From positions 64,001-128,000 of the IMG/VR virus record IMGVR_UViG_3300027972_000007: a stretch of DNA of 64,000 bases; one strand, given 5' to 3'. A program made the translations under genes and the position numbers. This document shows, piece after piece, positions 1 through 64,000 of the stretch. Position 1 is the first letter of the stretch. The number at the start of each line of letters is the position of its first letter. The notes beneath the pieces are model-generated. The model was not told the origin of the DNA. It saw nothing but the letters and a program-made list of their open reading frames with translations, and ran no database searches. This stretch comes from a virus.

Positions 1-12
1 AGAAAAAGAAGA

Positions 13-357
13 TTGGAGTGGAAACTTATGAAAAATTATTATGTTGTTTTTAAAAGAAAAGGTGAAAAAGAACTTTCTCCAAGTGATTATTATATTATAA
101 ATTCTATAGATGAAAAAACAGCAAGAAAAGAAGCGAGAGAATTACTTAAATTAAACTTTTTCGATAGTAATATACCTAAAATTGCTCGGGTTGATGTTAT
201 TGAAGAAAAAAATTACTGTTTAGAATGCAAACTTTGGAACCCGCATATTGATGATATGAGTCCAGAAAAAATTGCTAAATATAATTTGCCAAGAATTAAA
301 GATAATTGTAGTGCATGGTTATGTAATAATGGAACATGCCCATTTACTATCATATAA
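13..357 (+). CDS. hypothetical phage protein, Cys-rich C-terminus
   Basis: ORF track; CxxC...CxxxxCxxxxCP; ATG at 28 is a possible start. Confidence 0.7.
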   Translation: MEWKLMKNYYVVFKRKGEKELSPSDYYIINSIDEKTARKEARELLKLNFFDSNIPKIARVDVIEEKNYCLECKLWNPHIDDMSPEKIAKYNLPRIKDNCSAWLCNNGTCPFTII

Positions 358-382
358 AAAATAAAGATTAAAGGAACAAAAT

Positions 383-619
383 ATGGAATATAAAGTTATT
401 AATTTAAAAAATAATAATCCGTACTTTCTACCAATACCAAACCAAATAACTGAAGGTGAAATAAATTGGTATAATAAGATTATTCTTGAATTACAAGAAA
501 AGATTGAAGAATTGGAAAAGGTTATTGAGTTGGTTAGCAAAGAATTAGAAGAATCTCTCTGTTACAAAGGTCGTAGCGTAAACGAGATTATCGTTTCTTT
601 GAGACAAAGAATTAAATAG
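383..619 (+). CDS. hypothetical coiled-coil protein
   Basis: ORF with AAGGA RBS. Confidence 0.7.
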   Translation: MEYKVINLKNNNPYFLPIPNQITEGEINWYNKIILELQEKIEELEKVIELVSKELEESLCYKGRSVNEIIVSLRQRIK

Positions 620-648
620 AACAATATTAAATAAAAAGGATATAACTA

Positions 649-813
649 ATGGATAATAATTCTAATGTTAAAAAACTAATCTATGAAATAAGAGACGAAT
701 TCTTTAAAAGATTACTTGCTAAAACTGGTTGGGGAAGAAATGATATTAAAGAAGTATATAACGATTCATTAATTTTTATATTATCAGATAAAGTAGAAGG
801 AGAAGTAAAATGA
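649..813 (+). CDS. small hypothetical protein (54 aa)
   Basis: Not in ORF track; AAGGA RBS, MDNNSNVKK...EGEVK, ATGA overlap with next gene. Confidence 0.65.
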   Translation: MDNNSNVKKLIYEIRDEFFKRLLAKTGWGRNDIKEVYNDSLIFILSDKVEGEVK

Positions 814-848
814 ATTATAGTAAAATGAATTATAGTAAAATGAATTAT
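804..848 (+). repeat. 3 x 15-bp tandem repeat AGTAAAATGAATTAT across a start codon
   Basis: Direct read; encodes MNYSK MNYSK MNY. Confidence 0.95.
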
Positions 849-1295
849 TATGCAGAATTAATTGAAAGTTTTAAAGGTAATAACAAAAATTATTTAAAAG
901 AGATTTCTGATGAGATAGATAATTTTAGTGCCGCACTTGCAGCCTTCACTCATGATAAATTTGGAGTAAAAATATTCTTTATAAAAGATTCTACTAACTA
1001 CATTGAAAAAGGCAATAATAATTTTGCATATTCATTATTTATTAGATCAGGATTAAAACGTATTGTATTATATTTTCATTTTAGTGAAGAAGGATACCCA
1101 ATAACAACCACATTTGATAATAAAAATATAAGTATTAGAAGTATTTCCGAGTTAAAAGACTTTTTCAAGCATTTGATACATTCTTCTTCATTCATGAAGG
1201 CTATTTTAGAATTTGTTGATAGAATTAAATTAGAAAGAGAACATAATAAAAAAGAATCTATAGATTGGGCGGATTTACGCGGATTAGAAAATTAA
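810..1295 (+). CDS. hypothetical protein
   Basis: ORF with AAGGAG RBS. Confidence 0.8.
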   Translation: MNYSKMNYSKMNYYAELIESFKGNNKNYLKEISDEIDNFSAALAAFTHDKFGVKIFFIKDSTNYIEKGNNNFAYSLFIRSGLKRIVLYFHFSEEGYPITTTFDNKNISIRSISELKDFFKHLIHSSSFMKAILEFVDRIKLEREHNKKESIDWADLRGLEN

Positions 1296-1426
1296 ATGGT
1301 TAGTAGAATTCTAATAAAAGGAGTAATGTTACACCAATTCACTCGTTAATCATCGCTATATCGAGTAATAGCGGTATTGGAAAAGGCATTAGCGTGCCAG
1401 TAGCATTATTCCCTTAATATAATGAG

Positions 1427-1617
1427 TGTACATTTTTTGTACAATATCACATGAGGAGGTTTAAAATGAATGATATGAGCTGGCCGGGTGCTTTAGTGAA
1501 TTTAGGTCTTTTATGTGCAATAGTTGTAATAGTTTATATCTGTAAAAAATATAAAAAGGATGATTAAATTGTATGTGTGTACATTTTTTGTATATTATAA
1601 TGTACATTTTTTGTACA
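1427..1617. promoter_or_regulatory. three operator-like TGTACA-N5-TGTACA sites
   Basis: TGTACATTTTTTGTA(C/T)A at 1427, 1578 and 1601. Confidence 0.6.
1466..1567 (+). CDS. 33-aa single-pass membrane peptide
   Basis: GAGGAGG RBS; MNDMSWPGALVNLGLLCAIVVIVYICKKYKKDD. Confidence 0.7.
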   Translation: MNDMSWPGALVNLGLLCAIVVIVYICKKYKKDD

Positions 1618-1799
1618 CTGTTATGATTTAATTTATTATAATATACTTAATCTATTATAATATACAATTATAAATTAAAGGAAGTTTTTTGAACAGATTT
1701 GACCGTTTATAATTTGAATATTGATTATATTAACAAATTTATTTTGATGTTTTATGAGATATTTTATGAATTTGAGCAGATTTGTGTTTATACAGAAGT

Positions 1800-2045
1800 G
1801 TTTGAATGAGAATGAGTTAATGAGGATGATGGCATGAGAATATTGGAGAAAATTTCATGATGGCGCATGATGTTTTGAGAAGTTGCATGAGAATTGCAAG
1901 TTTTTCAGGATGTTTTGAGAATTTGCATGAAGCTTCATGATATAAGTAACAATATCACCCACGTCATCATGAAAAAATTCTCGAAAAAATCTTGCACAAA
2001 ATTGTCTTCATAAAATTCTCATGAAAAAATCTTGCACAAAAATAT
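1800..2045. repeat. phased CATGA / 40-bp repeats in a large imperfect inverted arrangement; candidate origin or terminus
   Basis: CATGA at 1833, 1856, 1866, 1886, 1926, 1936, 1968, 2020; GAAAAAATCTTGCACAAA at 1983 and 2023; G/C skew flips near 1950. Confidence 0.6.
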
Positions 2046-2072
2046 TATTTGTAAATCATTTAATTATTAGAT

Positions 2073-2101
2073 TTGACTTTTCCTGGCAAATAAGTTATTT
2101 T
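2073..2101 (+). promoter_or_regulatory. sigma70-like promoter
   Basis: TTGACT-N17-TATTTT upstream of AAGGAG and ORF 2128. Confidence 0.5.
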
Positions 2102-2127
2102 AATATTAATCAAATATAAGGAGTTTT

Positions 2128-2538
2128 ATGAAATATCTTTTTAATTCAGGTTCTTTCAGCATTAGTGAGCCTTTAGATATTGGTAATTCTAAAGGAGTAT
2201 TAGAAGTTAAATTAAATTGTGGTTGTGGAAGTGTAACAACTTCATATATTTCTATTGGAGATTTCTTAAGGGCTGTAAAAAGTATTGATGATACATTAAG
2301 TCGAGCAGAATCAAATGCAATTTTTTCAACAATTTCACGATGGGGTCCGCCAACGCCTTCTAATCCAATATCTTATAACCCATATAATGTTAAGTGTTCA
2401 AAATATGGTTGCTGTAAGGAAAGTATTAAAAAAATAGATGAGAATAATTGCCCTTGTTGTGGAGAATTAGACGGGTATAAAAGATTAATTGCATTAGGAA
2501 TATTTAATAATTGTCCAAGATGTGGGAGAAAGCTATAA
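2128..2538 (+). CDS. Zn-ribbon-containing hypothetical protein
   Basis: CPCCG...CPRCG motifs; AAGGAG RBS. Confidence 0.75.
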   Translation: MKYLFNSGSFSISEPLDIGNSKGVLEVKLNCGCGSVTTSYISIGDFLRAVKSIDDTLSRAESNAIFSTISRWGPPTPSNPISYNPYNVKCSKYGCCKESIKKIDENNCPCCGELDGYKRLIALGIFNNCPRCGRKL

Positions 2539-2565
2539 ATCTTTAATACAATAGTCCAAATACTG

Positions 2566-2629
2566 CCTACAATTAAGGATAAACGAAAAGTAATACTTTG
2601 ATACGTCGAAAATTATCTTCAATTCTAGG
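2566..2629 (+). repeat. dispersed 64-bp hairpin repeat, copy 1 (core CTTTGA)
   Basis: CCTACAATTAAGGATAA...TTATCTTCAATTCTAGG; similar to copies at 4034, 33585 and 59554. Confidence 0.9.
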
Positions 2630-2662
2630 GTTAAAATAATATATACGTATTAAAGGAGTTTT

Positions 2663-2923
2663 ATGAAATTGATTTGTGGCGATTTTAAATGTGATATATG
2701 TTTCCGTTATACTTCTCATATAGTTCAAATAAGAATTGTGAAAGATTTGTTTTGGCCAGTAATAAGTGTTGTATGTACTGATTGTTTAACTTCTAAAGAG
2801 TTTTTCTATTTGGATGACGATGATGTTTTAAAATTTAATAGAGTGGAAACTACAAAAATTAAAGAGTTATATTTTAATTCATTGCATAGTAGTTCATTAA
2901 GTAAAAAGCTTGGAATAAAATAG
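2663..2923 (+). CDS. CxxC hypothetical protein
   Basis: AAGGAG RBS; CDIC...CTDC. Confidence 0.75.
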   Translation: MKLICGDFKCDICFRYTSHIVQIRIVKDLFWPVISVVCTDCLTSKEFFYLDDDDVLKFNRVETTKIKELYFNSLHSSSLSKKLGIK

Positions 2924-3154
2924 AATTCAATACTTTATTGACTTCATTTAAAGTATTACATTAGTAAATCAATTTAGAGCTGGCTGAAATGGTGTTTTCT
3001 TTAACTACAATAAAATCAATGTGGTTGATTTTTTTATCCCGGGGATAATTTCAAAAATATTGAAAAGTGAATCAATGAGTTATAATTCTTTTAAATACTA
3101 TTAGAAAAGCTATGTTGTAGGATAATAGGAATGATGTTATATTGGGTATAGAAT

Positions 3155-3189
3155 AAAAAACCTTATTAGAGTGATTCTAATAAGGTTTT
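3155..3189 (-). terminator. intrinsic terminator at the strand convergence, possibly bidirectional
   Basis: AAAACCTTATTAGA/TCTAATAAGGTTTT stem with A/T tails. Confidence 0.85.
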
Positions 3190-3209
3190 AAACAGGAGAA
3201 ACGAGAAAA

Positions 3210-3359
3210 TTATTTTATTACTTCTTCGATACGTATTATCCAGCCTGATGGTATTGCAATACTTGATTTTGCTATTTTACCTTTTGCTCCTTTGATTGTT
3301 TTGCAGTCTTTAATCTCTCCCACAACTTTTCCTGTTTCTGTTACTATGTATACTTTCAT
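3210..3359 (-). CDS. small basic protein (49 aa)
   Basis: Not in ORF track; AAACAGGAG RBS; MKVYIVTETGK...IEEVIK. Confidence 0.7.
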   Translation of the reverse strand: MKVYIVTETGKVVGEIKDCKTIKGAKGKIAKSSIAIPSGWIIRIEEVIK

Positions 3360-3409
3360 AATCAACTCCTGTTTAAATTGTTTATGTTTAAGGATTAAAA
3401 ATTTATTCT

Positions 3410-3565
3410 TTATTCATCGCAACGGGTAGCACAGCATTCACAACCAGTCGTATCGCATGCTGGTTGCCACTTTGCTATTCTCGGCCACCAGACAAAACGG
3501 CGCATATACCATAAGCGTATGCGTTGTAAAAAACTTTTTTTCCTTCTCACTATTCTTCTTTTCAT
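3410..3565 (-). CDS. small Arg/Cys-rich protein (51 aa)
   Basis: Not in ORF track; AAACAGGAG RBS; MKRRIVRRKK...CECCATRCDE. Confidence 0.7.
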   Translation of the reverse strand: MKRRIVRRKKSFLQRIRLWYMRRFVWWPRIAKWQPACDTTGCECCATRCDE

Positions 3566-3601
3566 AATCAACTCCTGTTTATTGTTTATTTTCTATTACT
3601 A

Positions 3602-3634
3602 TTATAATATATATTATAACGCAAAATAAGTCAA
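3602..3634 (-). promoter_or_regulatory. phage early promoter family copy
   Basis: TTGACT-N17-TATATT inside palindrome TTATAATATATATTATAA. Confidence 0.85.
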
Positions 3635-3637
3635 GAA

Positions 3638-3892
3638 TTATTTTTTAAAAGGCATGGCCAATTCATCTTTAGAAATTTCTTTATAATTTATATAATATCC
3701 ATCAGAATTATATGACATCCACTGAAAATATCTATTCTGATATGTTATAACTTTTGGCCACTTCCAAGGGTCTTTGTCAGAATCTGAATATTTAAACATA
3801 AGCCATAAACCATTTGTACATAATGATTCTGTATGTACATTGTGAGAAAAAGGTATCATTGCATCTTTAACAACTTTAACTTGATCACACAT
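3638..3892 (-). CDS. hypothetical early protein
   Basis: ORF with AAACAGGAG RBS behind promoter. Confidence 0.8.
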   Translation of the reverse strand: MCDQVKVVKDAMIPFSHNVHTESLCTNGLWLMFKYSDSDKDPWKWPKVITYQNRYFQWMSYNSDGYYINYKEISKDELAMPFKK

Positions 3893-3928
3893 ATTTCTCT
3901 CCTGTTTAATGTTTATTTTCTATTACTA

Positions 3929-3962
3929 TTATAATATATATTATAATAACAATAAAAGTCAA
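3929..3962 (-). promoter_or_regulatory. phage early promoter family copy
   Basis: TTGACT plus 18-bp palindrome. Confidence 0.85.
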
Positions 3963-4033
3963 GAAGTATTTTAACTATTTTTTAATCTATTACTACAAGC
4001 TCGAAATTCCGTATACATATACGTTATTTTCAC

Positions 4034-4097
4034 CCTACAATTAAGGATAATTGGAAAGTAATACTTTGATACATCGAAAATTATCCTCAATTCTAGA
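4034..4097 (+). repeat. dispersed 64-bp hairpin repeat, copy 2 (core CTTTGA)
   Basis: Similar to copy 1; core at the same offset (30). Confidence 0.9.
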
Positions 4098-4111
4098 CTC
4101 TAAATATAGCT

Positions 4112-4145
4112 AAAAAACCCTATTAGAAGAATTCCTAATAGGGTT
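4112..4145 (-). terminator. intrinsic terminator
   Basis: AACCCTATTAG/CTAATAGGGTT stem, T-run on - strand; related to the 3155 terminator. Confidence 0.85.
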
Positions 4146-4178
4146 CTAAACAGGAGAAACGAGAAAAGTATTTTATAT

Positions 4179-4583
4179 CTATATGTCTTTTTGAAAGTGA
4201 ATCAATATCTTTTCCATCAAATTTATCATTCTCTGATGATAGAGAATCAATTTTTTAGTTACTGTTTTGGGTTTGGCATACTTCATATAATTTGATAATG
4301 TTCTATATGGAGTATTATTACATGAATATTTTTTTGTATATTCTTTTATTGGGCAACCTTCACATTCATTCCAAATATCTTTTTCTAGCTCGATTATATT
4401 ATATTTTAAACATAAAGGACAATTCTCCGAGTCGTGCTCGAAAATTTTCTTTCCTTCTACATATAATATATGATAGCCGCGAATGATAGTTATTTTTTTC
4501 CCATACACTTTCACTAATCTTTTATGTGCAGTTTTCCATTTATTTATCGATTTAATTAATAGTTTTTTTGCTATACTATTCAT
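4179..4583 (-). CDS. Cys-cluster hypothetical protein, paralog of 10795-11163
   Basis: Shared CPLC...CxGCPIKEYT...SCxNTPY. Confidence 0.8.
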   Translation of the reverse strand: MNSIAKKLLIKSINKWKTAHKRLVKVYGKKITIIRGYHILYVEGKKIFEHDSENCPLCLKYNIIELEKDIWNECEGCPIKEYTKKYSCNNTPYRTLSNYMKYAKPKTVTKKLILYHQRMINLMEKILIHFQKDI

Positions 4584-4649
4584 ATTTTATTCCTTTGGTT
4601 CAATTCAATTTGAAGAAATAATAAAAACAGTTTTTTCGTTATAACAATT

Positions 4650-4835
4650 TCAAGGTATCTCGGTTACAAAACGTTTTAACTTCCCACATTTATTACATTT
4701 GCAAATAGTAACGGTTTTAGACGTAAACAGCCAACGATATGAGTCAACAGCGGAAACCTTCACATTAACAAGTTTATCGATGGGTGCTGGAAACGTTTCT
4801 TTATCGAGAACAACCCAATCATGTTTGCAAAACAT
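4650..4835 (-). CDS. small Zn-ribbon protein
   Basis: MFCKHDW...CNKCG, a common phage motif. Confidence 0.7.
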   Translation of the reverse strand: MFCKHDWVVLDKETFPAPIDKLVNVKVSAVDSYRWLFTSKTVTICKCNKCGKLKRFVTEIP

Positions 4836-4879
4836 ACTATTTTCCTTTTAATAATTGTTTATCTTTTTTCTGTATAAAA

Positions 4880-4969
4880 AATGAGTGACCCTAGTCATCG
4901 AAAGTAATTCCAGATTCGATTCTTCAGAGTTACTTGGGCAAGATTTTAACCTTTGCAAGAATCACTCAT
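4880..4969. ncRNA. candidate structured intergenic RNA
   Basis: ATGAGTGA/TCACTCAT closing stem with inner stems ATCGAA/TTCGAT and GCAA/TTGC. Confidence 0.4.
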
Positions 4970-5004
4970 AATTTTTTTATCGTTACGGGAGAAACAATAA
5001 AAAT

Positions 5005-5253
5005 CTATTTAAATCTTATAGTAGCATTTTTGAAAAATCCTTCACAAATACATCCTTCAACTTCTTTTCCTGCTTGGGATGTTGCAATAAATCCAGTAGC
5101 ATAAATATCGTCTCTGCCGCATGCAAACCAATCATATCCAGTTATTCTAATATTTGTATAACCTTGATTTGCAAGTATTTTTCTTGCAGATGATTCATTT
5201 GTGCAGCTAATAATGAATACCGATAAAATTACTGTTAAAATAAACTTGATCAT
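5005..5253 (-). CDS. putative phage lipoprotein
   Basis: Signal peptide plus lipobox IISC. Confidence 0.75.
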   Translation of the reverse strand: MIKFILTVILSVFIISCTNESSARKILANQGYTNIRITGYDWFACGRDDIYATGFIATSQAGKEVEGCICEGFFKNATIRFK

Positions 5254-5268
5254 ATTATTTCCTTTCTT

Positions 5269-5433
5269 TTATCTCCACGGCTTGGGTTCAGGTACTTGAA
5301 ATCCATATACTGCCTTTTTCTCGCAATAAGTACTCTTTCTTCCATACTTGCTCATTCCAGAAGGATGAGCAGCTTCTGATTTTTTTCTTGCAGATTTTTC
5401 TGCAGCAAGTTTCAGTCTTGATTTACCCTTCAT
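5269..5433 (-). CDS. small basic protein (54 aa)
   Basis: Not in ORF track; AAGGAG RBS; MKGKSRLKLAAEK...PKPWR. Confidence 0.6.
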   Translation of the reverse strand: MKGKSRLKLAAEKSARKKSEAAHPSGMSKYGRKSTYCEKKAVYGFQVPEPKPWR

Positions 5434-5468
5434 GATTTACTCCTTTTTACGTTTAGAATGTTTATAAT

Positions 5469-6047
5469 TTAATGAAGATTTCTTAACATTTCGTCATATG
5501 CTGCAATACCTTCTTTAAGATAAAAAATATCTTTGCCGGGAAATTCTTTCTGAAATTCTACCCAAATATTTCCTAGAGAAAAAAGATTATACAATCTATC
5601 TTTTGCTGTACATTGATTATTTGTTTGGGCAACCAGAGCTATTTTTATATTAGCATAATGTTCAGCCAACCAGTCCAATAATTTTTTATGTTCTTTATAT
5701 AAATTTTCGTTGAATATATAATAGCTTTTATTTTCTATTGTTTTAATATATTCCATTATCGATTTAACTTCATGTGCAGGCAAAGGAACTGGTATTGTCA
5801 TATTGTTTTTAACTGCGTAACCAATATTATCCCATATACAAACACATGCACCGCGATTAGGAAATTCTTTTTCTATTTGTTGTATATTATAACGTATCTC
5901 AATAAAATTTTTAAGTTGTAATGCTTTTCTTTCTTGTTCGTTTTTCTGTATTCTTTCTTCGACTTTCTTACCTTCTTTTTTCATCAATTTCTTTATCTGA
6001 TTATTGTTCAGCATACATTTCTCCCGTTCTCCTTTATTAATGGACAA
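5469..6047 (-). CDS. hypothetical protein
   Basis: ORF track; start may be 6014. Confidence 0.75.
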   Translation of the reverse strand: MSINKGEREKCMLNNNQIKKLMKKEGKKVEERIQKNEQERKALQLKNFIEIRYNIQQIEKEFPNRGACVCIWDNIGYAVKNNMTIPVPLPAHEVKSIMEYIKTIENKSYYIFNENLYKEHKKLLDWLAEHYANIKIALVAQTNNQCTAKDRLYNLFSLGNIWVEFQKEFPGKDIFYLKEGIAAYDEMLRNLH

Positions 6048-6229
6048 ATTAAATCTTTATTTTTTTGTTTGGCTGCATTATATCCTCTATCATAACCCGC
6101 CATAAATGCTCTTTTACGAACTTCATGTGTTATACCTGCAATTTGTATAGCTATATCATGTGGTATTCCCCATTCAACCATATCTGTTACGAATGCCTTT
6201 TGAAAATCATCCATATTAATTTTTTTCAT
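6008..6229 (-). CDS. hypothetical early protein
   Basis: Directly after promoter. Confidence 0.7.
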   Translation of the reverse strand: MKKINMDDFQKAFVTDMVEWGIPHDIAIQIAGITHEVRKRAFMAGYDRGYNAAKQKNKDLICPLIKENGRNVC

Positions 6230-6236
6230 TTTTCTA

Positions 6237-6270
6237 TTATAATATATATTATAGTAACAATAAAAGTCAA
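6237..6270 (-). promoter_or_regulatory. phage early promoter family copy
   Basis: TTGACT plus palindrome variant. Confidence 0.85.
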
Positions 6271-6288
6271 GAAGTATTTAAAAGTTTA

Positions 6289-6723
6289 TCATTGTGATAC
6301 AGTTAATTCGTTATATAATTTTATTTCTTTTCCATCCCAATATTGTACTGGCAAATTATTTTCTCGTAGATATTTAACCATACGTTTGAAATGATCTGAT
6401 TTGAAATCTTTTACTGCATCATATTCTGAAAAATATTCTGAATTTTTAATTAAATGTTGTCTATAACATTTTTCTTTTCCTAGTGAATCGCCATAGCCAT
6501 TATCTCTACATGCCCATAAAATTGGCTCACCGAAGTGGTTATTAAATTTTTCATAAGTTATAACACAAAACGTTATATTTTTATAAAAATCTTGTTGTAT
6601 CATTACATATTTTGGTGCAGATTCAATATTAAATCTGCCTTTATTTTCACACCGTTGTATACTATCTTTATTTACCGATATTTTGCCACATATTTCACAT
6701 TCATATATAGTTTTTGTTTTCAT
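6289..6723 (-). CDS. hypothetical protein with N-terminal CxxC
   Basis: YECEICG...CE. Confidence 0.8.
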   Translation of the reverse strand: MKTKTIYECEICGKISVNKDSIQRCENKGRFNIESAPKYVMIQQDFYKNITFCVITYEKFNNHFGEPILWACRDNGYGDSLGKEKCYRQHLIKNSEYFSEYDAVKDFKSDHFKRMVKYLRENNLPVQYWDGKEIKLYNELTVSQ

Positions 6724-6728
6724 ATTAT

Positions 6729-7301
6729 TTACCTTTTATATGCACATATTAATTTTTTTACTTCTTCAGGAAATTTATTTATTCTTTCTTTTGTTTTATT
6801 ATATAATATCTGAAAATCTTCTTTATTTAAACATACATTATTATGATCCATCCAATGGCAGAGAAAAGGAAATGGGCAATATTTCCAAGGTTTTAAGAGA
6901 ATTCCTTCGCTGATTATATGATCGATGAAATAATTCATCTTTTCTCGTGCATCAAAATAACCAGAAACTATTGTAAATTTTCCTTCTTGGTTATATCTCC
7001 CACTTATTGGTAATGTATTTCTTTGATGGTTTAAAAATTGCCAATTAAAGTAAATATGTACACTATTTAAGCTAATCTTTGATGTATAATTGAATGTATC
7101 AAATGCTAATAACAGCCCCCTTTCATAATTAAAATAGAAATTGAAACTATCTCGCTTTTGAAATTTATTTATAAATTCTTCTTTATATATCTCATTGAAT
7201 CCTGCTTCTTTGAATGCAGCTATATATTCTTCTAATGACATTTTGAAATTTGTATCCATTTTCATTGTATTACTTGAATTAATAGACATATTATACCTCA
7301 A
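6729..7301 (-). CDS. hypothetical protein
   Basis: ORF track. Confidence 0.75.
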   Translation of the reverse strand: MRYNMSINSSNTMKMDTNFKMSLEEYIAAFKEAGFNEIYKEEFINKFQKRDSFNFYFNYERGLLLAFDTFNYTSKISLNSVHIYFNWQFLNHQRNTLPISGRYNQEGKFTIVSGYFDAREKMNYFIDHIISEGILLKPWKYCPFPFLCHWMDHNNVCLNKEDFQILYNKTKERINKFPEEVKKLICAYKR

Positions 7302-7311
7302 TTAAAAACAT

Positions 7312-7572
7312 TTATATTACCTCGGCATCAAATAAATCAACTTTAAAGGTATCTGATAAAATACATTGGCAATCACTTTTTCCCTCTTCTTGAAGACACC
7401 CTAGAATTATTAAATAATTACGAAAATTATCTATATTTCTTCTTAAATCTTCAACTGGAATAATTACTCTATCCATATCAGTATCTTCGCATATAGAATT
7501 ATTTAATTTTTTAACAATATTGTTATACTCCCTAATTATCTTTTTACGAAATTCATTAAAATTTATTTCCAC
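7312..7572 (-). CDS. hypothetical protein
   Basis: GGAG RBS, GTG start. Confidence 0.7.
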   Translation of the reverse strand: MEINFNEFRKKIIREYNNIVKKLNNSICEDTDMDRVIIPVEDLRRNIDNFRNYLIILGCLQEEGKSDCQCILSDTFKVDLFDAEVI

Positions 7573-7590
7573 TTTGTTTCTCCATTAAAA

Positions 7591-7744
7591 TTATTCAATT
7601 ACTTGAAATATATGTTTATTATCTTCAATACGATTTAAAATTATACTTTCATGGCAAGGGAAGTTTTGCAATGTCGCATACATGGTCAACACGAACCCAA
7701 TCACACCCCAAGTCCACCTTGCCGCAACCTAAATGTAATTTTAT
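7591..7744 (-). pseudogene. decayed class I SAM-methyltransferase fragment
   Basis: Frame reads IKLHLGCGKVDLGCDWVRVDHVCDIAKLP then stops; ATA in place of ATG. Confidence 0.5.
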
Positions 7745-8070
7745 ACTGCCCATTTATTTAACACCTTTGGAATAAATATAATATAAAAAAATACCACCCC
7801 AAATAAAATATATACAGGCCAACATAATATATGGTATGTAAATAATTCACACCGGCAAATCGGATCGCTCTCGATATTCTTAACAACAGCTTTGTGTGAC
7901 AATATTCCACCAATTAATCCTATTAAAACATAAAAAAACATTGTTTTTTCAGATATAACAAGATAATCACAACGTAACCCAATAAAGAATAAAATTACTG
8001 TAAACAATGTAGCAAAACACCACACAAAATACAACCTTAATTTTATATATATTTTATCTATATCGTCCAT
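7741..8070 (-). CDS. membrane protein (about 3 TM)
   Basis: Hydrophobic segments. Confidence 0.7.
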   Translation of the reverse strand: MDDIDKIYIKLRLYFVWCFATLFTVILFFIGLRCDYLVISEKTMFFYVLIGLIGGILSHKAVVKNIESDPICRCELFTYHILCWPVYILFGVVFFYIIFIPKVLNKWAV

Positions 8071-8181
8071 TCTAATATCCTTTCCATTAGACTTATCATT
8101 CTCTGATGGTATTATCAGAAATTTTTCTTATTTTTCTGATATTAATATAAAGATCAGTATTGAATTTTGTATTGAACATAT

Positions 8182-8391
8182 TTAAAATGCTTTTGTTAAT
8201 TCTATATCAAGATAAGGATATTGTCCTCTTTTATCTACGCAATGAGTTATCATACATATTTTTAAATAAGTACCATCTGATAATTGTACCATATCTCCTA
8301 TCATTGGACGACACGAAAAAACATCAGGAAAAGTAGGATGAAATTTCAAATCTAAATTAGTATGACATCTTACTTTTATTTCATTATTCAT
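8182..8391 (-). CDS. hypothetical protein
   Basis: ACAGGAG RBS. Confidence 0.75.
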   Translation of the reverse strand: MNNEIKVRCHTNLDLKFHPTFPDVFSCRPMIGDMVQLSDGTYLKICMITHCVDKRGQYPYLDIELTKAF

Positions 8392-8412
8392 ATTTTATCT
8401 CCTGTTATAATT

Positions 8413-8868
8413 TTATCCATAACATGCAGACAATAACCATTTTGGTTCTGCATCAATATTAAGATATGTTTTGCAAAACTCTTTGAATAGTTGAACATTG
8501 TTTTCATTAGCTATTAATGAAGGTATTTCTGTTACGTTACTCCAGTCAGCATAATTTCTCGTATCTTTAACTGCTATAATATATTCAGTTCCATCATCAT
8601 ACATAAGGGAACCATAACATACTATTTCGACAGGTATGGGATGCAATTTTTCAAACTCTTTCTTAATTTTATAATATAAATCTATTTTTGATTTTTCTGG
8701 CTTGATACCATTTATATAATTACCAGTATCGTCATAAATTTTAAACGTCGGCACATATTTACAAATATCCCATATCCACCAATCTTTAATATATCGATCT
8801 TTCCAAGGAAGAGAATCTCGGCGTATTTTTATTCCATAACAAATATTAGCATTTGCAGACGAACCCAT
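8413..8868 (-). CDS. hypothetical protein
   Basis: GAGGAG RBS. Confidence 0.8.
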   Translation of the reverse strand: MGSSANANICYGIKIRRDSLPWKDRYIKDWWIWDICKYVPTFKIYDDTGNYINGIKPEKSKIDLYYKIKKEFEKLHPIPVEIVCYGSLMYDDGTEYIIAVKDTRNYADWSNVTEIPSLIANENNVQLFKEFCKTYLNIDAEPKWLLSACYG

Positions 8869-8922
8869 AATTTACTCCTCATTTATTCTATAAACTTTAA
8901 AGATATCTGATAAAATTTCTTT

Positions 8923-9741
8923 TTAAAACTCTTGCAATAAATCTGATACCTTTAATATATCAATTTCTGCAGTATAATCCGTGGAGTATATATGAAACTT
9001 TATTTTTTCTCCAATTAAGTTAAACGTAAAATTGATTACAATGCCGTTTTCGAAAGTTACTTTTATCGTTTTATATGTAGTATAAGTATTCTTATACCCT
9101 GCGCAATGCAACAATTTTTCATTTTTCTCACACTTTGCTTTTGGGTATCTTTCAGATAATTCTTTTAATGCATTATCAAAAAGATTGTTCGAATATATTT
9201 CATTTTTTTCTTTTGTTTCCTTTTGTTTCAAATATTCATCAATCTTTTCCATTACTGTTGATACTTTTGAATATGCTTTATTTTCTTTATCGTAACTAAT
9301 TCCTTCGATGAACATTTTGAGACCTTTTGAATTACTATGATAATGCCATCTATTACCATTATATACTTTATGTTCTCGTACCAATACTTTTATGTTAGAA
9401 TTATTACGAACAATGATTGATTCAAGATAAGTAATCTCCTTCGTCCAAGTAATATTTCTTTTCGTGCCGTCATATTCAGAAATTACATATATTTTTGTTT
9501 TAATGGTTTTTTTTAATTCGTAGTAATTCTTATCGAACTCTGCAAAGAATGTTTCATAAGACTTATTGATTATATCTTGCTCGACGAGAAATTTTGCAAT
9601 TTCTGCTTCCTTATCCACAATTTCTTTCGCCCTTTTTATTTCTACTTCTGCTGCTTTCACTTTCTTCTCGGCTTCTTCTTTTTCCCTTTTAGCTTTTATT
9701 AAGGACAACTCTTCCAGGCTTAATGTAATTTGATCTGACAT
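8923..9741 (-). CDS. hypothetical early protein, N-terminal coiled coil
   Basis: AAACAGGAG RBS behind promoter. Confidence 0.85.
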   Translation of the reverse strand: MSDQITLSLEELSLIKAKREKEEAEKKVKAAEVEIKRAKEIVDKEAEIAKFLVEQDIINKSYETFFAEFDKNYYELKKTIKTKIYVISEYDGTKRNITWTKEITYLESIIVRNNSNIKVLVREHKVYNGNRWHYHSNSKGLKMFIEGISYDKENKAYSKVSTVMEKIDEYLKQKETKEKNEIYSNNLFDNALKELSERYPKAKCEKNEKLLHCAGYKNTYTTYKTIKVTFENGIVINFTFNLIGEKIKFHIYSTDYTAEIDILKVSDLLQEF

Positions 9742-9781
9742 ATCTCTCTCCTGTTTAAATTGTTTATAATTTCTATTACTA

Positions 9782-9814
9782 TTATAATATATATTATAGT
9801 AGAATAAAAGTCAA
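9782..9814 (-). promoter_or_regulatory. phage early promoter family copy
   Basis: TTGACT plus palindrome variant. Confidence 0.85.
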
Positions 9815-9832
9815 GATATAAATTAAATTATT

Positions 9833-10225
9833 TTATAGAGTTGTTACACCAAATATCTTTAATAGCATTTTCGTTTGCGCCACATCTACATCTAAACCGT
9901 GAGTGGCGGGAGGACATGAAATTAAATTCTTATCCTCAAATTTAGCCCATTCTGGAGCATTTTTAGCCCAATCAGGAGTATTCAGTTTCTTTTCTACTTG
10001 CTTTTCTTTTATAATACTTTCTACTTTTTTCATGCCAACCATTTCTCTAACTTCATTCCAATTTTCAAATCCTAAATAAATTGAAACATCTGGAATATCT
10101 GTTATTGGTGGTTTGTAAAAATGTGCTACTGCATTCTCTACATTGCAATGCACGACATTTCTTCCCCATTCAAAAATTGCAATATTGTTTTTTTCGTCAA
10201 AACTTTTCAACATCTTTTTTTCCAT
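9833..10225 (-). CDS. hypothetical protein
   Basis: GAGGTG RBS. Confidence 0.75.
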   Translation of the reverse strand: MEKKMLKSFDEKNNIAIFEWGRNVVHCNVENAVAHFYKPPITDIPDVSIYLGFENWNEVREMVGMKKVESIIKEKQVEKKLNTPDWAKNAPEWAKFEDKNLISCPPATHGLDVDVAQTKMLLKIFGVTTL

Positions 10226-10234
10226 AATACACCT

Positions 10235-10744
10235 CTATGATCTTCTATTGCATTTTGTGATATCAGTATATGCACGACATTTATTATCAATATTTAAACT
10301 ACATTTAGTATTACATTGACCGGGTGTATCAGATTTTGTTTTAGCTTCATCTATAAGTTGTTTTAATTTTTTCAACAGTTTGGGATCAGGATATACTATA
10401 ATTTTCTGATTAGGCTGGGAAGGCGAGGAGGAAGATGACGACGAAGATGGCGAAGAATTTGTTAAATTAAAAAATAAACTCAAAATATATTCTATTTTTT
10501 CATAGTGTTTTACTTCATAATTTAAATCGGCTATTAAATGTGATAATACATTCAAACCATTAAGGATATTTGTTGTGTTCAAAATCGTGCCGTTATTAAC
10601 ATAATCGTCAACTTCTTTTACTGCAATTTCAAGATGTTTAATTCGTAGTGTTGAATTGTCTTTATAATTATTAAATAAATCGTTCACTTTCTTTTGTATT
10701 CGACTGGAAGTATTTTTTAAAAGATTCAACATTAACTGCTTCAT
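10235..10744 (-). CDS. hypothetical protein with poly-Ser linker
   Basis: GGGAG RBS. Confidence 0.75.
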   Translation of the reverse strand: MKQLMLNLLKNTSSRIQKKVNDLFNNYKDNSTLRIKHLEIAVKEVDDYVNNGTILNTTNILNGLNVLSHLIADLNYEVKHYEKIEYILSLFFNLTNSSPSSSSSSSSPSQPNQKIIVYPDPKLLKKLKQLIDEAKTKSDTPGQCNTKCSLNIDNKCRAYTDITKCNRRS

Positions 10745-11197
10745 ACTGTTCTCCCATTTAAATTTAAGAATTATTTTAGTTTTCTCTTTTCATACTATTC
10801 ATTAGTTTCAGTTAATTCTTTATATAGTTTTTCCATCCATCTAATCATTTTTAAATGGTTTTTGATGTCATTGTTTGTAATTTCTCTTGTTTTATATTCT
10901 CTTTTATTAACAACACAATATGGTGTGTTAACACATGATTCTCTTCCAGTATATTCTTTTATTGGACATCCGTTACAATCGTTATCAAAATAATTTTTGC
11001 ATAATGGACAATTTAAATATCCGTGGCAGTATATTTCATTATCATTTATAGATAAAAACGCTCCATTAAAAAGGCCCATTTTGCCTTTTACTGCAATTAG
11101 TTTTTCATGTGCAGCTTTCCAAATATCAATAGATTCTTTAAGTAATTGAATTGATTTCTTCATACTGTTCTCCCATTTAAATTTAAGAATTATTTTA
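10739..11197. repeat. 40-bp direct repeat (10739-10778 and 11158-11197) flanking one gene
   Basis: CTTCATACTGTTCTCCCATTTAAATTTAAGAATTATTTTA occurs twice. Confidence 0.95.
10795..11163 (-). CDS. Cys-cluster hypothetical protein, paralog of 4179-4583
   Basis: Start moved to 11163 (RBS lies in the repeat); shared motifs. Confidence 0.8.
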   Translation of the reverse strand: MKKSIQLLKESIDIWKAAHEKLIAVKGKMGLFNGAFLSINDNEIYCHGYLNCPLCKNYFDNDCNGCPIKEYTGRESCVNTPYCVVNKREYKTREITNNDIKNHLKMIRWMEKLYKELTETNE

Positions 11198-11360
11198 TAA
11201 ATAAAAAATATGAATAAACTCCAGCAACTATATAGATAATTATACATACCATAATCCACAGATACATAGCCTCTGGTCTGTTCTCAAATCTATCAAAATA
11301 TCATCAAAATATCTTATTATTTTTTCTTTAATATTATACATAAATATACCTATATAAATT

Positions 11361-11448
11361 TGGTGCCCAAGACCGGACTTGAACCGGTACGGTACTAAGT
11401 ACCGAGGGATTTTAAGTCCCTTGTGTATGCCAATTCCACCACTTGGGC
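11361..11448 (-). tRNA. trnL: tRNA-Leu (UAA), CCA encoded
   Basis: GCCCAAG acceptor, AGGGA-CTTAAAA-TCCCT anticodon arm, long variable arm, GTTCAAGT T-loop, 3' ACCA. Confidence 0.97.
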
Positions 11449-11615
11449 TTTTAAAGATATTTAAATAATGTCAATGTCAATCCCATAGCCATTAAAAATA
11501 TATTAATACCTGGGATTGCTCGTTTATGAATAATGAGCAAAGTATTAATCGTAAAAAACCAAATAAACAAAAAAAATCCAATAAATTGAACTATTTCTTG
11601 AAACATATTTACTCC

Positions 11616-12929
11616 CTATTCATAACGCAGCCAACTATAATTTTCTTGTATATATTTTATTGCTTCTTCTTTTGAATTAATAATTTCTTCCAGTTGTTTA
11701 TCTTCTATATCGGAAAATATAACTTTAAATATCTTTCCTTGTATAAAACCCAAACTTAATAAATCAAAACCAGTTATTAGACGAGTTGGTTTTATTTGTT
11801 CAGGAGGAATTTCATCCATTTTTTTAATTATGAAATTATAATTATCAAGATTTTTATTTGAAGCCGAACAATCGCAATAATGCAAAATTAAATGTTCGTC
11901 AAAATTAGGAATTCTAATAAATCTTTTCAATTTTGCCATTCTCATATTTTGTACGAATCTAAATTTCATGTGATTTTCAATTAATGAAACAACTCTTTCA
12001 ATAAAAGAATTTGAAAATTTCATTCTTTTTAACATTTCATTTGCCAATTTTGCTCCAACTTCGTCGTGTGAATTAAATCTGATTCTCGTATCTATATAAA
12101 AAGTATTTGGTTTTCCTATATCATGTAATAACGTACCCATTAATAATTCATCGGAAACATTAATGGGAAGATTTTCTAACGCTTGAATAGTATGTTCAAA
12201 AACATCTCCCTCAGGATGAAATTGTATTGGTTGTTGAATATTTTTTAAATTATGAACTTCGGGCAATATATATTTTAGAATATTAGTTTCATAAAGGAGA
12301 TTGAATATTTTTCTTGGTTTATGGAGCCTCAACATTTTTAATAATTCTTCTGAAATTCTTTCAACTGATATATTTACTATTTCTTCTGCATGATTTTTTA
12401 TTGAATAAAAAGTATTTGTTTCGATTTCAAAATCAAATTTTACTGCAAATCTAATTGCACGTAAAATTCTCAATTTGTCTTCCTGTATTCGTTTTTCTGG
12501 ATCGCCAATAAAACGAATTATTTTATTGTTCAAATCGTATTGACCACCAACGAAATCTATTATCTTATCTTCAATAGGATCAAAGAACATTCCGTTGATA
12601 GACAAATCTCTTCTCAAAGAATCTTCTTTCATTGAGCTGAAAGAAACAGAATCCGGTCTTCTATTATCAGTATAATTTCCATCATTTCTAAAAGTTGCAA
12701 CTTCAAATTCTGTATTATCGATTACTACTATAATAACACCAAAAGATTTTCCAACTGGAATAGTCTTATCGAAAAGTTTTTCGACTTGGTCGGGCGTTGC
12801 ATTAGTGGCAATATCTATATCATTTGATTCTATTCCGAGAATCATATCACGAACACAACCACCAGCAAACACGGCTTGAAAATTATTTTCATTTAACTTT
12901 TTTATTATTGCCAATGCTTTATTTTTCAT
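11616..12929 (-). CDS. cca: CCA tRNA nucleotidyltransferase with HD domain
   Basis: GGCVRD, DIDIAT, EVATFR, RRDLSIN, EDKLRILR, LLHDIGK. Confidence 0.95.
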   Translation of the reverse strand: MKNKALAIIKKLNENNFQAVFAGGCVRDMILGIESNDIDIATNATPDQVEKLFDKTIPVGKSFGVIIVVIDNTEFEVATFRNDGNYTDNRRPDSVSFSSMKEDSLRRDLSINGMFFDPIEDKIIDFVGGQYDLNNKIIRFIGDPEKRIQEDKLRILRAIRFAVKFDFEIETNTFYSIKNHAEEIVNISVERISEELLKMLRLHKPRKIFNLLYETNILKYILPEVHNLKNIQQPIQFHPEGDVFEHTIQALENLPINVSDELLMGTLLHDIGKPNTFYIDTRIRFNSHDEVGAKLANEMLKRMKFSNSFIERVVSLIENHMKFRFVQNMRMAKLKRFIRIPNFDEHLILHYCDCSASNKNLDNYNFIIKKMDEIPPEQIKPTRLITGFDLLSLGFIQGKIFKVIFSDIEDKQLEEIINSKEEAIKYIQENYSWLRYE

Positions 12930-12931
12930 AA

Positions 12932-12964
12932 TTATAATATATATTATAATGCAAAATAAGTCAA
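12932..12964 (-). promoter_or_regulatory. phage early promoter family copy (near-leaderless start of cca)
   Basis: TTGACT plus perfect palindrome, 2 nt from ATG. Confidence 0.85.
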
Positions 12965-13328
12965 GGAATATTTTTAATTATTTTATTTTTTGTATTCTAA
13001 CGATTTTGCCAGTTTTGTCACAATAAGAATAAATCCATTTTTTGTTAGATTTTCTTTTGATTTTTTTATTACAAAACTTGCAATAATAGGTATTCATTTC
13101 AATTTTCAATTCTGGTTATAGAAAGAACGTTATAGCGATCATAAACAATTTCTCTTGCTTCAGATTCACAGTCGGCTTCTACTGTGACTTTTTTAGAATG
13201 GATAATACTTTTAGTATTTAAATAATAAGTAATTTGAAATGTATATTCTTCTTTGTTGAACATAATATACCTTTATACGTTTAAAAGAGAACATACTCTT
13301 TTAATTATTTATAAAGGTATATATTTAT

Positions 13329-13556
13329 TTATAAAAATAATTGAATTTTACAATCGGGATAATCGCCTTCTTCAGCTAAAAGTTCTATTTTATCCATTTC
13401 TCGTTCAAAAACAAACCCACAATCTTTTTCATTTAGATATTGTTGTACTTTTTTTAGCGCTTCTTGTGGATTTTCTGCAACTACAAAAGGACGGCCATGA
13501 GCAACACTGCTAATTTTTGATTGCATGCCTCGCAAATAAACTCTATATAATTTCAT
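13329..13556 (-). CDS. hypothetical protein
   Basis: ORF with RBS. Confidence 0.7.
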   Translation of the reverse strand: MKLYRVYLRGMQSKISSVAHGRPFVVAENPQEALKKVQQYLNEKDCGFVFEREMDKIELLAEEGDYPDCKIQLFL

Positions 13557-13574
13557 AAATTAACCTTTCTTGTT

Positions 13575-13826
13575 TTATATTCTTTCATTTTCTTTTCTCA
13601 AATTTATCTCCCATCTCACACATTCTAATGCAGCTTCTAATTGATCTAAAGTTGCGCGTTTCCAATAATCGAACAAACCAGAAGATTTACTATTTTTAAC
13701 ATATATGGAAGAATCTTCGCAATCAATATGAACCCATTTATCTGGACATTTACTTTCAAATTCCCACTTAAATGGTTTATTTAATTCTTTTACTTTTTTG
13801 TCATTAACTAATATTCTATTTTTCAT
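13575..13826 (-). CDS. hypothetical protein
   Basis: Coupled to upstream gene. Confidence 0.7.
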   Translation of the reverse strand: MKNRILVNDKKVKELNKPFKWEFESKCPDKWVHIDCEDSSIYVKNSKSSGLFDYWKRATLDQLEAALECVRWEINLRKENERI

Positions 13827-13827
13827 A

Positions 13828-14748
13828 TTAACACCTTATATTAGGATAATTATCTTCAAACCAATCAATTGTTTTATCTAATCCTTGCGGCAAAGGTGTA
13901 AAAGAGAATGATGGGTATAAAGAATTTAATTTTGAAACGTCTGACGGTTTTCTTTTTTGCCCATCTGGTTTTGTTTTATCAAAAATTATATTGCCTCTAA
14001 AATTCATTTTTTCTGCTATCATTTCTACTATTTTTGCAATACTTATTTCATTACCATTCGAAAATATTATCGGACTTTCTTCGTTGTAATAATTTAATGC
14101 CCACATAGATAAACGAGCTATATCAAAAGAGTATATAAATTCTCTTAATGGTTCTCCACTACCCCATATTACAAAATCTGTATTGTTCATTTTTGCTAAA
14201 TAACATTTATGAATTAATGATGGTATTACATGACCGTCTGTTAAACTGAAATTATCATTAGGGCCATATATATTAGTTGGAATTACTGTAATAAAATTAC
14301 ATCCATATTCTTTTCTATATGCTAAACTCTGTACTTCTAACATTCTTTTAGCATACGCATAAGCGAAATTTGATGGATGTGGCGGCCCATTATGCAAATC
14401 CTTTTCATTTAATGGATAATTACATTTATCAGGAAATACACAAGTAGACATAAATGAAACTAATTTTTTTACTCCTGCTAATCTCGCACATTCTAAAACA
14501 TTAAAATTAATCATAGTATTATCAGCATAAAATTTTCCTGGGCATTCACTATTAATTCCAACCCCGCCAACCTTAGCAGCAAGATGAATGATATGAGTAG
14601 GTTTGATATAATTAAAAATTGTTTTCGTTTCTTCAAAATTTCTTAAATCAACATATTTATGGGAAAGATAACAAGTGTCATAAAAATGTAATTCTTTCAT
14701 AGCATGGCCAACCAACCCATCTGCTCCTGTTATTAATAATTTACCCAT
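13828..14748 (-). CDS. fcl: GDP-L-fucose synthase
   Basis: TGADGLVG, HLAAKVGG, YAYAK, PTNIYGP, WGSGEPLREF. Confidence 0.92.
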   Translation of the reverse strand: MGKLLITGADGLVGHAMKELHFYDTCYLSHKYVDLRNFEETKTIFNYIKPTHIIHLAAKVGGVGINSECPGKFYADNTMINFNVLECARLAGVKKLVSFMSTCVFPDKCNYPLNEKDLHNGPPHPSNFAYAYAKRMLEVQSLAYRKEYGCNFITVIPTNIYGPNDNFSLTDGHVIPSLIHKCYLAKMNNTDFVIWGSGEPLREFIYSFDIARLSMWALNYYNEESPIIFSNGNEISIAKIVEMIAEKMNFRGNIIFDKTKPDGQKRKPSDVSKLNSLYPSFSFTPLPQGLDKTIDWFEDNYPNIRC

Positions 14749-14750
14749 TT

Positions 14751-15776
14751 TTAATCCTTTTTATTATATAATAATTTTTGCCATTTTATGGTTTTCTTTA
14801 ACCCATCATTTAATTTTGTAAATGTTGGATTAAATTCATTTTTTATTTTATCAATATTCAAACCCACTTCTGAAGGCGATCCGTCCAACGATAAATTAGT
14901 ATTTAATTTAACTGGTGCATTTAATATATTTCCTATATTATTTGCCAAGTCAAGAATCGAGATTTTTTCATTCCCGCCAACATTATAAAGTCTTTCTTTT
15001 CCTTCAAATAATATTTTCCACAATAATTCAATCGCATCAGAAATATATATGTATGTTCTTTTTGCTAATCCTAAATCTAATAATTGAATTTTTTTCTTGA
15101 GTATTGCATTTCTAATAAATGTATTTAATACTCTCTCGTCATTTTTACGAGTCCCCATACCATACGCTAAAGCAAGTCGAATACTTTTTACATCAAAATT
15201 ATCTTTATAATTATCTACTATTGTTTCACCGCATCTTTTACCTTCAATGTAACATGCCCTCGGATGATATGGGTCGCTTTTTCCAATATTCTTTTCTTCA
15301 GGATTTGTATATAAAAGTCCACTATACACTTCACTCGAACTTAAGAAAAGAAATTTTCCATTACTTTTTAAATTTTCAAAAAGATTGAAAAGAACTGAAG
15401 TATTCAATTTCAATGTTTTTATTGGATCAGCAAGAAATTTTCCTGGTTGCCCATAAGTGGCTGCATGTATAATAATATCATAATGTGAGTTACATTTTTC
15501 AATAGTTAAATCAAAAGAACTAACATTACATGAGCTAAAATTATACAAATCTTTCAATTGTTCGTTTCTATTAATCGCTCTTACAATAAAATTACAATTA
15601 TATTTCTTGTTTAAAACATGTAAACACGCAATTAAATTAACGCCAATTAAACCACTTGCGCCAGTTATTAATATTGATTTTTCATTAATATTATTAACAA
15701 ACAAATCAACATTATTATCAACTATCTTTTCTGCTTCAGCATAAATCATTTTACTCAATATATTCATATTACTCAT
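14751..15776 (-). CDS. NAD-dependent epimerase/dehydratase (UDP-glucuronate decarboxylase-like)
   Basis: TGASGLIG, SSSEVY, YIEGK. Confidence 0.85.
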   Translation of the reverse strand: MSNMNILSKMIYAEAEKIVDNNVDLFVNNINEKSILITGASGLIGVNLIACLHVLNKKYNCNFIVRAINRNEQLKDLYNFSSCNVSSFDLTIEKCNSHYDIIIHAATYGQPGKFLADPIKTLKLNTSVLFNLFENLKSNGKFLFLSSSEVYSGLLYTNPEEKNIGKSDPYHPRACYIEGKRCGETIVDNYKDNFDVKSIRLALAYGMGTRKNDERVLNTFIRNAILKKKIQLLDLGLAKRTYIYISDAIELLWKILFEGKERLYNVGGNEKISILDLANNIGNILNAPVKLNTNLSLDGSPSEVGLNIDKIKNEFNPTFTKLNDGLKKTIKWQKLLYNKKD

Positions 15777-15948
15777 CTTCTGAAAATAGAGTATCTATTT
15801 CACTTCTTCTCATTTCAATCGCATCATTTAAAGAATCTATAATTTCTACTAAAAAATCGATGTATTCTTCGTCCGTCATACCTACTGTCGAATCAAAAAT
15901 TTCAGATACAAATTCCATTGTAGTTTTCATTTTAAATCTCCTTTCTTA

Positions 15949-16341
15949 TTATTTATTTTCTATCAATTTATATTTTTTAATAATTTTTTGCAAATTTTCA
16001 ATAGATATATTTATCCATAAAAAATAATCGATAATTTTTGAAGTAGAGAAACAAATTTCTCCAATTTCTTCGTCTCCATTTATTCCAAAAAAATTATGCA
16101 TTCTATGTATAATAACAAAGTGACAAGAATTATTAAATTTTTTCATTATATCTTCATAAGACATTTCAATTCTTTGTCTCATAGAACTTTTAGAACAATC
16201 TAATATATCTACCCACCAATTCACGGATACTTTTTTAGCATCATTAATAATAGCAATTTTTTTCTTTAATGATAAATTATTTGTTTTATAAAAAATATCG
16301 TGTTTATACATTAGAAAAAATACTTTCCAATTATCAGACAT
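15949..16341 (-). CDS. hypothetical protein
   Basis: ORF track. Confidence 0.7.
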   Translation of the reverse strand: MSDNWKVFFLMYKHDIFYKTNNLSLKKKIAIINDAKKVSVNWWVDILDCSKSSMRQRIEMSYEDIMKKFNNSCHFVIIHRMHNFFGINGDEEIGEICFSTSKIIDYFLWINISIENLQKIIKKYKLIENK

Positions 16342-16478
16342 ACACCTATTGACATTAATACAACATCTTTTAAAGAAAATGATAATTTATTAAGTAATAC
16401 AAAAATATTGGCGAACCCATAAAAAACAAATAAAAATACTCCAAGGATTTGTAGTATAGGTATTAACATATTTCACTC

Positions 16479-17357
16479 CTATAATTTGATTAGTTTTTCT
16501 ATCTTTTCTTTAATATTTTGAACTGTAAATCCATATTCTTTATCATGTTCTTCTTTAGTACCATATTTATTTGAAAATATTAACGGCATTCCAATATAAT
16601 CAATTACTATTGGTTTTGGATAAACTGCTTTCATTATTTTAGTTGATAATGATCCTTCATAAAATGGCTCACAAATTAAAAATTTATTAGAATTTAAAGA
16701 ATGTAATATTTCAAAATCAAAAGGTTTTAATGTAGTATAATATATTATTTTTACTGATAAATCTTTTGTTGCTTCTATTACCATATCTAAAATATTACCA
16801 GTTACTATAATACTCACATCTCCAGTATTTTTAATTAAATTAGCTTCGCCAAAATTAACAATATTATCAAAACTATTTTTGTAATCACTCAATCTAAAAA
16901 ATGTTGGGAAACCATTATTATAACTTTGGTGAAAAAGTGTATCAAATTCTTTACTGGTTCCAGGAACTACAATTTGCATATTTGGCAAATTCATTAATAT
17001 GCCAACATCTTCAGGACAATGATGAGTGGAGCCTAATGAAGCATAATCGTAAGAAGAACCAACCCCAACAAAATTACCATTTAATTTTTGGTAACAAAAA
17101 TCTAATTTCAATTGTTCAAATGCCCTATCAATCATAAATGGAGTTATTGTATGAACTATTGGAATGAAATTAGTTAAAGATAGACCTGCAGCAACAGAAA
17201 CCATAGATTGTTCGAGTATACCAATATTATATGTTCTATTAGGATAATCTTTAAAACAATTTCTAAATCCAAAGACGCCAATATCACCCAAAAGAAGAAC
17301 TATTTTTTTGTCTTCTTTCATTAATGATTCGACTGTTTTAATAAATTGTTTACGCAT
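16479..17357 (-). CDS. transketolase C-terminal (pyrimidine-binding) subunit
   Basis: MRKQF, NIGILEQ, RAFEQ, GSTHH; start moved to 17357. Confidence 0.9.
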   Translation of the reverse strand: MRKQFIKTVESLMKEDKKIVLLLGDIGVFGFRNCFKDYPNRTYNIGILEQSMVSVAAGLSLTNFIPIVHTITPFMIDRAFEQLKLDFCYQKLNGNFVGVGSSYDYASLGSTHHCPEDVGILMNLPNMQIVVPGTSKEFDTLFHQSYNNGFPTFFRLSDYKNSFDNIVNFGEANLIKNTGDVSIIVTGNILDMVIEATKDLSVKIIYYTTLKPFDFEILHSLNSNKFLICEPFYEGSLSTKIMKAVYPKPIVIDYIGMPLIFSNKYGTKEEHDKEYGFTVQNIKEKIEKLIKL

Positions 17358-17548
17358 TATTTTTCCGATATGTTTGTCAGTTTTTTTCCACATCTTTTAC
17401 AAAGACTATTTTCTTTAGCGCAAGAAGGACATGGCTGATTAACCCAACCAGCCCAATATCTACCATGTTTTTCGCACAAACCATCGCCTCGAATGGACGG
17501 AATTTGCCATTTCTTTTTACATCTATCACAAATAAGTTCTATACCCAT
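17357..17548 (-). CDS. small Cys-rich Zn-finger protein
   Basis: Multiple CxxC. Confidence 0.65.
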   Translation of the reverse strand: MGIELICDRCKKKWQIPSIRGDGLCEKHGRYWAGWVNQPCPSCAKENSLCKRCGKKLTNISEK

Positions 17549-17554
17549 TTTATC

Positions 17555-17833
17555 CTATTTCATTTTAGTCTTCAGCGCATCTGCGGTCTGTGGCGCGATC
17601 TTTTTCTGAGCATTTTCGCAAATAGTACAAACATCAGATTTAAAACTACCCCACAAAGAACATAAATCGTGAGCTTTAAGCCAAGCACAAATTGCGGGTT
17701 GTGTGTAATTTGCATAAGTAAATCTTTCTAACATATATTCGCAAGCAGCATTCCAATATTCTGTTGCTTCCGGTTCTCGACCTTGGGAAAACAAACAATA
17801 ATCACGAAAATCTTCGGGTGATGTAGATGCCAT
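17555..17833 (-). CDS. hypothetical protein
   Basis: AAGGAGGAG RBS. Confidence 0.75.
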   Translation of the reverse strand: MASTSPEDFRDYCLFSQGREPEATEYWNAACEYMLERFTYANYTQPAICAWLKAHDLCSLWGSFKSDVCTICENAQKKIAPQTADALKTKMK

Positions 17834-17852
17834 ATACTCTCCTCCTTAACAA

Positions 17853-18398
17853 CTATTCCAAATGTTTTGTGTATAATCCTAAATCTAAACCCTGTTCTTG
17901 TGCTATATAATTAATAAAATCAACTAATATAGCATCGATAGTATTTTGAGAAATTCTTTCGCCATTATAATTATTCATATGTTTATTTTGCTTTATTGAT
18001 TTCAATACTCCCTGTTTTCTATAATCATTTAAACAATTTTCTAATAATTTGCATAATTTTCCTTTAGTTAAAATATTATCATATTCTCCATCGGGTTCTG
18101 TGGTATGTTGGCCCGAGCAATCATTTTCTCGAAGTTGTGAAATACAATCAGTAATAACTATTCTTGCTTCAAGTACAGTTGTCGGTACAATATAATGTCG
18201 TGCATCAATTTTATTAATTTCCATTTCGATATTGTCCAGTAATTTTGTTGTGGTAGTATTAATGCCAATAGTTTTACCTGTGAGGGCAAGGTATTCTTTT
18301 TTATTATGTTCATCACACCGAGTATCGAATGCGTCATTTCGATAGATAACTTTATTACATATTTCGCAATTAAGAGTATATACTGGTTTATTTTCCAT
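17853..18398 (-). CDS. hypothetical protein
   Basis: AAGGA RBS. Confidence 0.75.
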   Translation of the reverse strand: MENKPVYTLNCEICNKVIYRNDAFDTRCDEHNKKEYLALTGKTIGINTTTTKLLDNIEMEINKIDARHYIVPTTVLEARIVITDCISQLRENDCSGQHTTEPDGEYDNILTKGKLCKLLENCLNDYRKQGVLKSIKQNKHMNNYNGERISQNTIDAILVDFINYIAQEQGLDLGLYTKHLE

Positions 18399-18409
18399 AA
18401 AAATTCCTT

Positions 18410-19237
18410 TTAATACGTTCCATTTTTATGATCCTCCGCGAGAGAAAACCCCGACCCTCGTGGTCGGGGTAGTTGACTCATTATCATTTCATATTCTTCT
18501 TTACTTGGTATTTTATGATGCCATTCAGGATTATTTTCCATCATTTTACATCTATGTCCCTTAATTGTATTTGCTATAATTGCAACAGGCAAAGTATCTT
18601 TTTTAGTAAAATTTTCAAAACAATTTATAGCATCTTTTATTTCTTTATGATTATGGCCATTTATTTCAAAACTAAACCACCCAAATGAATTAAATTTATC
18701 GACTAAATTATCAATTTCTATTGCTCTATCATTAGAGTGATTATAATCTACAATACAATACAAATTATTTAATTTATGTTGTGCAGCTATTAAAGCACTT
18801 TCCCAGATAGTTCCTTCATTACATTCGCCGTCACCAATTATCACATATACTTTAGCATTAGATTTTTTAATTTTCAAAGCTAAAGCAATTCCAACTGCCA
18901 TAGGAAATCCATGCCCTAATGAGCCAGTAGAACATTCAATTCCGGGTACTTTATTTTTATCGGCATGACCGCCAAATATACTATCATATTTCCCAAAATT
19001 TTCTAATTCGCTTATTTTAAAAAAATGATTTTTGGCTAATATAGCATAATGAGCTAATGCAGCATGTCCTTTACTCAAAATAATTCTATCTCTATTATCA
19101 TTATTAATATTTAATGGATTTATATTGCAATTTGAATAAAGAACATCTAATATATCAAGTACTGATAATGAAGATGGAATGTGCCCTTCTTTAGCATTAT
19201 ATGCCGTTTCAATAATTATTTTTATTAATTCTTTCAT
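18410..19237 (-). CDS. transketolase N-terminal (TPP-binding) subunit
   Basis: GHIPSSLS, DRIILSKGH, TGSLGHG, GDGECNEG. Confidence 0.92.
   Translation of the reverse strand: MKELIKIIIETAYNAKEGHIPSSLSVLDILDVLYSNCNINPLNINNDNRDRIILSKGHAALAHYAILAKNHFFKISELENFGKYDSIFGGHADKNKVPGIECSTGSLGHGFPMAVGIALALKIKKSNAKVYVIIGDGECNEGTIWESALIAAQHKLNNLYCIVDYNHSNDRAIEIDNLVDKFNSFGWFSFEINGHNHKEIKDAINCFENFTKKDTLPVAIIANTIKGHRCKMMENNPEWHHKIPSKEEYEMIMSQLPRPRGSGFSLAEDHKNGTY
18431..18477 (-). mobile_element. IS200/IS605-family (IscB-type) end footprint or MITE
   Basis: GTCAACTACCCCGACC-ACGAG-GGTCGGGGTTTTCTCTCGCGG; GC-rich 9-bp hairpin. Confidence 0.6.
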
Positions 19238-19429
19238 AATTTTAAGAAAATGATGTACCGCAAAGTAAAACTAAAGCGCCTGTCCAACCACAAATAGAAC
19301 AAAACCAACCCAATTTTTCTTCTGCAATACATATTTTATATATTGAAGAAAGTAACACGAAAATATTTAATATCAATAAAAATATAGACATATAAATGAA
19401 CTCCTAAATTAATATTTTATTTTTTAATT

Positions 19430-19459
19430 GAGTAGAATACCAAAAATGATATTCTACCC
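19430..19459 (-). terminator. hairpin, putative terminator
   Basis: GGGTAGAATATC/GGTATTCTACTC stem on - strand; weak U tail. Confidence 0.5.
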
Positions 19460-19491
19460 TTTAGAACAGTCATAAACAGGAGAGAAAATGA

Positions 19492-19878
19492 CTATTCTTT
19501 TTCGACTTTTTCTGCTTTATTTGGCTTTAATTCATCTAACCATTCATTGGCTATACCAATTATTTTGTTTGGTATTTTTTGAATCTCTTCGTTATTAACA
19601 ATTTTTGGTACAATAATAATTGCAGACATTTCTTTTGTTGATGGCATAAGAATGCCAATTAATAGAATAATACTTCCTAATATTCCAATAAGAACTGGTT
19701 TCGTTTTTTTAGCATGCGTGTTATAATATTCACTATAATCAATCATATTTTCGCTGGCAGAAATTCCACAAAATAACATCACACCTGCGGCATATAATAA
19801 CATTAAAGTTCCTAAAACACCAAATAAATGTGAAAGAGCATCCAATTTCAACAAACAATAAATCTGAAATGCATTCAT
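19492..19878 (-). CDS. membrane protein
   Basis: 2 TM plus PSTKEM motif; AAGGAG RBS at 19878. Confidence 0.8.
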   Translation of the reverse strand: MNAFQIYCLLKLDALSHLFGVLGTLMLLYAAGVMLFCGISASENMIDYSEYYNTHAKKTKPVLIGILGSIILLIGILMPSTKEMSAIIIVPKIVNNEEIQKIPNKIIGIANEWLDELKPNKAEKVEKE

Positions 19879-19891
19879 ACAAACTCCTTTG

Positions 19892-20278
19892 TTACATACA
19901 AAATTCAATACCTAATTTATTTTTTGAACAAATTTTAAAAAAATCTTTTAAAAGATAATAGTATTTATCTTCTATTTTATTCTTTAAAATTTGTTTATAA
20001 CAATACTCGACTTCGAGACTATTTAATTTCCTGCCCGGATAACTATCAATTTTCACAATATTATTTAAAATATTGATACAATTTTCAATATTAATAATAG
20101 CAATATTAATTAAACAATCTATATTATATTTTTCTAACATTTTTTTATAAGAATTTTGAAATTGTTTTCTTAACATGCTATCAACCAACATTCTTTTATA
20201 TCTTTTTGTCCAGAAGTTAGTTTTGAGCAATTGAGAATTTTTCGTTGCTTTTATTAACCACATTTTGCCATCCAGCAA
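19892..20278 (-). CDS. hypothetical protein
   Basis: ORF track; start uncertain. Confidence 0.55.
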   Translation of the reverse strand: MLDGKMWLIKATKNSQLLKTNFWTKRYKRMLVDSMLRKQFQNSYKKMLEKYNIDCLINIAIINIENCINILNNIVKIDSYPGRKLNSLEVEYCYKQILKNKIEDKYYYLLKDFFKICSKNKLGIEFCM

Positions 20279-20459
20279 AAGAAATTGTTAAACATTTTTT
20301 ATCATGATTAGCATGAATATTTACTGCTATTTTTTTAGCTGCAGCAGAATTTCTAATGCTGCATCTTTTTTTATGTATAATTTTTTGGTTTGATAAATCA
20401 AATGGGCAGTCAAATGGCCTGCCATTGACTATATCTTCCCACGGGTATTTGCGTTGCAT
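20217..20459 (-). CDS. small putative DNA-binding protein
   Basis: RKYPW motif; AAGGAG RBS. Confidence 0.65.
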   Translation of the reverse strand: MQRKYPWEDIVNGRPFDCPFDLSNQKIIHKKRCSIRNSAAAKKIAVNIHANHDKKCLTISFAGWQNVVNKSNEKFSIAQN

Positions 20460-20502
20460 ATAACTCCTTTATTTTAAAAAATTTCTTCAATATTTAATTC
20501 AT

Positions 20503-22422
20503 TTACATATTAATCATCTTAAAAAAATCACTTTCACTTAATATTTCCACTCCCAATTTTTTAGCTTTTTGGGTTTTAGAACTTACTGAATTAGGATCTG
20601 CCACAACCAAATAACTTAATCCTTTTTTAACTGATACTTCAACCACGCCGCCGTTTTCTAAAACAATATCCCACATATTTTCACGGGTTAATCTTTTTCC
20701 GTCTTCGCATCGCTGTATTGCACCAGTAAAACAAAAGGATTTTCCTTCTAAATTATTATTCATAGCCTTTTTTCTTTCTATTTGTTTAATGGTAATAACT
20801 TTCAATAATTTTTCAATAATAATTTTTTTATCATTCAATCCATTTATAATCTGATCTGCAGTTTTTTCGCCAATTCCTGATATTTTTACTAATTCTTCTT
20901 TTGATAAATTTTGTATTTTATCAATAGTATCATAACCAGATTTAATAATAGATTCGGCAGTTTTGCCCGAAAAATTTGGCATATTCAAACCAGAAATAAA
21001 TTGCGGAATTGTGATTTCTTTTTTCGAATTAATATTTTCGAGAAGTTTATTGGTTGATCTTTCACCCATTCTTTCAAGTTTTAGAATATCTTCTTTTTTC
21101 AAAGTATATAAATCTGCAGGATCTTTAATTAAAGAATGTTTATATAATTGTTCTATAATTTTATCGCCAACATCCATAATTTCAATACTGTTAATCCATT
21201 TATTAATATTGCCCAGCATCAATCCGTCACATTTCGGGTTTTTGCAAACTAAATATTCTCCTTCAATGGTTGTTTTATCATTACATATTGGACAATATAT
21301 AGGAAATTCAATTTTTTTACTTTTTTCGTCTGAAAATATTACTTTTTCGAAGTATGGAATTACATCATTGGCTCGTTTTATTTGGACTTTATCATTATAT
21401 CTCAAATTATGAACTAGAAATGTGTTCACATTATGTAATGTTACATGAGTAATATTTACTCCGCCGCAAGGAACTTTTTCTACAATTGCAACAGGTGTTA
21501 TTCTTCCAGAATTTCCTAAACTCCATTCAACATCTAACAACGTAGTTTCGGCGCTCATAGCTTCAAATTTCCATGCAATTGCTGCTTTTAAATTAGCTCC
21601 AAGAAACCCATGTTTTTCTTGTAACTTAATATTATTACATTTTATGACTAAACCGTCGATGTCATATTTTGTCTTTGCTCTCAAATAATTTTCAAAATTA
21701 TGAAAGATTTCTATAACATGTTCTTTTTTAGCTAATTCATGAAAACAGATTTTAATTTCATTTTTATCAAAAAACAAAAACTTTTCACTTTCCGAATCGA
21801 CATCAATGCCAATAATATCGTAATGAAGCACTGACAAGTATTCCGACCAGTTTCTGTCAAATCTTTTTGCAATACCATTTGCTGCATTGCGAGGATTGGA
21901 AAATTCTTTTTCTTCATTTTCTCTTTTGATTCTATTTATTTCTTCAAAATCCTCTCTTAAAAGAAATATTTCTGCCCTTAATGAACCTGTAAAATTTGGA
22001 ATATTCTTTTTCACATTTTTCATTTTCAGAACATTAGATAAAATCATTTCACCTTCTATACCATCTCCTCTTGTTGTTGCTGCTACCAGATTCCCATTTT
22101 TATAATCTAAAGAAAGCGAAGCCCCATCTAATTTATCCATAACCATATAATATTCGTCATTAATTTCATTTGCCCACTTAGTAAATTCTTCAACAGAATT
22201 TACTTTATTGAGCGAATACATAGGAATAGTGTGTTTATATTTTTTCCATTCTGTCATTTCAACATTTGCGCCAATTTGTTTAAGATAAGGATCCTCCGGG
22301 TTTATTTTTCTTAAAATATCTTTATGTATATCATATTCTTTATCACTCATTGTAGAATTTGATAAATTATAATATGCATTATCAGCTGCTATAAGAGTAT
22401 TCCTGATTTCATTTACGTTCAT
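20503..22422 (-). CDS. ligA: NAD+-dependent DNA ligase
   Basis: KLDG adenylation motif, TRGDG, NPRNAA, DGLVIK, Zn finger, HhH, BRCT. Confidence 0.97.
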   Translation of the reverse strand: MNVNEIRNTLIAADNAYYNLSNSTMSDKEYDIHKDILRKINPEDPYLKQIGANVEMTEWKKYKHTIPMYSLNKVNSVEEFTKWANEINDEYYMVMDKLDGASLSLDYKNGNLVAATTRGDGIEGEMILSNVLKMKNVKKNIPNFTGSLRAEIFLLREDFEEINRIKRENEEKEFSNPRNAANGIAKRFDRNWSEYLSVLHYDIIGIDVDSESEKFLFFDKNEIKICFHELAKKEHVIEIFHNFENYLRAKTKYDIDGLVIKCNNIKLQEKHGFLGANLKAAIAWKFEAMSAETTLLDVEWSLGNSGRITPVAIVEKVPCGGVNITHVTLHNVNTFLVHNLRYNDKVQIKRANDVIPYFEKVIFSDEKSKKIEFPIYCPICNDKTTIEGEYLVCKNPKCDGLMLGNINKWINSIEIMDVGDKIIEQLYKHSLIKDPADLYTLKKEDILKLERMGERSTNKLLENINSKKEITIPQFISGLNMPNFSGKTAESIIKSGYDTIDKIQNLSKEELVKISGIGEKTADQIINGLNDKKIIIEKLLKVITIKQIERKKAMNNNLEGKSFCFTGAIQRCEDGKRLTRENMWDIVLENGGVVEVSVKKGLSYLVVADPNSVSSKTQKAKKLGVEILSESDFFKMINM

Positions 22423-22457
22423 TATTTTTTCTCCTATTATGTTTATTTTCTTTCTTA

Positions 22458-22490
22458 TTATAATATATATTAAATTTCAATAAAAGTCAA
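22458..22490 (-). promoter_or_regulatory. phage early promoter family copy
   Basis: TTGACT plus partial palindrome, upstream of ligA. Confidence 0.8.
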
Positions 22491-22496
22491 GAACTA

Positions 22497-22895
22497 TTAT
22501 ATATTAAGTAAATTTAAATTCATTTCACATATCATATTTGTTCTTTTATCAGAACGAAATATCATTTTTTCTATTTTTAATTTTGTTTTATCTTCAGCTT
22601 CAACGATATAATAAGATATATCCTTCGCTATATCATAAGGAAGCAATTGCTCTAATTGGTTTTTTGAAAATAATTTATAAGTAACTCTATTTTCAAATTT
22701 TTTATCAGTTAAACGAAAAAGCAAATTATCAATTCTTTTTCTTACTATTTTTAGTGCTTCTTTTTTCGAAAAAATATCAGCTTTTAAAAATGGTTTAGCA
22801 TACGCCATCAATAAATTATTATCGTGCTTTTGAAACATAACAGTATATTTAGGTACTGAATTGCCATCTCTTCCATGAAAAATAATTTCTTTCAT
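22497..22895 (-). CDS. hypothetical protein
   Basis: AAGGAG RBS. Confidence 0.75.
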   Translation of the reverse strand: MKEIIFHGRDGNSVPKYTVMFQKHDNNLLMAYAKPFLKADIFSKKEALKIVRKRIDNLLFRLTDKKFENRVTYKLFSKNQLEQLLPYDIAKDISYYIVEAEDKTKLKIEKMIFRSDKRTNMICEMNLNLLNI

Positions 22896-22907
22896 ATCGT
22901 CTCCTTT

Positions 22908-23504
22908 TTATTTGTACAAATTATGTTTATTAATATAATTAGCTACATTCTTTGATACTAATTCTTCGAACTCAATATTATGTTTAATATTTTCTCTTAT
23001 TTTTGTACTAGAAATATTGAAAATTATTTTTTTATATACTTCAAAATTAGAAGATAATTCTCTATTAATATGATACTGATCCCTTCGTATAACTAAAAAA
23101 TCAAATTCCTTCATCAATCGAACACCTTCGTACCATTTCGATTCTATTTCACACTTCCCGTTTTTCTGAAATATTAAATCAGATCCAATTATAAATTTCA
23201 ATTTAGTCTGATGAAATTCTTCTTTTAATTGTCTTAACATTAGAATCGAAAAAGTATTTGTTGAATAAACATTATTGTAACGAATAATAAATTCAGTTTT
23301 ATAATTAAAATCTCTAAATTTTCCGAATGCTAATTCAGACATATTTACTCTATGATCAGGACAAACATATTTTTTATCATTTCTTTCTCCTGATAAAATT
23401 AAAATAATTTTTTCGAATACTTCGTCGTCCATTAAATTTGATATTAATGCTTCGTGACCTATATGTGGAGGATTTGCAGAAATTCCTAATATTCCTATCA
23501 TCAT
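22908..23504 (-). CDS. nadD: nicotinate/nicotinamide-nucleotide adenylyltransferase
   Basis: SANPPHIGH (HIGH), IIGSD, ISSTKIR. Confidence 0.9.
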   Translation of the reverse strand: MMIGILGISANPPHIGHEALISNLMDDEVFEKIILILSGERNDKKYVCPDHRVNMSELAFGKFRDFNYKTEFIIRYNNVYSTNTFSILMLRQLKEEFHQTKLKFIIGSDLIFQKNGKCEIESKWYEGVRLMKEFDFLVIRRDQYHINRELSSNFEVYKKIIFNISSTKIRENIKHNIEFEELVSKNVANYINKHNLYK

Positions 23505-24331
23505 TCACCATCCCATGAAAAAATATTTTCTCTCGAAAAATTATATGGATTTTTTCTTTTAAATTCTGAATTAAAATGTCGTTCAACTACCGCATCTGGA
23601 AGAAAAAAACTATCTGTTTCAATATAATTTTGCAAAATTTTATCAACTTCTTCATATGCATTTCTACAATTTTGAAACTTTTTATTCCAGTTTGGCATTA
23701 TTTGGTCTAAATCAGAATTTGTTATACCTAATCCGTCAGTGGGAATTGCATCAATGCAATCTTTTAATCCTTCTGAATGATTAATAGAATATAAATATTC
23801 TGATAAAGTATAAACTTCAGTTTTCCAAAGTGATTGAATCATACCCAAATCACCCACATCGCCATGCAAAGTCCAAAATCCAAGCAAATATTCTGTATAA
23901 TTATCGGTAGAAAGAACAAGACCTTTTTTATCGCCTGCAATCCAATATAAATATTTCATTCTTATTCTAGCCTTTAAATTTCCTTGGGCTATTTTTGACA
24001 TTATAACATATTCTGAAACTTCAAAAACTCTCTTTTCTTCTAAATATAAATTTGTTAAATCTGCTTCTGCAAAACTTGTGCATAATTCATAACCTACCAA
24101 TCTTGCTCTTTTAATTTCATCATCTTTATTAGTTTCAATTGGTATACTTCTCCCTATTAAAGGAATATTCAATTTATCGCAAACTGGTTTTGCTATTGCA
24201 CAACATAATGCACTATCAATTCCGCCACTAACTCCAATAACCAAACATTTAATATGATGCTGTTCAATATAATTTATTAATTCTTTTCTAATATTGAATG
24301 TTAATTTTTGCATATCAATAAAAACATTCAT
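23501..24331 (-). CDS. nadE: NH3-dependent NAD+ synthetase
   Basis: GVSGGIDS, GNLKARIRM, TLHGD; no glutaminase domain. Confidence 0.93.
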   Translation of the reverse strand: MNVFIDMQKLTFNIRKELINYIEQHHIKCLVIGVSGGIDSALCCAIAKPVCDKLNIPLIGRSIPIETNKDDEIKRARLVGYELCTSFAEADLTNLYLEEKRVFEVSEYVIMSKIAQGNLKARIRMKYLYWIAGDKKGLVLSTDNYTEYLLGFWTLHGDVGDLGMIQSLWKTEVYTLSEYLYSINHSEGLKDCIDAIPTDGLGITNSDLDQIMPNWNKKFQNCRNAYEEVDKILQNYIETDSFFLPDAVVERHFNSEFKRKNPYNFSRENIFSWDGE

Positions 24332-24339
24332 AATTTAAC

Positions 24340-26019
24340 TCATTTCATTGTTACATAATATAATTTTTTATCATCAACAAACAGTACTTGCATTTGTTCG
24401 TTATATAATCTTACTGATGCATCAAAAGGACAATTTGTTATTTCTTTTCTTTTTATATTGTCAATAAATATTATCAATTTTTCATCGTCAATAGAAATAC
24501 AATAATTATTTGGTAAAACAATAAAATTCGATAAATGAAAATTTAAAATATCTTCTACCCTTATTGTATACTTTGAATGATCTGCATTAAAACAAATAAA
24601 AAATCTTAAATATTTATTTAGTTTTTCCGCAATTACAATACAAATTCTTTTATCATATTTAGCGTCTACAATTCTGTATCCATCCAATTCTTTAACATGA
24701 ATATTTACACATTTATCTTTTTCAAATGGAATTGCTAAATGACAAACCATAAAATCATCCTGAACGACTACTCCTTTAAACATTTTATATGATGAACCAA
24801 TATTGCAAATATTCTTTGTCATATGAACGATTTTACCAATACGTTCAAAAGTATTTTCTATGAGATGATTATTATTTATTGTATAAAGAATATTATTATA
24901 CCCCATCATATCTTCTGCTTGTATTGAACTAATATTACTACCATTTAAATCATAAAATGTTGCTAAATTATCTATTAATTGAACTACAAGAGGTTTGTCA
25001 TTAAAAACTTCGCACATTCCAGTCAAAAATGATTTTGCAGATTTTTTTATTGCAAAAACATTTTTATTATTATCATAAATTCCTTCTGATGTTAAAATAT
25101 AACGTTTATTATTTAAATAAAAAATACTTCTTATCTGTTTTTCCATTTCAACAATTTCTTTTATGATAAAATCATCAGAACTTCCAATCTTTCTAGTTAT
25201 AATTCCAGAAACAGTATCGTCTGCGAATGGAGGTATTGATCTTTCATTTTTTTGAAATACTAATTTATACCAATCTAATTGTGCTTTAGGAATAACTGAA
25301 AAATCCTGGCATATTTTAGGAAGAATTACATCTTTATCAAAAACTGAAATTCCTAAATCCATCCTTTTACTCCATTCGTCGGGCTTAAATTTTGGGTGTT
25401 TACCTTTATAAGGATGGATTCCAGTATACATCTGAAACGTAACAACAGCCCATGCAAACCAATCAGATAATTCTGTAAATTTATCTGTCGTTCTGTCTCG
25501 TATTGATTCCATAATTGCATTAACTTTAAAATTTTTTGTCTGCCACGAATCAACATCAATATGAAAAACTGTTGTTATCATCTTATCAAGAAGAAAATTC
25601 ATTTCATTATAATCAACTACTAAAATTTTATTATCATGAATATACTGTAACGTTTTTTGCATTTCTGTTATTAATGAAACAATATTTGTCTGATTTATTC
25701 CTTTACTGTCTTTGAAATTTTTTGTAAAAATTTGACAAAGAAATTCAATATCTTTGACAAATTTCATAGTAAATCCTATAGGTTTATTTGTCGTATAATC
25801 ATATAATGTAGATATTGGACCTAAAATATTATCGCGTTTCAATTCACTTAATTCTTGAATTTTAGCTTCTGGTATCATTTTTTGTGGGTCGTGGTATATT
25901 TTATACGCTAAATCTCCCTTACAAAAAACAACTCCCTGCCCACCTGCTGCTTTATATTCTTTTTCAGTAAGAGTTATGATATTTTTTTTATCGGTGACTT
26001 TGTATGTTGTTTTATTCAT
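24340..26019 (-). CDS. Ser/Thr protein kinase, TerY-P (YegI-like) type, with C-terminal beta-rich domain
   Basis: GGQG loop, AYKIY, VDYNEMN, IDVDS, SDWFA...HPYKG. Confidence 0.88.
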   Translation of the reverse strand: MNKTTYKVTDKKNIITLTEKEYKAAGGQGVVFCKGDLAYKIYHDPQKMIPEAKIQELSELKRDNILGPISTLYDYTTNKPIGFTMKFVKDIEFLCQIFTKNFKDSKGINQTNIVSLITEMQKTLQYIHDNKILVVDYNEMNFLLDKMITTVFHIDVDSWQTKNFKVNAIMESIRDRTTDKFTELSDWFAWAVVTFQMYTGIHPYKGKHPKFKPDEWSKRMDLGISVFDKDVILPKICQDFSVIPKAQLDWYKLVFQKNERSIPPFADDTVSGIITRKIGSSDDFIIKEIVEMEKQIRSIFYLNNKRYILTSEGIYDNNKNVFAIKKSAKSFLTGMCEVFNDKPLVVQLIDNLATFYDLNGSNISSIQAEDMMGYNNILYTINNNHLIENTFERIGKIVHMTKNICNIGSSYKMFKGVVVQDDFMVCHLAIPFEKDKCVNIHVKELDGYRIVDAKYDKRICIVIAEKLNKYLRFFICFNADHSKYTIRVEDILNFHLSNFIVLPNNYCISIDDEKLIIFIDNIKRKEITNCPFDASVRLYNEQMQVLFVDDKKLYYVTMK

Positions 26020-26861
26020 GATTTAGTAAATACTTGTTTGTTAAAAATTGTAGAAATTGAAACATCGTCATAATGTGTCCACAAATTCTCTATTGATTTT
26101 TTAAAAAATGACATTCGTTTTTTAATAAACTCGCCCGTTGTTGATTTAAAATTTATAATTTGAGGAACAATTTTAGAAATTTCTATTGAATTTTTATTTA
26201 AATCTCTATATGAACAAACACCATCAGAACAAATTGTTAAAGAAACAAAATCTTCCGCGTATTTTGAATGAAAAATATATGGCGTGAAAAATTCAAATTC
26301 TTCATATTCTTTTTCTATTTTTGAATCAAAACCCGAAATATGCGTTATTTCATAATTAACTTTTGGAACGATTGATCGATTAATTAGTGCGTCTGAATAA
26401 TCATCTTTATTTGTTGACAAATAAAATGGCATATTATTTGGATAATCTATTTTTGTTATTTTAATATTATTATTTTTATCTTTTAAAATTACCAGCCCGT
26501 CTCCCCAAGCAAAAACATAAATATCATTTTCTATTTGTAGTGAAATAAGCAATGTAGCTTGTAATGATAATGAAGAAACTGAATATAATTTATGTAAAAC
26601 GTCTGCTCTTTTTAAAATACTATTACCCAATAATCTAGATAATGTTTGTTCTGAACACTCTTTAAACAAACCGGCTTTATAATAAAGTATTAAACAGCAT
26701 TTTGCTGCATGGCATAAAATTTGAGCCCCAATTTCAGAATATTCTGCTGACGAACACCCATCAGAAATAATTCCGTATGTCATTTTATCTACAGTTCCAT
26801 GCAATACATAATCTTGGCAAACTAAATGTGAATTGCCAATTTCAGAATATGAATCAATCAT
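26016..26861 (-). CDS. PP2C-like protein phosphatase (YegK-like)
   Basis: HLVCQD, SDGCSS, GDG, CSDG, DDVS. Confidence 0.88.
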   Translation of the reverse strand: MIDSYSEIGNSHLVCQDYVLHGTVDKMTYGIISDGCSSAEYSEIGAQILCHAAKCCLILYYKAGLFKECSEQTLSRLLGNSILKRADVLHKLYSVSSLSLQATLLISLQIENDIYVFAWGDGLVILKDKNNNIKITKIDYPNNMPFYLSTNKDDYSDALINRSIVPKVNYEITHISGFDSKIEKEYEEFEFFTPYIFHSKYAEDFVSLTICSDGVCSYRDLNKNSIEISKIVPQIINFKSTTGEFIKKRMSFFKKSIENLWTHYDDVSISTIFNKQVFTKS

Positions 26862-26917
26862 ATTTTCTCCTAAATATAGGTCTTTATATTCCTATAAAAA
26901 CCCATATAAATTTCGTA

Positions 26918-27694
26918 CTAAAATTTAAAATCTATTGGCTGGGATGCTCCGCCAGTTCCGAGTGCTTGAGACGTCGAAGAAACACTTTGTGAAATAAATT
27001 GTGCTAATTTAGCCAATTTCTTTTCGGAAACTTCGCCGACTGAAATATATTCATCTATTCCAGCATCATTTTTAAAAGTTTCTAAACACTTTTTAAAATG
27101 AGGATCGGTATCATTAACACCAATTAAAATGACCTTAATTGACTCCATCACCTCTTCTTTTTTTATTGCATTAATTGCTTCTTTCACGTCTGAAGTAAAA
27201 GATTTTGACGCATTGTCGTCGCCGTCAGTAATAACAAAAATAATGGCATTGGCATTAAAAACATTTTCTCCGTCATACAATTTTTTTGCATAATCTCTTG
27301 TCGTGTCAATTGCTTCGAGAGTTGCATCATACAGCGGAGTACTCCCACTTGGCTGAATAGTATTTTTAAAATTTACTGTATCTATTGTACTCAACAATGT
27401 AAATCCATGTATTTCTTCAATATCGCTATTGCGTCTGCCTGAATTTGCACTAAATGCGGTTGTTCTTGCAAGAAGATTTAAAGATCTCGGAGATCTTTTG
27501 CAAGATTCCATACAAGCTATTAACATCTGTTCCAACAAATCTTTAAACGGTTCAACCGAACCGGTTTTATCAACGACATTAGTGACAAAAGTGTATTCTG
27601 TTGCGCCGAGTTTATCAACAGAAATAGTAGTATAACCAAAACCTTGAAGGGTCTGGCTAACTTCGGTTGCATCAACTCCCATTAATTTTGGCAT
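26918..27694 (-). CDS. vWA domain protein (TerY-like)
   Basis: DKTGS MIDAS, TPLYDA, ITDGDDNAS. Confidence 0.88.
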   Translation of the reverse strand: MPKLMGVDATEVSQTLQGFGYTTISVDKLGATEYTFVTNVVDKTGSVEPFKDLLEQMLIACMESCKRSPRSLNLLARTTAFSANSGRRNSDIEEIHGFTLLSTIDTVNFKNTIQPSGSTPLYDATLEAIDTTRDYAKKLYDGENVFNANAIIFVITDGDDNASKSFTSDVKEAINAIKKEEVMESIKVILIGVNDTDPHFKKCLETFKNDAGIDEYISVGEVSEKKLAKLAQFISQSVSSTSQALGTGGASQPIDFKF

Positions 27695-27744
27695 AAAATT
27701 TCCTCCAATTAATTTTTAAATGTTATTAAAATTTACTTTTCAAT

Positions 27745-28569
27745 TTAAAAGAATGATGTCGTCGTGGAAATCTGCATTCCTTTTTGTTTGTACTCATCGA
27801 TGAAACTTTCTCCCATAAACTCACAACCAGGAACATTCGACGTCGCATCTTTAAGCAACACAAATTTCTTAATCTGGTCTGCAGAAAATTCAGAAAAAAC
27901 ATCGCGCATTGTATTTGCAAAACAGTGAGATAATGCTTCGCCTGCACCGAGAATAACATCATATTTTTTCAATATATTAATAAAAGGGGTATTTAATCTT
28001 GTCAATGGGTCATTAGGATCTTCGACATCGGCTTTCACTGCGCTATAATGTTCTGTAAAAGGATTTGATCCTTTTGTTGTTCTTGGCGCAACAGCATGAA
28101 ATCTATCTTCCCATTGATCTACTGCTTGTAGAAAAACAGATTCCAAACATTGTCCTGGTGAGCCAATTATACAATGTTCAGGCCAAATCATCAGTTTATA
28201 ACGCTTATTGTCGTCCAGAGCTTTCAAATATTTGAGATATCTTGCTTGAAAATCTGGATTATATGCTCTCCAATCACCTTTTTCAGCCATTTCATAAGTT
28301 AAGAAAGTAGGAACTGTGCTGCCTGAATTTAAAAAGATTGGCAGTGGATGCTTACCAGAATTATTTACCCAACATCTTGCATGTGCAATGTGAACCTTAT
28401 AATGACTATCCATCGTAATTTGAATTTCTTCAATATCGTCTCCATATTTTTTAATCATGGTTGCCAATCTCTTCATGTCTTCATCTGCACCAGGCACAAA
28501 CAAATTACCTTTTGGATTGCAGAAATCAAATTGTGGGTCGATTACCAACAAACAAACCTTTTTATTCAT
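27745..28569 (-). CDS. pncA: nicotinamidase / isochorismatase-family cysteine hydrolase
   Basis: IDPQFDF, DSH, WPEHC, TKG, ALSHC (D-K-C triad). Confidence 0.88.
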   Translation of the reverse strand: MNKKVCLLVIDPQFDFCNPKGNLFVPGADEDMKRLATMIKKYGDDIEEIQITMDSHYKVHIAHARCWVNNSGKHPLPIFLNSGSTVPTFLTYEMAEKGDWRAYNPDFQARYLKYLKALDDNKRYKLMIWPEHCIIGSPGQCLESVFLQAVDQWEDRFHAVAPRTTKGSNPFTEHYSAVKADVEDPNDPLTRLNTPFINILKKYDVILGAGEALSHCFANTMRDVFSEFSADQIKKFVLLKDATSNVPGCEFMGESFIDEYKQKGMQISTTTSFF

Positions 28570-28592
28570 ATCAACTCCTTTAAAAGTTTTTA

Positions 28593-29765
28593 TTAAAATA
28601 TTTTCAAAATTTGTTTACATAGTTTTATTGTTTCAATATCGCCAGTATTTTTATTGGGGTCGTCTGATAATTTAACTGATTTTACCCATAAACCATCAAC
28701 CACACATTCAGTTAATTTAATAACAATATTTAGTGGTTTTGCTCCCACATCATTGGTAAACCATGTACCAACTCCATAAAAATCGTTTATAAAACCATTA
28801 CATGCTTTATGAATTACAGAAATTTGTGAAACACTTTTTAAATTATCTGAAAAAACTATTTGTTTCGTCTGCGAATCAATACTCAAATTATGATACTTCG
28901 AAATTATTTTTCTAGCAAATTCTATCGGATCGCCGCTATCTTGTCTAACTCCATCAAAAATTCTTGCATATAATGAATCAAAACTATTTAAAAAATTATT
29001 AGTAGTAAAAGTATCAGGTAAAGCAATACCTAAATTTCCTTTATAAACATCTACCCAATTTTTCATCGCCATTCGATTTGCCCACTGGAACCCGAAGCGT
29101 GCTGCATGAAATTGAGTCCATTCATGTGCTTGAGTTCCTATAGGTAATATATCAAATTCTTTTGCGATACTTAAATTGCTCGACCCAAATAAAAAATTTC
29201 CATGCTCAATAAAATCTCTAACAACATTAAAATGATTATTATAAGAAAATCTTCTTCTAGTACCAAAATCTGTAATAACAACATCAAGTTTATTTAATTC
29301 TTTTGCTTTTCTCTTATTATATAATCTCAAATCTTCTGCAGATTTTTGTGTTCCTGCAGTTTTTTCAAAATAAAGTTGAGATATAGTTGCCATTAAAGGC
29401 ACTTCCCAAAGAATAGTTCTATACCAGTAACCTTCGATATGAATTTTTAATTCTGAACCAACTTGTTCGATTATTACTTCGCTCGGATCATATTCATAAC
29501 CATCGAGAAAATCTAAATAAAATGGATTTAAATAATAACATTTCTGTCTTAAAAACTTCTTTTCTTCTTTTGTTAATTTAATTCCTCTGAAAGTTTCAAC
29601 TATTCGTTTTAATTCGTCTGCAAAACCATTAGGAAATGATCTATTATCCCTATTAAAAAATTCATATCTTACTACTTTATCTGGATATAATTTGCATACT
29701 GCATTTTGCATTGTAAATTTATATAAATCATTATCTAAAAAATCATTCACATATCCATTACTCAT
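28593..29765 (-). CDS. pncB: nicotinate phosphoribosyltransferase
   Basis: DLYKFTM, DFGTRRR, GTQAHEW, RQDSGDP, FSD. Confidence 0.95.
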   Translation of the reverse strand: MSNGYVNDFLDNDLYKFTMQNAVCKLYPDKVVRYEFFNRDNRSFPNGFADELKRIVETFRGIKLTKEEKKFLRQKCYYLNPFYLDFLDGYEYDPSEVIIEQVGSELKIHIEGYWYRTILWEVPLMATISQLYFEKTAGTQKSAEDLRLYNKRKAKELNKLDVVITDFGTRRRFSYNNHFNVVRDFIEHGNFLFGSSNLSIAKEFDILPIGTQAHEWTQFHAARFGFQWANRMAMKNWVDVYKGNLGIALPDTFTTNNFLNSFDSLYARIFDGVRQDSGDPIEFARKIISKYHNLSIDSQTKQIVFSDNLKSVSQISVIHKACNGFINDFYGVGTWFTNDVGAKPLNIVIKLTECVVDGLWVKSVKLSDDPNKNTGDIETIKLCKQILKIF

Positions 29766-29797
29766 AATGTCATTCCTTTATCACATTAGTTCAAGAT

Positions 29798-29992
29798 TTA
29801 GTAATCGAATTTTCCAGTTAATTTAGTATATAATTTACGTAACAAATCGATTTGGTTGGCTATAACGTTGGGATATAGAGAACCGACCATCATACTTTTT
29901 AGTTCCGTTCGCGCTTTAATTTCTTCTTTGATTTTTTCTGGTTCTGTTAATCTTAAAGCGTTTTCGATTGACAACGTTTTTGGTAATGCCAT
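29798..29992 (-). CDS. small hypothetical protein
   Basis: GAGGA RBS. Confidence 0.7.
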   Translation of the reverse strand: MALPKTLSIENALRLTEPEKIKEEIKARTELKSMMVGSLYPNVIANQIDLLRKLYTKLTGKFDY

Positions 29993-30007
29993 GATTTTAT
30001 CCTCATC

Positions 30008-30325
30008 TTATAGTATTGTAACATCAAAATCTTTAAAATGCTGCGACATAATATATGCAGTAAAAGCTATTTTATATTCATTTTCGATATTTGAAGTTAA
30101 TAAAGCTCTTAAATATCTCATTATTTTTTTCTTATCTTCAAATTCAGGTATTAAAATATCTATATGATCTCTTGTTAATTTTTCCTTTATCCATAAAGAA
30201 ACAAATTTATTCCATTTATTATTTTTTGTTTTAAATGTATGCGGAATTTCTTCATATTTTAATGTATATAAAGATTCGTTACCACAAATTACTGACCAAT
30301 TATCGACATCTTTAATTTCTATCAT
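30008..30325 (-). CDS. hypothetical protein
   Basis: GAGGA RBS. Confidence 0.75.
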   Translation of the reverse strand: MIEIKDVDNWSVICGNESLYTLKYEEIPHTFKTKNNKWNKFVSLWIKEKLTRDHIDILIPEFEDKKKIMRYLRALLTSNIENEYKIAFTAYIMSQHFKDFDVTIL

Positions 30326-30498
30326 TCAATCCTCATAAACATCAATTCCACAAATATTTTCGTCTTGCCATTGAAATTTGAAAATGTATATTGTATTATT
30401 ATATTTTATTTTTATTTCTTCTGTTGGATATGCAACTTTTTTAATTACTGTTCTAAAAATAGAAAAAAATTTTGAATGTTCATTAACAAAAATTTCTT

Positions 30499-30717
30499 TC
30501 ATGATATTTTCTTTTTCTTGTTCTTTTTTAAAACAATTTTTTCTAAATCAGTTATTCTCTTTTTAAGTTTTTTAAACTCTTCTTGAATTACATATAACGA
30601 TCCGAGCATTTGATTAGATTGAATTGGAGGATCTGGAAATAATTCCGGAGCTTTATATGGATTTTTTTCCACACGAAGTTTCATACACTCTTCATTTGCT
30701 TTTTCTATTAAAGTCAT
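30499..30717 (-). CDS. hypothetical early protein
   Basis: AAACAGGAG RBS behind promoter. Confidence 0.75.
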   Translation of the reverse strand: MTLIEKANEECMKLRVEKNPYKAPELFPDPPIQSNQMLGSLYVIQEEFKKLKKRITDLEKIVLKKNKKKKIS

Positions 30718-30755
30718 ATCAATCTCCTGTTTAACTTGTTCAATTTCTTTTCATG

Positions 30756-30788
30756 TTATAATATATATTATAAAAAGAAATAAGTCAA
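30756..30788 (-). promoter_or_regulatory. phage early promoter family copy, upstream of the NAD/TerY-P operon
   Basis: TTGACT plus perfect palindrome. Confidence 0.85.
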
Positions 30789-30815
30789 TAAGTATTTTAA
30801 ATTATTTTTGATATA

Positions 30816-31136
30816 TTATATAGCTATAAAATCTTTATTATCAATATCGGGATTGTGGTATATTAAATTATCTTGTTTAATTGTTTGTTCCATTAATTCT
30901 CTACCACAATTTTGAAACCCTTTTTGATATGTCTCATTTAATAAATCATTCATAAATTTAATAAACGTATCATTTGACCCATATTTATCTTTATATATCC
31001 CACCTTTAAGAGAACAAATAAATTGGTTTTTATATTTAATCACAAATTTTTCATAACCATCTTCTAATTCTTCTTCTACTGTATATGGTTTTTCTAAAGT
31101 AATGCAACCACAAATACAACCTTCTTGTTTATTCAT
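30816..31136 (-). CDS. hypothetical protein
   Basis: ORF track. Confidence 0.7.
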   Translation of the reverse strand: MNKQEGCICGCITLEKPYTVEEELEDGYEKFVIKYKNQFICSLKGGIYKDKYGSNDTFIKFMNDLLNETYQKGFQNCGRELMEQTIKQDNLIYHNPDIDNKDFIAI

Positions 31137-31138
31137 AT

Positions 31139-32383
31139 TTAAATTTCCTCCATAGTAAATTTTAAAGATTGTGATTTTTCCTTCTTTTCTTTTTCTTCTT
31201 CAACATCATTAAACCAAATTTTCTTTTCTTTTAAAATCTCATTTTTTCCTGTAAACATTGAACTGTTTTCGTCATAAATAAATTCGGCATTATCTTTAAA
31301 ATAATCAATTTTAAATATATATCCAATTTCAATGTAATTATCTATTATTGTCAAATAATTTTTTTCTAAACTAAAATTATTTAATGTTTGTATTATATTA
31401 CCAAATAATTTAGTTGAAGGATTAAATGTATTATTCAATAACATAATATATGGTGTTTTTATTTCATTAAAAAATTCAGAATTAATTTCTTTTGAAACTT
31501 CGTCTATTTTAAAATATTTAATGAAATTTTTATACTTTTCTAAATCTAAATTACTTTCAACATTCTCATCAATTAAAATTAAATCAAATATTCCTAAATC
31601 TTTAAATGTTTTTTTGATCATTTTTTTTACTATTTCAATATCATTTTTTTCTTTTTTAATCATATAAAATGTTAATATTTTTTTATTTTTCTCTCCAAAT
31701 TCTTCAATTAATGAAGTATATTCAAAACAATTTAAATTATTTTTCTTATTACCACAAATTACTATTTTAATATTTTTTCCTTCAATCTGCTTTTCTAATG
31801 TTTTCCAAAAACCTTTTTTTGCTTCTGAAAGATTCGATTCTATACCTATAATGATAATTTTTTTATACCCTAATTCAATTGCCATTTTAACAGTATTAGT
31901 TTCATTATTAGAGCATTCATTATTAAGATAATTTATACTGAAAGGTTTTGACAAATCAAGTATAATAGTTTTATCATTAGTATCATTTTTACTGTCTTCA
32001 GTTTCGTTTTCGAAAAAACTACAATAATATGTTGGCTGCCAATTAGATTTTTGACAATAATCGTCAAATTCTTTCATCAAAAAAGTATCAACATTTTCGG
32101 GTATATTATGAATGCCATATTCTTCTAATGTTTTTATAGAATTTTCATTATTTAATACTATTAATGCTGTTTTTTCATTATTTTTTATTTCTGAAATATC
32201 AGTAATTTCTTTTTTAATATCAGGTATTTCTATCATTTGTTGTCCAATAACTTTAAATATATCTTTATATTTCAAAGCAAAATCATTAGAAACAAGATAA
32301 TATTTTCCCATCTCATACATTTTATTTTCAACTTTCTGCGTGATTCCGTCCTTTAAAACTACCTTAAAAAACATTTGATTCAT
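31139..32383 (-). CDS. divergent glycosyltransferase-like protein
   Basis: AIELGYKKIIIIG resembles GT29/MAF-type motif; C-terminal GT-A-like region. Confidence 0.5.
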   Translation of the reverse strand: MNQMFFKVVLKDGITQKVENKMYEMGKYYLVSNDFALKYKDIFKVIGQQMIEIPDIKKEITDISEIKNNEKTALIVLNNENSIKTLEEYGIHNIPENVDTFLMKEFDDYCQKSNWQPTYYCSFFENETEDSKNDTNDKTIILDLSKPFSINYLNNECSNNETNTVKMAIELGYKKIIIIGIESNLSEAKKGFWKTLEKQIEGKNIKIVICGNKKNNLNCFEYTSLIEEFGEKNKKILTFYMIKKEKNDIEIVKKMIKKTFKDLGIFDLILIDENVESNLDLEKYKNFIKYFKIDEVSKEINSEFFNEIKTPYIMLLNNTFNPSTKLFGNIIQTLNNFSLEKNYLTIIDNYIEIGYIFKIDYFKDNAEFIYDENSSMFTGKNEILKEKKIWFNDVEEEKEKKEKSQSLKFTMEEI

Positions 32384-32393
32384 AATTACTCCA

Positions 32394-33080
32394 TTATTTT
32401 AGATTTAGTTTATTTTTTAAATTTTCATATTCGTTATTTGTAATAAAATTAAAAATTCTTTCTTTAAATTTTATTAATTTAACTATAGAATTTTTATTTA
32501 TTGAAAAATTATACTTTTCTCGTACTCTTTTACTCCATTCTACATCTTCGCCATACCCCCATATTAAATTTTCATTTAAAGGAAATTCTTCCATAATTCT
32601 TTTTTTGGCAACCCAATATGCGCCGGAAATATACATAAATTTGCTTAATCTTGTTTCTTCATATGGTAAAAGATAATTACTAATTCCTAATTTATTAGCA
32701 TCTTCAGCCCATAAAGTCCAATCGCGATATCTATCTTCCGTTGTATTCAATATTTGATTCATACAAATATCAAAATTATTACCGAAGATAACAAAATTTT
32801 TATACCAATTTTCATCAAAAATAATATAGTCATGCAAATAAACTATATTATCAAAATTAGCTTCTTCAGTTATAATATTCTTTTTTCTAGTTATCCATAA
32901 AGATTTGGTATTTTCATCGAAACTGATAACACTCATATTTTTTCTATCAAGATTAGAATTGCCAACTATAATAATCTCATAATCACTATCGTTTATATTT
33001 AATCGTTCTATTGAATTAAGAATCTGTTCAATTCTGCTATCATTTTTACCATTAGTAATTATTCCAAATGTGAATTGCAT
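32394..33080 (-). CDS. GT-A glycosyltransferase
   Basis: FTFGIIT, EIIIVG, YLHDY, GEDVEWS. Confidence 0.8.
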   Translation of the reverse strand: MQFTFGIITNGKNDSRIEQILNSIERLNINDSDYEIIIVGNSNLDRKNMSVISFDENTKSLWITRKKNIITEEANFDNIVYLHDYIIFDENWYKNFVIFGNNFDICMNQILNTTEDRYRDWTLWAEDANKLGISNYLLPYEETRLSKFMYISGAYWVAKKRIMEEFPLNENLIWGYGEDVEWSKRVREKYNFSINKNSIVKLIKFKERIFNFITNNEYENLKNKLNLK

Positions 33081-33082
33081 AA

Positions 33083-33535
33083 TTATCTCAATTGTTTTGA
33101 ATATTTTTCAATAAAATTGCTACAAATACCGCCACAACCTACCAATAAAGAATTACCATATCTCGATAATTCGGGCATCACTAAAATACATTTTCTGTTA
33201 ATATTTTCTGATGGAAACGTCCATATCCAACCATCTGAAGTTAATGTGTATGAATCTCTTTCATGCCAGAAACATCGAATATTATTTTCTAATAAAAACG
33301 TTAAAGTTTCTAATGATTTTGCGTGGCACCAAAAACGATCATTTTTTAAATAATTTAAATCTATTTTATATTTAGGAGAATCATGACCGAGATATATATT
33401 AATATTATCTACCCAAACATCAATTTCAACATCAAATCCCATTTTAAGAGTTTTTTCAATATATCCGGGATAATTTTCTAATGATGGATTTGGTCCTTCT
33501 ATATTTCCTCTATGTGATATGAATAACATAATCAC
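33083..33535 (-). CDS. PLC-like / GDPD-like phosphodiesterase
   Basis: ISHRGN, ENY, DVEIDVW, LGHD. Confidence 0.8.
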   Translation of the reverse strand: MIMLFISHRGNIEGPNPSLENYPGYIEKTLKMGFDVEIDVWVDNINIYLGHDSPKYKIDLNYLKNDRFWCHAKSLETLTFLLENNIRCFWHERDSYTLTSDGWIWTFPSENINRKCILVMPELSRYGNSLLVGCGGICSNFIEKYSKQLR

Positions 33536-33584
33536 TCCTTTATCGATTTCATTATAATATAGGTAAAATATACGTTATTTCATA

Positions 33585-33648
33585 CCTAGAATTGAGGATA
33601 ATTTTTAATGTACTTTGATATTACTTTCCAATTATCTTCAATTGTAGT
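33585..33648 (-). repeat. dispersed 64-bp hairpin repeat, copy 3 (reverse orientation; core TCAAAG relative to arms)
   Basis: Reverse complement matches copy 4. Confidence 0.9.
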
Positions 33649-33685
33649 GTTAAAATCTACCCTATTTTACATAGTTTTTAACCTT

Positions 33686-34726
33686 TTAATTAATTGTTAA
33701 ATCCAACTTCTCAAATCTTCTATTTTGGGTAGTTAAACCTTTAATAGAATCTATAGTTCCGAGCATTTTAATACATTCCGTTTCTTCTATTAATTCTGTA
33801 TGATAACTCGTATAGCTCAAATTTGGAATGCCGAACATTAGAATACTTATATTGAATTTAGTGAATAAATCTCTAAAACAATTTTTCATCCATTCATTAT
33901 CAACAATATTCAACGTATTTTCAAATCCAATTCTTCTATCCCATAATCTTTCTCTTTGTTTATCATAAAATGTATTATTTTTCAAATATTTTTTAATTTC
34001 TTCATTAACACAAATAAAATTATAATTATATTTTTCATTAAAATGATATATGAACCACTCATATAATGGAAATTCAAAAATGGGTTTAATTTGCAATAAA
34101 ACATCTAATAATGATTTATTATTAATTTTTTCAATATGATCTTTCATATCATTTAGAATATTTTTATCGAAAAACCAATTACCAACTTCCCAAAAATAGT
34201 ATGGTTTATAATTTGTTCTTAAAATAATATTACAATTTTCCATTAATGTTGCATACGACATTTTAGGATATTCAGCATTATCATCATTATTAGTATAAAA
34301 ATAATATTTTTCTTTTTCAAAAAAGTTAGTAAAAATATCTTCAATCTTACATTGCCTGATAAACAACGATTCAGAATCAACAACTAAATTAAATCTATTT
34401 TCACTATAATATAAACCCAATAATTTTTTTACTGCTTGAAATGACCATTTTCCTTGTGAAATATTATCGTACAATCTTCTATATAATTCATCACCGGAAA
34501 TATCAACATTAAATAATGATTTTATTATATTATCAATAGAAACTATTTTAATATTCCATTTAACATCATCTAAATAATCTATCAATTCGAGACATTCTTT
34601 ATTTGATGAAGTTACACAAATTATATTCAATTTATCTATATCTTGAACAAATTTATTACAAGATTCGATAAATTTTTTTACTCTATAAAAATGTGGAAAA
34701 TAAGTCGAAATTATTATTGAGTACAT
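33686..34726 (-). CDS. GT-A-like protein
   Basis: FQAVKKL, LVVDSE, FEFPLY. Confidence 0.65.
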   Translation of the reverse strand: MYSIIISTYFPHFYRVKKFIESCNKFVQDIDKLNIICVTSSNKECLELIDYLDDVKWNIKIVSIDNIIKSLFNVDISGDELYRRLYDNISQGKWSFQAVKKLLGLYYSENRFNLVVDSESLFIRQCKIEDIFTNFFEKEKYYFYTNNDDNAEYPKMSYATLMENCNIILRTNYKPYYFWEVGNWFFDKNILNDMKDHIEKINNKSLLDVLLQIKPIFEFPLYEWFIYHFNEKYNYNFICVNEEIKKYLKNNTFYDKQRERLWDRRIGFENTLNIVDNEWMKNCFRDLFTKFNISILMFGIPNLSYTSYHTELIEETECIKMLGTIDSIKGLTTQNRRFEKLDLTIN

Positions 34727-34890
34727 TTTTCTAATTTTGTTTCTTTTTCTTTTAAATTAATATGACTAATTTCAACATCAAATATTTTTAGCGATTCATT
34801 TAAATTTTTAATTTCTTCAGTATCTATTATTTTTTCATGATATTTTGTTTTATTAAAATCCAGATACTGTCTAACTCTTAAAAGCATTCT

Positions 34891-35136
34891 TTATCCTTTC
34901 TTTTTGTTGGGGTTTTTAGTATTTTTTTTAGTATTAAATAATGTTTTTTGAGGTATGAAAAATGCGCTAGTCATATACGTCTCATTTTCTAATATATCTT
35001 TCGAACAAAATTTTTTATAATCTAAACACTCCGAAAAATTAGCTATATCGGGTCTTTTACATTCTGCTTTTGCCGTAAAAGATATTCTATCCATGAACCA
35101 TAATATTCTTTCTCTACAAGAATCACATTTACTCAT
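34891..35136 (-). CDS. small Cys-containing hypothetical protein
   Basis: ORF track. Confidence 0.6.
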   Translation of the reverse strand: MSKCDSCRERILWFMDRISFTAKAECKRPDIANFSECLDYKKFCSKDILENETYMTSAFFIPQKTLFNTKKNTKNPNKKKG

Positions 35137-35851
35137 AATTTATCTTTCTATTGTAACTAACTCCCGTGCTCATTAATGGGTAATCGGTATAATCGTTCCA
35201 TTCTTTAAAATCCCATTTTGTTGTATTTAATTCATCGAAAAATTTCTTTACTTGCCAATGTCTTGAATCGTATAAATCATCAAATATAATTATAGTATCG
35301 TCGTGAGATGATATTTTACTATATTGCCAATCAAATCCAACTCCTTTATAACTGTGGTCGCCATCTATTAAAATCAAATCATAATCATTCTTTGGTTTAA
35401 TGAAATCTAATATGGTTGAATTATGAAATTGTATTTTTTCGTTAGTTAAATCTTTAAAATCAGAATGAACAATATTTTTATTGGTATATTTCCATATATC
35501 ATAATCTGTATGATGAGGATACCAAAAATGAGCATGAACTTTTTTATTTGTTGGGTATTTTCCTTGTTCGTCATACCCTCCTCTAATAATATCAAAACTA
35601 TCAACATATCCATCAATATTCAATTCGTCTAATGCTTGAGCCATAATATTAGCTGAATCATAATGCATACTTCCAATCTCTAATATATATGTTGGTTTTA
35701 ACATTTTAACCAATGTATACATGCATGAACGTGTATGATTACGCCTATTATTATACATAGAATTATTATTTTGAACATTTCCTTCGGGAACATTTGAAAT
35801 GTCTTTAAAATAATTACCGAATTCTCTTTTAATAAATTCTATTTTATTCAT
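35129..35851 (-). CDS. class I SAM-dependent methyltransferase (Methyltransf_24-like)
   Basis: ILEIGS, LIDGDHSY, IFDD. Confidence 0.85.
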   Translation of the reverse strand: MNKIEFIKREFGNYFKDISNVPEGNVQNNNSMYNNRRNHTRSCMYTLVKMLKPTYILEIGSMHYDSANIMAQALDELNIDGYVDSFDIIRGGYDEQGKYPTNKKVHAHFWYPHHTDYDIWKYTNKNIVHSDFKDLTNEKIQFHNSTILDFIKPKNDYDLILIDGDHSYKGVGFDWQYSKISSHDDTIIIFDDLYDSRHWQVKKFFDELNTTKWDFKEWNDYTDYPLMSTGVSYNRKINYE

Positions 35852-36028
35852 TATTTTTTTCCAAAAATTCTACAATATTATTTAATTCGGTTAATTTTGC
35901 TTTTTCACAGTTTTGTTTATACCCATTACCTGTTATTTCTTCTTCTGCAATACGATTTTCTATTTCTATTTTACGATTTCGAATATATTTCAATAAATTT
36001 ATTATTAACACCTGATTACCTCCAGTTT

Positions 36029-36532
36029 TTATATACCCATTCTTTCTTCAAAATCTTTTCTTATATGTTCAAAATATAAATTAAAAATTGGCAATTTATA
36101 ATATTTTGCTATTCTTAAAGCTTGCGCAGTCCCCCCAGCTAACCCACCATTTTTAGTCCAACAAATTACAAAAGAACTTAATGTTTTTAAATCTTTTCCT
36201 AATATTTGTAATACATTTCTTGCATGCAATAATTTTACTGGTTCGCTTAATTTATTCCATACTGGATGAAATTTCTCGGCTATTTTAAAAGCTTCATAAG
36301 GAATATTATATAATTCACTTTTAGAATTATTAAATCCTTTCCAAGGAATAAAAATTTCCTTTTTATCGTTTGCCCCACTTTCAAATGCTAAATCCGCACC
36401 GTCTGCGCCGCCACTTCTTAAAATATAATTTTTATTGCACAAATAATTAGCGATATTTTTTATTAAAATTAAAATATTATCTGGAGTTTGCCTTGAACCA
36501 ATTCCAGTATAATATTTAACGATGTTTTTCAT
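36029..36532 (-). CDS. SLOG-superfamily (DprA/Smf-like) nucleotide-binding protein
   Basis: YTGIGSRQTP, LRSGGADGAD, GGT. Confidence 0.85.
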   Translation of the reverse strand: MKNIVKYYTGIGSRQTPDNILILIKNIANYLCNKNYILRSGGADGADLAFESGANDKKEIFIPWKGFNNSKSELYNIPYEAFKIAEKFHPVWNKLSEPVKLLHARNVLQILGKDLKTLSSFVICWTKNGGLAGGTAQALRIAKYYKLPIFNLYFEHIRKDFEERMGI

Positions 36533-36536
36533 AATA

Positions 36537-36875
36537 TTATTTTACTTCTTCGTATGTTTGTTCGAAAATGTCTGGTTTGCATGGATAATACTCTCCCTTT
36601 ACGCCAGTTATAATCCAATCACCAGGACATACATTATGGCCGTCTTCTAGTGTATCTATCCAGCCATGTTCATACATTTTATGATTACATTTAGAACATA
36701 ATATGTCGTTGGTAACGTCTGGCCGCCGAAAATATCTGACTACTTCACCCTCGCGAGCAATTACTGGAATTTTTCCTGTATCTTCGAATGGTCTAAAACA
36801 ATCATCTTTAGGATGATCTCCATTTTTAAACCACTGAAAAGCTTCAACAACTATTGGTTTTTTCCTGCATTTCAT
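36537..36875 (-). CDS. conserved phage protein
   Basis: KKPIVVEAFQW...PGDWII...YPCKPDIFEQTYE. Confidence 0.8.
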   Translation of the reverse strand: MKCRKKPIVVEAFQWFKNGDHPKDDCFRPFEDTGKIPVIAREGEVVRYFRRPDVTNDILCSKCNHKMYEHGWIDTLEDGHNVCPGDWIITGVKGEYYPCKPDIFEQTYEEVK

Positions 36876-36881
36876 AATTAC

Positions 36882-37553
36882 CTACCTTTCATACATTTCT
36901 TTTGTAAATCTATGTAAATGTCTTTCATATACTGGTATCCCCGAATCATATAAACTAAAATGATTGCCATTTTCAGAACAAATCCAAAATTCGTTTTTAT
37001 GGCGATATGAACCAATAGCGTCTGGTGCTTGTCTTGGATGGCATATTTTTTTTAAATAATTACTATTAGCCCACCACATACCTCCAGAATAATGAAGTAC
37101 TGGCTCTGTTCTTAAGTCGACACCGCATGTATCATTAAGTTTTAATTTTTCAATGCATGTTTCATATTTTTCGAGCAAAAAATAAAGCATATATTTTCGC
37201 CAATCCTCTAAACACTCATTTTTTTGTTTTATATTATAATTAATTCCTTTTGAATGAACATAACAAATATTTCTATCATTTTTTTGTGCAAAATCATATA
37301 ATTTTTCTAATGTTGGGTATTCATAGTCATTAGCATTATTATCAATTAAATTATATTCTTTTATTTCATTTTTATCTAATATTATTCTTATATCGTTGAT
37401 AGAACCTTCAATACAATTAACACAAATAAATTTTTCCGAACAATCATTATCCAAAAAAATTTTAGCTTTTTTTATTATTTCATCAACTATAATTTTATAC
37501 CTATTCATAGTTGTTATATGAAAGAAGAATGAATTTTTCATTTTATTCTCCAA
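36882..37553 (-). CDS. glycosyltransferase-like protein
   Basis: YEYPTL, YVHSKG, HYSGGMWWA. Confidence 0.65.
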   Translation of the reverse strand: MENKMKNSFFFHITTMNRYKIIVDEIIKKAKIFLDNDCSEKFICVNCIEGSINDIRIILDKNEIKEYNLIDNNANDYEYPTLEKLYDFAQKNDRNICYVHSKGINYNIKQKNECLEDWRKYMLYFLLEKYETCIEKLKLNDTCGVDLRTEPVLHYSGGMWWANSNYLKKICHPRQAPDAIGSYRHKNEFWICSENGNHFSLYDSGIPVYERHLHRFTKEMYER

Positions 37554-37641
37554 AATATTTTATACCCGCAAATAATTGGTGTTATTACTAACAAAATAGT
37601 AAGATATGCAATTAAGAATAATAGCAAACGAAAAATAATAA

Positions 37642-38595
37642 TCATTTCATTTTACCATAATAATTATCAAAAAATTGACGATCAACATTATCAAAATCAC
37701 TTGAAATAGTATTATAAACGTTATGTATAGCAAATGAATTTTTAATCCCTAACATTTTAGTTTTCTTTTCTTCTCGCAATAAATTCAATGGAACTTCATC
37801 AAACATATCAAGAAACAAATCTTTTCTTCTGAACATTTCTTCCCATAAATCAGTTTTAATAAAGAAAAATGAATTGCAAAGATATGGCATATTTATTTCA
37901 AAAAAACTATACTCTTTTTTCTCTAAAAACTTGCCACAATTATCTAATAAAAAATTATGCATTATTATTGTGGATTCCCTACTGATTCTGATAGGATGAA
38001 TTCCTTTAAAATATTTTCTTGCACAATTTAATTCTTCGACGCCCTTATAAAAATTATCTTGATTCCATATATTAGTTTCAGTTGTATATTTATTTAATGG
38101 CGAATAATTAACTCCCCAATGATTAGCTAAAAATTTTGTTTTAAGAAAAGAGTCGAATATTTCTTTTTTATACTTTTCATCAAAATGATCTTCGATAAAA
38201 TAATCAATAGTTGGTATACCAGTAGATAAACTTGGGGCAATTAAAAAATTATCTTCATTATCTAAAACATTAATATTCTCAATAATATAATCCCATAAAT
38301 AATTATTAAGAAAAATATCTTCGTCTAATTTACAGGAATATTCACATTCGTGATTACAAAAATTGGCATACTTTTTTTGATAATTAAATCCATAAGGATA
38401 GAACAACAATTCAACTATAATACCATTTTCTTTTAATTTATCCATATTAGATTTTAAAACTGTATCATTTTTTTCTAAATGACAACGAAACAATATTTCT
38501 TTTTTGTTTTCTTCTTTAATTTTAATTAAAAAATCAACTAAAAAAGAACTATAGTGATAACGGCGATATGGAAGATAGTTTATACAGATTTTCAT
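37642..38595 (-). CDS. GT-A glycosyltransferase
   Basis: KLDED DxD motif, FDEVPLN. Confidence 0.7.
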   Translation of the reverse strand: MKICINYLPYRRYHYSSFLVDFLIKIKEENKKEILFRCHLEKNDTVLKSNMDKLKENGIIVELLFYPYGFNYQKKYANFCNHECEYSCKLDEDIFLNNYLWDYIIENINVLDNEDNFLIAPSLSTGIPTIDYFIEDHFDEKYKKEIFDSFLKTKFLANHWGVNYSPLNKYTTETNIWNQDNFYKGVEELNCARKYFKGIHPIRISRESTIIMHNFLLDNCGKFLEKKEYSFFEINMPYLCNSFFFIKTDLWEEMFRRKDLFLDMFDEVPLNLLREEKKTKMLGIKNSFAIHNVYNTISSDFDNVDRQFFDNYYGKMK

Positions 38596-38783
38596 ATTTT
38601 TTTATTTTCCCAAGATAGTCCATAATATACAAAAAGAATTATTGCCAATATTACAATACTCCTAATTGGGTCTTCAATAGTTCTTTTAATAGTATTTGTA
38701 ATTGCTGGCGGTAACATTATAATGATAGCTAAATAAATAATACACAAAGAAATGATATTTGCTATTTTTTTAAATTTTACCAT
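38592..38783 (-). CDS. small membrane protein
   Basis: 2 TM; GAGG RBS. Confidence 0.65.
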   Translation of the reverse strand: MVKFKKIANIISLCIIYLAIIIMLPPAITNTIKRTIEDPIRSIVILAIILFVYYGLSWENKKI

Positions 38784-38946
38784 ATTTTTACTACCTCAAT
38801 AAAATGATAATCTTTATTTTCAATACCTAATTTTAATGTTTCTGCTATTTTTTTCATAGTATTAATATCAGAAACACATAATTCTTTTTTTGTTTTCTTT
38901 CTTAATAATCCTCTTCCAACTTTATCAAATATTGCATATAATTTTT

Positions 38947-39144
38947 TCATAAACCAGTTTCTTCTTCTATTATTTTTCTTGCAAGTATTAACCCTCGATA
39001 ATAATTTTTATAGATGTTAATTCTACTAGATTCTTCAATACAATTATCTATTCTTTCAATAATATTTTTTAAATAATTCGAAATTTTTGGTGGAAGATTT
39101 GGTCTTTCTTCTTTTATATTTTCTGGCTTTATTTTATTTTCCAT
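38947..39144 (-). CDS. hypothetical protein
   Basis: Coupled ORF. Confidence 0.6.
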   Translation of the reverse strand: MENKIKPENIKEERPNLPPKISNYLKNIIERIDNCIEESSRINIYKNYYRGLILARKIIEEETGL

Positions 39145-39734
39145 TATTTCCTCATTCCTTTATGTTCTTCGTCTTTTTCTAAAGTTTTTTTCAGACCAAA
39201 GTTACCTTGAATATGAAAACAAACAACTCCTTCTGGACGCATAAACCCCGGAGATGCTTGACTTCCATTTTTCCTTAAAAATTCTATACTATCTTCTATT
39301 GCTTGAGTAGTAAAAATCCCTTTATACAAAACTGGAACCAAACTGCAACATTCAGGTAATCTTTCTTGATATTTCTCAATTCTTGGATCGACAGTTTCTA
39401 TTCTTTGAGGTTCCTGATTATGCAAACACCATCTTATTGTATTAAATAATGAAAACCTTTTTTCTTCTAAATTATATTTTCTTTGTATGCCTTGTCCCCA
39501 CCATTCCCCATAATGTTTTCCGACCCCAAGTTTCAATAATTCTTCTTTATTTGTATAAGCCCATTTGGCAAACCCATAATTATCGTCTTCGGAAGTGACC
39601 CATCTTTGCCTCGAACCAACTAAAAATCTCCCATCATCAGTAATACATATTTGACCATTAGTTCCATCAATTTTTTCAGTAATAACACACGGTCTCGATA
39701 CTCTATATATTTTTGGAAATTCTACAAAATCCAT
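39144..39734 (-). CDS. RNA ligase (Rnl2-like nucleotidyltransferase domain)
   Basis: TEKIDGTN, GSR, YGEWWG, EGVV; start moved to MDFVEFPK. Confidence 0.88.
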   Translation of the reverse strand: MDFVEFPKIYRVSRPCVITEKIDGTNGQICITDDGRFLVGSRQRWVTSEDDNYGFAKWAYTNKEELLKLGVGKHYGEWWGQGIQRKYNLEEKRFSLFNTIRWCLHNQEPQRIETVDPRIEKYQERLPECCSLVPVLYKGIFTTQAIEDSIEFLRKNGSQASPGFMRPEGVVCFHIQGNFGLKKTLEKDEEHKGMRK

Positions 39735-39747
39735 AATTATTCTCACT

Positions 39748-40803
39748 CTATAAAAAATTAATATCCATTTCATCTTTTGGATTTTTAATAAAATCTAAAA
39801 ATTTATTAATTTCACATAATTTACAACATACCTGGCAATACTTAAAATAATTTAATTTTCTAACAAAATCAATAGATTTCTTTCTTTTTATTGATTTCCA
39901 TATTTCTTCTAAACTATTTTCGTATATATTACCAAAAGTGAAATTTTCATTATTTGGATGATACATACACACTTTAACGTCTCCGTTAGCATTTAAAATA
40001 GGTTCAAAAAAGTGACCGTCACACACTTTAAATGGAAATAAATTCTTTTCTTTTAAATCTGTAAATTTATCTAAACTTAAATTGATTTTTTTATCACTTA
40101 TTTTTTTAATATAATTCCATACTTTATTATTTAAACTAATTTTTTCATTCTTAAAAAATCTTGGTAATACTGGTCTAAATTGAATATATGAACAATCATT
40201 CTTCAATAACAAAATATCTTCTATATCTTTAATGCTTGTTTTATTGCTAACATTACAATTAATTCCTAATTTTATTGGATATTTTTTTAACAATTTTATA
40301 TTTTTTAAAACTATATCGACTGCATCAATCCCTTTATATTTTTTATATTTTTTCTTATCAATAAAATCTAATGATATTCTAACCCATTTAAAATTATTTC
40401 CAATAATTGGTATTAATCTCTCATTAAAAACTCCATTAGTCATTAATCCAATTTCTAATCCAACATCAATACAATGTTCAACTATTTTTTCAAAATAATG
40501 ATGTAAAGTTGGTTCGCCTCCACCAGAAAATGTAACTGCTTTTCCACCCAATATTTTAAATTCAGTTAAAAATTTTAATAGTTCTCTAATTTTTAATTCT
40601 TGTATATTATTATTTCTATTTTCAGAAATACACCACGAACATTTTAAATTACATCTATCAGTTAGATTCAACTCCATAAAAATTGGAAATGTATCACCGG
40701 ATAAAATATATTGGGAAACTCTGTCTGAATGAAATAACATTTTTGCCTGTGAAGCAAAAGGATTATTCCCAAATTCTAAATATGTATTAAAATTACTTTT
40801 CAT
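39748..40803 (-). CDS. radical SAM protein with SPASM/twitch domain
   Basis: CNLKCSWC, SGGGEP, TNG, GNI...IW, CxxC. Confidence 0.92.
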   Translation of the reverse strand: MKSNFNTYLEFGNNPFASQAKMLFHSDRVSQYILSGDTFPIFMELNLTDRCNLKCSWCISENRNNNIQELKIRELLKFLTEFKILGGKAVTFSGGGEPTLHHYFEKIVEHCIDVGLEIGLMTNGVFNERLIPIIGNNFKWVRISLDFIDKKKYKKYKGIDAVDIVLKNIKLLKKYPIKLGINCNVSNKTSIKDIEDILLLKNDCSYIQFRPVLPRFFKNEKISLNNKVWNYIKKISDKKINLSLDKFTDLKEKNLFPFKVCDGHFFEPILNANGDVKVCMYHPNNENFTFGNIYENSLEEIWKSIKRKKSIDFVRKLNYFKYCQVCCKLCEINKFLDFIKNPKDEMDINFL

Positions 40804-40812
40804 TAAAAAATT

Positions 40813-41067
40813 TCATTCACCAATTTTATATTTTTTAACTAAATCTATTAAATCTTTTACTGTTTCTATTGCATTTAAACTAAAAATATCTTCAGCTAAT
40901 TTAATATTATATTGATACTCTAAATCTGAAATAAAATCTCTTTGTGCATAAGAATCAAAACTCAAAATATTTAAATACATATTTTCCTTTATTTCTTTTA
41001 CTTCTTTATAAAGAACTTCAGCCAATATACCCTTTACTATTTTGGAAATATTCATATTACCTTTCAT
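40813..41067 (-). CDS. acyl carrier protein-like
   Basis: 84 aa; FDS putative phosphopantetheine Ser, LE...I.L, TVKDLID. Confidence 0.65.
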   Translation of the reverse strand: MKGNMNISKIVKGILAEVLYKEVKEIKENMYLNILSFDSYAQRDFISDLEYQYNIKLAEDIFSLNAIETVKDLIDLVKKYKIGE

Positions 41068-41336
41068 TATTTTATTTTTTGTTTCTGAAGCAAATCAATC
41101 ATTTCATTATATTTTTTTATAACATATTCTTTTAATGGTTCATAATCGTCTTTATCTTCAAGAAATTCTCTTTCTTCGTTTTCTGAACTCCAAATAATAT
41201 TATCTAAAAATTTTATAAGACAACAAAAACCATTAGAACAAAATTCTAATGTATTTTCTTTTAGTTCATCTTCTAGTATCGACCAATTTAATTCAGCAAC
41301 AATTTCTAAACATTCTAATTCTTGTTTGAAATTCAT
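41067..41336 (-). CDS. acidic hypothetical protein
   Basis: Coupled ORF. Confidence 0.7.
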   Translation of the reverse strand: MNFKQELECLEIVAELNWSILEDELKENTLEFCSNGFCCLIKFLDNIIWSSENEEREFLEDKDDYEPLKEYVIKKYNEMIDLLQKQKIK

Positions 41337-41341
41337 AATAA

Positions 41342-42295
41342 TTACCTTTCATTACATTTTTCTATTTCATATTGTCGAATAACTTTTTTAATGCCTTCAG
41401 TTATCGTTATTTTTTGCTGCCAACCAAGTTCAATTAAAGGTGAAATATCACAATAAAAATCATCAATACCAACAGCTTTATGAAAATCTGGTGATTCAAC
41501 TATTTCGACTTTACCTTTTCCTGATTCTTTCAAAATAATATCGACTAAATTTCTTAAAGAAATAGACCTGCCATAAGAAACATAATAAATTTGATCTAAT
41601 GAATTTCTACCTTTTTGTTCTATTATTTCTAATGCGCTAATCACATCATCAATATAGATATAATCCCTTTTTATTTTACCGTTATCATACAGTTTTATTG
41701 TATCATTACTAACTGCTAACCATATCATTCTATTAAATGCTGCTTTTTTATTATTAGTATTTTGTTCCCCAATTCCGAAAACATTTGATAATCTCGCAAT
41801 TTTAGTTTTTAAACCAAATACTCTTGCGTATGTATTAATAATATGTTCTGCACATAATTTAGTTGCACCATATAAACCTAATGGATTTTCTTTGATTCTA
41901 TCAGTTACTGGCAATATTTCAGGATTCCCATTAACAAAAAAAGTACTCGTAAATATTATTTCTGCTTCTGGATTATGATTTCTACATGCTTCTAATAATG
42001 CTATAGTACCAAGAATATTTGTTTTTACGTCTATATATGGTTTATCAAAAATATTATAATTATCAACCGTAGAAGCGCAATGGAATATTTTATCAATTCC
42101 TTTTATATCGCATTTTTTAATATTTCTAACATCTTTTTCTATTACATTTATTTTATCTTCAAATCCTTGCAGATTATTTTTTGGACTTTTTCGAGTAATA
42201 ATAGTTACATTATGTCCTTTATTGATATATTTTTTGGCTAAATGTGAACCTATAAAACCTTTTCCGCCAGTAATTAAAATATTCATTTTATCCAC
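41342..42295 (-). CDS. NAD-dependent nucleotide-sugar epimerase/dehydratase
   Basis: TGGKGFIG, YGATK, RDYIY. Confidence 0.9.
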   Translation of the reverse strand: MDKMNILITGGKGFIGSHLAKKYINKGHNVTIITRKSPKNNLQGFEDKINVIEKDVRNIKKCDIKGIDKIFHCASTVDNYNIFDKPYIDVKTNILGTIALLEACRNHNPEAEIIFTSTFFVNGNPEILPVTDRIKENPLGLYGATKLCAEHIINTYARVFGLKTKIARLSNVFGIGEQNTNNKKAAFNRMIWLAVSNDTIKLYDNGKIKRDYIYIDDVISALEIIEQKGRNSLDQIYYVSYGRSISLRNLVDIILKESGKGKVEIVESPDFHKAVGIDDFYCDISPLIELGWQQKITITEGIKKVIRQYEIEKCNER

Positions 42296-43662
42296 TCCTT
42301 CCCAACTTTCAAAAACGATTGTAAATCTTCCGGAGTACCTAATCCAAACATTTTTTCTACTGAATAGATTTTAATTTTCTTTCCATCTTTTATCGCTTGA
42401 TTAAAAACTGGACAAACATAATATTCATTATTAACTCTAATATTTTCTTTAATCATTTCTTCTGCATATTTTACATAATCTTTTCCTCTACTCCAATAAT
42501 AAATACCAACTGTTGCATTATCACTTATTGGTTTTTTCTCTGCAACTTCACTAACTATTCCATTTTCATCAGCTTTAGCATAAGACCATTTTGGATGAAC
42601 ATTTTTGAATGTTAAAATTCCGCCATCTACTCTATTTTCTATCATATTATACATAAAATCGCTACTATCCCAAACAATAAATTGATCTGAATTAGCAACA
42701 ATTAAACTTTCATCATTATCAATATATTCTTTAGCTAATAACGTCGTACATGCAGCTCCTTCAGTAGTATCTTTAACTGTGATTATCTTACAGTTTGGGG
42801 CTAATATATTTAATAAATAATTCAAATTATATTTATTATAGTGTTCTTCTTTCACAATAAAGATATAATTGGCGTCAATATCTAAATTATCGACGACAAC
42901 TTGTATCATTGGTTTACCTAAAACGTCTATCAATGGTTTTGGAAAAGTATAATTGGCATCGATAAACCGTTTCCCATCTCCTGCCATTGGTATTAAAATA
43001 TTCATATTATCACCTTTCCATTTTTTTCTATTTTTCAAATTTTCTAACTTATTTATAAATCCAATTATATTTTTTCTATTAGTTTCTTCAATATTTTTTA
43101 CAATAAATAAATTTGCTTTGCTTGCCATTGCAGAACTAACTCCTACTTTTGAATCTTCAATTATGACAGTTTCATCAGGCGAAACAGAACATGAAGTCAT
43201 ACATTTTAAATATATTTCACAATTTGGTTTAGGAGTTTTTACATCTTCATTACTCAAATAATCATCTATAAACTCAATTAAACCCAATTTTAATAAATAT
43301 ATTTTAGTTGTTTCACGAATAGAATTTGACGCGACCCAAATTTTTATATTTTTACTTTTTAATTCTTTAAATAATTCAATTATTTCATTGTTTGGATGAA
43401 TTAATGTTTTTATTTCATCAATAGTAAATTTTTGCTTATCATTCCAAATTTGTTGATATTTTGATTTAGGTAATTTTTTTGTTTTTGATAATATTTGCAA
43501 CTTTTTATTTGTTGGTAATCCGTCAAAAATAGAAAGATGTTCAGCATAAGAAATTACATATTTTTTATTAACTTTTTCTAATGCTTTGTTTAAAGCATTA
43601 AAATGAGCTTCTTTGCTCTTAACCAACACGCCGTCTAAATCAAAAATTATCAATTTTATCAT
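42283..43662 (-). CDS. HAD phosphatase - sugar nucleotidyltransferase fusion
   Basis: FDLDGVL, KPN...EDS, then PMAGDGKRF...PKPLI, GLGTPEDL. Confidence 0.9.
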   Translation of the reverse strand: MIKLIIFDLDGVLVKSKEAHFNALNKALEKVNKKYVISYAEHLSIFDGLPTNKKLQILSKTKKLPKSKYQQIWNDKQKFTIDEIKTLIHPNNEIIELFKELKSKNIKIWVASNSIRETTKIYLLKLGLIEFIDDYLSNEDVKTPKPNCEIYLKCMTSCSVSPDETVIIEDSKVGVSSAMASKANLFIVKNIEETNRKNIIGFINKLENLKNRKKWKGDNMNILIPMAGDGKRFIDANYTFPKPLIDVLGKPMIQVVVDNLDIDANYIFIVKEEHYNKYNLNYLLNILAPNCKIITVKDTTEGAACTTLLAKEYIDNDESLIVANSDQFIVWDSSDFMYNMIENRVDGGILTFKNVHPKWSYAKADENGIVSEVAEKKPISDNATVGIYYWSRGKDYVKYAEEMIKENIRVNNEYYVCPVFNQAIKDGKKIKIYSVEKMFGLGTPEDLQSFLKVGKEWIK

Positions 43663-43663
43663 G

Positions 43664-43942
<279 letters not shown>

Positions 43943-44335
43943 TTATTTTATTTTTAATAAAATGTCGCATTTATTGAGAGGCCAAATTTCTTTACAAACA
44001 TTTGAAAGTCCTGTTTCGCAATTTGTTCCATCTATCCAAACTTCATAACTTTTTCCTGTATCTTCATCTATTTCAGGTAAATTTTTTACATATTCCTTTA
44101 ACTGTTTTATGGTTAATCCATTTTCATTAACTAATTTTTCATGTTTTTTGATAATAGAAACATTTTTTAAAATTGTAAAAAATTTCTGACCAAGAAAATC
44201 AACTTTTGTTACTGTTTTTAAATCGTCTCCAAAATTTCTTAAAACAAAATGTTCAAATTCATTTTCTGGGTATATTTCTATCGAATTTTCTACAAATAAT
44301 TTATTTAATTCGCCGTTATGAAATGTAACTTTCAT
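43943..44335 (-). CDS. hypothetical protein
   Basis: AAGGA RBS. Confidence 0.7.
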   Translation of the reverse strand: MKVTFHNGELNKLFVENSIEIYPENEFEHFVLRNFGDDLKTVTKVDFLGQKFFTILKNVSIIKKHEKLVNENGLTIKQLKEYVKNLPEIDEDTGKSYEVWIDGTNCETGLSNVCKEIWPLNKCDILLKIK

Positions 44336-44347
44336 GTATCATTCCTT

Positions 44348-44971
44348 TCATAAACAATATTTCTTAACTAAATATAAAAATTTATCTGGCAATTTTTTAT
44401 AACTTTTTTGAAATACTTCAGGCATTTCTCTAACAATTTCTTTTACTTCATATGGAGCTTTTTTATACCATTTTCTTAACTCTCTAACTGAAGAAATAAA
44501 ATATAGATATGCATTCATTTCTTGTATTTCTTTATTTATTTTAAATGGCAAATTATATTTTTTTATTAAATCAATTACTCTTTTCTCGCAATCCAATTCC
44601 AATAATATATCTGTATCGATCATTAAATCAATTTCTTTTTTAGTAAAATTCTTTCCAGCGAGCCAATCATCACTATTATATTGTCTCGAAATTTTATCAT
44701 AATACTTCCAAATTTTATTCTTTTCTTTCCATTGCAAAAAATGACAATATTCATGAATAAAATTTTTATACCACCGTAATACTGGTTTTCTAGTTCCTAT
44801 AGTTAGAGTTTTTGCGTCGTCATCCCAACAAGCACTAGATTTTATACCGTTTTCGACAATAATTTTTTCTTTATTTTCAAAAATAACTTTACAATTATTT
44901 GTTAAAATATCAATTAAAATATGGCCTAAAAAGAATTTTTTATAAAAAGCGTCGAGGGATTTATTTTTCAT
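44348..44971 (-). CDS. zincin-like metallopeptidase
   Basis: HEYCH plus downstream E. Confidence 0.75.
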   Translation of the reverse strand: MKNKSLDAFYKKFFLGHILIDILTNNCKVIFENKEKIIVENGIKSSACWDDDAKTLTIGTRKPVLRWYKNFIHEYCHFLQWKEKNKIWKYYDKISRQYNSDDWLAGKNFTKKEIDLMIDTDILLELDCEKRVIDLIKKYNLPFKINKEIQEMNAYLYFISSVRELRKWYKKAPYEVKEIVREMPEVFQKSYKKLPDKFLYLVKKYCL

Positions 44972-44973
44972 AA

Positions 44974-45819
44974 TTAATAATTTTCAAATAAATAATCTAC
45001 TTCAAAATGACATGAATTAACATCTAAATTATACAGATTCTTCGTACTAATTACAAAATTATTTATAAACTTTTCGTTTAATGACTTTAATGAATAATCT
45101 TCTTTATTCCCACATACATTTTTAAAAACTGTTTGCGTTAAATTATTTGGTATTGATAGTGTTTTTGCTTTTTCAAAAAACAATATTTTTTCATTAAAAT
45201 TCCATTTTAACTGATGCATACCTGATTCTAATGTATTTGGATTATTAAAAGATATTCTTTTTAAAATATTTTTCAATAAAATTGTTGTATAAATATGAGT
45301 ATTAATACATGAAGGATACGACCAATCTGAATATTCAATTTTGCTATCTATTAAATATTGTTTCCAATTCCACGAATATGCCTGTTGATTACTATTAATT
45401 GAATGATATGTTTCAAAATATCTTGGAGGATCTGAATGTGTTTTGGAAGGGTATGAATAATTTAATGTTGGATGCATTCTTAATGATATACAATGTAATT
45501 TATCAAATTTTAAAAAATCTAAAAAACCAGAAATAGGAAAATTGCGTATAATAACTTCATCATCTACTAAAATGAGTGAATATTGTTCTTTAATATTATT
45601 TACATAATTTCTAAAATCATTAACAAAATTATTTTCGTTAATCCAATTTAAATTTGGATATTTAGATATAATTTTATCATAACCAATTTTAAAATAATTA
45701 TCAGAATATTTATATAAAATTCCTATATTTTTTAATTCTGTAAAATTATCATAAATTGATCTCAGCAATAAATCGAGCTGGCATGCACGATCTTTAGAAA
45801 AAATTAAACAATTTAACAT
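44974..45819 (-). CDS. GT-A glycosyltransferase
   Basis: FSKDRACQL, LVDD, NPNTLE. Confidence 0.75.
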   Translation of the reverse strand: MLNCLIFSKDRACQLDLLLRSIYDNFTELKNIGILYKYSDNYFKIGYDKIISKYPNLNWINENNFVNDFRNYVNNIKEQYSLILVDDEVIIRNFPISGFLDFLKFDKLHCISLRMHPTLNYSYPSKTHSDPPRYFETYHSINSNQQAYSWNWKQYLIDSKIEYSDWSYPSCINTHIYTTILLKNILKRISFNNPNTLESGMHQLKWNFNEKILFFEKAKTLSIPNNLTQTVFKNVCGNKEDYSLKSLNEKFINNFVISTKNLYNLDVNSCHFEVDYLFENY

Positions 45820-45939
45820 TATTTTTTACCTTTATGATGTTGCGGTTGGAATGCCAAATAAAATACAAAATACTGACGATATAACCAACAAACAAAAACT
45901 CTATCACTCGCATCTTTTGCCGTGGTAAAGCCTGCATTT

Positions 45940-46130
45940 GTTGCGCGATTTAGGAGGTTGCCTCCATAATTTCAGCGGTGCGGGGCTTACGGCTATATAA
46001 GGGTGGCCGGATTCATACGCCAGCACGCCTTCCCGACTTCGAGCATATAGCAACCCCTGGCAGCCGTCAACCCTAATGCTGTCTATCGCACAGCCTATAA
46101 TCATAAAAGCAACCTCTTATTTCGCGCAAC
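45940..46130 (-). ncRNA. cassette 7: probable non-coding structured cassette
   Basis: GTTGCGCGA/TCGCGCAAC ends; GAGGTTGC/GCAACCTC, ACGGCT/AGCCGT and GCTATAT/ATATAGC pairings. Confidence 0.4.
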
Positions 46131-46293
46131 GACTGGCTATGCCTGAAGTTGCCGCTTTACAATATCTAACATAGCTTTCGCGCCTGCCATATACCATCGT
46201 ACTAACAGCGGATCATTATTTTTTCGCAAACCACCGGATAATTCTTCCTTATATTTGCTGAATAACGGCAATTTTAGGCATGTTTTGTTGGTG
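46124..46293 (-). repeat. attC-like site F
   Basis: CACCAAC...ATGCCT..TTGCCG / CGGCAA..AGGCAT...GTTGCGC. Confidence 0.7.
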
Positions 46294-46448
46294 GATGGTT
46301 TATGGCATTCCTTAATGTAAGCACGAATGTACTTCCACGCTTCGGTTTGCCAACCATACAGTTTCGGTGGTAACATCGGACTATCACACACACTATCCAT
46401 AACACAACAGGCATGTTCAATATTTGTATAAATTACAGATTCATTCAT
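46137..46448 (-). CDS. cassette 6b hypothetical protein
   Basis: GGAGG RBS; reads through attC F. Confidence 0.65.
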   Translation of the reverse strand: MNESVIYTNIEHACCVMDSVCDSPMLPPKLYGWQTEAWKYIRAYIKECHKPSTNKTCLKLPLFSKYKEELSGGLRKNNDPLLVRWYMAGAKAMLDIVKRQLQA

Positions 46449-46654
46449 TCGTGCCTCCAATGTAAAATTGCCAAAACTTTTCCGAGCGATTCTTTGGCAC
46501 ACTGAAGCATCTCACCTATAGTAATATTAGAAGCAGGCTCAAAAGCCAGTTGCTCATAATACCCACGATATGAATGCGGCGAGTTAAACCCATTTGGAAC
46601 AACAAGGTCGGCTTCCTCTTGTTCGAGACGAGAAATTAAACTTTGTAAATCCAT
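46445..46654 (-). CDS. cassette 6a hypothetical protein, probably 3'-truncated
   Basis: AAAGGA RBS; PHSYRGYYEQLAFEP motif. Confidence 0.65.
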   Translation of the reverse strand: MDLQSLISRLEQEEADLVVPNGFNSPHSYRGYYEQLAFEPASNITIGEMLQCAKESLGKVLAILHWRHE

Positions 46655-46707
46655 GTTTCTGTTCCTTTCTTGGCGCGGCATATAACTTAAAAAGTCAAGG
46701 CTATTGC

Positions 46708-46800
46708 GCCTAACGTTCTCAGCAACGGGTGCTGGAAACGCCTATAATAAAATCTAATCATTAATATCCTGCGTTTCTGGCATCCCTTGCTGTGTTGTGC
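46708..46800 (-). repeat. attC-like site E
   Basis: GCACAAC..CAGCAA..GAAACGC / GCGTTTC..TTGCTG..GTTAGGC (canonical GTTRRRY). Confidence 0.8.
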
Positions 46801-46933
46801 GAAGTTTGCGATGATTCCTTAATTTAGCCACCGCATAATCGTATGTATCGCACTTATCAACTTCAAAAATCTTACATGGAAGCGTACACATTTTTTGGAT
46901 GGGGCACTTTTGGCATAAAGAAACAAATGGCAT
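46754..46933 (-). CDS. cassette 5 small Cys-rich protein (59 aa)
   Basis: Not in ORF track; GGGAGG RBS; MPFVSLCQKCPIQKMC... Confidence 0.65.
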   Translation of the reverse strand: MPFVSLCQKCPIQKMCTLPCKIFEVDKCDTYDYAVAKLRNHRKLRTTQQGMPETQDIND

Positions 46934-46980
46934 AATACCTCCCTGCGGTGGCCTACTTATATATACTCATCGCAAATTTT

Positions 46981-47055
46981 GCACAACGTCCGACAAATGG
47001 TGAAGTTTTTGTACTCAAAAATTTGCGGGTACTCCCCACCATTTGTTTGTTGTAC
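46981..47055 (-). repeat. attC-like site D
   Basis: GTACAAC..ACAAATGGTG / CACCATTTGT..GTTGTGC. Confidence 0.8.
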
Positions 47056-47059
47056 GAAG

Positions 47060-47248
47060 TTAATTGGCGACTCCGCTTTCTTCTGCCGCCACATCTTCGA
47101 CGAACTCCGCCGAAGCGTCAGGATTTTTTTCAAGCTGCTTGATAGCGTTACAGAGTTGCTCTTTGCCAATAGCCAACTGGAAACCAATACGCGCTTCGGT
47201 CAAATTGTGCCTTGCATTTTCGAGAACTTCCAAAACCGATAGAGACAT
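47060..47248 (-). CDS. cassette 4 hypothetical protein
   Basis: AAAGGA RBS; stop just before the inverse core. Confidence 0.7.
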   Translation of the reverse strand: MSLSVLEVLENARHNLTEARIGFQLAIGKEQLCNAIKQLEKNPDASAEFVEDVAAEESGVAN

Positions 47249-47300
47249 AACCGATCCTTTCTTTGTGGCGGCCTATAATAAAGACTCACCAATTAATTTT

Positions 47301-47442
47301 GTACAACGTTCTTCGCTACTGGTGCTGTTTGTGTGGACACTCGCCCACGTAAATACACGCCAGTTTATCACCAACATTGCCTGTTGAATGCTCACACTCC
47401 GCACTATTGAGAGCACAAATGGCATCCATAGCGCTGTTGTGC
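47301..47442 (-). repeat. attC-like site C
   Basis: GCACAAC..CGCTA..TTTGTG / CACAAA..TAGCG..GTTGTAC. Confidence 0.7.
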
Positions 47443-47546
47443 GATATAAAATTTTTTTCAACAAGTATTAATGCTTCTGTAACCTCTATTGAGTGTGGAA
47501 AAGGTATTGAATTTAATATTATATCATAAGCATCTTTATTAGTCAT
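47316..47546 (-). CDS. cassette 3 hypothetical protein
   Basis: GGAG RBS; reads through attC C. Confidence 0.65.
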   Translation of the reverse strand: MTNKDAYDIILNSIPFPHSIEVTEALILVEKNFISHNSAMDAICALNSAECEHSTGNVGDKLACIYVGECPHKQHQ

Positions 47547-47572
47547 ATAATCTCCAGAAAAAATTTTATTGC

Positions 47573-47721
47573 GTACAACGTTCACCGCACTGCGCGAAGT
47601 TGCGCTAAAACTGCATTAAAATCATCATATTGAGCTAATGTTAATTTATCAGACAACTGTTGTTGTAAAGAAATTATTCACCGTTCAATAAAAGCAATTT
47701 TGTTGCTGCGGTTGTTGGCTG
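47573..47721 (-). repeat. attC-like site B
   Basis: CAGCCAAC..ACCGCA..TTGC / GCAA..TGCGGT..GTTGTAC. Confidence 0.7.
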
Positions 47722-47920
47722 TGCCCAGCCCACCTGCTACACCCCCGCTGTGCTGCGCTTCAATGTTTCCTTCTTGCCGGGCGATCTTCCAATCTTTTTC
47801 GTCAACAATAACGTGGCCTTCTGGTAAGTTTTTCTTAAACTCCATGCCCGGATGCCTGTGAAGAAACCCCACCGTATCATTTACTGGATACCCCAAATAT
47901 TCCTGCTTAAACACTTGCAT
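47678..47920 (-). CDS. cassette 2 hypothetical protein
   Basis: AAAGGA RBS; start MQVFKQ. Confidence 0.7.
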   Translation of the reverse strand: MQVFKQEYLGYPVNDTVGFLHRHPGMEFKKNLPEGHVIVDEKDWKIARQEGNIEAQHSGGVAGGLGTANNRSNKIAFIER

Positions 47921-47963
47921 AAAGTTCCTTTCTTTCGCCCGGCCTATAATCAGCGCAGCATTG

Positions 47964-48124
47964 CAGCCAACGGATTGCAAAGGCATGAAGTTAAGCCCTA
48001 TAAATAGGACAATAAATAACAGCTCCATGCCCTTTACAATTAAAACCATCCTTTTCACCAACAAAAAACTCGGAACATTCCTTATTATTACAAGGCTTAA
48101 TTTTATTCTTTGTCGTGTTGGCTG
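47964..48124 (-). repeat. attC-like site A
   Basis: CAGCCAAC..CAAAG..TTAAGCC / GGCTTAA..CTTTG..GTTGGCTG. Confidence 0.7.
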
Positions 48125-48308
48125 TGCCCTGCCCACCTGCTACGCCCCCGCTGTGCTGCGCTTCCACCTGCTCTTGTGCGGCGATCTTTTCTTGTATCAG
48201 TTTTGCTTTCCAAATTTCCAGAAGAGCAATAGATTCCGCAAAAGTATAATCACTCTTATAAACCTGCTGCCCATTAAATTCAACAATTGACATCGTTCTG
48301 GTCTTCAT
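47991..48308 (-). CDS. cassette 1 hypothetical protein
   Basis: GAGGAG RBS; start MKTRT; reads through attC A. Confidence 0.7.
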   Translation of the reverse strand: MKTRTMSIVEFNGQQVYKSDYTFAESIALLEIWKAKLIQEKIAAQEQVEAQHSGGVAGGQGTANTTKNKIKPCNNKECSEFFVGEKDGFNCKGHGAVIYCPIYRA

Positions 48309-48387
48309 TTTTACTCCTCGCCGCACCTATAATCAGCGCAGCATTGCAGCCAACTATACAAAGTATGTAATAACTATATATGTATAT

Positions 48388-48585
48388 CTATTTCTTCTTT
48401 TCATTATAACTCAATATATTATCAACATTTACATGCATTTCTTTTAACATTTTAATTGCTGCTTTTTCTAAAAAATATGATAATGAACCACAAGACTTTT
48501 TACAACCTAATTTTTTAGAATTTAAACAACAAGTTTCAGTTAATTTACTATTCCACATAATTGTTGTCGTTTTTTTATTTATCAT
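48388..48585 (-). CDS. small protein, possibly ribbon-helix-helix-like
   Basis: TTTI strand then SLSYFLEKA helix; near-leaderless start. Confidence 0.55.
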   Translation of the reverse strand: MINKKTTTIMWNSKLTETCCLNSKKLGCKKSCGSLSYFLEKAAIKMLKEMHVNVDNILSYNEKKK

Positions 48586-48587
48586 AT

Positions 48588-48620
48588 TTATAATATATAT
48601 TATAATAAGAAATAAGTCAA
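48588..48620 (-). promoter_or_regulatory. phage early promoter family copy facing the cassette array
   Basis: TTGACT plus perfect palindrome. Confidence 0.85.
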
Positions 48621-48632
48621 GATAAAAATAAA

Positions 48633-49451
48633 TTATTTTCGGATTAATGACGCTATAATATCGTCATTTAAAATTTCTATCTTAACCATAGTTGTTGACA
48701 TTTCAACCCAATTAGCCTGTCCTGGTTGTATTATAACTGTTTTGCCAATATTAGTTTTCCATACGCCGGTAATAGAATAAGATTCATGAATGTGGCCACA
48801 TAATACTAATAATGGTTGAGTTTTTTCTATCCACTTATATATTGATTTCGAACCGACTCGTTTGCCATTAGAACAAACATCTAATTCCAATCCATGTGGT
48901 GGCTGGTGAATAGACATTATAGTTTTATTATCAACATTTATTTTATCTAAATCTTCTTCTATAGTTGTTCTCTCTCTAAAATATTTTTCTACGTCGTTTA
49001 TTATATAATAACCATTTTTATCAAAATCGCATGGCGTTCCAATATATGGTTCATTACATTTCCAACCAGAATAATCTAATTTGCATGCTGCTTTTAATCC
49101 GAACGGGTAATCTAATACATAAGGATACGATTTAAAATCGTATTCGCCATAATTAAAATATTTCATTTCGTCTAATAATTTACCATATTTTCTGAAATTT
49201 TCTTTCCAAACATACAAATCATCATTACCGAAAGATGTAAGAATTTCTATATCATTTCTTTTGCATGTTGTATAAAAATTCTTTAAAAATCCTTTAATAA
49301 ATTTCTTTTGAGTATTAAATATATCATTTCCTTTTGGCAATATATCTGCACCGAGATGAATTAAATTTATCTCATTTTCAATAGCAAAATTAAAAACATT
49401 TTCATAATGTTTTTCTTTGCCGTGCAAATCTGTAGCATATAAAAATTTCAT
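48633..49451 (-). CDS. calcineurin-like metallophosphoesterase
   Basis: TDLHG, GAD, GNDD, HQPP, GHIHE. Confidence 0.9.
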   Translation of the reverse strand: MKFLYATDLHGKEKHYENVFNFAIENEINLIHLGADILPKGNDIFNTQKKFIKGFLKNFYTTCKRNDIEILTSFGNDDLYVWKENFRKYGKLLDEMKYFNYGEYDFKSYPYVLDYPFGLKAACKLDYSGWKCNEPYIGTPCDFDKNGYYIINDVEKYFRERTTIEEDLDKINVDNKTIMSIHQPPHGLELDVCSNGKRVGSKSIYKWIEKTQPLLVLCGHIHESYSITGVWKTNIGKTVIIQPGQANWVEMSTTMVKIEILNDDIIASLIRK

Positions 49452-50272
49452 AATTTTTTTAACAGATTATCCCATAACCAATTTTCTGGTACTGTATATT
49501 TTTTTGCTTCTTCAAAATTTTCCTTAACATACTCTAATTTTTCATTATAATCTTTTTCGCTAATATTTTTTAAAATAACATCTAATTCATCTAATGTTCG
49601 AAAATGATAAAAACCATCTAAATTAAAAAATTTACCGATACTTGGGCAACCCCAATAAATAGGAATTACTCCTGTAACAAAACAATCAATAATTTTTTCA
49701 GTAAAATAATAATCAAAACTTCCATTTTCAACTACTATTTGATAACGATAATCTTTCAAAGCTTCCAACTTATACTCAATCTCTTTATATCCTCTTCCGG
49801 CAATAAAATCAATTTTATCTTTAAACTTTTCTATTATTTGATGTCTCAAAATATGACCGTCAGTATGTTTTTTATTACTAAAAATAACAGATAAATTTTT
49901 AGATTTTTCATATAATAACTGATCTTTTTCTTCAATCCAACAGCCTGAAGAAGGAATAAATTTAAAATTCATTCCGCGCTTTAAAATATCTCTATTATAC
50001 GTTAAAATATAGGTAAATTTTTGACTATTATTAAACAAAAAATCATAACCACTTCTATTAATATAAATCGGCTCAAAAATAGTTGCTATATTAATATCAC
50101 TTTTATTATTAATAGTATCTATTTCATGAATATGATTGCCAGTAAAAAAAGTTATTTTTTGTTTTGTATCAGTTCGATTCCAGATAAAGTTTTTTGGAAT
50201 AACTTTTAAATTGCCATTACTGATAGAATGTGTATGTGCAAAAGACGAATCTCTTAATCTTATTTCATTCAT
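49448..50272 (-). CDS. GT10 (alpha-1,3-fucosyltransferase-like) glycosyltransferase
   Basis: YRYQIVVEN...YFTEKIIDCFVTGVIPIYWG. Confidence 0.85.
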   Translation of the reverse strand: MNEIRLRDSSFAHTHSISNGNLKVIPKNFIWNRTDTKQKITFFTGNHIHEIDTINNKSDINIATIFEPIYINRSGYDFLFNNSQKFTYILTYNRDILKRGMNFKFIPSSGCWIEEKDQLLYEKSKNLSVIFSNKKHTDGHILRHQIIEKFKDKIDFIAGRGYKEIEYKLEALKDYRYQIVVENGSFDYYFTEKIIDCFVTGVIPIYWGCPSIGKFFNLDGFYHFRTLDELDVILKNISEKDYNEKLEYVKENFEEAKKYTVPENWLWDNLLKKL

Positions 50273-50300
50273 GTTTATTCTACTTCTTTAATTAATATTA

Positions 50301-50495
50301 TTACTGGACTTTTATCGTAAAATCAACAATATTTATTTTCATATTTTTAATCTGGGATAACCACCAATTTATCATTGTATCATATTCTTTATTACATTTA
50401 TCGCATATATGATATGTTTTAATTCCGCGATAAAGAATCGATATATTTTTCTCCATTTTTCTTCCACAACGATCACAAGTATAAGTTGCTGACAT
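50301..50495 (-). CDS. small Zn-ribbon protein
   Basis: CDRCG...CDKC; GGAGG RBS. Confidence 0.7.
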   Translation of the reverse strand: MSATYTCDRCGRKMEKNISILYRGIKTYHICDKCNKEYDTMINWWLSQIKNMKINIVDFTIKVQ

Positions 50496-50516
50496 TAAAA
50501 ACCTCCTAATTCTAAT

Positions 50517-51233
50517 TTATTTCAATTCCATAATTCTTTTAAAACAATCGTGTTGCAACGATACATTAACATCATGGTCATTTAAATTAGTTTCCAAGTT
50601 ATAAATATAATTAATATCTTCAGTATATAAAATTTTATCTTCTCCAGCCATTTCAATCATTGGAGTATATATAGCAGCATCGCCAGCCATTCGCCAATAA
50701 TAATTTGTTACTGGGTCTATTAATTTTTGTTTATCGATTTTTCTGAAAAGAAATGCTTTAAATGTTCTTAAATGAGATGACGACCATGATAATTTTCTTA
50801 ATTGATTAAATGGTTGCGGTTTTTTAGAAAAGCCTTTGATTATGCTATCCTTATTATTATATATTAAAAATTGCCCGAATGTCATTAAAATATTATTTTT
50901 ATAATAATTTACTATTCTATCAAAAACACTTTTATCATTTTCTGGCAACCAATCATCTAAATCAATAGAAACACAAACATCATCATCTTTTATTTCAGGA
51001 TTTTGTATTGTTTCATAATAATTGCCTGGTACATATAATTTTTTTGTATTACTGATTAAATTAAATCGTTTATCATTTTTAATTAAATCTTGCAAATACA
51101 ATTGGCTTCCATCATTCGAACAATCATCACGAATATATGCTTTCCAATCGCCATAATTCTGGTTTAAAATAGAATTTATGGTTCTATGAACGTATGAACT
51201 ATAATTATAGCCGCATAAAATTAATCGTAACAT
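50517..51233 (-). CDS. GT2 glycosyltransferase
   Basis: YN..SILNQ, DDCSNDGS, IDLDD; start moved to MLRLIL. Confidence 0.9.
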   Translation of the reverse strand: MLRLILCGYNYSSYVHRTINSILNQNYGDWKAYIRDDCSNDGSQLYLQDLIKNDKRFNLISNTKKLYVPGNYYETIQNPEIKDDDVCVSIDLDDWLPENDKSVFDRIVNYYKNNILMTFGQFLIYNNKDSIIKGFSKKPQPFNQLRKLSWSSSHLRTFKAFLFRKIDKQKLIDPVTNYYWRMAGDAAIYTPMIEMAGEDKILYTEDINYIYNLETNLNDHDVNVSLQHDCFKRIMELK

Positions 51234-51421
51234 TTTAATCCTTTTGAAAACAACCACGTAAAAAACTAATAACACCGAAAAGTAGTGCTAAAATAATACC
51301 AATCGTCCAAATTCCACCCTTCGTTGTTGCCTTGGTAACAACTCGCCTTATACTTTTTCCTGCATTTTCAAATCCATTATTAATTTTATCAAATAATATT
51401 ACATCCATAAATTAACTCCAT

Positions 51422-51613
51422 TTAATTCATTTTATCAAATAATATTTTTGCTTGTTCATATTCTTCTTTAGATACCATTTTTGGATTATTCATTCTTTCG
51501 ATAATTTTTTTAGCATCTTTCCCTTTTACTAATAAATCATTTCTATTATTAATTAAAAATTTCAAAATAATTAATAATAAAATTATCAAAATAATTTCAA
51601 ATATTAAAATCAT
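51422..51613 (-). CDS. small membrane-anchored protein
   Basis: N-terminal TM. Confidence 0.6.
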   Translation of the reverse strand: MILIFEIILIILLLIILKFLINNRNDLLVKGKDAKKIIERMNNPKMVSKEEYEQAKILFDKMN

Positions 51614-51804
51614 TCTACTAACAGATCATTTTCTTCTGCTCCGCCTTCTTCAATTTTATTAACCAAATCTAAAGGATTTTCTTGCCATTCATAACCACAA
51701 TTTTTGCATTTTCTTATCATTTTTTCTGAATTTCTATCATATCTCGTAAAAGCATCATTAGCACCACATTTAATACAACCTGAAAAATTTGAAAATAATT
51801 TCAT
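51610..51804 (-). CDS. small Zn-ribbon protein
   Basis: CIKCG...CKNCGYEW. Confidence 0.7.
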   Translation of the reverse strand: MKLFSNFSGCIKCGANDAFTRYDRNSEKMIRKCKNCGYEWQENPLDLVNKIEEGGAEENDLLVE

Positions 51805-51817
51805 TTATACCTCTTTT

Positions 51818-51825
51818 TATAAATA
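51818..51825 (+). promoter_or_regulatory. T4-type late promoter TATAAATA
   Basis: Exact consensus 20 nt upstream of the lone + strand gene. Confidence 0.55.
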
Positions 51826-51844
51826 ATTAAAAGGAGAAAAATAT

Positions 51845-52123
51845 ATGGAAAGTAATTTTAGTGCTGACGAAAATAAATCAAAATTAGCCGCAAATACTAA
51901 TCTAGTTAAATCTAAAAGTTTTATACTTTTCACGCTTGACGATATTACTAAAAATATCTCTGTTAATTTATATACTGATATGAATGCAATGGAATTTTCT
52001 GGTTTCATGCAATTCATAATTCGCAGCTGCGAAAATAGATTAGAGGAATTCATGAATGAAATAGAAAATACTGACAAAGACGATGAAAACATAGACGACC
52101 TTGACACTGAAAATTTTAACTAA
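51845..52123 (+). CDS. acidic hypothetical protein; lone + strand gene in the - block
   Basis: AAGGAG RBS; fills the gap between - strand genes. Confidence 0.75.
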   Translation: MESNFSADENKSKLAANTNLVKSKSFILFTLDDITKNISVNLYTDMNAMEFSGFMQFIIRSCENRLEEFMNEIENTDKDDENIDDLDTENFN

Positions 52124-52328
52124 TTTTATATTTTTTATTTGGGTTCGTTTTTCCTCTAAAAGAAAACAATGGACATAAAGTCGACGAACAATCTTTTGGG
52201 TTTGCATCAGGCATACAATCTGAACACATCAACTTTATTGCTTTTCTTGGCGAAACAACCATTTCAAATGTTTCGCCATTAATTTGCACCTTCGTGAGTG
52301 GTTTTATTTTTTTAACTACATCTGGCAT
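52116..52328 (-). CDS. small Cys-rich protein
   Basis: KAIKLMCSDC...C....CPL..FR. Confidence 0.75.
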   Translation of the reverse strand: MPDVVKKIKPLTKVQINGETFEMVVSPRKAIKLMCSDCMPDANPKDCSSTLCPLFSFRGKTNPNKKYKIS

Positions 52329-52353
52329 TTATTTCTCCCATTATATTTTTATA

Positions 52354-52386
52354 CTATAAAATATATTAATTAACATAAAAAGTCAA
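52354..52386 (-). promoter_or_regulatory. phage early promoter family, degenerate copy
   Basis: TTGACT...TATATTTTATAGT. Confidence 0.65.
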
Positions 52387-52389
52387 GGA

Positions 52390-52758
52390 TTATTTTTTAT
52401 ATATTTTTCTTTTAAATTCATTTCTATGTTTTGGGCAATATTTTGGATATATATAAGTTCCAGGAAAAATCTTAATGAGAAATTGCTCTTTACAACATTC
52501 ACAATTATAAATCAAAATTTGATTATCAATAAATGTATGTTTAATAATTTGATTATTTAATAATATATTTTCTTTAATTCCATTTAAATCTATTTTATGA
52601 TAAATTTCATTTTTGAATTCTTTTGTTCTATGTTTTGGACAATATTTTGCTGCGGTATGCTTCGAGGTAAATGTATTACCACAATTTGGATATATACACG
52701 TATATGATTTTTGTTTTCTTTCATGAACTTTTTTTGGTGTTTTCAATTTTATCTCCAA
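52390..52758 (-). CDS. tandem Zn-finger protein
   Basis: Two C..C...KYCPKHR repeats. Confidence 0.75.
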   Translation of the reverse strand: MEIKLKTPKKVHERKQKSYTCIYPNCGNTFTSKHTAAKYCPKHRTKEFKNEIYHKIDLNGIKENILLNNQIIKHTFIDNQILIYNCECCKEQFLIKIFPGTYIYPKYCPKHRNEFKRKIYKK

Positions 52759-52774
52759 ATTTTTAATTGTGTTT

Positions 52775-53326
52775 CTACAATTTTACATTACAAATATTAT
52801 CAACAACATTAATATTTTTATATTTTCTGGTATTATAATTATAACGTGTTTTTGAATTAGAAATCAGAAAAGTTTTAATACCTAAATCAACTGCAGATTT
52901 GCACTCTTTAGGATTATCGTCAATCCATATATCTAATTTTTCATTAATGAATTGAAATTTTTTTGGGCTGTCTGGATTAACAAAAATTATTTTATCAAAT
53001 CTATCAAAATAATTATTCAGCATTCTTTTTGTATCTAATCTAACTCTCGAATCTCTTGCAGAAATAACAACTAATGTATGTCCTTTTTTCTTCCACTCTT
53101 CTAATTTAGATTTAAGATTTTTAATTGGTTTAGTATATTTTTTGTTGCACATATAAATAGGATTTTTGTATCTGCGAAATACTTCTTCTCTAATAACATC
53201 AGGCACGCCAGTTAAATCCCATTTAATAATATCTTTTTTAGTATAATTGTAACCATGTTCTTTTGAAACACATTCAATTATATAATTATCAAACATGGTT
53301 CCATCAACGTCAATTCCAATAATCAT
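52775..53326 (-). CDS. HAD-family 5'(3')-nucleotidase-like protein
   Basis: IGIDVDGT, ISAR, WIDD. Confidence 0.85.
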   Translation of the reverse strand: MIIGIDVDGTMFDNYIIECVSKEHGYNYTKKDIIKWDLTGVPDVIREEVFRRYKNPIYMCNKKYTKPIKNLKSKLEEWKKKGHTLVVISARDSRVRLDTKRMLNNYFDRFDKIIFVNPDSPKKFQFINEKLDIWIDDNPKECKSAVDLGIKTFLISNSKTRYNYNTRKYKNINVVDNICNVKL

Positions 53327-53559
53327 TTTTTATCCTCGCGATCTCTAAACCATCTTTTACCTTCTTCATCGATTTCCATTCTAATATCTTCGCATGATAA
53401 ATTTTCTATTGCTTGTGCATAATGAGAAAATGCTTTTATAAATATTTCACCACATCTACCATAACTTGATAGTATATATTTAACATATTCGTATGCTAAA
53501 TTAGGCACATCTGATATTGGCGCATTAATTAATTCTAATGCTCTTTGTTCAGCCTTCAT
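53323..53559 (-). CDS. hypothetical protein
   Basis: Coupled ORF. Confidence 0.65.
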   Translation of the reverse strand: MKAEQRALELINAPISDVPNLAYEYVKYILSSYGRCGEIFIKAFSHYAQAIENLSCEDIRMEIDEEGKRWFRDREDKK

Positions 53560-53560
53560 T

Positions 53561-53833
53561 CTAATATGGGTCTCTTTCTCTCGTTAAGACTCTCGCTTGT
53601 TCTGTTAATGGCAGATTTTTTTTCCAAGCATGTTTACCATATTCGTTCATATAACACCATCCAACAATATCGAATGATTGTCTTTGAGTGGAACAGACAC
53701 GTTCTAATATTCCTTCATTACATTTTGGACATTTCAAATCTTTTGGTGGATGGAAATCTTCTGGTAATGAAAAACTATTATTATATTCTTTTTTAAAACC
53801 ACATTTAGGACACAAATAATCGTGAAAAGCCAT
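53561..53833 (-). CDS. FmdB-like Zn-ribbon protein
   Basis: DYLCPKCG...CPKC. Confidence 0.8.
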   Translation of the reverse strand: MAFHDYLCPKCGFKKEYNNSFSLPEDFHPPKDLKCPKCNEGILERVCSTQRQSFDIVGWCYMNEYGKHAWKKNLPLTEQARVLTRERDPY

Positions 53834-53964
53834 TCTAAAACTCCTTTATATAAACATTTCTTCACAGTATATATTTTTTGAATATTTATTTATTATACAA
53901 AATCTAAAAATTAAAAATAAAGCAATAAATAAACCAAATACAATTAAAAATATTCTTTTCATTT

Positions 53965-54366
53965 TTACCTCGTTTTCCCGTGTTCATACTTTTTAACTAT
54001 TTTTTCTATCTGTTCTTTAGTTAAAATTTCTAAATATCCTGGTAATTCTTTTTCTCCAATTTCATAATACTTCTTTATGCATTCTTTTTGTTCGTTATTA
54101 ATTTCTTTTTCTTTTTTAATATACTTAAAAAACTGTTTTCTTTTGGGTAAAAATGAACGAAAAAATTCATAATGAATATGATTTGGTATATTTTGAAACC
54201 TATTTATTTGATTTACTACTGGAACAAAAATATCAGTCATTGAAACAAAACGATTTATCATAAACTGCGAATATTCTTTTCTAATTTCGTCATTATCGAA
54301 ATCAAACATCTCTTTTGTTTCGGTCATGCCATTAAGAAAAGAAAAAATGTTAATTTTATTTTCCAT
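53965..54366 (-). CDS. clamp loader small subunit (T4 gp62-like)
   Basis: YSQFMINRFVS, LPKRKQF.KY; start moved to MENKI. Confidence 0.85.
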   Translation of the reverse strand: MENKINIFSFLNGMTETKEMFDFDNDEIRKEYSQFMINRFVSMTDIFVPVVNQINRFQNIPNHIHYEFFRSFLPKRKQFFKYIKKEKEINNEQKECIKKYYEIGEKELPGYLEILTKEQIEKIVKKYEHGKTR

Positions 54367-54388
54367 TAAAATTCCTATTTTTTTAATT

Positions 54389-54742
54389 TTACCCTGAATA
54401 AGCAACAAATTTATTTCCACACGCATTACATTTTAAAATAATTTTATACACTCCATAATACGACGAAAATTTTTGTGATTCGCCACATCTGCATACAATA
54501 TCACAATTTTTGTCTTTTTGAAATTTAATATTAAATCTATCTTCTATATCATTCAATAATTTTTCATAATACACAAACCAATTACGTTGATGTTCAAAAT
54601 ACACTATTCTATTTTTTTCATAATTTGGTGCATAAATTAATCCGTGTATTTCATAAAAACGATATTCTTTAGTTTTATATTTTTCATTTAAACAATTTTT
54701 CAAATAATAATTCCAAATATCTTTTCTAAAAACTGGTTTCAT
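54389..54742 (-). CDS. hypothetical protein, C-terminal Zn ribbon
   Basis: CRCG...CNACG. Confidence 0.7.
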   Translation of the reverse strand: MKPVFRKDIWNYYLKNCLNEKYKTKEYRFYEIHGLIYAPNYEKNRIVYFEHQRNWFVYYEKLLNDIEDRFNIKFQKDKNCDIVCRCGESQKFSSYYGVYKIILKCNACGNKFVAYSG

Positions 54743-54948
54743 ATTTTATCCTTATACTGATACATCCCTAAAAATCTTGGTAATTTTTCGTTACACCACT
54801 TTTTATATTCAACCATAGTGTCGAATATTCTTAAATTACAATCATCTAAAACTGGTCTATATGTTTTTATATACCCACTTTGAATTCTTTCTTTCATACT
54901 TCTCTGTAATGAAAGTTCGAATCTATTTATTTTTTCTTTGTCCAACAT
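54739..54948 (-). CDS. small protein coupled to nucleotidyltransferase (antitoxin-like partner?)
   Basis: Overlaps the 3' end of the NTase gene. Confidence 0.6.
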   Translation of the reverse strand: MLDKEKINRFELSLQRSMKERIQSGYIKTYRPVLDDCNLRIFDTMVEYKKWCNEKLPRFLGMYQYKDKI

Positions 54949-55423
54949 ATCTTAAAAAATCCTCTAATTCATCTATACTCAATATATCTTTTTTTCTATT
55001 TGCTGCCTTTTTACTTTTAATAATACCTTCTAAATTCAATAATGGGTATCCATCTTCAATAATTTTATATCTTTTGGCATCGTCATAACTATTAAACCCA
55101 TCTGGAGCAAAAACTATATCGAGTTGAAATGGTTTTTCGAACTGAATAAAATCTTTACCTCTAATTATATCAAGTTCAGTTAAAGTACTAATATCAAAAT
55201 TAAGTTTTTTTAATGCTTTTACTATTTTTTTATTATTTTCTAAATTTTTTTGAGGATATATATCAACATCTTGTGATGTATCTGGAAATCCTTGCATTAT
55301 TGCTGCACCTTTTCCAATAAACATATATTCAATTTGTAATTTATTGAAAACTTTTTTAATTTTTTCAATATTATTTACTATGTTATTTCTTTTATTTTCG
55401 AATAACCATTTTTTAAAATTCAT
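54923..55423 (-). CDS. Pol-beta-superfamily nucleotidyltransferase
   Basis: IGKGA...G...SQDVDI, KKAANRKKD; start moved to MNFKKWLFE. Confidence 0.8.
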   Translation of the reverse strand: MNFKKWLFENKRNNIVNNIEKIKKVFNKLQIEYMFIGKGAAIMQGFPDTSQDVDIYPQKNLENNKKIVKALKKLNFDISTLTELDIIRGKDFIQFEKPFQLDIVFAPDGFNSYDDAKRYKIIEDGYPLLNLEGIIKSKKAANRKKDILSIDELEDFLRYVGQRKNK

Positions 55424-55424
55424 G

Positions 55425-55973
55425 CTAATCTTCCATTGGCGAATTTTCGCTTCTATCATCTAAATAATATACTAATTCATTAACTCTATTCATCCAACCA
55501 TTTAAAAATACATTCAGTTTACTATTTTTCAAAACTATTTTTTCATAAAATTCTTTACGTAGTTTTATATATTTTATAATAATTTCATCTTCTTGATATT
55601 GTTTCATTTGTTGTAATGTTATATCTCCAATCAATCCATCATCTTTAGCGCCAATACATCTCTGTAATAATTTATTAGCTTGTCTAACTCCTAAATTAAC
55701 ACAAGTATCGAAATGGAATATTGCAACTTCCGGTTCCATTTTATCGCATTTGCCTTTTAACCAATATAATTGAAAATATATTGCACTAACTTCTAATTTA
55801 GTTATTTTTTTAACAGAATATGGTAATTGCCCTCTTTCTTTTCTAAATGAATCAAAAACGGATTGAGTAATTCCATAGTTTGTTGGACCGCCAGAATCGT
55901 TGGGATTATTTGTATAACCACCTTCAAATTTTAAAACTAATTCTAATGCTTCTGCAAATATACTTTTTTTCAT
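55425..55973 (-). CDS. GH108 lysozyme with peptidoglycan-binding domain
   Basis: EGGY, DSGGPTNYGIT, DGLIG, GWMNRV. Confidence 0.92.
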   Translation of the reverse strand: MKKSIFAEALELVLKFEGGYTNNPNDSGGPTNYGITQSVFDSFRKERGQLPYSVKKITKLEVSAIYFQLYWLKGKCDKMEPEVAIFHFDTCVNLGVRQANKLLQRCIGAKDDGLIGDITLQQMKQYQEDEIIIKYIKLRKEFYEKIVLKNSKLNVFLNGWMNRVNELVYYLDDRSENSPMED

Positions 55974-55996
55974 AATAATTTCTCGTCATTAAAATA

Positions 55997-56257
55997 TTAA
56001 TGCCCACAATATGGTAATCTTTCTCTATCTAATTTAGGTATTTTTTCTGCCCCAATTGGCTTTATTTTCATTAAAGCATACCAATTATTTAATCCTAATG
56101 TTTTTTTAGATTCTATTACTGACAATTGGCGATGAACCTCATCATAATGATATCTACCGCAACATCTGCATAAACCAGACCAGCCAGGATTAACAATAAC
56201 TGAAGCGAAATAACAACATTTATTTGGTTTAACAAATACTGATTTTTCTTTTTTCAT
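55997..56257 (-). CDS. hypothetical protein
   Basis: Coupled ORF. Confidence 0.6.
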   Translation of the reverse strand: MKKEKSVFVKPNKCCYFASVIVNPGWSGLCRCCGRYHYDEVHRQLSVIESKKTLGLNNWYALMKIKPIGAEKIPKLDRERLPYCGH

Positions 56258-56997
56258 GATTTAACCTTCAAATTTTCAATTAATTGAATAGTAAAAGGAA
56301 ACAGTATTCCTCTTTTAGTATATTTCTGTATTAATTTCTCTTTTCCTATTTTCCACTCGTCAGTTAATGATCCTAATCCTTCGCTTTTATGCTTTACTAA
56401 TATATCGGCAACTGCAACTTTATATTCGGTATTAATCAACATATCTAAACAAAAAGAAATATCATAAAAATTAAAATCAAATTGTTCATCAAATCTCATT
56501 CCATCCTTTAATATTTTTCCTCTAATCATTAACATTAATCCATCACAACATATTACATTATCGCTATAACCAATATTTCCCTTTATTAGATGTGTTTCTT
56601 CGTTATTGGAATGTTCTTGGACTATATGGCCAACTAATTTATCTGGCTCGTTAGCCCACCACATACAATTTTCTTTATATTCTAAACAACCAATAACTCC
56701 CAATAACCCAATTTTTGGATTACTGAAAACCATTTCAACTTTTTCTTCAAAACACTTATCTAATATTTCAACATCGTTATGTACAAAAATAACAATATCA
56801 TTATCATTTAAAGAATCTTTAATATGTTCGATTGCATCATTATATTTTTTTGTTAAAGTTAATGTTTCGCCTTCTTTATCAAAAACATCATAAGAAACAG
56901 TTTCTCTATTAGAAAAATATTTGCCAATATATTTTTCATATATTTCTTTATCGTCTTTATTTCTTGCAATTACAAATTTTATCATATTCTCATTCAA
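56254..56997 (-). CDS. GT-A glycosyltransferase
   Basis: YN.A, FVHNDV, GLLGVIG, FYDISFC. Confidence 0.85.
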   Translation of the reverse strand: MNENMIKFVIARNKDDKEIYEKYIGKYFSNRETVSYDVFDKEGETLTLTKKYNDAIEHIKDSLNDNDIVIFVHNDVEILDKCFEEKVEMVFSNPKIGLLGVIGCLEYKENCMWWANEPDKLVGHIVQEHSNNEETHLIKGNIGYSDNVICCDGLMLMIRGKILKDGMRFDEQFDFNFYDISFCLDMLINTEYKVAVADILVKHKSEGLGSLTDEWKIGKEKLIQKYTKRGILFPFTIQLIENLKVKS

Positions 56998-57197
56998 TCC
57001 TTTTTACATAATTCTTTTTCTAAAAAAATATTTGCATTAACCCAATCATAGAAAATTTTTATGTCATGAATTCCTTCACCTATAATTTTAATTGCTTGTT
57101 CGTAAGTAATTTTATATTTATAAGCAAATTGTTTCGTTTGTGTTATACCATAATTAATTTGATCTTCACTTAATTGTTTCATGATTACCTTAAACAC
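56994..57197 (-). CDS. hypothetical protein
   Basis: Coupled ORF. Confidence 0.6.
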   Translation of the reverse strand: MFKVIMKQLSEDQINYGITQTKQFAYKYKITYEQAIKIIGEGIHDIKIFYDWVNANIFLEKELCKKD

Positions 57198-58126
57198 TTC
57201 TGAAAAAATTCAATTAATGTAGCACAAAAATTAATTTCTTTGTCAATAACTATAGAATCCCAACGCATACCTTCTGCAATAATAGATATTGCTTGCGCTC
57301 TTTTATCCTCTTTCAATCGAGGAATAATATTATCAAATATTAAACGATATAATTCACTATAATTCATACTCTTTTCTAATAGATATTTTCTTATTTTGGC
57401 ATACTCAACATTCATAATCATATCGTAAAATTCGTCATTCACTGCTTGCATATCCAATATTTGTTCATTAATACAATCATATATACTGGAAAATTGCTGT
57501 AATAGTTTTATCATTGAACGAATATCGGGATAATTTTTATCAATTATTTTATTGATAACTTCTTCTTTATATTCTACTTTTTTATACGAAAGAATTTCAG
57601 TTAATCTCTTCAAAATCTTAGGTTTCATTTCATCTACAACTTTTTTATCTGTCATATTGAAATCGACTAATTCACATCTTGATTGAAGAGGATCAATTAC
57701 TCTTGTAATTTGATTACATGTTAAAATAAATCTACACGTTTGATGAAATTCCTCTATAAATGCACGTAATGCTTTTTGCATAGCTACATTAGAAGTAGAA
57801 TCAATTTCGTCTAATATAACTACTTTCGGTTTTCCATTCAAACTTTTAACAGTCGCAAATTGTTTAACTTTATTTCGTATAGTATCAATACCAGTTTCTT
57901 CAGAAGCATTAATATAAATGAAATCGCAATCAATATCATTGCAAATTGCTTTAGCAGTAGTCGTCTTACCACTTCCAGGCGAAACCGAAAAGAAGATCAT
58001 ATTCTTAATTTCTCTTGCTTCGATCATTTTTGAAAAATATATTTTCAATTTTCGAGGCAAAATAATATTTTTTATATTTTTAGGACGAAAATGTTCAACC
58101 CACAAAAAACAATCGTACTCTTTCAT
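57185..58126 (-). CDS. clamp loader AAA+ subunit (T4 gp44-like)
   Basis: LWVEHFRP, PGSGKTT, ILDEID, FILTCN, LQSRC. Confidence 0.95.
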   Translation of the reverse strand: MKEYDCFLWVEHFRPKNIKNIILPRKLKIYFSKMIEAREIKNMIFFSVSPGSGKTTTAKAICNDIDCDFIYINASEETGIDTIRNKVKQFATVKSLNGKPKVVILDEIDSTSNVAMQKALRAFIEEFHQTCRFILTCNQITRVIDPLQSRCELVDFNMTDKKVVDEMKPKILKRLTEILSYKKVEYKEEVINKIIDKNYPDIRSMIKLLQQFSSIYDCINEQILDMQAVNDEFYDMIMNVEYAKIRKYLLEKSMNYSELYRLIFDNIIPRLKEDKRAQAISIIAEGMRWDSIVIDKEINFCATLIEFFQKCLR

Positions 58127-58127
58127 A

Positions 58128-58589
58128 TTATTTTCCTTTGCGTTTCATTTGTTTTCTTATTTGCTTTTTATAAAATCTTCTCTGATTGCGGTTCATATTA
58201 ATATTTAACCCCTGCAAATACTGTTTCTGTTTTTCAGAATCAGGAAAAATGCAACCACAAGCAAATGGTTCACCTGTAGTTGCAGACCTCCCCAACCATC
58301 CCCTACCCCCACATTTTCTACAACCTTTTTTTGGTTCTTTAATATTGATTCCATTTTTTTGTGCTATTACTTTTATTATTTGATATGGATTTAAATTTTT
58401 CTTATCAACAATTTCTTTAGAATTTTGATCTAAATATTCTACATGTTCTTCGGGTACTTCGTATTCGTCTTGAAATTGATTTAAATCTGGCACTTTAACA
58501 TCAAAACTATCAGAACTTGCAGAAATAACCTGTTCTTTATATAAATCATTTGGCGTTGCACTCAATAAAATATTTTCTTGTTGTTCCAT
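58128..58589 (-). CDS. hypothetical protein with DnaJ-type CxxCxGxG motif
   Basis: CRKCGGRG...CGC. Confidence 0.75.
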   Translation of the reverse strand: MEQQENILLSATPNDLYKEQVISASSDSFDVKVPDLNQFQDEYEVPEEHVEYLDQNSKEIVDKKNLNPYQIIKVIAQKNGINIKEPKKGCRKCGGRGWLGRSATTGEPFACGCIFPDSEKQKQYLQGLNINMNRNQRRFYKKQIRKQMKRKGK

Positions 58590-58761
58590 TATTTATCCCT
58601 TTTCAATATACGAACCATCCATAAAGGTTTTATTACTTTAATTCTTTTAAATTTCTTCCATCTCTTTTGTTTTTCATTCAAATAAGTGTAAACAACATTT
58701 AAATCTTTTTTAGCTTGTTTACACTTATTTGAAATACTTTTTAAAATATCTTCAACCATTT

Positions 58762-59484
58762 TTACTCGTCTTTTTCTTCTTTTTCGCTACCTTCATTTAA
58801 TGATGCCACAAAAACTTCAAGATTTACGTTTTCAGTATTATAGACGAATCTAACGATACCGTCAGATGCAATATTAAGAGAATAATCATAATCGGGTATA
58901 AGTGTAAAAACTTTACTTGAAATGGTTATATTAAATCTCTTTTCTATACTTTTCTCCAACTTAAATTCATCTTCCCATGAATTAGAATGTGAATCGTTAA
59001 AACATCTTATAGTAACATTATCGTTGTCAATTTTAAATGATACTTTTTCTGCTTTAATCAAACCAATCATTTTCTTAACATTTCTCAAAATATCTTTATC
59101 GAGTTTCAATGTTACAAATTCTTGAGGGAATGTTATCTCTTTAGGGCCTTTCTGAATACTTTCAACATCAGACACTAGATATTTTACTTTTGATTTTTTA
59201 GAACAAATCAAAATCTTGTTTTCGTCTACTACCATACTCGGTTCGTCAAAAACGTTTAACAACTGATGAAATTCTGGATAATTATAAATTGCTAATGCTT
59301 CATCACCAAAATCAAACGAATCTGATGTGGCTGAAAGTACATACGCAACAGTTACTGCCGGATCAGTTCTTTTAACAATAACTGATTTCGAATCATTTTT
59401 CTCAAAAATGATACTTGGGTTAATAGTTGTAAGATCATTAACCAAATTAAGAAAATCTTTCTTAAACTTCAAAGAATCAGACAT
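58762..59484 (-). CDS. sliding clamp (T4 gp45-like)
   Basis: INPSI, AIYNYPEF..LL, size and proximity to gp44. Confidence 0.85.
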   Translation of the reverse strand: MSDSLKFKKDFLNLVNDLTTINPSIIFEKNDSKSVIVKRTDPAVTVAYVLSATSDSFDFGDEALAIYNYPEFHQLLNVFDEPSMVVDENKILICSKKSKVKYLVSDVESIQKGPKEITFPQEFVTLKLDKDILRNVKKMIGLIKAEKVSFKIDNDNVTIRCFNDSHSNSWEDEFKLEKSIEKRFNITISSKVFTLIPDYDYSLNIASDGIVRFVYNTENVNLEVFVASLNEGSEKEEKDE

Positions 59485-59553
59485 AAACAAACTCCTTATT
59501 TTAATTGTTTATTATTTACTTGAAATATACCCTATTTAAACGTTTAAATACAC

Positions 59554-59617
59554 CCTACAATTAAGGATAATAGAAAAGTAATATCAAAGTACAACAAAAA
59601 TTATCCTCAATTCTAGG
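59554..59617 (+). repeat. dispersed 64-bp hairpin repeat, copy 4 (core TCAAAG)
   Basis: Same arms as copies 1 and 2, core inverted. Confidence 0.9.
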
Positions 59618-59635
59618 TATGAAATAACGTGTTTT

Positions 59636-60379
59636 TCAATCTATCATCATAATCTTGTATAATTCTTGGATTTGACTTTCAATTTCAGTTTTTTTAGTAA
59701 TTTCTGCAGCATCTAAACCATCGCCTATTCCCATTTTATTAGTCAATTTTTTATCTTCTTCTATCTTAACTAATAAATCTGCTAATCTGTCTTTATAATC
59801 ATTTCCTCTTTCATCCCAATCAATAAACAACTTCATTATCTGTAATGGTCTTGTCCAATATCCTTTTTTATAATATTTACAAAATCTTAAAGCTGAAGAA
59901 ACAGGACAGTGAATATTTTTAATTGCTAAAAATTGCATTTTTTCGTGTTCTGCAAAATCTTCGTCTGCTATACATTCGTTTTCATTAATTATTGCAATAC
60001 GAGTTACTGTAAAATCAAAATTTTCTAATATCTCTTCAACTGTACCGTTTGTTTTAACATGAAATTCTTCTTTAGGTTTTATTAAATTAACTTTCGGGCA
60101 CGGATAAAAAGAAACTGACGGTTTAAATACTACTGATATTTCATTTTCGTGTTTATTTTCAAATTTATTTGAAGTTAAAATATTTTTCAGTTCATTAAAT
60201 GTTTCTTCATCTTTGCAATAAATATCAACATCGTCAGTTTGAGCTACTTTTTTAGTAGTAGAACAACAATATCTTGCATAGCCGCCGCAAATATATGCAT
60301 TCTTATCTTTCATTAATTCATACAACTTTTTAATTTCCGTAAAACCTCTTAATATTGGCAATTTAACAAAAGTGGTCAT
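59636..60379 (-). CDS. nucleotidyltransferase (CCA/poly(A) polymerase head-like)
   Basis: CGGYAR, DDVDIY, FDFT. Confidence 0.8.
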   Translation of the reverse strand: MTTFVKLPILRGFTEIKKLYELMKDKNAYICGGYARYCCSTTKKVAQTDDVDIYCKDEETFNELKNILTSNKFENKHENEISVVFKPSVSFYPCPKVNLIKPKEEFHVKTNGTVEEILENFDFTVTRIAIINENECIADEDFAEHEKMQFLAIKNIHCPVSSALRFCKYYKKGYWTRPLQIMKLFIDWDERGNDYKDRLADLLVKIEEDKKLTNKMGIGDGLDAAEITKKTEIESQIQELYKIMMID

Positions 60380-61245
60380 TATTTCCTCAATTCTTCAAAA
60401 TTTTTATATAATATTAACTCTAATTTCTTAATCTTTATTTTCAAATCTTCGAAACTACTAAATTTAAATCCTGCTGCCTTTGCATGTCCGCCGCCCCATT
60501 GTAATTTTTTTATTAATGTTCCAATATTCAAACTATCTACATTATGACGAATACTAACTGAATTTTGACTTTGACTTATTATAAAAATAATTTTATATCT
60601 CTGTTTCAAAAAATATTCTGCTAATTCATTATAAAATTTATCAGTATAAAACATTAAACCAAGTATAATTTCTGTTGGAAAAATTTCTAATTCATCTAAT
60701 GCTTTTTGAAAACTCGCCTTTTCTTTCTGTATTAATTCTTTTTCAAAATCATTCCATTCAACTCTACCATCTTTAAATTCCTGTCTAAATCTTTGAGGAA
60801 AATAATGCCAAAATAAAATATTCAATTCTTTTGATTTAAAATGATTATGAATCCACATATCATAATCGTTTGTTAAATGAACTAATTCATTAAATTTCGA
60901 TAAATCAACTTTAAAATTCTTCTCTAAAAATAATTTTGTTAATTTTGCACCACAATATTTCTTTATTACAAATTTATTTATACTCGGATCGTGCCATTCA
61001 ATAATCGATTCGTGATGATCTATTAAAATAATATTGTCAGATAAATAAATATTATCTCTATTTTCTGGATGAATATCAGTCAAAAAAACTTTTTCATATT
61101 TACTATAATCTATTTTCTTTAATAAATCATCAAGAATACCAAATTTATAGCTAATATATTCAATATTAGGAAATACTTTTCCGAGAAGTATTTGGCACAC
61201 TGTTCCGTCTAAATCATCGTGAGATATTGAAAGTATTGGTTTCAT
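60379..61245 (-). CDS. DHH/DHHA1 phosphoesterase
   Basis: HDDLDG, TD, IDHH, GGGHAKAAG. Confidence 0.92.
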   Translation of the reverse strand: MKPILSISHDDLDGTVCQILLGKVFPNIEYISYKFGILDDLLKKIDYSKYEKVFLTDIHPENRDNIYLSDNIILIDHHESIIEWHDPSINKFVIKKYCGAKLTKLFLEKNFKVDLSKFNELVHLTNDYDMWIHNHFKSKELNILFWHYFPQRFRQEFKDGRVEWNDFEKELIQKEKASFQKALDELEIFPTEIILGLMFYTDKFYNELAEYFLKQRYKIIFIISQSQNSVSIRHNVDSLNIGTLIKKLQWGGGHAKAAGFKFSSFEDLKIKIKKLELILYKNFEELRK

Positions 61246-62471
61246 TAAAATTGTGCAAACTTATTTAAATTAGTTGTTACTTCTTCTTTACTGTTATCTA
61301 TTTCTGATATAACATCCCTGTTTCTTAAAATAAAATTTAATGGGTCCTTTTCTTCAAATGCTCTATCAATTAAATTAAAAATTATAAAATCTTTTGAATT
61401 AAAAACTGATTCATAAAGTTCTTTTTCATCTACATTAATGGTATTTTCCATAATATTTTTATAATCTAAAAATTTATATAAATTATGCATAGCAACATAA
61501 TTATAAAAATCTATATTTAATCCCGTTCCTCTCTTACCAACAAATCCTAATAAATCAGAGAATTTCATCGCCTTACAAACTGGACACTGACAAGGCAAAT
61601 TAACATCTAAATTAATTTTTCTCTTTTCTCTATTTATTTTGTTAGAAATACACATATATTTTATTCCGTCTCTACTACACAATAGGCCATATCTCCCAAA
61701 ACCGGCAGAAATTGTAAATATTGATGAATCAAAAGAAATATTAATATTCAAACCCAAATCATTTAATTTCTTTTGTAAATAAAATATATAAGGTAAAGAA
61801 AATAATTTACTATATCCTAAAATATGTATTAAACATTGTTTATTATTATTCTTTTCAATTTCGCCTTTTGAAAACAAAAAGAAAAAACTATATAATATAT
61901 AAAATAAATTAACTGAACAGCCACCCAATGCCCAACCACCAGCAAAAGAAAAATCTTTAACTGAATCATACCACAAACTAATTTTTTCTTTATCTCTTCC
62001 ATGTAATACATTTAAATATTTAGTTTTGCCTGTTTGTTTATTCTGAAAGTACTCGAAATTTTTTACACTAATTTTTATTTTTTCTTTAAAGTGTTCGCTA
62101 AAATTTTTTTTCGAGTTTTCATTTGAAACATATGGTGGGAAATCTAAATTTATTGCATAATTTGTATTATTTTCTAACCAATTAAATATTTTTCCTACTA
62201 TATCATTTTCATATTTTAAAACGCCGGTCGCTAATTGAAACCCACCGCTATCTCCCAAAACAATATTTCTATTCAAATCATAATTTAAATCTTTTTTTGT
62301 TTCTTTTTTATAATTATGCCCGGCAGAAATCAACAAATAATTATAATTAAAAACACTATCTTTTTCATAAATTTTAAAACTTTTATTTGTATATTTATGA
62401 AATAAATTATCTTTGAACATCTTTAATTGTGGCACAAAATAAGCGGGAAAATAAATAGTTTTATTCATCAA
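61245..62471 (-). CDS. TGT-fold base-exchange enzyme (DpdA-like)
   Basis: GDSGGFQ, LDFPP, HILG, FDSS, CQCPVC...HN zinc site. Confidence 0.8.
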   Translation of the reverse strand: MMNKTIYFPAYFVPQLKMFKDNLFHKYTNKSFKIYEKDSVFNYNYLLISAGHNYKKETKKDLNYDLNRNIVLGDSGGFQLATGVLKYENDIVGKIFNWLENNTNYAINLDFPPYVSNENSKKNFSEHFKEKIKISVKNFEYFQNKQTGKTKYLNVLHGRDKEKISLWYDSVKDFSFAGGWALGGCSVNLFYILYSFFFLFSKGEIEKNNNKQCLIHILGYSKLFSLPYIFYLQKKLNDLGLNINISFDSSIFTISAGFGRYGLLCSRDGIKYMCISNKINREKRKINLDVNLPCQCPVCKAMKFSDLLGFVGKRGTGLNIDFYNYVAMHNLYKFLDYKNIMENTINVDEKELYESVFNSKDFIIFNLIDRAFEEKDPLNFILRNRDVISEIDNSKEEVTTNLNKFAQF

Positions 62472-63492
62472 TTACCTCAGTATATATATTATCAATTAAA
62501 CAGTATTTTTCTTTTATAATTTCTATATTAGAAATCATCTGCAATAAATTTTGATCATAATTTAAAAATAATTTTTTTATAAAATCTAATAATTTTTTCT
62601 TATTTTTTAAATAACTTATAAAATCAGTAGTCCAATTACTTGGATATCTAAAAATTCTATAATACATTTCTTCATAACTTAATCTATTAGGTAAAATTGG
62701 CAAAACATTTAAATATAATCCCTCAAAAGTTCCTATTCCCCATGTTTCTTGTAAATTAGCAGAAAATAATAATTTACTTTTAGCTAATTCTCTATAATAT
62801 TCATCTTTTTTATAATTTTTTTCTTGACAAAAATTACATTTGATGCCTATTTCATTCAATTCTTTTTCTAAATCTTTTAAAATTTCTGGTTGTTTTTCTT
62901 TACTCATTCTATGTGGAAAAATTATAATATCTTCCTTTTTAATATTTTTATATTTATCTAAATCTTCAAATTTAAATGGCAACCCAGTTATAATAACTTT
63001 TTTTTCGAACTCGTAATTAAATTCTTTTAAAACCATCTCTTTATGATATTCAGTTGCGACAAATGATTTTTTTAATATATTAAAAATACTTTTTTCAAAA
63101 TAATTATAATTCTTATAAAATTTTCCTAATAAATCATTTCTATCATAACTTCCTGCATGCCAAATTCCATAAATACTAACTGGTATATTATTTAAATCGC
63201 TCATATACTTAAGAGCTATAATTCCGTAATGCCACGCGTCGTAAAATAAAAATTTATCATTTTCTTGAATTTTATTCAATCTAAATAAATTACTAATTTT
63301 TATAATTTGTTCACTCTTCCAAATATTAGTAACATTAGGATTTAAAAAATTTTTATTATTAGTTTCTTCATAGGTTATTCCGTCAATTTCAATTATATCA
63401 GTTCTTTTTTCAATAAAATATTCAAACACCCATTTTTTCCATTGAGAAGTATATCTTTTTTCGGAGGGTTCTAAAGTAATTAAATAAATCAT
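62461..63492 (-). CDS. GT-B glycosyltransferase
   Basis: LEP...RYT.QW, HAGSYD, FPHR...EKQ, QETWG...E. Confidence 0.82.
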   Translation of the reverse strand: MIYLITLEPSEKRYTSQWKKWVFEYFIEKRTDIIEIDGITYEETNNKNFLNPNVTNIWKSEQIIKISNLFRLNKIQENDKFLFYDAWHYGIIALKYMSDLNNIPVSIYGIWHAGSYDRNDLLGKFYKNYNYFEKSIFNILKKSFVATEYHKEMVLKEFNYEFEKKVIITGLPFKFEDLDKYKNIKKEDIIIFPHRMSKEKQPEILKDLEKELNEIGIKCNFCQEKNYKKDEYYRELAKSKLLFSANLQETWGIGTFEGLYLNVLPILPNRLSYEEMYYRIFRYPSNWTTDFISYLKNKKKLLDFIKKLFLNYDQNLLQMISNIEIIKEKYCLIDNIYTEVIDE

Positions 63493-64000
63493 ATATAAAA
63501 ATAACCTCTAATATAATTAAAATCTCTATTTAACCCAGCTTCAAATCCTTCTTTATATTCACTAAACATTTTAAATCCTTTAGACCAAAGTTCTTCAGTA
63601 TTTAAAATATTATTTTTTATTAACTCCACCGACAATTCCATACTTTTAATAAAATCTGAATTTCTTGGACTCGGCATTAAAATTGTGTGACATTTCCAAC
63701 AATTTTCGAAAAAATTAGTTACAATATTTTCCTTAGGTGTACTTGCATAATTAATAATACCTTCATTTTTACAAATGTTTGTTATTTTTTTAAAATTTTC
63801 CGCTTTAGAAGACAAATCTATAACATAATCATAACTATTTTCTTCAATATCTTCTATATTATTTAATTTTAAATTTAATTTACCCCAATTTTTTTTGTTG
63901 CTGCTCCCACAAATATCAATTTTTATTTTGAGAATTTTAGTGCAGTATTCCGCAATAATTAAAGACATAAATCCAGAACCCACCAATAAAATATCTTTAT
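63489..64000 (-). CDS. MDR/zinc-binding dehydrogenase-like protein, 5'-truncated by window edge
   Basis: ILLVGSGF Rossmann motif; frame stays open to the window end. Confidence 0.65.
   Translation of the reverse strand, partial: KDILLVGSGFMSLIIAEYCTKILKIKIDICGSSNKKNWGKLNLKLNNIEDIEENSYDYVIDLSSKAENFKKITNICKNEGIINYASTPKENIVTNFFENCWKCHTILMPSPRNSDFIKSMELSVELIKNNILNTEELWSKGFKMFSEYKEGFEAGLNRDFNYIRGYFYI

Follow-up and report, generated by a model that had tools for sequence, protein, structure and literature searches.

Among antiphage strategies, NAD+ depletion is a major one, and the phage answers proven so far are three short amidated routes. NARP1 combines the PRPP-synthetase-like Adps with Namat, NARP2 combines Nampt with Nmnat, and PnuC with NadR form NARP3, a third NAD+ rebuilding pathway (PMC13464706). 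All three are two-gene routes with an experimentally proven counter-defence role. For the deamidating route, knowledge in phages comes from annotation. In the huge phage 5-SewaE, 'four enzymes converting nicotinamide to NAD+' were annotated (PMC10747093), and the 'NAD-jumbo phages' carry Preiss-Handler clusters with an annotated phage pncA, Kuafu_71 having pncB-nadD-nadE (PMC11662467); these deamidating sets are sequence annotations only. In the TerY-P triad, a TerY-like vWA protein is joined by a PP2C phosphatase and a Ser/Thr kinase (Anantharaman 2012; Gao 2020; both cited in PMC10542128). Such vWA/PP2C/kinase triads are accessories of restriction systems and also occur as stand-alone defences, and the described kinases carry a C-terminal zinc ribbon in the classical form or an OB fold in the defence form (PMC10542128).

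The window analysed here is a 64-kb stretch of DNA from a large uncultured phage of freshwater sediment, whose record is about 170 kb long and 74% complete. In the sequencing-run search, the stretch was found in freshwater-sediment DNA assemblies only, with no RNA run among the sequencing runs listed, and megablast against deposited phages gave no match. The minus-strand interval 22908-29765 encodes PncB, a divergent nicotinamidase, an NH3-type NadE and NadD. These four genes, proposed in an initial annotation, were recovered there with intact catalytic motifs by motif and alignment evidence. Between pncA and nadE, three co-directional genes take up over half of the interval (24340-27694), coding for a vWA protein, a PP2C phosphatase and a kinase-beta-propeller protein; the initial annotation leaves them out.

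With a probability of about 0.6, the locus is read as a deamidating NAD+ salvage operon of the phage, with a TerY-P-like phospho-switch controlling the entry step. What draws attention is less the four-enzyme set than a more compact unit, in which a distinct nicotinamidase subfamily is firmly linked to a putative kinase/phosphatase/vWA switch. All genes described below are on the minus strand.

The nicotinate phosphoribosyltransferase gene pncB (28593..29765, 390 aa) scored above the cut-offs of NF003704 (406.7 bits vs 379) and TIGR01514 (370.5 vs 269.55), with matches to Pfam NAPRTase and NAPRTase_N. It is the sole gene of the NAPRTase family in the record, a second one not being found in the 74% covered. 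For nadE (23501..24331, 276 aa), an NH3-dependent NAD+ synthetase, TIGR00552 gave 121.4 bits against a cut-off of 63.65; the protein matches Pfam NAD_synthase, has the PP-loop SGGIDS at residues 35-40 and consists of a single domain, without a CN-hydrolase (glutaminase) domain. The nadD-type nicotinate-nucleotide adenylyltransferase (22908..23504, 198 aa), the only gene of its type in the record, had only NadD models as best matches (TIGR00482 and eight more), while archaeal NMNAT models were far weaker. Its HIGH (HxGH) and ISSTKIR (ISSTxxR) motifs are present, a preference for NaMN or NMN not being readable from sequence, and its TIGR00482 score of 97.6 bits is below the 112.45 cut-off. Profile searches upheld the annotation of PncB and NadE, but left NadD and the PncA-like protein below their thresholds.

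On paper, this gene set would suffice for the complete sequence Nam -> NA -> NaMN -> NaAD -> NAD+, as originally proposed. The long-form nicotinamidase would convert nicotinamide to nicotinate, PncB would use nicotinate and host PRPP to form NaMN, NadD would adenylate NaMN to NaAD, and the NH3-dependent NadE would amidate NaAD to NAD+. The PRPP must be host-supplied, since the record has no PRPP synthetase. The absence of PRPP synthetase and Nudix genes, first noted for the window, extends to the whole record of about 170 kb (74% complete), in which PnuC, PARP and Macro genes were not found either. Reuse by NadE of the NH3 released by PncA, also suggested at first, works out in its stoichiometry, but the design is not conserved: in related phages, some half of the NadE frames are long, of the size of glutaminase-fused forms. 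The NAD+ formed would then be used by LigA and other NAD+-dependent phage enzymes. As annotated, the NAD+-dependent DNA ligase comes next: ligA (20503..22422, 639 aa; TIGR00575 484.1 bits vs cut-off 444.45; Pfam adenylation, OB, HhH and BRCT domains) follows a 132-aa ORF, and it is an NAD+ consumer adjoining the operon.

Like the NARPs, this route is phage-encoded and ends in NAD+, and NARP1 and NARP2 also begin with nicotinamide. In contrast to them, it is a predicted four-step deamidated route accompanied by a signalling triad. None of the three NARP gene sets was found in the 74% complete record, where searches for a Pribosyltran_N domain and for Adps-like, Namat-like, Nampt and PnuC genes were negative. 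The proposal of a distinct route holds with respect to NARP1 (no Adps-like or Namat-like gene) and NARP2 (no Nampt), the two counter-pathways listed at that time and correctly described as two-gene amidated routes, a list to which NARP3 is now added (PMC13464706). It does not hold as a novelty, since four-enzyme nicotinamide-to-NAD+ sets in huge phages are already known from annotation. The 5-SewaE and NAD-jumbo sets resemble the present one in having PncB, NadD and NadE, with PncA in some, clustered beside NAD+-consuming genes, but the triad lies inside the operon here, while neither a triad nor a nicotinamidase linkage is mentioned in the sections of those reports that were searched.

The entry enzyme would be a 274-aa long-form nicotinamidase-like cysteine hydrolase (27745..28569). 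Its AlphaFold2 model (pLDDT 94.6, pTM 0.91) has an isochorismatase-like alpha/beta fold, and the best Foldseek matches were the nicotinamidases 2wta, 2h0r, 1ilw and 3r2j, with E values from 1e-14 to 1e-10. In the alignment of 28 relatives, Asp11, Lys166 and Cys216 are invariant and align with the VVDMQ, DKG and EYCV motifs of yeast Pnc1; going by the Pnc1 residues, we take them to be the Asp-Lys-Cys catalytic triad. Asp54, His56 and His132, and also H60, are equally invariant, the first three aligning with DWH and WPVHC of Pnc1 and with WPPHC of M. tuberculosis PncA. This Asp/His/His metal site binds the pyridine nitrogen in solved nicotinamidases and distinguishes them from other isochorismatase-fold enzymes.

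On the other hand, the protein had no Pfam match, missing the PF00857 threshold, and NF008623, whose cut-off is 174, gave 24.4 bits and covered only the N-terminal 60 residues. Because the curated PncA/isochorismatase thresholds are missed, the enzyme might act on a different pyridyl amide. The 274-aa protein would then be an isochorismatase-fold hydrolase of something other than nicotinamide, and the pathway would begin at nicotinate with PncB, NadD and NadE. This reading agrees with two features that classical PncA lacks, a conserved insertion of about 65 residues at positions 64-127 and an extended C-terminus. It is nevertheless judged improbable, given that the metal site and the Asp-Lys-Cys triad are invariant, that every one of the ten best structural matches is a nicotinamidase, and that PncB and NrtR are repeatedly adjacent. 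From sequence and model, the protein is assigned to a separate nicotinamidase subfamily of about 265-280 aa, with nicotinamide as the probable substrate. Among deposited phages, tblastn located this nicotinamidase in the uncultured huge phages LR756511, LR745208 and LR756500 and in one short fragment only, and in no cultured phage.

Directly after the nicotinamidase gene comes the gene of a 258-aa vWA-domain protein with a conserved Ser-rich C-terminal tail (26918..27694). Its Pfam VWA score of 21.5 bits is below the 23.8 cut-off; the VWA domain was matched in 10 of 30 relatives (best E 9e-10), and the MIDAS residues D42, S46, T119 and D157 are invariant among the 30, as are S235, S237 and S251 of the tail. 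The 281-aa PP2C-type protein phosphatase (26016..26861) matches Pfam PP2C_2 with 55.4 bits and keeps D34, D121, D213, D265 and D266 in all 30 relatives. Its stop overlaps by 4 nt the start of the kinase gene (24340..26019), which ends 8 nt before nadE, and nadE in turn overlaps nadD by 4 nt; this spacing, together with one recurring promoter-like motif ahead of the genes, speaks for a tight operon. The Ser/Thr kinase domain spans residues ~1-265, with Pkinase matched in 27 of 30 relatives and G26, G27, K40, D136, N141 and D155 invariant. A beta-propeller follows at residues ~268-559; these C-terminal ~290 residues were modelled as all-beta with a pLDDT of 92.3, and Foldseek returned WD40/BamB-type matches with a TM of ~0.5. 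By sequence, the alignment profiles of the vWA and PP2C proteins found no solved structure.

Co-operonic vWA, PP2C and Ser/Thr kinase genes with intact catalytic and MIDAS residues make the triad similar to TerY-P. It differs in the C-terminus of the kinase, a beta-propeller in place of the zinc ribbon or OB fold, and in its constant partner, which is a nicotinamidase-like enzyme and not a restriction or tellurite-resistance system. PADLOC, which we take to include TerY-P models, gave no model match for the vWA or PP2C protein and a weak PD-T4-6 match for the kinase. Since TerY-P-like triads are otherwise tied to defence systems (PMC10542128), the cassette might be a conflict module of TerY-P type with an amidase effector, PncB, NadE and NadD being mere neighbours in the same metabolic island. 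Once triggered, it would remove nicotinamide, for example denying it to competitor phages with NARP1 or NARP2, or attack another amide. Known triads in restriction accessories and stand-alone defences speak for this (PMC10542128), but the PADLOC results and the propeller speak against it, and it is not obvious how nicotinamide removal would be toxic. Literature searches for TerY-P with nicotinamidase, or isochorismatase with vWA/PP2C/kinase, returned nothing relevant. A term search of two Aravind-lab phage surveys gave no PncA, isochorismatase or PP2C, and vWA in unrelated uses only. No description of the four-gene cassette was found.

Linkage counts were limited to loci in which the nicotinamidase gene has 4.5 kb or more of sequence on each side (71 viral, 38 bacterial). 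The vWA gene follows the nicotinamidase gene in 70/71 viral and 27/38 bacterial loci, with a median gap of 34 nt, and all three triad genes follow in 67/71 and 21/38, respectively. Chance insertion of the three genes is ruled out by these counts (70/71 and 67/71 viral loci). No fewer than 125 viral contigs contain the cassette; among the species-representative bacterial genomes searched, at least 589 do. A complete 470-kb phage has the order pncB, nicotinamidase, vWA, PP2C, kinase, nadE and NadD-like, with a nicotinamidase 65% identical to that of the present phage. The four-gene pathway set, in contrast, does not behave as a conserved unit: in the 15 near-complete related phage records with the nicotinamidase, PncB, NadE and NadD occur together in 4-5 and are all missing in three. 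They are variable companions of the cassette, and the three phages that lack them indicate a cassette function independent of a phage-encoded downstream pathway.

These three phages also fit the conflict module, as does the tree, in which viral and bacterial copies are interleaved, indicating repeated transfer. The NAD-themed neighbourhood speaks against it. In 80 viral and 80 bacterial loci surveyed, PncB was found within 10 kb in 29 and 16, respectively. NrtR, combining a NUDIX domain with the NrtR winged helix, was present in 29 loci, and in many Acidobacteriota its gene lies immediately upstream, on the same strand. In bacteria, adjacency of NrtR and PncB points to NAD supply, and the conflict module is considered unlikely. 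Bacterial pncA-pncB salvage operons are reportedly under NrtR control, following Rodionov in 2008. The present family shares with them the nicotinamidase, the NAPRTase and, in many bacterial loci, an adjacent NrtR, but its nicotinamidase is of the distinct ~265-280-aa type and the triad sits between it and the rest. Several apparently conserved ORF clusters of the neighbourhood were dropped as antisense or alternate-frame shadows of cassette genes.

In the salvage operon favoured here, the nicotinamidase is the first gene of the conserved cassette, followed by vWA, PP2C and kinase-beta-propeller, and the triad would act as a phosphorylation switch. The kinase may sense a ligand or a protein through its propeller and phosphorylate the vWA protein, perhaps at the Ser-rich tail, or the nicotinamidase itself; PP2C would reset this target, and the switch would open or close the pathway to nicotinamide. 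If so, TerY-P-like triads would gain a concrete biochemical output, and NAD+ salvage would be regulated post-translationally in bacteria and phages. More tentatively, the cassette could be an undescribed phospho-regulated gate for nicotinamide salvage in bacteria and huge phages, which in phages would sense NAD+ breakdown and start the four-step deamidating rebuilding. NAD+ reconstitution would then have a fourth type of pathway, one under regulation, and for the first time a TerY-P-like triad would have a metabolic output assigned to it.

For the phage, the gain may lie in counter-defence or in a general supply of NAD+. A counter-defence role of the operon, as first suggested, is plausible. 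In its dedicated form, the operon would rebuild NAD+ from nicotinamide released by SIR2, TIR or other NADases, whose cleavage products would fire the triad; this refines the purpose of the favoured operon and is not an exclusive alternative to it. That phages do rebuild NAD+ in the face of NADase defences is known from NARP1, NARP2 and NARP3, and the NAD+-dependent ligase adjoins the operon. In relatives, PARP-like, PRPP synthetase and NMNAT-like genes recur near the cassette, and Nudix genes lie directly upstream in 13 viral loci, the Nudix, PARP-like and PRPP synthetase genes suggesting ADP-ribose and NAD turnover. However, four steps costly in ATP and PRPP would be slower than the two-step routes, and the present record lacks ADP-ribose recycling and PRPP synthetase. 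In addition, the bacterial cassette is chromosomal, NrtR-linked and apparently vertically inherited within bacterial families, which looks like homeostasis and not an arms race. A dedicated counter-defence purpose is a real possibility, held at less than even odds.

Between pncB and the putative promoter there are four small ORFs of 72, 58, 105 and 64 aa (29798..30717), not assigned to a function and with no Pfam family above cut-off. At the other end, the 132-aa ORF (22497..22895), also not assigned, is the last gene ahead of the next copy of the promoter motif; it had no match in Pfam, NCBIfam, PHROGs or PADLOC and no homologue among the 160 related loci. A generic sigma-70 scan was discarded as promoter evidence, being uninformative in DNA of this AT content, which is high (81 sites vs 80.8 expected). 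The signal above chance is that of an extended recurring motif only, TTGACTTATTT..TATAATATATATT, whose promoter role is putative. Six exact copies occur, all on the minus strand (3634, 9814, 12964, 22490, 30788 and 48620), and with up to one mismatch there are 11 matches against 2.5 expected, a number reached in 0 of 100 shuffles. The site at 30756 that was initially taken for an early promoter corresponds to one of the six, a promoter-like site TTGACT-17 nt-TATATT at 30760..30788 in the intergenic gap ahead of the small ORFs and pncB, and a second copy at 22462..22490 lies directly upstream of ligA, giving the ligase a motif copy of its own.

Nine co-directional genes lie on the minus strand in and around 22908-29765. 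PncB, a PncA-like protein, NadE and NadD were found there in a common orientation, as the initial annotation had proposed, by HMMs and motifs or, for the PncA-like protein, by residues and fold. In the profile searches, PncB (28593-29765; two curated NCBIfam models), NadE (23501-24331; TIGR00552) and LigA (20503-22422; TIGR00575), all on the minus strand, scored above the cut-offs, but NadD (22908-23504, minus strand) reached 97.6 bits, below the cut-off of 112.45, and the PncA-like protein had no Pfam match. NadD matches nine NadD models and retains the HxGH and ISSTxxR motifs, and NadE is a single-domain, NH3-type protein of 276 aa with an SGGIDS PP-loop. Between pncA and nadE there are three genes that were absent from the initial annotation, encoding a vWA protein, a PP2C phosphatase and a Ser/Thr kinase.

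The PncA-like protein (27745-28569, minus strand, 274 aa) is the weakest of the enzymes by HMM, with only a 24-bit N-terminal match to NF008623. Its homologues number more than 1,200 and measure 260-280 aa; across the 28 that were aligned, Asp11, Lys166, Cys216, Asp54, His56, His60 and His132 are invariant. Used as a profile, this alignment matches the invariant residues to their counterpart motifs in yeast Pnc1 and M. tuberculosis PncA. In addition, the best ten PDB matches of the AlphaFold2 model (pLDDT 94.6) are all nicotinamidases. On these alignments and the predicted fold, the protein was accepted as a putative long-form nicotinamidase-like enzyme beyond the boundaries of the curated PncA family.

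Linkage was surveyed by searching 80 viral and 80 bacterial loci encoding nicotinamidase relatives with the proteins of the window, and counts were restricted to loci whose flanks both reach at least 4.5 kb (71 viral, 38 bacterial). The vWA gene follows the nicotinamidase in 70 of the 71 viral loci and all three genes of the triad are present in 67, with none in a single locus; the corresponding bacterial figures are 27, 21 and 11 of 38. The usual order on one strand is nicotinamidase, vWA, PP2C and kinase, with a median nicotinamidase–vWA gap of 34 nt, and the exact gene order of the window was found again in a complete 470-kb phage (L002). In contrast, within 10 kb of the nicotinamidase, PncB was found in 29, NadE in 16 and NadD in 2 of the 80 viral loci. 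When 46 viral records were searched in full, 26 proved to encode NAPRTase, 25 NadE and 18 NadD, and among the 15 viral records at least 90% complete, only 4-5 hold NAPRTase, NadE and NadD together and 3 hold none of them. Therefore, the conserved unit is the four-gene cassette of nicotinamidase and triad, the remaining pathway genes being frequent but optional companions, and the full four-enzyme set is not conserved as a unit.

The catalytic features of the triad are kept. The vWA protein (26918-27694, minus strand) has the MIDAS residues D42, S46, T119 and D157 and a conserved, Ser-rich C-terminal tail that includes S235, S237 and S251, and Pfam VWA is matched by 10 of 30 of its relatives. 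The PP2C phosphatase (26016-26861, minus strand) keeps five metal-binding Asp residues, and the 559-aa kinase (24340-26019, minus strand) retains the Gly loop, Lys40, the catalytic loop from Asp136 to Asn141 and Asp155, with Pkinase matched by 27 of 30 relatives. For its conserved C-terminal 290 residues, the predicted fold is an all-beta, WD40/BamB-type propeller (pLDDT 92.3). The combination of vWA, PP2C and kinase is shared with the TerY-P triad, whereas TerY-P kinases, in the available text of PMC10542128, end in a zinc ribbon or OB fold. PADLOC models did not match the vWA and PP2C proteins. By analogy, the triad would resemble TerY-P in its working logic and is called TerY-P-like rather than a TerY-P member.

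The surroundings of the cassette were studied by clustering all ORFs of the 160 loci and annotating the recurrent clusters. NrtR, a Nudix-type regulator of NAD metabolism, occurs in 29 loci, in many Acidobacteriota directly upstream on the same strand, and in 13 viral loci a Nudix protein is encoded immediately upstream. PARP-like proteins are encoded within a few kb of the cassette in 11 loci (7 viral, 4 bacterial), with WGR, PARP regulatory and catalytic domains in L038 (1564-2880), L003, L010, L099, L103 and other fetched loci. PRPP synthetase was found in 8 of the 160 loci and NMNAT-like genes in 11 viral loci. Cassette neighbourhoods are therefore those of NAD/ADP-ribose metabolism, in phages and bacteria alike, which speaks for a genuine function in nicotinamide salvage. 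PARP-like proteins consume NAD+ and release nicotinamide, and here they stand beside a nicotinamidase. In a tree of 149 nicotinamidase sequences, bacterial clades track taxonomy and viral sequences are interleaved. Since the tree requires 16 label changes, of which well-supported branches force at least 6, the gene has passed repeatedly between cells and phages.

With moderate confidence, the cassette is read as a phospho-switch, in which the triad would act at the step where nicotinamide enters salvage. Literature searches found no paper linking a nicotinamidase to a vWA/PP2C/kinase triad, and the cassette is of greater interest than the four-enzyme set. The deamidating pathway is plausible and differs from NARP1 and NARP2, which are amidated routes of two genes each, and from NARP3 (PnuC and NadR), added in 2026 (PMC13464706). 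However, four enzymes leading from nicotinamide to NAD+ are annotated in the huge phage 5-SewaE (PMC10747093), and the available text of PMC11662467 described in 2024 Preiss-Handler clusters and phage pncA in "NAD-jumbo phages", so that the route, judged by its genes, is already known as annotation and is not new as a gene set. The interpretation in the initial annotation thus has partial support, and a role in counter-defence would be plausible. The proposed reuse of NH3 from PncA by a glutaminase-less NadE is not conserved as a design: in related phages, about half the NadE frames are long, of the size of glutaminase-fused forms.

A generic promoter scan performed at chance level in the AT-rich DNA of the window. 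The site TTGACT-17-TATATT at 30760-30788 (minus strand) occupies an intergenic gap, of which there are few, and the extended motif TTGACTTATTT...TATAATATATATT has six exact copies, always on the coding strand (minus; 3606-3634, 9786-9814, 12936-12964, 22462-22490, 30760-30788 and 48592-48620) and intergenic where checked. Allowing up to one mismatch, 11 matches were found against 2.5 expected. The motif probably marks a promoter class of the host-sigma70 type that is the phage's own. From the recurrence of copies at 30788 and directly upstream of ligA (22462-22490), the predicted transcription unit probably starts at 30788 and takes in four small ORFs of unassigned function, pncB, the nicotinamidase, the triad genes, nadE, nadD and a 132-aa ORF, likewise of unassigned function, while ligA, with its own copy, is probably set apart. 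Packing is tight, with 4-nt overlaps between PP2C and kinase and between nadE and nadD, and 8 nt between kinase and nadE.

The source record (170,170 bp, 74% complete by CheckV) comes from a freshwater sediment metagenome, and the phage genes of the window, whose GC content is about 26%, include those for a tRNA nucleotidyltransferase and a T4-type clamp loader. From its size, phage genes and origin, the source is therefore a large uncultured phage, probably of the jumbo class. The lack of PRPP synthetase and Nudix genes first remarked in the window extends to the entire record, as does that of Nampt, PnuC, PARP and Macro genes, all provisionally since the record is incomplete. PRPP for PncB must be supplied by the host. 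Since PRPP synthetase was not found, a split transketolase could supply ribose-5-phosphate towards PRPP; its N-terminal TPP-binding domain (275 aa) and its pyrimidine-binding and C-terminal domains (304 aa) are encoded by separate minus-strand genes (16479-17393 and 18410-19237) with two ORFs of unassigned function between them. What looks like a sugar-modification island, likewise NAD+-dependent, has three genes for NAD-dependent sugar-nucleotide epimerases/dehydratases at 13828-15776 and 41342-42295 (minus strand), with a HAD hydrolase and a radical-SAM gene nearby. About 2.4 kb at 45900-48350 has a GC content of about 42% against 26% for the genome, with short ORFs only and no Rfam match. 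The single tRNA-Leu(UAA) (11361-11448, minus strand) adjoins the tRNA nucleotidyltransferase gene (11616-12929).

What the first reader, a model, noticed from the sequence alone, without database searches (positions are those of the whole stretch)
24340..28569. TerY-P-type vWA / PP2C / kinase triad nested inside the NAD+ operon
Seen: order pncB-pncA-vWA-PP2C-kinase-nadE-nadD, with short gaps and overlaps (PP2C/kinase overlap; 8 nt from kinase to nadE). Established: vWA + PP2C + Ser/Thr kinase is the TerY-phosphorylation triad (YegL/YegK/YegI-like), known as a bacterial anti-phage system. Inference: a phage-borne phospho-switch coupled to NAD+ salvage. It could regulate the NAD enzymes, sense NAD/nicotinamide status through the PncA-like protein, exclude competing phages, or jam host TerY-P. 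The kinase has a roughly 280-aa beta-rich C-terminal domain that may act as a sensor.
Basis: partly seen in the sequence, partly recalled or inferred. Interest (0 to 1): 0.85.

Follow-up and report, generated by a model that had tools for sequence, protein, structure and literature searches.

The report
Kinase-switch cassette around phage nicotinamidase
A large phage carries a full nicotinamide-to-NAD+ recycling operon whose first enzyme belongs to a fixed four-gene unit (nicotinamidase, metal-binding vWA adaptor, phosphatase, sensor kinase) that recurs in over 100 phages and in bacterial chromosomes, which suggests that protein phosphorylation gates NAD+ recycling.

Summary
On the minus strand lie pncB, a PncA-like nicotinamidase, a vWA protein, a PP2C phosphatase, a kinase, nadE, nadD, a small unknown ORF and an NAD-dependent DNA ligase. 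Gaps run from -4 to 74 nt.

The reading needs reframing. The triad is not an insert in an NAD operon. The conserved unit is four genes, PncA-like > vWA > PP2C > kinase.
- All four genes are present in 87 of 106 non-redundant viral loci.
- They are present in most of 72 bacterial loci, including Armatimonadota chromosomes where they sit among housekeeping genes next to the genome's only pncB.
- pncB, nadE or nadD lie within 8-10 kb in 44 of 106 viral loci. In five huge phages that lacked them nearby, nadE is present elsewhere in all five.
- The ADP-ribose-sensing repressor NrtR is a frequent fifth neighbour, but it is absent here.

The triad is remotely YegL/PphC/YegI-like (TerY-P type). Its kinase, however, ends in a beta-propeller, not the zinc ribbon or OB-fold described for TerY-P. 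Catalytic residues of all four proteins are conserved, and so is a Ser-rich vWA tail.

The best reading is a phospho-switch on the nicotinamidase step of NAD+ rebuilding. The mechanism is inferred, not shown. I found no paper describing it. This scan has met the same cassette on other DNA several times.

The parts
28593..29765 (-). pncB, nicotinate phosphoribosyltransferase (390 aa)
   Evidence: PF04095 and PF17767. NF003704 scores 407 bits against a cut-off of 379.
27745..28569 (-). PncA-like nicotinamidase (274 aa, P0001). A divergent isochorismatase-fold amidase with an insert of about 60 aa. First gene of the four-gene cassette.
   Evidence: No Pfam hit. Weak matches to yeast Pnc1 2h0r and to NF008623. 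Invariant in 25 relatives: D11, K166, C216 (catalytic triad positions) and D54, H56, H132 (metal site). Some relatives are named nicotinamidase by JGI or hit PF00857.
26918..27694 (-). TerY/YegL-like vWA protein (258 aa, P0002) with a MIDAS site and a Ser-rich C-terminal tail
   Evidence: PF00092 scores 21.5 bits, below threshold. hhalign to E. coli YegL gives 77% probability, E 2e-5. MIDAS residues D42, S46, T119 and D157, and tail residues S235, S237, S239, S242, T247 and S251, are at least 90% conserved in 125 proteins.
26016..26861 (-). PP2C-family phosphatase (281 aa, P0003)
   Evidence: PF13672 scores 55 bits against a cut-off of 24. Metal-binding Asp D17, D34, D121, D213, D265 and D266 are at least 90% conserved in 128 proteins.
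25225..26019 (-). Kinase domain (residues 1 to about 265) of the YegI-like Ser/Thr kinase P0004
   Evidence: hhalign to YegI gives 97.8% probability, E 7.7e-13. Invariant G26, G27, K40, E56, D136, N141, D155. The AlphaFold2 model has pLDDT 90 and matches kinase folds.
24340..25182 (-). C-terminal beta-propeller domain (residues about 280-559) of the kinase, with its stop codon. Putative sensor or docking domain.
   Evidence: The AlphaFold2 model of the domain alone has pLDDT 91.6 and is all-beta, with about seven four-stranded blades. Foldseek hits are WD40, BamB and beta-TrCP propellers. The full-length model best matches the kinase plus WD40 part of LRRK2.
23501..24331 (-). nadE, NH3-dependent NAD+ synthetase (276 aa)
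   Evidence: PF02540. TIGR00552 scores 121 bits against a cut-off of 64.
22908..23504 (-). nadD-like nicotinate-mononucleotide adenylyltransferase (198 aa)
   Evidence: PF01467 scores above threshold. TIGR00482 scores 97.6 bits, below its 112 cut-off.
22497..22895 (-). Unknown 132-aa ORF between nadD and the ligase
   Evidence: No hit in Pfam, PHROGs or NCBIfam. Not found in the first ten related loci.
20503..22422 (-). NAD+-dependent DNA ligase (639 aa), an NAD+ consumer encoded 74 nt downstream of the operon
   Evidence: PF01653, PF03120, HhH and BRCT domains. A ligA gene also lies near the cassette in 7 of 106 viral loci.

Best explanation
The region encodes a four-gene functional unit: a divergent nicotinamidase, a TerY/YegL-like vWA protein, a PP2C phosphatase, and a YegI-like Ser/Thr kinase fused to a beta-propeller. 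In this phage the unit sits inside a complete deamidating route from nicotinamide to NAD+ (PncA-like, PncB, NadD, NadE), followed by an NAD+-dependent ligase.

Proposed working (inferred):
1. The nicotinamidase converts nicotinamide to nicotinate. Nicotinamide is the product of NAD+ cleavage, including cleavage by host NADase defences.
2. The phage's own PncB, NadD and NadE rebuild NAD+ from that nicotinate.
3. The kinase and PP2C form an opposing pair that writes and erases phosphate on the conserved Ser-rich tail of the vWA protein, and possibly on the nicotinamidase.
4. The vWA protein uses its MIDAS site as the adaptor that holds or releases the nicotinamidase.
5. The kinase's beta-propeller receives the input signal, which is unknown.

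Shown here: gene content, intact catalytic residues, the fold of the kinase, strict co-inheritance of the four genes, and their genomic tie to NAD salvage in phages and cells.

Inferred: enzyme activity, the phosphorylation target, physical contacts, the signal, and the benefit to the phage (NAD+ supply or a counter to NAD+-depleting immunity).
For: Co-inheritance of the four genes:
- Starting from kinase relatives, 57 of 76 distinct viral patterns have exactly PncA-like > vWA > PP2C > kinase. Most of the rest are permutations that keep the pairs PncA-like+vWA and PP2C+kinase together.
- Starting from PncA-like relatives, 76 of 80 viral loci carry the triad genes downstream.
- After de-duplication, all four genes are present in 87 of 106 viral loci.
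- The cassette is also in most of 72 bacterial loci with GC 0.27-0.70.

Tie to NAD salvage:
- In a Capsulimonadaceae chromosome the cassette lies between leuB/leuA and cysN/cysD-like genes, with pncB directly downstream.
- In 3 of 5 large bacterial genomes the only NAPRTase gene lies in the cassette locus.
- NrtR (Nudix plus NrtR_WHD) is the next most common neighbour: 23 of 106 viral and 22 of 72 bacterial loci. NrtR is the ADP-ribose-responsive repressor of pncA/pncB regulons (PMC2330246).
- Five huge phages with no pncB or nadE within 10 kb of the cassette all carry nadE elsewhere, and three carry a NAPRTase above cut-off.

Active sites and fold:
- Catalytic residues are intact in the nicotinamidase, kinase and PP2C, and the vWA MIDAS site and Ser-rich tail are conserved.
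- The Ser-rich tail aligns with the tail of E. coli YegL.
- The kinase fold and propeller are modelled with high confidence.
Against: - No biochemical datum exists for any member of this cassette. Nicotinamidase activity is inferred from residues only, and the window protein fails the PF00857 and NF008623 thresholds.
- The phosphorylation target is a guess based on the TerY-P model and tail conservation.
- More than half of the viral loci have no pncB, nadE or nadD within 8-10 kb, so the cassette can work without an adjacent pathway.
- NrtR, common elsewhere, is absent from this 170-kb record, which is estimated 74% complete.
- Many 'bacterial' hits are MAG contigs, and some of them may be mis-binned phage DNA (for example L167 and L225, GC about 0.27-0.28).
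Confidence: 0.55

Rival explanations
1. The vWA/PP2C/kinase triad is a self-contained TerY-P-type defence or superinfection-exclusion system that the phage carries as cargo. Its position among NAD genes is incidental.
For: - The triad is homologous to YegL/PphC/YegI and has the same gene order.
- TerY-P-like modules have been reported as stand-alone anti-phage systems (Gao et al. 2020, as summarised in PMC11090510).
- Large phages often carry exclusion genes.
Against: - The triad is almost never found without the PncA-like gene in 178 loci, and the reverse also holds.
- In bacteria it lies among housekeeping genes with the sole pncB and behind NrtR, not in a defence island.
- The kinase ends in a beta-propeller rather than the OB-fold or zinc ribbon of described TerY-P kinases (PMC11090510).
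Confidence: 0.1
2. The cassette's output is removal of nicotinamide (or of a related pyridine amide), not NAD+ synthesis. Examples would be relieving nicotinamide inhibition of NAD+-consuming enzymes, or denying nicotinamide to a competitor's NadV-type salvage. The switch would fire the amidase only on a signal.
For: - Many phage loci carry the cassette without a nearby pncB, nadE or nadD.
- One huge phage record (G009) showed no NAPRTase at all.
- ADP-ribose-related genes (NADAR, Macro) occur near some cassettes.
- That nicotinamide is a product inhibitor of sirtuin-type enzymes is general knowledge, not tested here.
Against: - In this phage, and in many others, the cassette is contiguous with the rest of the Preiss-Handler pathway.
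- All five huge phages checked carry nadE.
- In bacteria the cassette is operonic with the only pncB. This fits salvage flux better than disposal.
Confidence: 0.15
3. The vWA protein, with the kinase/PP2C pair controlling it, is an assembly or metal-loading factor for the metallo-nicotinamidase rather than a signal-responsive switch.
For: - The PncA-like and vWA genes form the tightest pair: median gap 42 nt, and they stay together in permuted loci.
- The metal-site residues of the amidase and the MIDAS site of the vWA protein are both conserved.
- That vWA proteins act as co-chaperones in several metal-cofactor systems is general knowledge, noted for MoxR-vWA pairs in PMC7824862.
Against: - No AAA+/MoxR ATPase accompanies the cassette in the neighbour clusters.
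- A reversible kinase/phosphatase pair and a propeller domain are more typical of signalling than of maturation.
Confidence: 0.1

Closest known systems
TerY-P triad (TerY-like vWA + PP2C + Ser/Thr kinase; Anantharaman, Iyer and Aravind 2012, as summarised in PMC11090510). E. coli example: yegL-pphC-yegI.
   Same: - Three components in the same order, vWA > PP2C > kinase.
- Kinase family to YegI: hhalign 97.8% probability.
- vWA family to YegL: 77% probability, including the Ser-rich tail.
- Both phosphatases belong to PF13672.
- The MIDAS motif is conserved.
   Different: - An obligate fourth gene, a nicotinamidase-type amidase.
- The kinase ends in a beta-propeller of about 280 aa, not a zinc ribbon (CoCoNuT-linked triads) or an OB-fold (defence-type triads).
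- The context is NAD salvage and NrtR, not Ter genes, restriction systems or defence islands.
- It is found mainly in large phages.
PncA/Pnc1 nicotinamidases (isochorismatase-like cysteine hydrolases; for example 2h0r, 1im5, 3pl1)
   Same: - N-terminal D-x-Q-x-D-F motif, D-x-H metal motif, W-P-x-H-C motif, and catalytic Lys and Cys positions are all conserved.
- It sits next to pncB, as in classical pncA-pncB operons (PMC2330246).
   Different: - 274 aa against about 180-215 aa, with an insert of about 60 aa between the metal motifs and a C-terminal extension.
- Too divergent for PF00857 or the PncA equivalog model.
- Always paired with a vWA gene.
Phage NAD+ reconstitution pathways NARP1, NARP2 and NARP3, and 'NAD-jumbo phage' Preiss-Handler clusters (bioRxiv 10.1101/2024.02.11.579819; PMC13464706; PMC11662467)
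   Same: - A phage-encoded complete route to NAD+.
- pncB-nadD-nadE clusters and NAD-dependent ligases are already reported in jumbo phages.
- A counter-defence role against NAD+ depletion is plausible.
   Different: - The route starts from nicotinamide by deamidation (PncA-like). It does not use ADPR (NARP1), NadV/NMN (NARP2) or PnuC/NadR (NARP3).
- None of these papers mentions a kinase, phosphatase or vWA component.
- No experimental test has been done for this route.
NrtR regulons of pncA-pncB (Rodionov et al. 2008, PMC2330246)
   Same: In 45 related loci an NrtR gene accompanies the cassette. In 15 bacterial loci it lies directly upstream of the PncA-like gene.
   Different: - This phage record has no NrtR.
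- The published regulons list no signalling genes.

Membership tests
TerY-P triad | TerY/YegL-type vWA protein with a MIDAS motif | tested here: met
   hhalign of A3 against YegL gives 77% probability, E 2e-5. D42, S46, T119 and D157 are at least 90% conserved. JGI labels several relatives 'YegL'. The Pfam VWA score is below threshold, so the match is remote.
TerY-P triad | PP2C-family phosphatase encoded beside the vWA gene | tested here: met
   PF13672 scores 55 bits against a cut-off of 24, the same family as E. coli PphC. The catalytic Asp residues are conserved. Pairwise BLASTP to PphC finds nothing.
TerY-P triad | YegI-type Ser/Thr kinase with intact catalytic residues | tested here: met
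   hhalign of A1 against YegI gives 97.8% probability, E 7.7e-13 over 311 columns. K40, E56, D136, N141 and D155 are invariant.
TerY-P triad | Kinase C-terminus is a zinc ribbon or an OB-fold (as described in PMC11090510) | tested here: not met
   The C-terminal 280 residues fold as a beta-propeller, pLDDT 91.6.
TerY-P triad | Recognised by anti-phage defence HMMs | tested here: inconclusive
   PADLOC gives only weak PD-T4-6 kinase hits and no TerY-P model. The control with E. coli YegL/PphC/YegI gives the same result, so the test cannot discriminate.
TerY-P triad | Protects cells against phage | not testable with these tools
   Needs plaque assays.
Nicotinamidase (PncA/Pnc1) | Catalytic Asp-Lys-Cys triad | tested here: met
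   D11, K166 and C216 are invariant in 25 relatives. Their positions match the PncA motifs in the alignment to 2h0r and 1im5 and in the sequence itself.
Nicotinamidase (PncA/Pnc1) | Metal site (Asp and His residues) that binds the pyridine nitrogen | tested here: met
   D54, H56 and H132 are invariant, and H63 is nearly so. The assignment to the metal site is by motif alignment, not by a structure.
Nicotinamidase (PncA/Pnc1) | Scores above curated family thresholds (PF00857, NF008623) | tested here: not met
   No PF00857 hit. NF008623 scores 24 bits against a cut-off of 174. Some relatives do hit PF00857.
Nicotinamidase (PncA/Pnc1) | Hydrolyses nicotinamide to nicotinate | not testable with these tools
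   Needs an enzyme assay.
Complete Preiss-Handler / deamidating salvage pathway | PncB, NadD and NadE all present | tested here: met
   PncB and NadE score above equivalog or subfamily cut-offs. NadD scores 97.6 bits against 112 for TIGR00482 but is above the Pfam threshold.
NrtR-controlled NAD regulon | NrtR gene (Nudix plus NrtR_WHD) in the locus or genome | tested here: not met
   No PF21906 match in the 170-kb record, and no tblastn match with NrtR from related loci. The record is an estimated 74% complete.

The most novel reading that the evidence does not exclude
The cassette is a signal-gated nicotinamidase, a previously unrecognised post-translational control point of NAD+ salvage shared by bacteria and large phages. 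The kinase's beta-propeller senses a product or consequence of NAD+ cleavage. Phosphorylation of the vWA tail then releases or activates the nicotinamidase. Phages use this to rebuild NAD+ from nicotinamide exactly when host NADase immunity fires, which would make it a fourth, regulated, deamidating NAD+ reconstitution pathway.
Probability: 0.3. Interest if true: 0.8.

Novelty: new variant of a known kind. Interest (0 to 1): 0.66.

Why it matters
NAD+ depletion is a major bacterial anti-phage strategy. Three phage NAD+ rebuilding routes have been shown experimentally, and none of them is the deamidating route or is known to be regulated.

A kinase/phosphatase/vWA switch that is inherited together with a nicotinamidase in over 100 large phages and in several bacterial phyla would be two things at once. 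It would be the first protein-phosphorylation control proposed for bacterial or phage NAD salvage. It would also give a concrete cellular role to a branch of the poorly understood TerY-P/YegI family.

The cassette is small and has clear active-site residues and candidate phosphosites, so it can be tested directly in laboratory strains.

Tried and rejected
- **Complex prediction** of the PncA-like protein with the vWA protein and the kinase propeller: no verdict. It counts neither for nor against binding.
- **PADLOC scans**: only weak PD-T4-6 kinase hits. I rejected this as a membership test because E. coli YegL/PphC/YegI behave the same way.
- **Megablast against GenBank phages**: no match. 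tblastn with the kinase found only three unannotated uncultured huge phages, so no cultured phage is available as a model.
- **Promoter and terminator scan**: 96 promoter-like sites against 92 expected, and no convincing terminator inside the operon. It is uninformative in this AT-rich DNA.
- **BLASTP of the PP2C against PphC**: nothing. The family assignment rests on Pfam.
- **Neighbour cluster 'u419'**: it turned out to be an antisense ORF over the PncA-like gene and was discarded.
- **Maximum-likelihood tree with a mixture model**: it did not finish, so a FastTree tree was used instead.
- **Anantharaman et al. 2012**: the paper could not be read. Its content is cited only through PMC11090510.
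- **Idea that the PncA-like gene is an ordinary pncA that merely neighbours the triad**: rejected because of the reciprocal co-occurrence.

Full report
**Setting.** The window is bases 64001-128000 of a 170-kb IMG/VR virus record that CheckV estimates to be 74% complete. GC content is about 26%, and almost all genes are on the minus strand. Neighbouring genes are typical of a large phage: a tRNA nucleotidyltransferase, nucleotide-sugar enzymes, a radical SAM protein and many ORFs with no known family.

**Observation.** All genes are on the minus strand:

| Gene | Coordinates |
|---|---|
| pncB | 28593-29765 |
| PncA-like | 27745-28569 |
| vWA | 26918-27694 |
| PP2C | 26016-26861 |
| kinase | 24340-26019 |
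| nadE | 23501-24331 |
| nadD | 22908-23504 |
| unknown 132-aa ORF | 22497-22895 |
| NAD-dependent DNA ligase | 20503-22422 |

Spacing is tight. PP2C and kinase overlap by 4 nt, kinase to nadE is 8 nt, and nadE and nadD overlap by 4 nt. The family calls are as follows:
- pncB and nadE pass curated equivalog or subfamily cut-offs.
- nadD is just under its equivalog cut-off but above the Pfam threshold.
- PP2C is a clear PF13672 member.
- vWA and kinase fall just below Pfam thresholds.

The PncA-like protein has no Pfam hit. It does carry the nicotinamidase motifs in its sequence and aligns weakly to solved nicotinamidases. In 25 relatives the residues at the catalytic Asp/Lys/Cys positions and at the Asp/His metal-site positions are invariant.

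**What the triad is.**
- *Kinase.* Profile comparison links the kinase family to E. coli YegI: 97.8% probability, E 7.7e-13. The two share unusual motifs around the catalytic loop.
- *vWA protein.* The vWA family aligns to YegL at 77% probability, E 2e-5, and the alignment includes the Ser-rich C-terminal tail.
- *Phosphatase.* It belongs to the same Pfam family as PphC.
- *Gene order.* E. coli has the same order, yegL-pphC-yegI.
- *Conserved residues.* The kinase catalytic residues are invariant. The PP2C metal-binding aspartates, the vWA MIDAS residues, and six Ser/Thr positions in the vWA tail are at least 90% conserved in about 125 non-identical proteins.
- *Kinase fold.* The kinase model is confident, with pLDDT 90. 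Its C-terminal 280 residues, folded alone, give pLDDT 91.6 and form a beta-propeller with only generic WD40/BamB-type matches. The full-length model best matches the kinase plus WD40 part of LRRK2.

According to PMC11090510, described TerY-P kinases end in a zinc ribbon or an OB-fold. This is therefore a TerY-P-like triad of a different sub-type. The PADLOC library gave no TerY-P hit, but it gave none for the E. coli prototype either, so that test says nothing.

**The unit is four genes, not three.**
- I fetched 82 viral loci around kinase relatives with 27-55% identity. Of 76 distinct arrangements, 57 have exactly PncA-like > vWA > PP2C > kinase. Most exceptions are truncated contigs or permutations that keep PncA-like with vWA and PP2C with kinase.
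- The reverse search, starting from the PncA-like family, found triad genes downstream in 76 of 80 viral loci.
- After de-duplication, all four genes are present in 87 of 106 viral loci, and at least three in 98.
- The canonical salvage genes are frequent but optional neighbours. pncB, nadE or nadD lie within the fetched 8-10 kb flanks in 44 of 106 loci.
- I checked five huge phage records in which these genes were missing nearby. All five carry nadE elsewhere in the genome, and three carry a NAPRTase above cut-off, mostly 10-30 kb from the cassette.

**The cassette is also cellular.** A scan of one genome per prokaryotic species found 72 loci, all in metagenome-assembled genomes. They come from Acidobacteriota, Armatimonadota, Thiotrichales, Myxococcota, Spirochaetota and others, with GC from 0.27 to 0.70, and most contain the same cassette. 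Some small, low-GC contigs may be mis-binned phage DNA, but several hits lie on contigs of 0.5-4.4 Mb.

In one Capsulimonadaceae chromosome the cassette sits between leucine-biosynthesis and sulfate-assimilation genes, with pncB immediately downstream. In three of five large bacterial genomes the only NAPRTase gene lies in the cassette locus.

An unbiased clustering of all neighbouring ORFs shows that the commonest fifth gene is NrtR, a Nudix domain plus the NrtR winged helix. It occurs in 23 of 106 viral and 22 of 72 bacterial loci, and in 15 bacterial loci it lies directly upstream of the PncA-like gene. NrtR is the ADP-ribose-responsive repressor of pncA-pncB and other NAD genes (PMC2330246). 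This phage record has no NrtR.

A FastTree phylogeny of the kinases shows phylum-coherent bacterial clades nested among phage sequences. Well-supported branches force at least seven changes between phage and bacterial labels. The window's kinase lies in an all-phage clade of six. The root is arbitrary, so no donor can be named.

**How it most likely works.** The following are shown:
- four intact active or binding sites;
- strict co-inheritance of the four genes;
- pairing of PncA-like with vWA and of PP2C with kinase;
- a genomic tie to NAD salvage in both phages and cells.

The rest is inferred. The amidase would convert nicotinamide to nicotinate. The kinase and PP2C would reversibly phosphorylate the conserved vWA tail, as the TerY-P model proposes, and possibly the amidase too. 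The vWA protein would couple that state to the amidase through its MIDAS site. The propeller would receive the signal.

In this phage the product would feed directly into the phage's own PncB, NadD and NadE, and the NAD+ made would serve, among others, the NAD-dependent ligase encoded next door. Such a pathway could simply supply NAD+ for replication. It could also rebuild NAD+ from the nicotinamide released by host NADase defences, as has been shown for other routes (NARP1 and NARP2, bioRxiv 10.1101/2024.02.11.579819; NARP3, PMC13464706). I put 0.55 on this overall reading. I put about 0.85 on the narrower statement that the four genes are one functional unit tied to NAD metabolism.

**Rivals.**
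- A stand-alone defence or exclusion triad (0.10) is hard to reconcile with the obligate amidase partner and the housekeeping context in bacteria.
- Nicotinamide removal as the real output (0.15) is not excluded for phages that lack the downstream enzymes.
- A maturation or scaffolding role for the vWA protein (0.10) lacks the usual ATPase partner.

**What is known.** Jumbo-phage pncB-nadD-nadE clusters and NAD-dependent ligases have been reported (PMC11662467). Surveys of NAD+/ADP-ribose systems in viruses and of jumbo phages do not mention a kinase, phosphatase or vWA link to nicotinamidase (PMC9503650, PMC7824862). Full-text searches for the combination found nothing relevant.

Earlier notes of this scan describe the same four-gene cassette on other DNA, in huge phages and in bacteria under NrtR. 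I reproduced their core claims independently here, but they are not independent evidence.

**What this window adds.** This example is a phage in which the cassette is embedded in a complete, contiguous deamidating pathway plus a ligase, without NrtR.

**Verdict.** This is a new variant of the TerY-P kind with an obligate nicotinamidase partner and a propeller-bearing kinase. Its function is inferred, and it is testable.

Noticed in passing
window 46001-48000: GC jumps to 0.425 against about 0.25 on both sides. The stretch holds several short minus-strand ORFs. Another first-stage note of this scan reads it as an integron-like cassette array. I did not examine it.
   Followed up: no
window 11361-12929: A tRNA-Leu(TAA) gene at 11361-11448 lies directly downstream of a tRNA nucleotidyltransferase (CCA-adding enzyme) gene at 11616-12929.
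   Followed up: no
window 13828-15776: Two adjacent nucleotide-sugar epimerase/dehydratase-like genes of 306 and 341 aa, both matching phrog_540. This suggests a phage sugar-modification pathway.
   Followed up: no
window 39748-43662: A radical SAM protein (39748-40803) and a 459-aa fusion of a HAD-like hydrolase with a domain of unknown function, phrog_3980 (42283-43662).
   Followed up: no
related loci, e.g. L092:630-1109, L138:5924-6523, L144:2856-4055, L026:3863-4687: Besides NrtR, recurrent neighbours of the cassette in phages are NADAR (an ADP-ribose-related domain), a calcineurin-like phosphoesterase, RtcB RNA ligase and Thg1-like proteins. A Macro-domain gene lies just downstream in a 398-kb NCBI contig. 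Of the neighbour clusters searched in this phage's 170-kb record (Macro was not among them), only the phosphoesterase was found, about 9 kb upstream of the window start.
   Followed up: partly
L209:11710-13932 and 17 other bacterial loci: In Acidobacteriota the kinase gene is followed by a 740-aa protein with an N-terminal SAM-methyltransferase domain. This gene is found only in bacterial loci.
   Followed up: no
L099:7110-7967 and 16 other loci: LAGLIDADG-type homing-endonuclease-like ORFs are inserted in or beside the cassette in several phage loci. This may explain some of the long gaps between cassette genes.
   Followed up: no

Follow-up and report, generated by a model that had tools for sequence, protein, structure and literature searches.

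A GC-rich island in a T4-like phage genome is probably a mobile gene cassette array of an integron-like, phage-borne gene-capture system

Introduction

Integrons are, to our knowledge, regarded as a bacterial invention that is run by a single dedicated integrase clade. Their attC sites have RYYYAAC and GTTRRRY cores, a 5–6-nt unpaired spacer on both arms, and extrahelical bases opposite the cleaved arm. Enzymes of the Xer family move small modules as well, as in the pdif modules of Acinetobacter plasmids, and CTX-type phages integrate as folded single strands at dif in a Xer-dependent manner. In virulent phages, integrase-less attC clusters (CALINs) have been reported (Qi et al. 2023, PMC9892861), and the PeSLs of T4-type phages are sequence-conserved elements that are thought to act via homology (Arbiol et al. 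2010, PMC2839356; Comeau et al. 2014, PMC4122927).

Here we analysed 64,000 nt of viral DNA (positions 64,001–128,000 of IMG/VR record IMGVR_UViG_3300027972_000007; hereafter the window), in which an island had been read from sequence alone as an integron-like cassette array. The source record is a 170-kb phage fragment that is 74% complete and T4-like by its Gp23. We propose that the island is probably a mobile gene cassette array of an integron-like, phage-borne gene-capture system; no paper describing this system was found.

Results

A GC-rich island of seven units begins exactly at a core

The GC profile, the sequence and its repeats place the array at 45886–48354 on the minus strand, with a GC content of 42% against 28% for the T4-like phage around it (0.39–0.47 over 45850–48400, flanks 0.20–0.26 in the profile), and the neighbours of the island are accessory genes. 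Seven minus-strand unit heads start with GTT at 48354, 47971, 47579, 47307, 46987, 46714 and 46130, which confirms the GC-richer seven-unit island of the sequence-only reading. At the left boundary (48350–48356, TA followed by GTTGG), AT-rich phage DNA passes into the first cassette exactly at the core, and at the other end GC drops to the phage level within a degenerate last site (45886–45939). An assembly chimera was rejected, because the left edge lies exactly at a core and the layout of an AT-rich phage with a GC-rich array is repeated in contig G022; a second record, L064, is 100% identical, and it may be the same assembly. Among GenBank phage records searched by blastn and tblastn and among viral contigs, we found no relative usable for an empty site or another cassette order, and a close relative of this phage is absent from the collections searched. 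The island has no Rfam match.

Each unit opens with GTTG and closes with CAAC, and imperfect inverted repeats of 21–37 nt bound units 1, 3, 4, 5 and 7. Unit 1 (48117–48354, head 48354–48331, tail ending CAAC at 48117) carries ORF C1 (48308–47991, 105 aa), which extends through spacer P1 (47972–48116, 145 nt); P1 has a basal stem only (z +0.6 / −1.5), and its long loop codes for the Cys-rich C-terminal tail of C1. Unit 2 (47714–47971) has the same type of head and tail as unit 1 and encloses another ORF (C2, 47920–47678, 80 aa); the tails of both units contain a bulge of 28 nt. The unit 2 spacer P2 (47580–47713, 134 nt; z −1.7 on the plus strand) has a basal stem ACCGCA/TGCGGT and then GAAC ahead of GTT, a site type that recurs in contigs L003, G004 and G005. 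The ends of unit 3 (47436–47579) pair over 22 nt, and its ORF C3 (47546–47316, 76 aa) extends through spacer P3 (47308–47435, 128 nt; basal stem with one bulged base, z −0.6 on the plus strand), the loop of which codes for the Cys-rich tail of C3. In unit 4 (47049–47307; ORF C4, 47248–47060, 62 aa) the ends pair over 25 nt and in unit 5 (46794–46987; ORF C5, 46933–46754, 59 aa) over 21 nt, each with a second 9-bp stem. The spacers of these two units are clean hairpins: P4 (46988–47048, 61 nt) has z scores of −5.3 on the plus and −3.7 on the minus strand, and P5 (46715–46793, 79 nt), in whose loop C5 stops, has −6.3 and −5.3 and a bulged base 6 bp into the stem.

Unit 6 (46287–46714) is the exception in head/tail match: its head is GTTAGGCG and its tail CCACCAAC (46294–46287), its own-tail match ranks only 8, and it holds two coupled, overlapping ORFs, C6a (46654–46445) and C6b (46448–46137). 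Because head and tail differ and two ORFs overlap, unit 6 is probably two fused cassettes. In its spacer P6 (46131–46286, 156 nt; z +0.3 / +0.9), the loop is coding and the inner stem and 3′ arm motif alone are recognisable. Unit 7 (45940–46130) has ends that pair over 37 nt and no convincing ORF, and its tail region resembles the first unit of contig L006; the site that follows it at 45886–45939 has a 7-bp closing stem only (z about −0.3 to −0.5). The two ORFs of unit 6 and the lack of a convincing one in unit 7 had been noted beforehand. Of the six spacer palindromes then described, P4 and P5 are significant lone hairpins, and P1, P2, P3 and P6 are not, consisting of short basal stems with long loops. 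The fused unit, the degenerate last site and the weak long hairpins are signs of decay in this array.

Small accessory proteins make up the cargo

Five of the six clear ORFs read past the CAAC core into the spacer. Searches of Pfam and PHROGs with eight island ORFs gave a sole match, that of C6a to phrog_12889 (function unknown), and Atlas and homologue searches gave no function for C6b. The cargo thus far is small accessory proteins of unknown function; DNA methyltransferases are among the cargo of arrays in other phages. Homologues of C1 are mosaic, with the same N-terminal part joined to other tails and the same tail joined to other N-terminal parts. Moreover, different ORFs are enclosed by one and the same head/tail pair in units 1 and 2 and in contigs L002 and G001, so exchange must also occur within cassettes, beyond what purely site-specific recombination would account for.

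Most start codons are preceded, at a distance of 20–25 nt, by a conserved TTATAGG box. Such a box, in a T4-like genome and in an island among accessory genes, is what would be expected if each small early gene were punctuated by a PeSL-like promoter and hairpin and shuffled by homologous recombination between the motifs, and indels mediated by PeSLs are documented in such regions (PMC2839356, PMC4122927). However, scans of the island for sigma-70 promoters and intrinsic terminators gave matches at or below the shuffled level, and there are no T-tract terminators; hence, we do not claim the TTATAGG box as a promoter. The copies also share only ∼12 fixed nt, which is too little for homologous exchange, and the evidence on pairing and strand given below bears on this explanation further.

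Most heads pair best with their own tails

We pooled 38 units from seven arrays, and in 29 of them the unit's own tail was the best partner of its head, the mean match score being 21.0 on the diagonal versus 13.5 ± 2.3 off it. Head-tail matching is beyond chance, because a head combined with a matching CAAC tail occurs only in the island units when the whole 170-kb record is scanned, and because the own tail ranks first in so many units. The pairing also covaries: in homologous cassettes of the window and L003, whose ORFs are 87% identical, the heads differ at three stem positions and the tail changes match. When the circular junction was rebuilt from a tail, its spacer hairpin and its own head, it gave a more stable fold than the junction with the native neighbour in all 17 cases (mean −29.4 versus −19.1 kcal/mol). 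With an integron-type boundary between G and TT, the start of a cassette would be complementary to the inverse core of that same cassette, and this is what is found here. The claim that each unit start matches its own end and not that of its neighbour is borne out by these comparisons. The end matches that had been pointed out are likewise all present; they are not 7-nt R boxes but extend over 21–37 nt and contain a conserved internal motif.

Terminal inverted repeats of this length that start with GTTG on every unit could also suggest a tandem of small MITE-like transposons, each with one gene. Yet the repeats differ in sequence between units and still pair, contrary to what transposase-bound ends show. 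Target-site duplications and a transposase are absent, and the structured spacers that the units abut obey a separate conserved grammar, each spacer being linked to the unit upstream of it. We therefore consider a row of transposons extremely unlikely.

Sites fold preferentially on the strand complementary to the genes

Folds of the sites were computed by anchored folding. The antisense fold was the more stable one at 17 of 17 sites with RNA parameters and at 16 of 17 with DNA parameters, and the antisense strand has 68 G·T pairs compared with 11 on the sense strand. Thus folding favours the gene-complementary strand, as it favours the bottom strand of attC, which argues against terminators or RNA processing sites. 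An antisense-strand structure cannot serve an mRNA in either way, and a unit-specific pairing of head and tail across 150–1500 nt has no role in a model of PeSL-like punctuation, so that we regard this explanation as unlikely.

The geometry of the folded strand differs from that of attC. Core and first stem are separated by 1–3 nt on one arm and by 4–6 nt on the other, the arm with the larger spacer also has a single bulged base 6 bp into its stem, and pairing carries on for ∼20 bp beyond the core, across a conserved T·T mismatch motif; the fold further includes a bulge of 3–4 nt. It departs from the attC arrangement of R box, L box and extrahelical bases opposite the cleaved arm, for which the sequence-only reading had suggested a search. 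An alignment of 17 spacer sites by MAFFT, which is not structure-aware, gave no consensus with RNAalifold. Only one of the seven cores in the window (GTTAGGC at 46714) fits GTTRRRY, and the sites would therefore be expected to escape standard models, as had been anticipated.

Arrays of the same grammar in other phages break at GTTG

The same unit grammar is present in at least 20 other viral contigs of 40–219 kb with 29–58% GC. Because the pattern used to collect heads from these contigs came from the window, the invariance of GTT and AAT elsewhere is partly built in. All arrays found sit in viral or phage-like contigs. At the first junction of six arrays (the window, L002, G002, G004, G005 and G022), TA precedes GTTG, and at internal junctions AC precedes it.

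As judged from sequence comparison, homology between arrays breaks exactly at GTTG. L003 and L006 share a 641-nt stretch of 99.8% identity that begins 3 nt ahead of a head, and upstream of this point they are unrelated. Eleven of 86 homology block ends fall within 3 nt of a head. In the window, homology blocks have boundaries at 48354, 47960 and 46984; the P1 block shared with contig L065 (84% identity over 179 nt) ends 11 nt beyond the GTT, and the P4 block (89% identity to L065, with compensatory changes) ends 3 nt beyond it. These breaks support the claim that the units are cassettes exchanged at the GTT core.

A XerA-like recombinase gene heads some arrays

In three unrelated phages, the first head follows the stop codon of a tyrosine recombinase gene by 27 nt (G002), 6 nt (G001) and 37 nt (G022). 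The three enzymes have 268–307 aa and 28–43% mutual identity, are encoded co-oriented with the cassettes, and fall short of all NCBIfam cut-offs. An alignment of the G002 enzyme with archaeal XerA (4a8e) runs from end to end, and ∼40 residues of IntI4 (2a3v), at the insertion, have no counterpart in the G002 enzyme; on such alignments the array-linked recombinases are classed as XerA-like proteins that appear to be without the ∼40-aa IntI-specific insertion. This speaks against the IntI-type crossover that was originally assumed. G022 is an AT-rich 128-kb phage with two genes in common with the present phage, located ∼5 kb from its array, and its recombinase gene is AT-rich and its cassettes GC-rich. 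G001 and the present phage derive from one JGI sample, 3300009085. A 382-aa integrase of G024 was rejected as an array enzyme, as its gene is not adjacent to the G024 array.

The 170-kb record has no PF00589 match at E ≤ 1, and 22 of 26 array-bearing records are without a tyrosine recombinase, six of these being estimated as 95–100% complete. Hence the enzyme would usually not be encoded in cis, and its role is deduced from synteny in the three phages. Because a recombinase gene is lacking in the phage fragment, the present array resembles an integrase-less cluster. The earlier suggestion of an integrase from the host or from elsewhere in the genome is plausible as far as an enzyme in trans is concerned, and finds nothing in the record itself.

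These data bear on whether the island is a remnant of a canonical integron, that is, true attC sites captured as a cluster from the chromosomal integron of a bacterium, with a host IntI as their integrase. The conserved AAC and GTT triplets, the imperfect hairpins, the match of each cassette start to its own inverse core and the bottom-strand preference would all agree with such an origin, and integrase-less attC clusters are published for virulent phages (Qi et al. 2023, PMC9892861). However, six of the seven window cores misfit GTTRRRY, the core-to-stem spacer is not 5–6 nt on both arms, the bulged bases lie on the arm with the inferred cleavage site, and pairing continues well beyond the core. 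Moreover, the only array-linked recombinases known here are without the IntI insertion, and every array found was in a viral or phage-like contig. No array lies near the recombinase homologues of L063 or of 32 cellular contigs, which are mostly from Peribacteria, Gracilibacteria and SR1. A canonical integron remnant is thus very unlikely.

Discussion

A model for cassette exchange

In the integron-like system that we propose, a cassette runs from the TTG of one GTTG core through the G of the next, in the order head, conserved TTATAGG box, ribosome binding site with small ORF, tail and spacer hairpin. The head comprises GTTG, 4 variable nt, C/A-AAT and ∼9 variable nt, and the tail is its imperfect reverse complement ending in CAAC. 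In a circular cassette, tail, spacer hairpin and head would be brought together into one imperfect hairpin of ∼45 bp with two-fold pseudo-symmetry and with conserved mismatches and bulges beside the core. This hairpin would form on the strand complementary to the genes and may be recognised by shape like attC bottom strands, and a tyrosine recombinase would cut beside CAAC of the folded strand. This enzyme is likely to be the XerA-like recombinase whose gene immediately precedes such arrays in other phages. The T4-like phage studied here would then carry a recombinase-less cluster, which either receives the enzyme in trans or may now be inactive. Unit anatomy, covariation, strand bias, breakpoints and recombinase synteny are observations, from which strand exchange, the strand that is cut, the enzyme and any present activity in this phage are inferred.

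A wider reading, which may well be right but which we put forward tentatively, is that phages own a gene-capture system consisting of a XerA-like recombinase, an entry junction by its stop codon and structure-specific single-strand sites. This system would give unrelated phages (40–219 kb, 28–58% GC, from T4-like to small DTR phages) a shared pool of accessory-gene cassettes. Because ORFs run through the sites, heads and tails of proteins would also be recombined in frame.

For this window, the model accounts for a foreign 2.4-kb island in a T4-like genome. If a parallel system with a simpler recombinase and another site geometry is indeed carried by phages, then cassette capture by folded single strands evolved or diversified beyond IntI. 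This would explain the base-pair-precise exchange of small early and accessory genes between unrelated phages, probably including anti-restriction methylases. It would also mean that integron finders overlook a whole class of arrays, and the compact pair of recombinase and site would be testable as a tool.

Comparison with known systems

The proposed system would share with Xer-dependent modules the Xer-family enzyme and the small size of the modules, and with CTX-type phages the folded single strand as a substrate. Unlike those of pdif and CTX, its sites are long variable hairpins, and no 28-bp dif-like duplex with two 11-bp arms is recognisable; a search by eye of the heads for a duplex with two inverted 11-bp arms found local palindromes in some heads only. 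The PeSLs of T4-type phages also accompany small accessory genes in variable regions, combine a stem-loop with a promoter-like box, and show swaps and indels at the motifs. Here, in contrast, the sequence is free and the structure conserved, the fold is antisense, and the ends of each unit pair mutually.

The likeness to integrons and CALINs covers co-oriented single-gene cassettes, imperfect hairpin sites with conserved AAC and GTT, a cassette boundary at GTT, preferential folding of the antisense strand, a tyrosine recombinase gene that heads some arrays and is missing from many, and methyltransferase cargo. The differences from integrons are that the enzyme is co-oriented with the cassettes, with its stop codon 6–37 nt from the first core, and appears XerA-like without the IntI insertion, that the cores are mostly GTTG plus a pyrimidine-containing tetramer and not GTTRRRY, and that the central spacer is asymmetric and pairing passes ∼20 bp beyond the core via a conserved mismatch motif. 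Moreover, the cassettes have a TTATAGG box, their ORFs commonly read through the site, and the arrays have so far been found in phage contigs only. Because core consensus, spacer geometry and enzyme all differ, the system is integron-like and not an integron.

Cassette array in a GC-rich island

The window covers bases 64001–128000 of an IMG/VR phage record (170,170 bp, GC 27.7%, estimated completeness 74%) whose major capsid protein is of the T4 type (Gp23 family, E 5e-78). Over 11.5 kb this record matches another one, L064 (JGI sample 3300009085), at 100% identity. In the GC profile, GC climbs from 0.20–0.26 to 0.39–0.47 at about 45850–48400 of the window, and the accessory genes around this island, all on the minus strand, include metallophosphoesterase-like, sugar-nucleotide enzyme, radical SAM and RNA ligase genes. 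Seven units lie on the minus strand of the island, each running from a GTT start to an AAC end (48354–48117, 47971–47714, 47579–47436, 47307–47049, 46987–46794, 46714–46287 and 46130–45940), and the cassette array that the sequence-only reading had described here was confirmed. The 7–9-nt end matches that it reported are present but understate the feature: in units 1, 3, 4, 5 and 7 the two ends form imperfect inverted repeats 21–37 nt long, and units 4 and 5 carry an extra 9-bp stem past an internal loop. Unit 6, whose head and tail are unmatched and which contains two coupled ORFs, can be read as two cassettes that probably fused.

Among the six spacers, P4 (z −5.3) and P5 (z −6.3) form strong hairpins and the four long ones have basal stems only. 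Of the six clear ORFs, five continue past CAAC into the spacer, and the C-terminal tails specified by the long spacers P1 and P3 are rich in Cys. No assignable function was found for the window ORFs (59–105 aa, several Cys-rich). Cassettes in arrays of other phages encode C5 (E 4e-51) and MT-A70 (E 1e-18) DNA methyltransferases (contig positions L060:10736–12100, L065:3–557, L051:18675–19451 and L056:7467–8192).

All four copies of the box TTATAGGC in the 170-kb record lie inside the island. In many spacer hairpins TTRTAGGC or GAGTAC stands right before the 3′ arm (for example, window 46737–46746, L051:18010–18020 and L060:12150–12160), resembling the TTATAGG box found after each head. A 28-nt insertion common to units 1 and 2 sits in their tails (window 48103–48164 and 47700–47761) and translates as a Gly-rich linker (EAQHSGGVAGG). 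Because related cores are read in a different frame in other units, and the DNA block also occurs in two units of contig L002, this insertion is conserved as DNA and not as protein.

The same architecture in other contigs

ORF C1 has mosaic homologues: the match is confined to its first 45 residues in some, to its tail in one, and in one further homologue to the linker with the beginning of the tail. Contig L002 (8.7 kb, GC 43%), which carries a C1 homologue beside a DNA ligase gene, repeats the same architecture six times; at its end (L002:8183–8688) lie direct repeats, tandem or dispersed, that are about 110–220 nt long and 80–98% identical. Two pattern scans of IMG/VR gave ∼70 loci, ∼25 of which pass a test for a head with its own tail, on contigs of 6 kb to 219 kb with GC of 29% to 58%. 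The first five records fetched whole (G001–G005) have almost no proteins in common and represent at least three lineages.

In this architecture, the spacer hairpin and usually AC precede GTTG, four free nt, C/A-AAT and about nine free nt, which are followed by a TTATAG-like box, a ribosome binding site and the ORF. In the tail, the nine nt return as their reverse complement, followed by ACAG or ACAT, by the four nt, likewise reverse-complemented, and by CAAC; 1–3 nt, the next hairpin and 4–6 nt then lead to GTTG again. Because heads elsewhere were gathered by a pattern derived from the window, GTT and AAT are invariant in that set partly by construction; selection took no account of the tail, the spacer grammar or the pairing.

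Head–tail pairing and the folding strand

For 38 units in seven arrays, we scored the opening 24 nt, minus the common GTTG, for complementarity against the body of every unit. A head's own body ranked top for 29 of the 38, with a mean of 21.0 for own-unit pairs versus 13.5 ± 2.3 for all others, and the preceding unit never outscored the own unit. Homologous cassettes of the window and contig L003, with ORFs 87% identical, have three differences in the nine-nt stem, each matched by a change in the tail, and compensatory changes are found in the basal stem between P4 of the window and its relative in contig L065. When tail, spacer and own head are joined, as in a circularised cassette, they form a single continuous imperfect hairpin, and in all 17 cases this rebuilt junction folded more stably than the native one, in which the next head takes part (mean −29.4 versus −19.1 kcal/mol).

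The reverse complement folds better than the sense strand at all 17 junctions with RNA parameters and at 16 with DNA parameters. G·T pairs number 68 on the antisense versus 11 on the sense strand; a conserved motif supplies about half of them, and the remainder is still biased 3 to 1. Thus, mismatches are tolerated where they wobble on the gene-complementary strand. This bias speaks against the junctions being mRNA terminators, RNase sites or 5′–3′ pairings of an mRNA, and is like that of attC sites, of which the bottom strand folds. The antisense hairpin begins with a 10–11-bp stem and a conserved ATTG opposite CTGT (one wobble, one T·T mismatch), followed by an 8–9-bp stem to CAAC, 3–4 nt left unpaired in the 5′ arm, 6 bp of stem, a single bulged base, another 5–6 bp of stem, the same motif inverted, a 7–8-bp stem and the loop. 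The two ATTG/CTGT motifs give a two-fold pseudo-symmetry over the central 20-odd bp, which would fit a site bound by a recombinase dimer.

Cassette boundaries and exchange

A 641-nt block shared by contigs L003 and L006 at 99.8% identity begins 3 nt before a head; upstream of it, the units and spacers of the two contigs are unrelated. Similarity blocks between arrays have 86 ends in all, of which 11 fall no more than 3 nt from a head start, compared with ∼1.5 expected; in the window, 48354 is a block start, and 47960 and 46984 are block ends. Spacer blocks reach into the upstream tail and halt at GTTG, suggesting that a spacer moves with its upstream unit and that the joint is at the GTTG on its 3′ side. 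Tyrosine recombinases have a usual cleavage polarity, by which the cut at this joint would be made in the antisense strand, immediately following CAA, a position that agrees with the folding strand bias. Units 1 and 2 have a common head (92% identity) and tail (85%) with unrelated ORF bodies between, and since one head–tail pair thus frames different ORFs, exchange probably takes place inside cassettes too.

A recombinase gene at the head of some arrays

No tyrosine recombinase was found in the 170-kb record; one is present in 4 of the 25 other array-bearing records. In three of these, G002, G001 and G022, the gene is co-oriented with the array, and its stop codon precedes the first GTTG by 27, 6 and 37 nt, respectively. 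The enzymes (307, 268 and 298 aa) are 28–43% identical to one another, keep the catalytic residues and give similar, sub-cut-off scores with XerA, XerC/D and integron integrase models. Archaeal XerA aligns with the full length of the G002 enzyme, which skips ∼40 residues of IntI4. The closest cellular relatives (36–39% identity) are Xer proteins of Peribacteria, Gracilibacteria and SR1, and no arrays were found beside them. That these homologues (L066–L081; Peribacteria, Gracilibacteria and Absconditabacteria/SR1) belong to the candidate phyla radiation could hint at host range but does not amount to evidence for it.

The most telling of these arrays is that of G022, an AT-rich 128-kb phage in which GC-rich cassettes come straight after an AT-rich gene for an XerA-like recombinase (L133:1111–2007, equal to G022:C1:124566–125462; downstream region to L133:3465). 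Two genes in common with the window phage (47% and 33% amino acid identity; window about 52.8–53.8 kb) sit ∼5 kb from the G022 array. The 37-nt gap holds an 8-bp inverted repeat, GTTATACG/CGTATAAC.

The first junction reads TA|GTTG in six arrays including that of the window, whereas internal junctions read AC|GTTG, which suggests a distinct, candidate entry site at the array start. A loose CTTTG...(G)TA|GTTG motif lies upstream of the first cassette in several arrays (window 48356–48375, L002:2480–2493, G004:28180–28196 and L133:2025–2044) and may be an entry-site signature. Six records of 95–100% estimated completeness have an array and lack a recombinase; hence the enzyme, if it acts at all, would usually do so in trans.

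Comparison with known systems

In the window lies one array of an integron-like cassette system borne by phages. This array is recombinase-less and partly decayed, and both recombination and the enzyme's identity are what we infer from comparative anatomy. A full-text literature search turned up attC clusters in phages (PMC9892861) and PeSLs, the promoter/stem-loop motifs of T4-type phages, and no description of the present system. Unlike PeSLs, the array conserves structure and not sequence, folds on the antisense strand and has promoter and terminator matches not above chance. The integron interpretation of the sequence-only reading holds in part: IntI, the core consensus and attC geometry do not apply to this system, but it resembles integrons in its cassette logic, its AAC/GTT core, its bottom-strand folding and the tyrosine recombinase at the array head.
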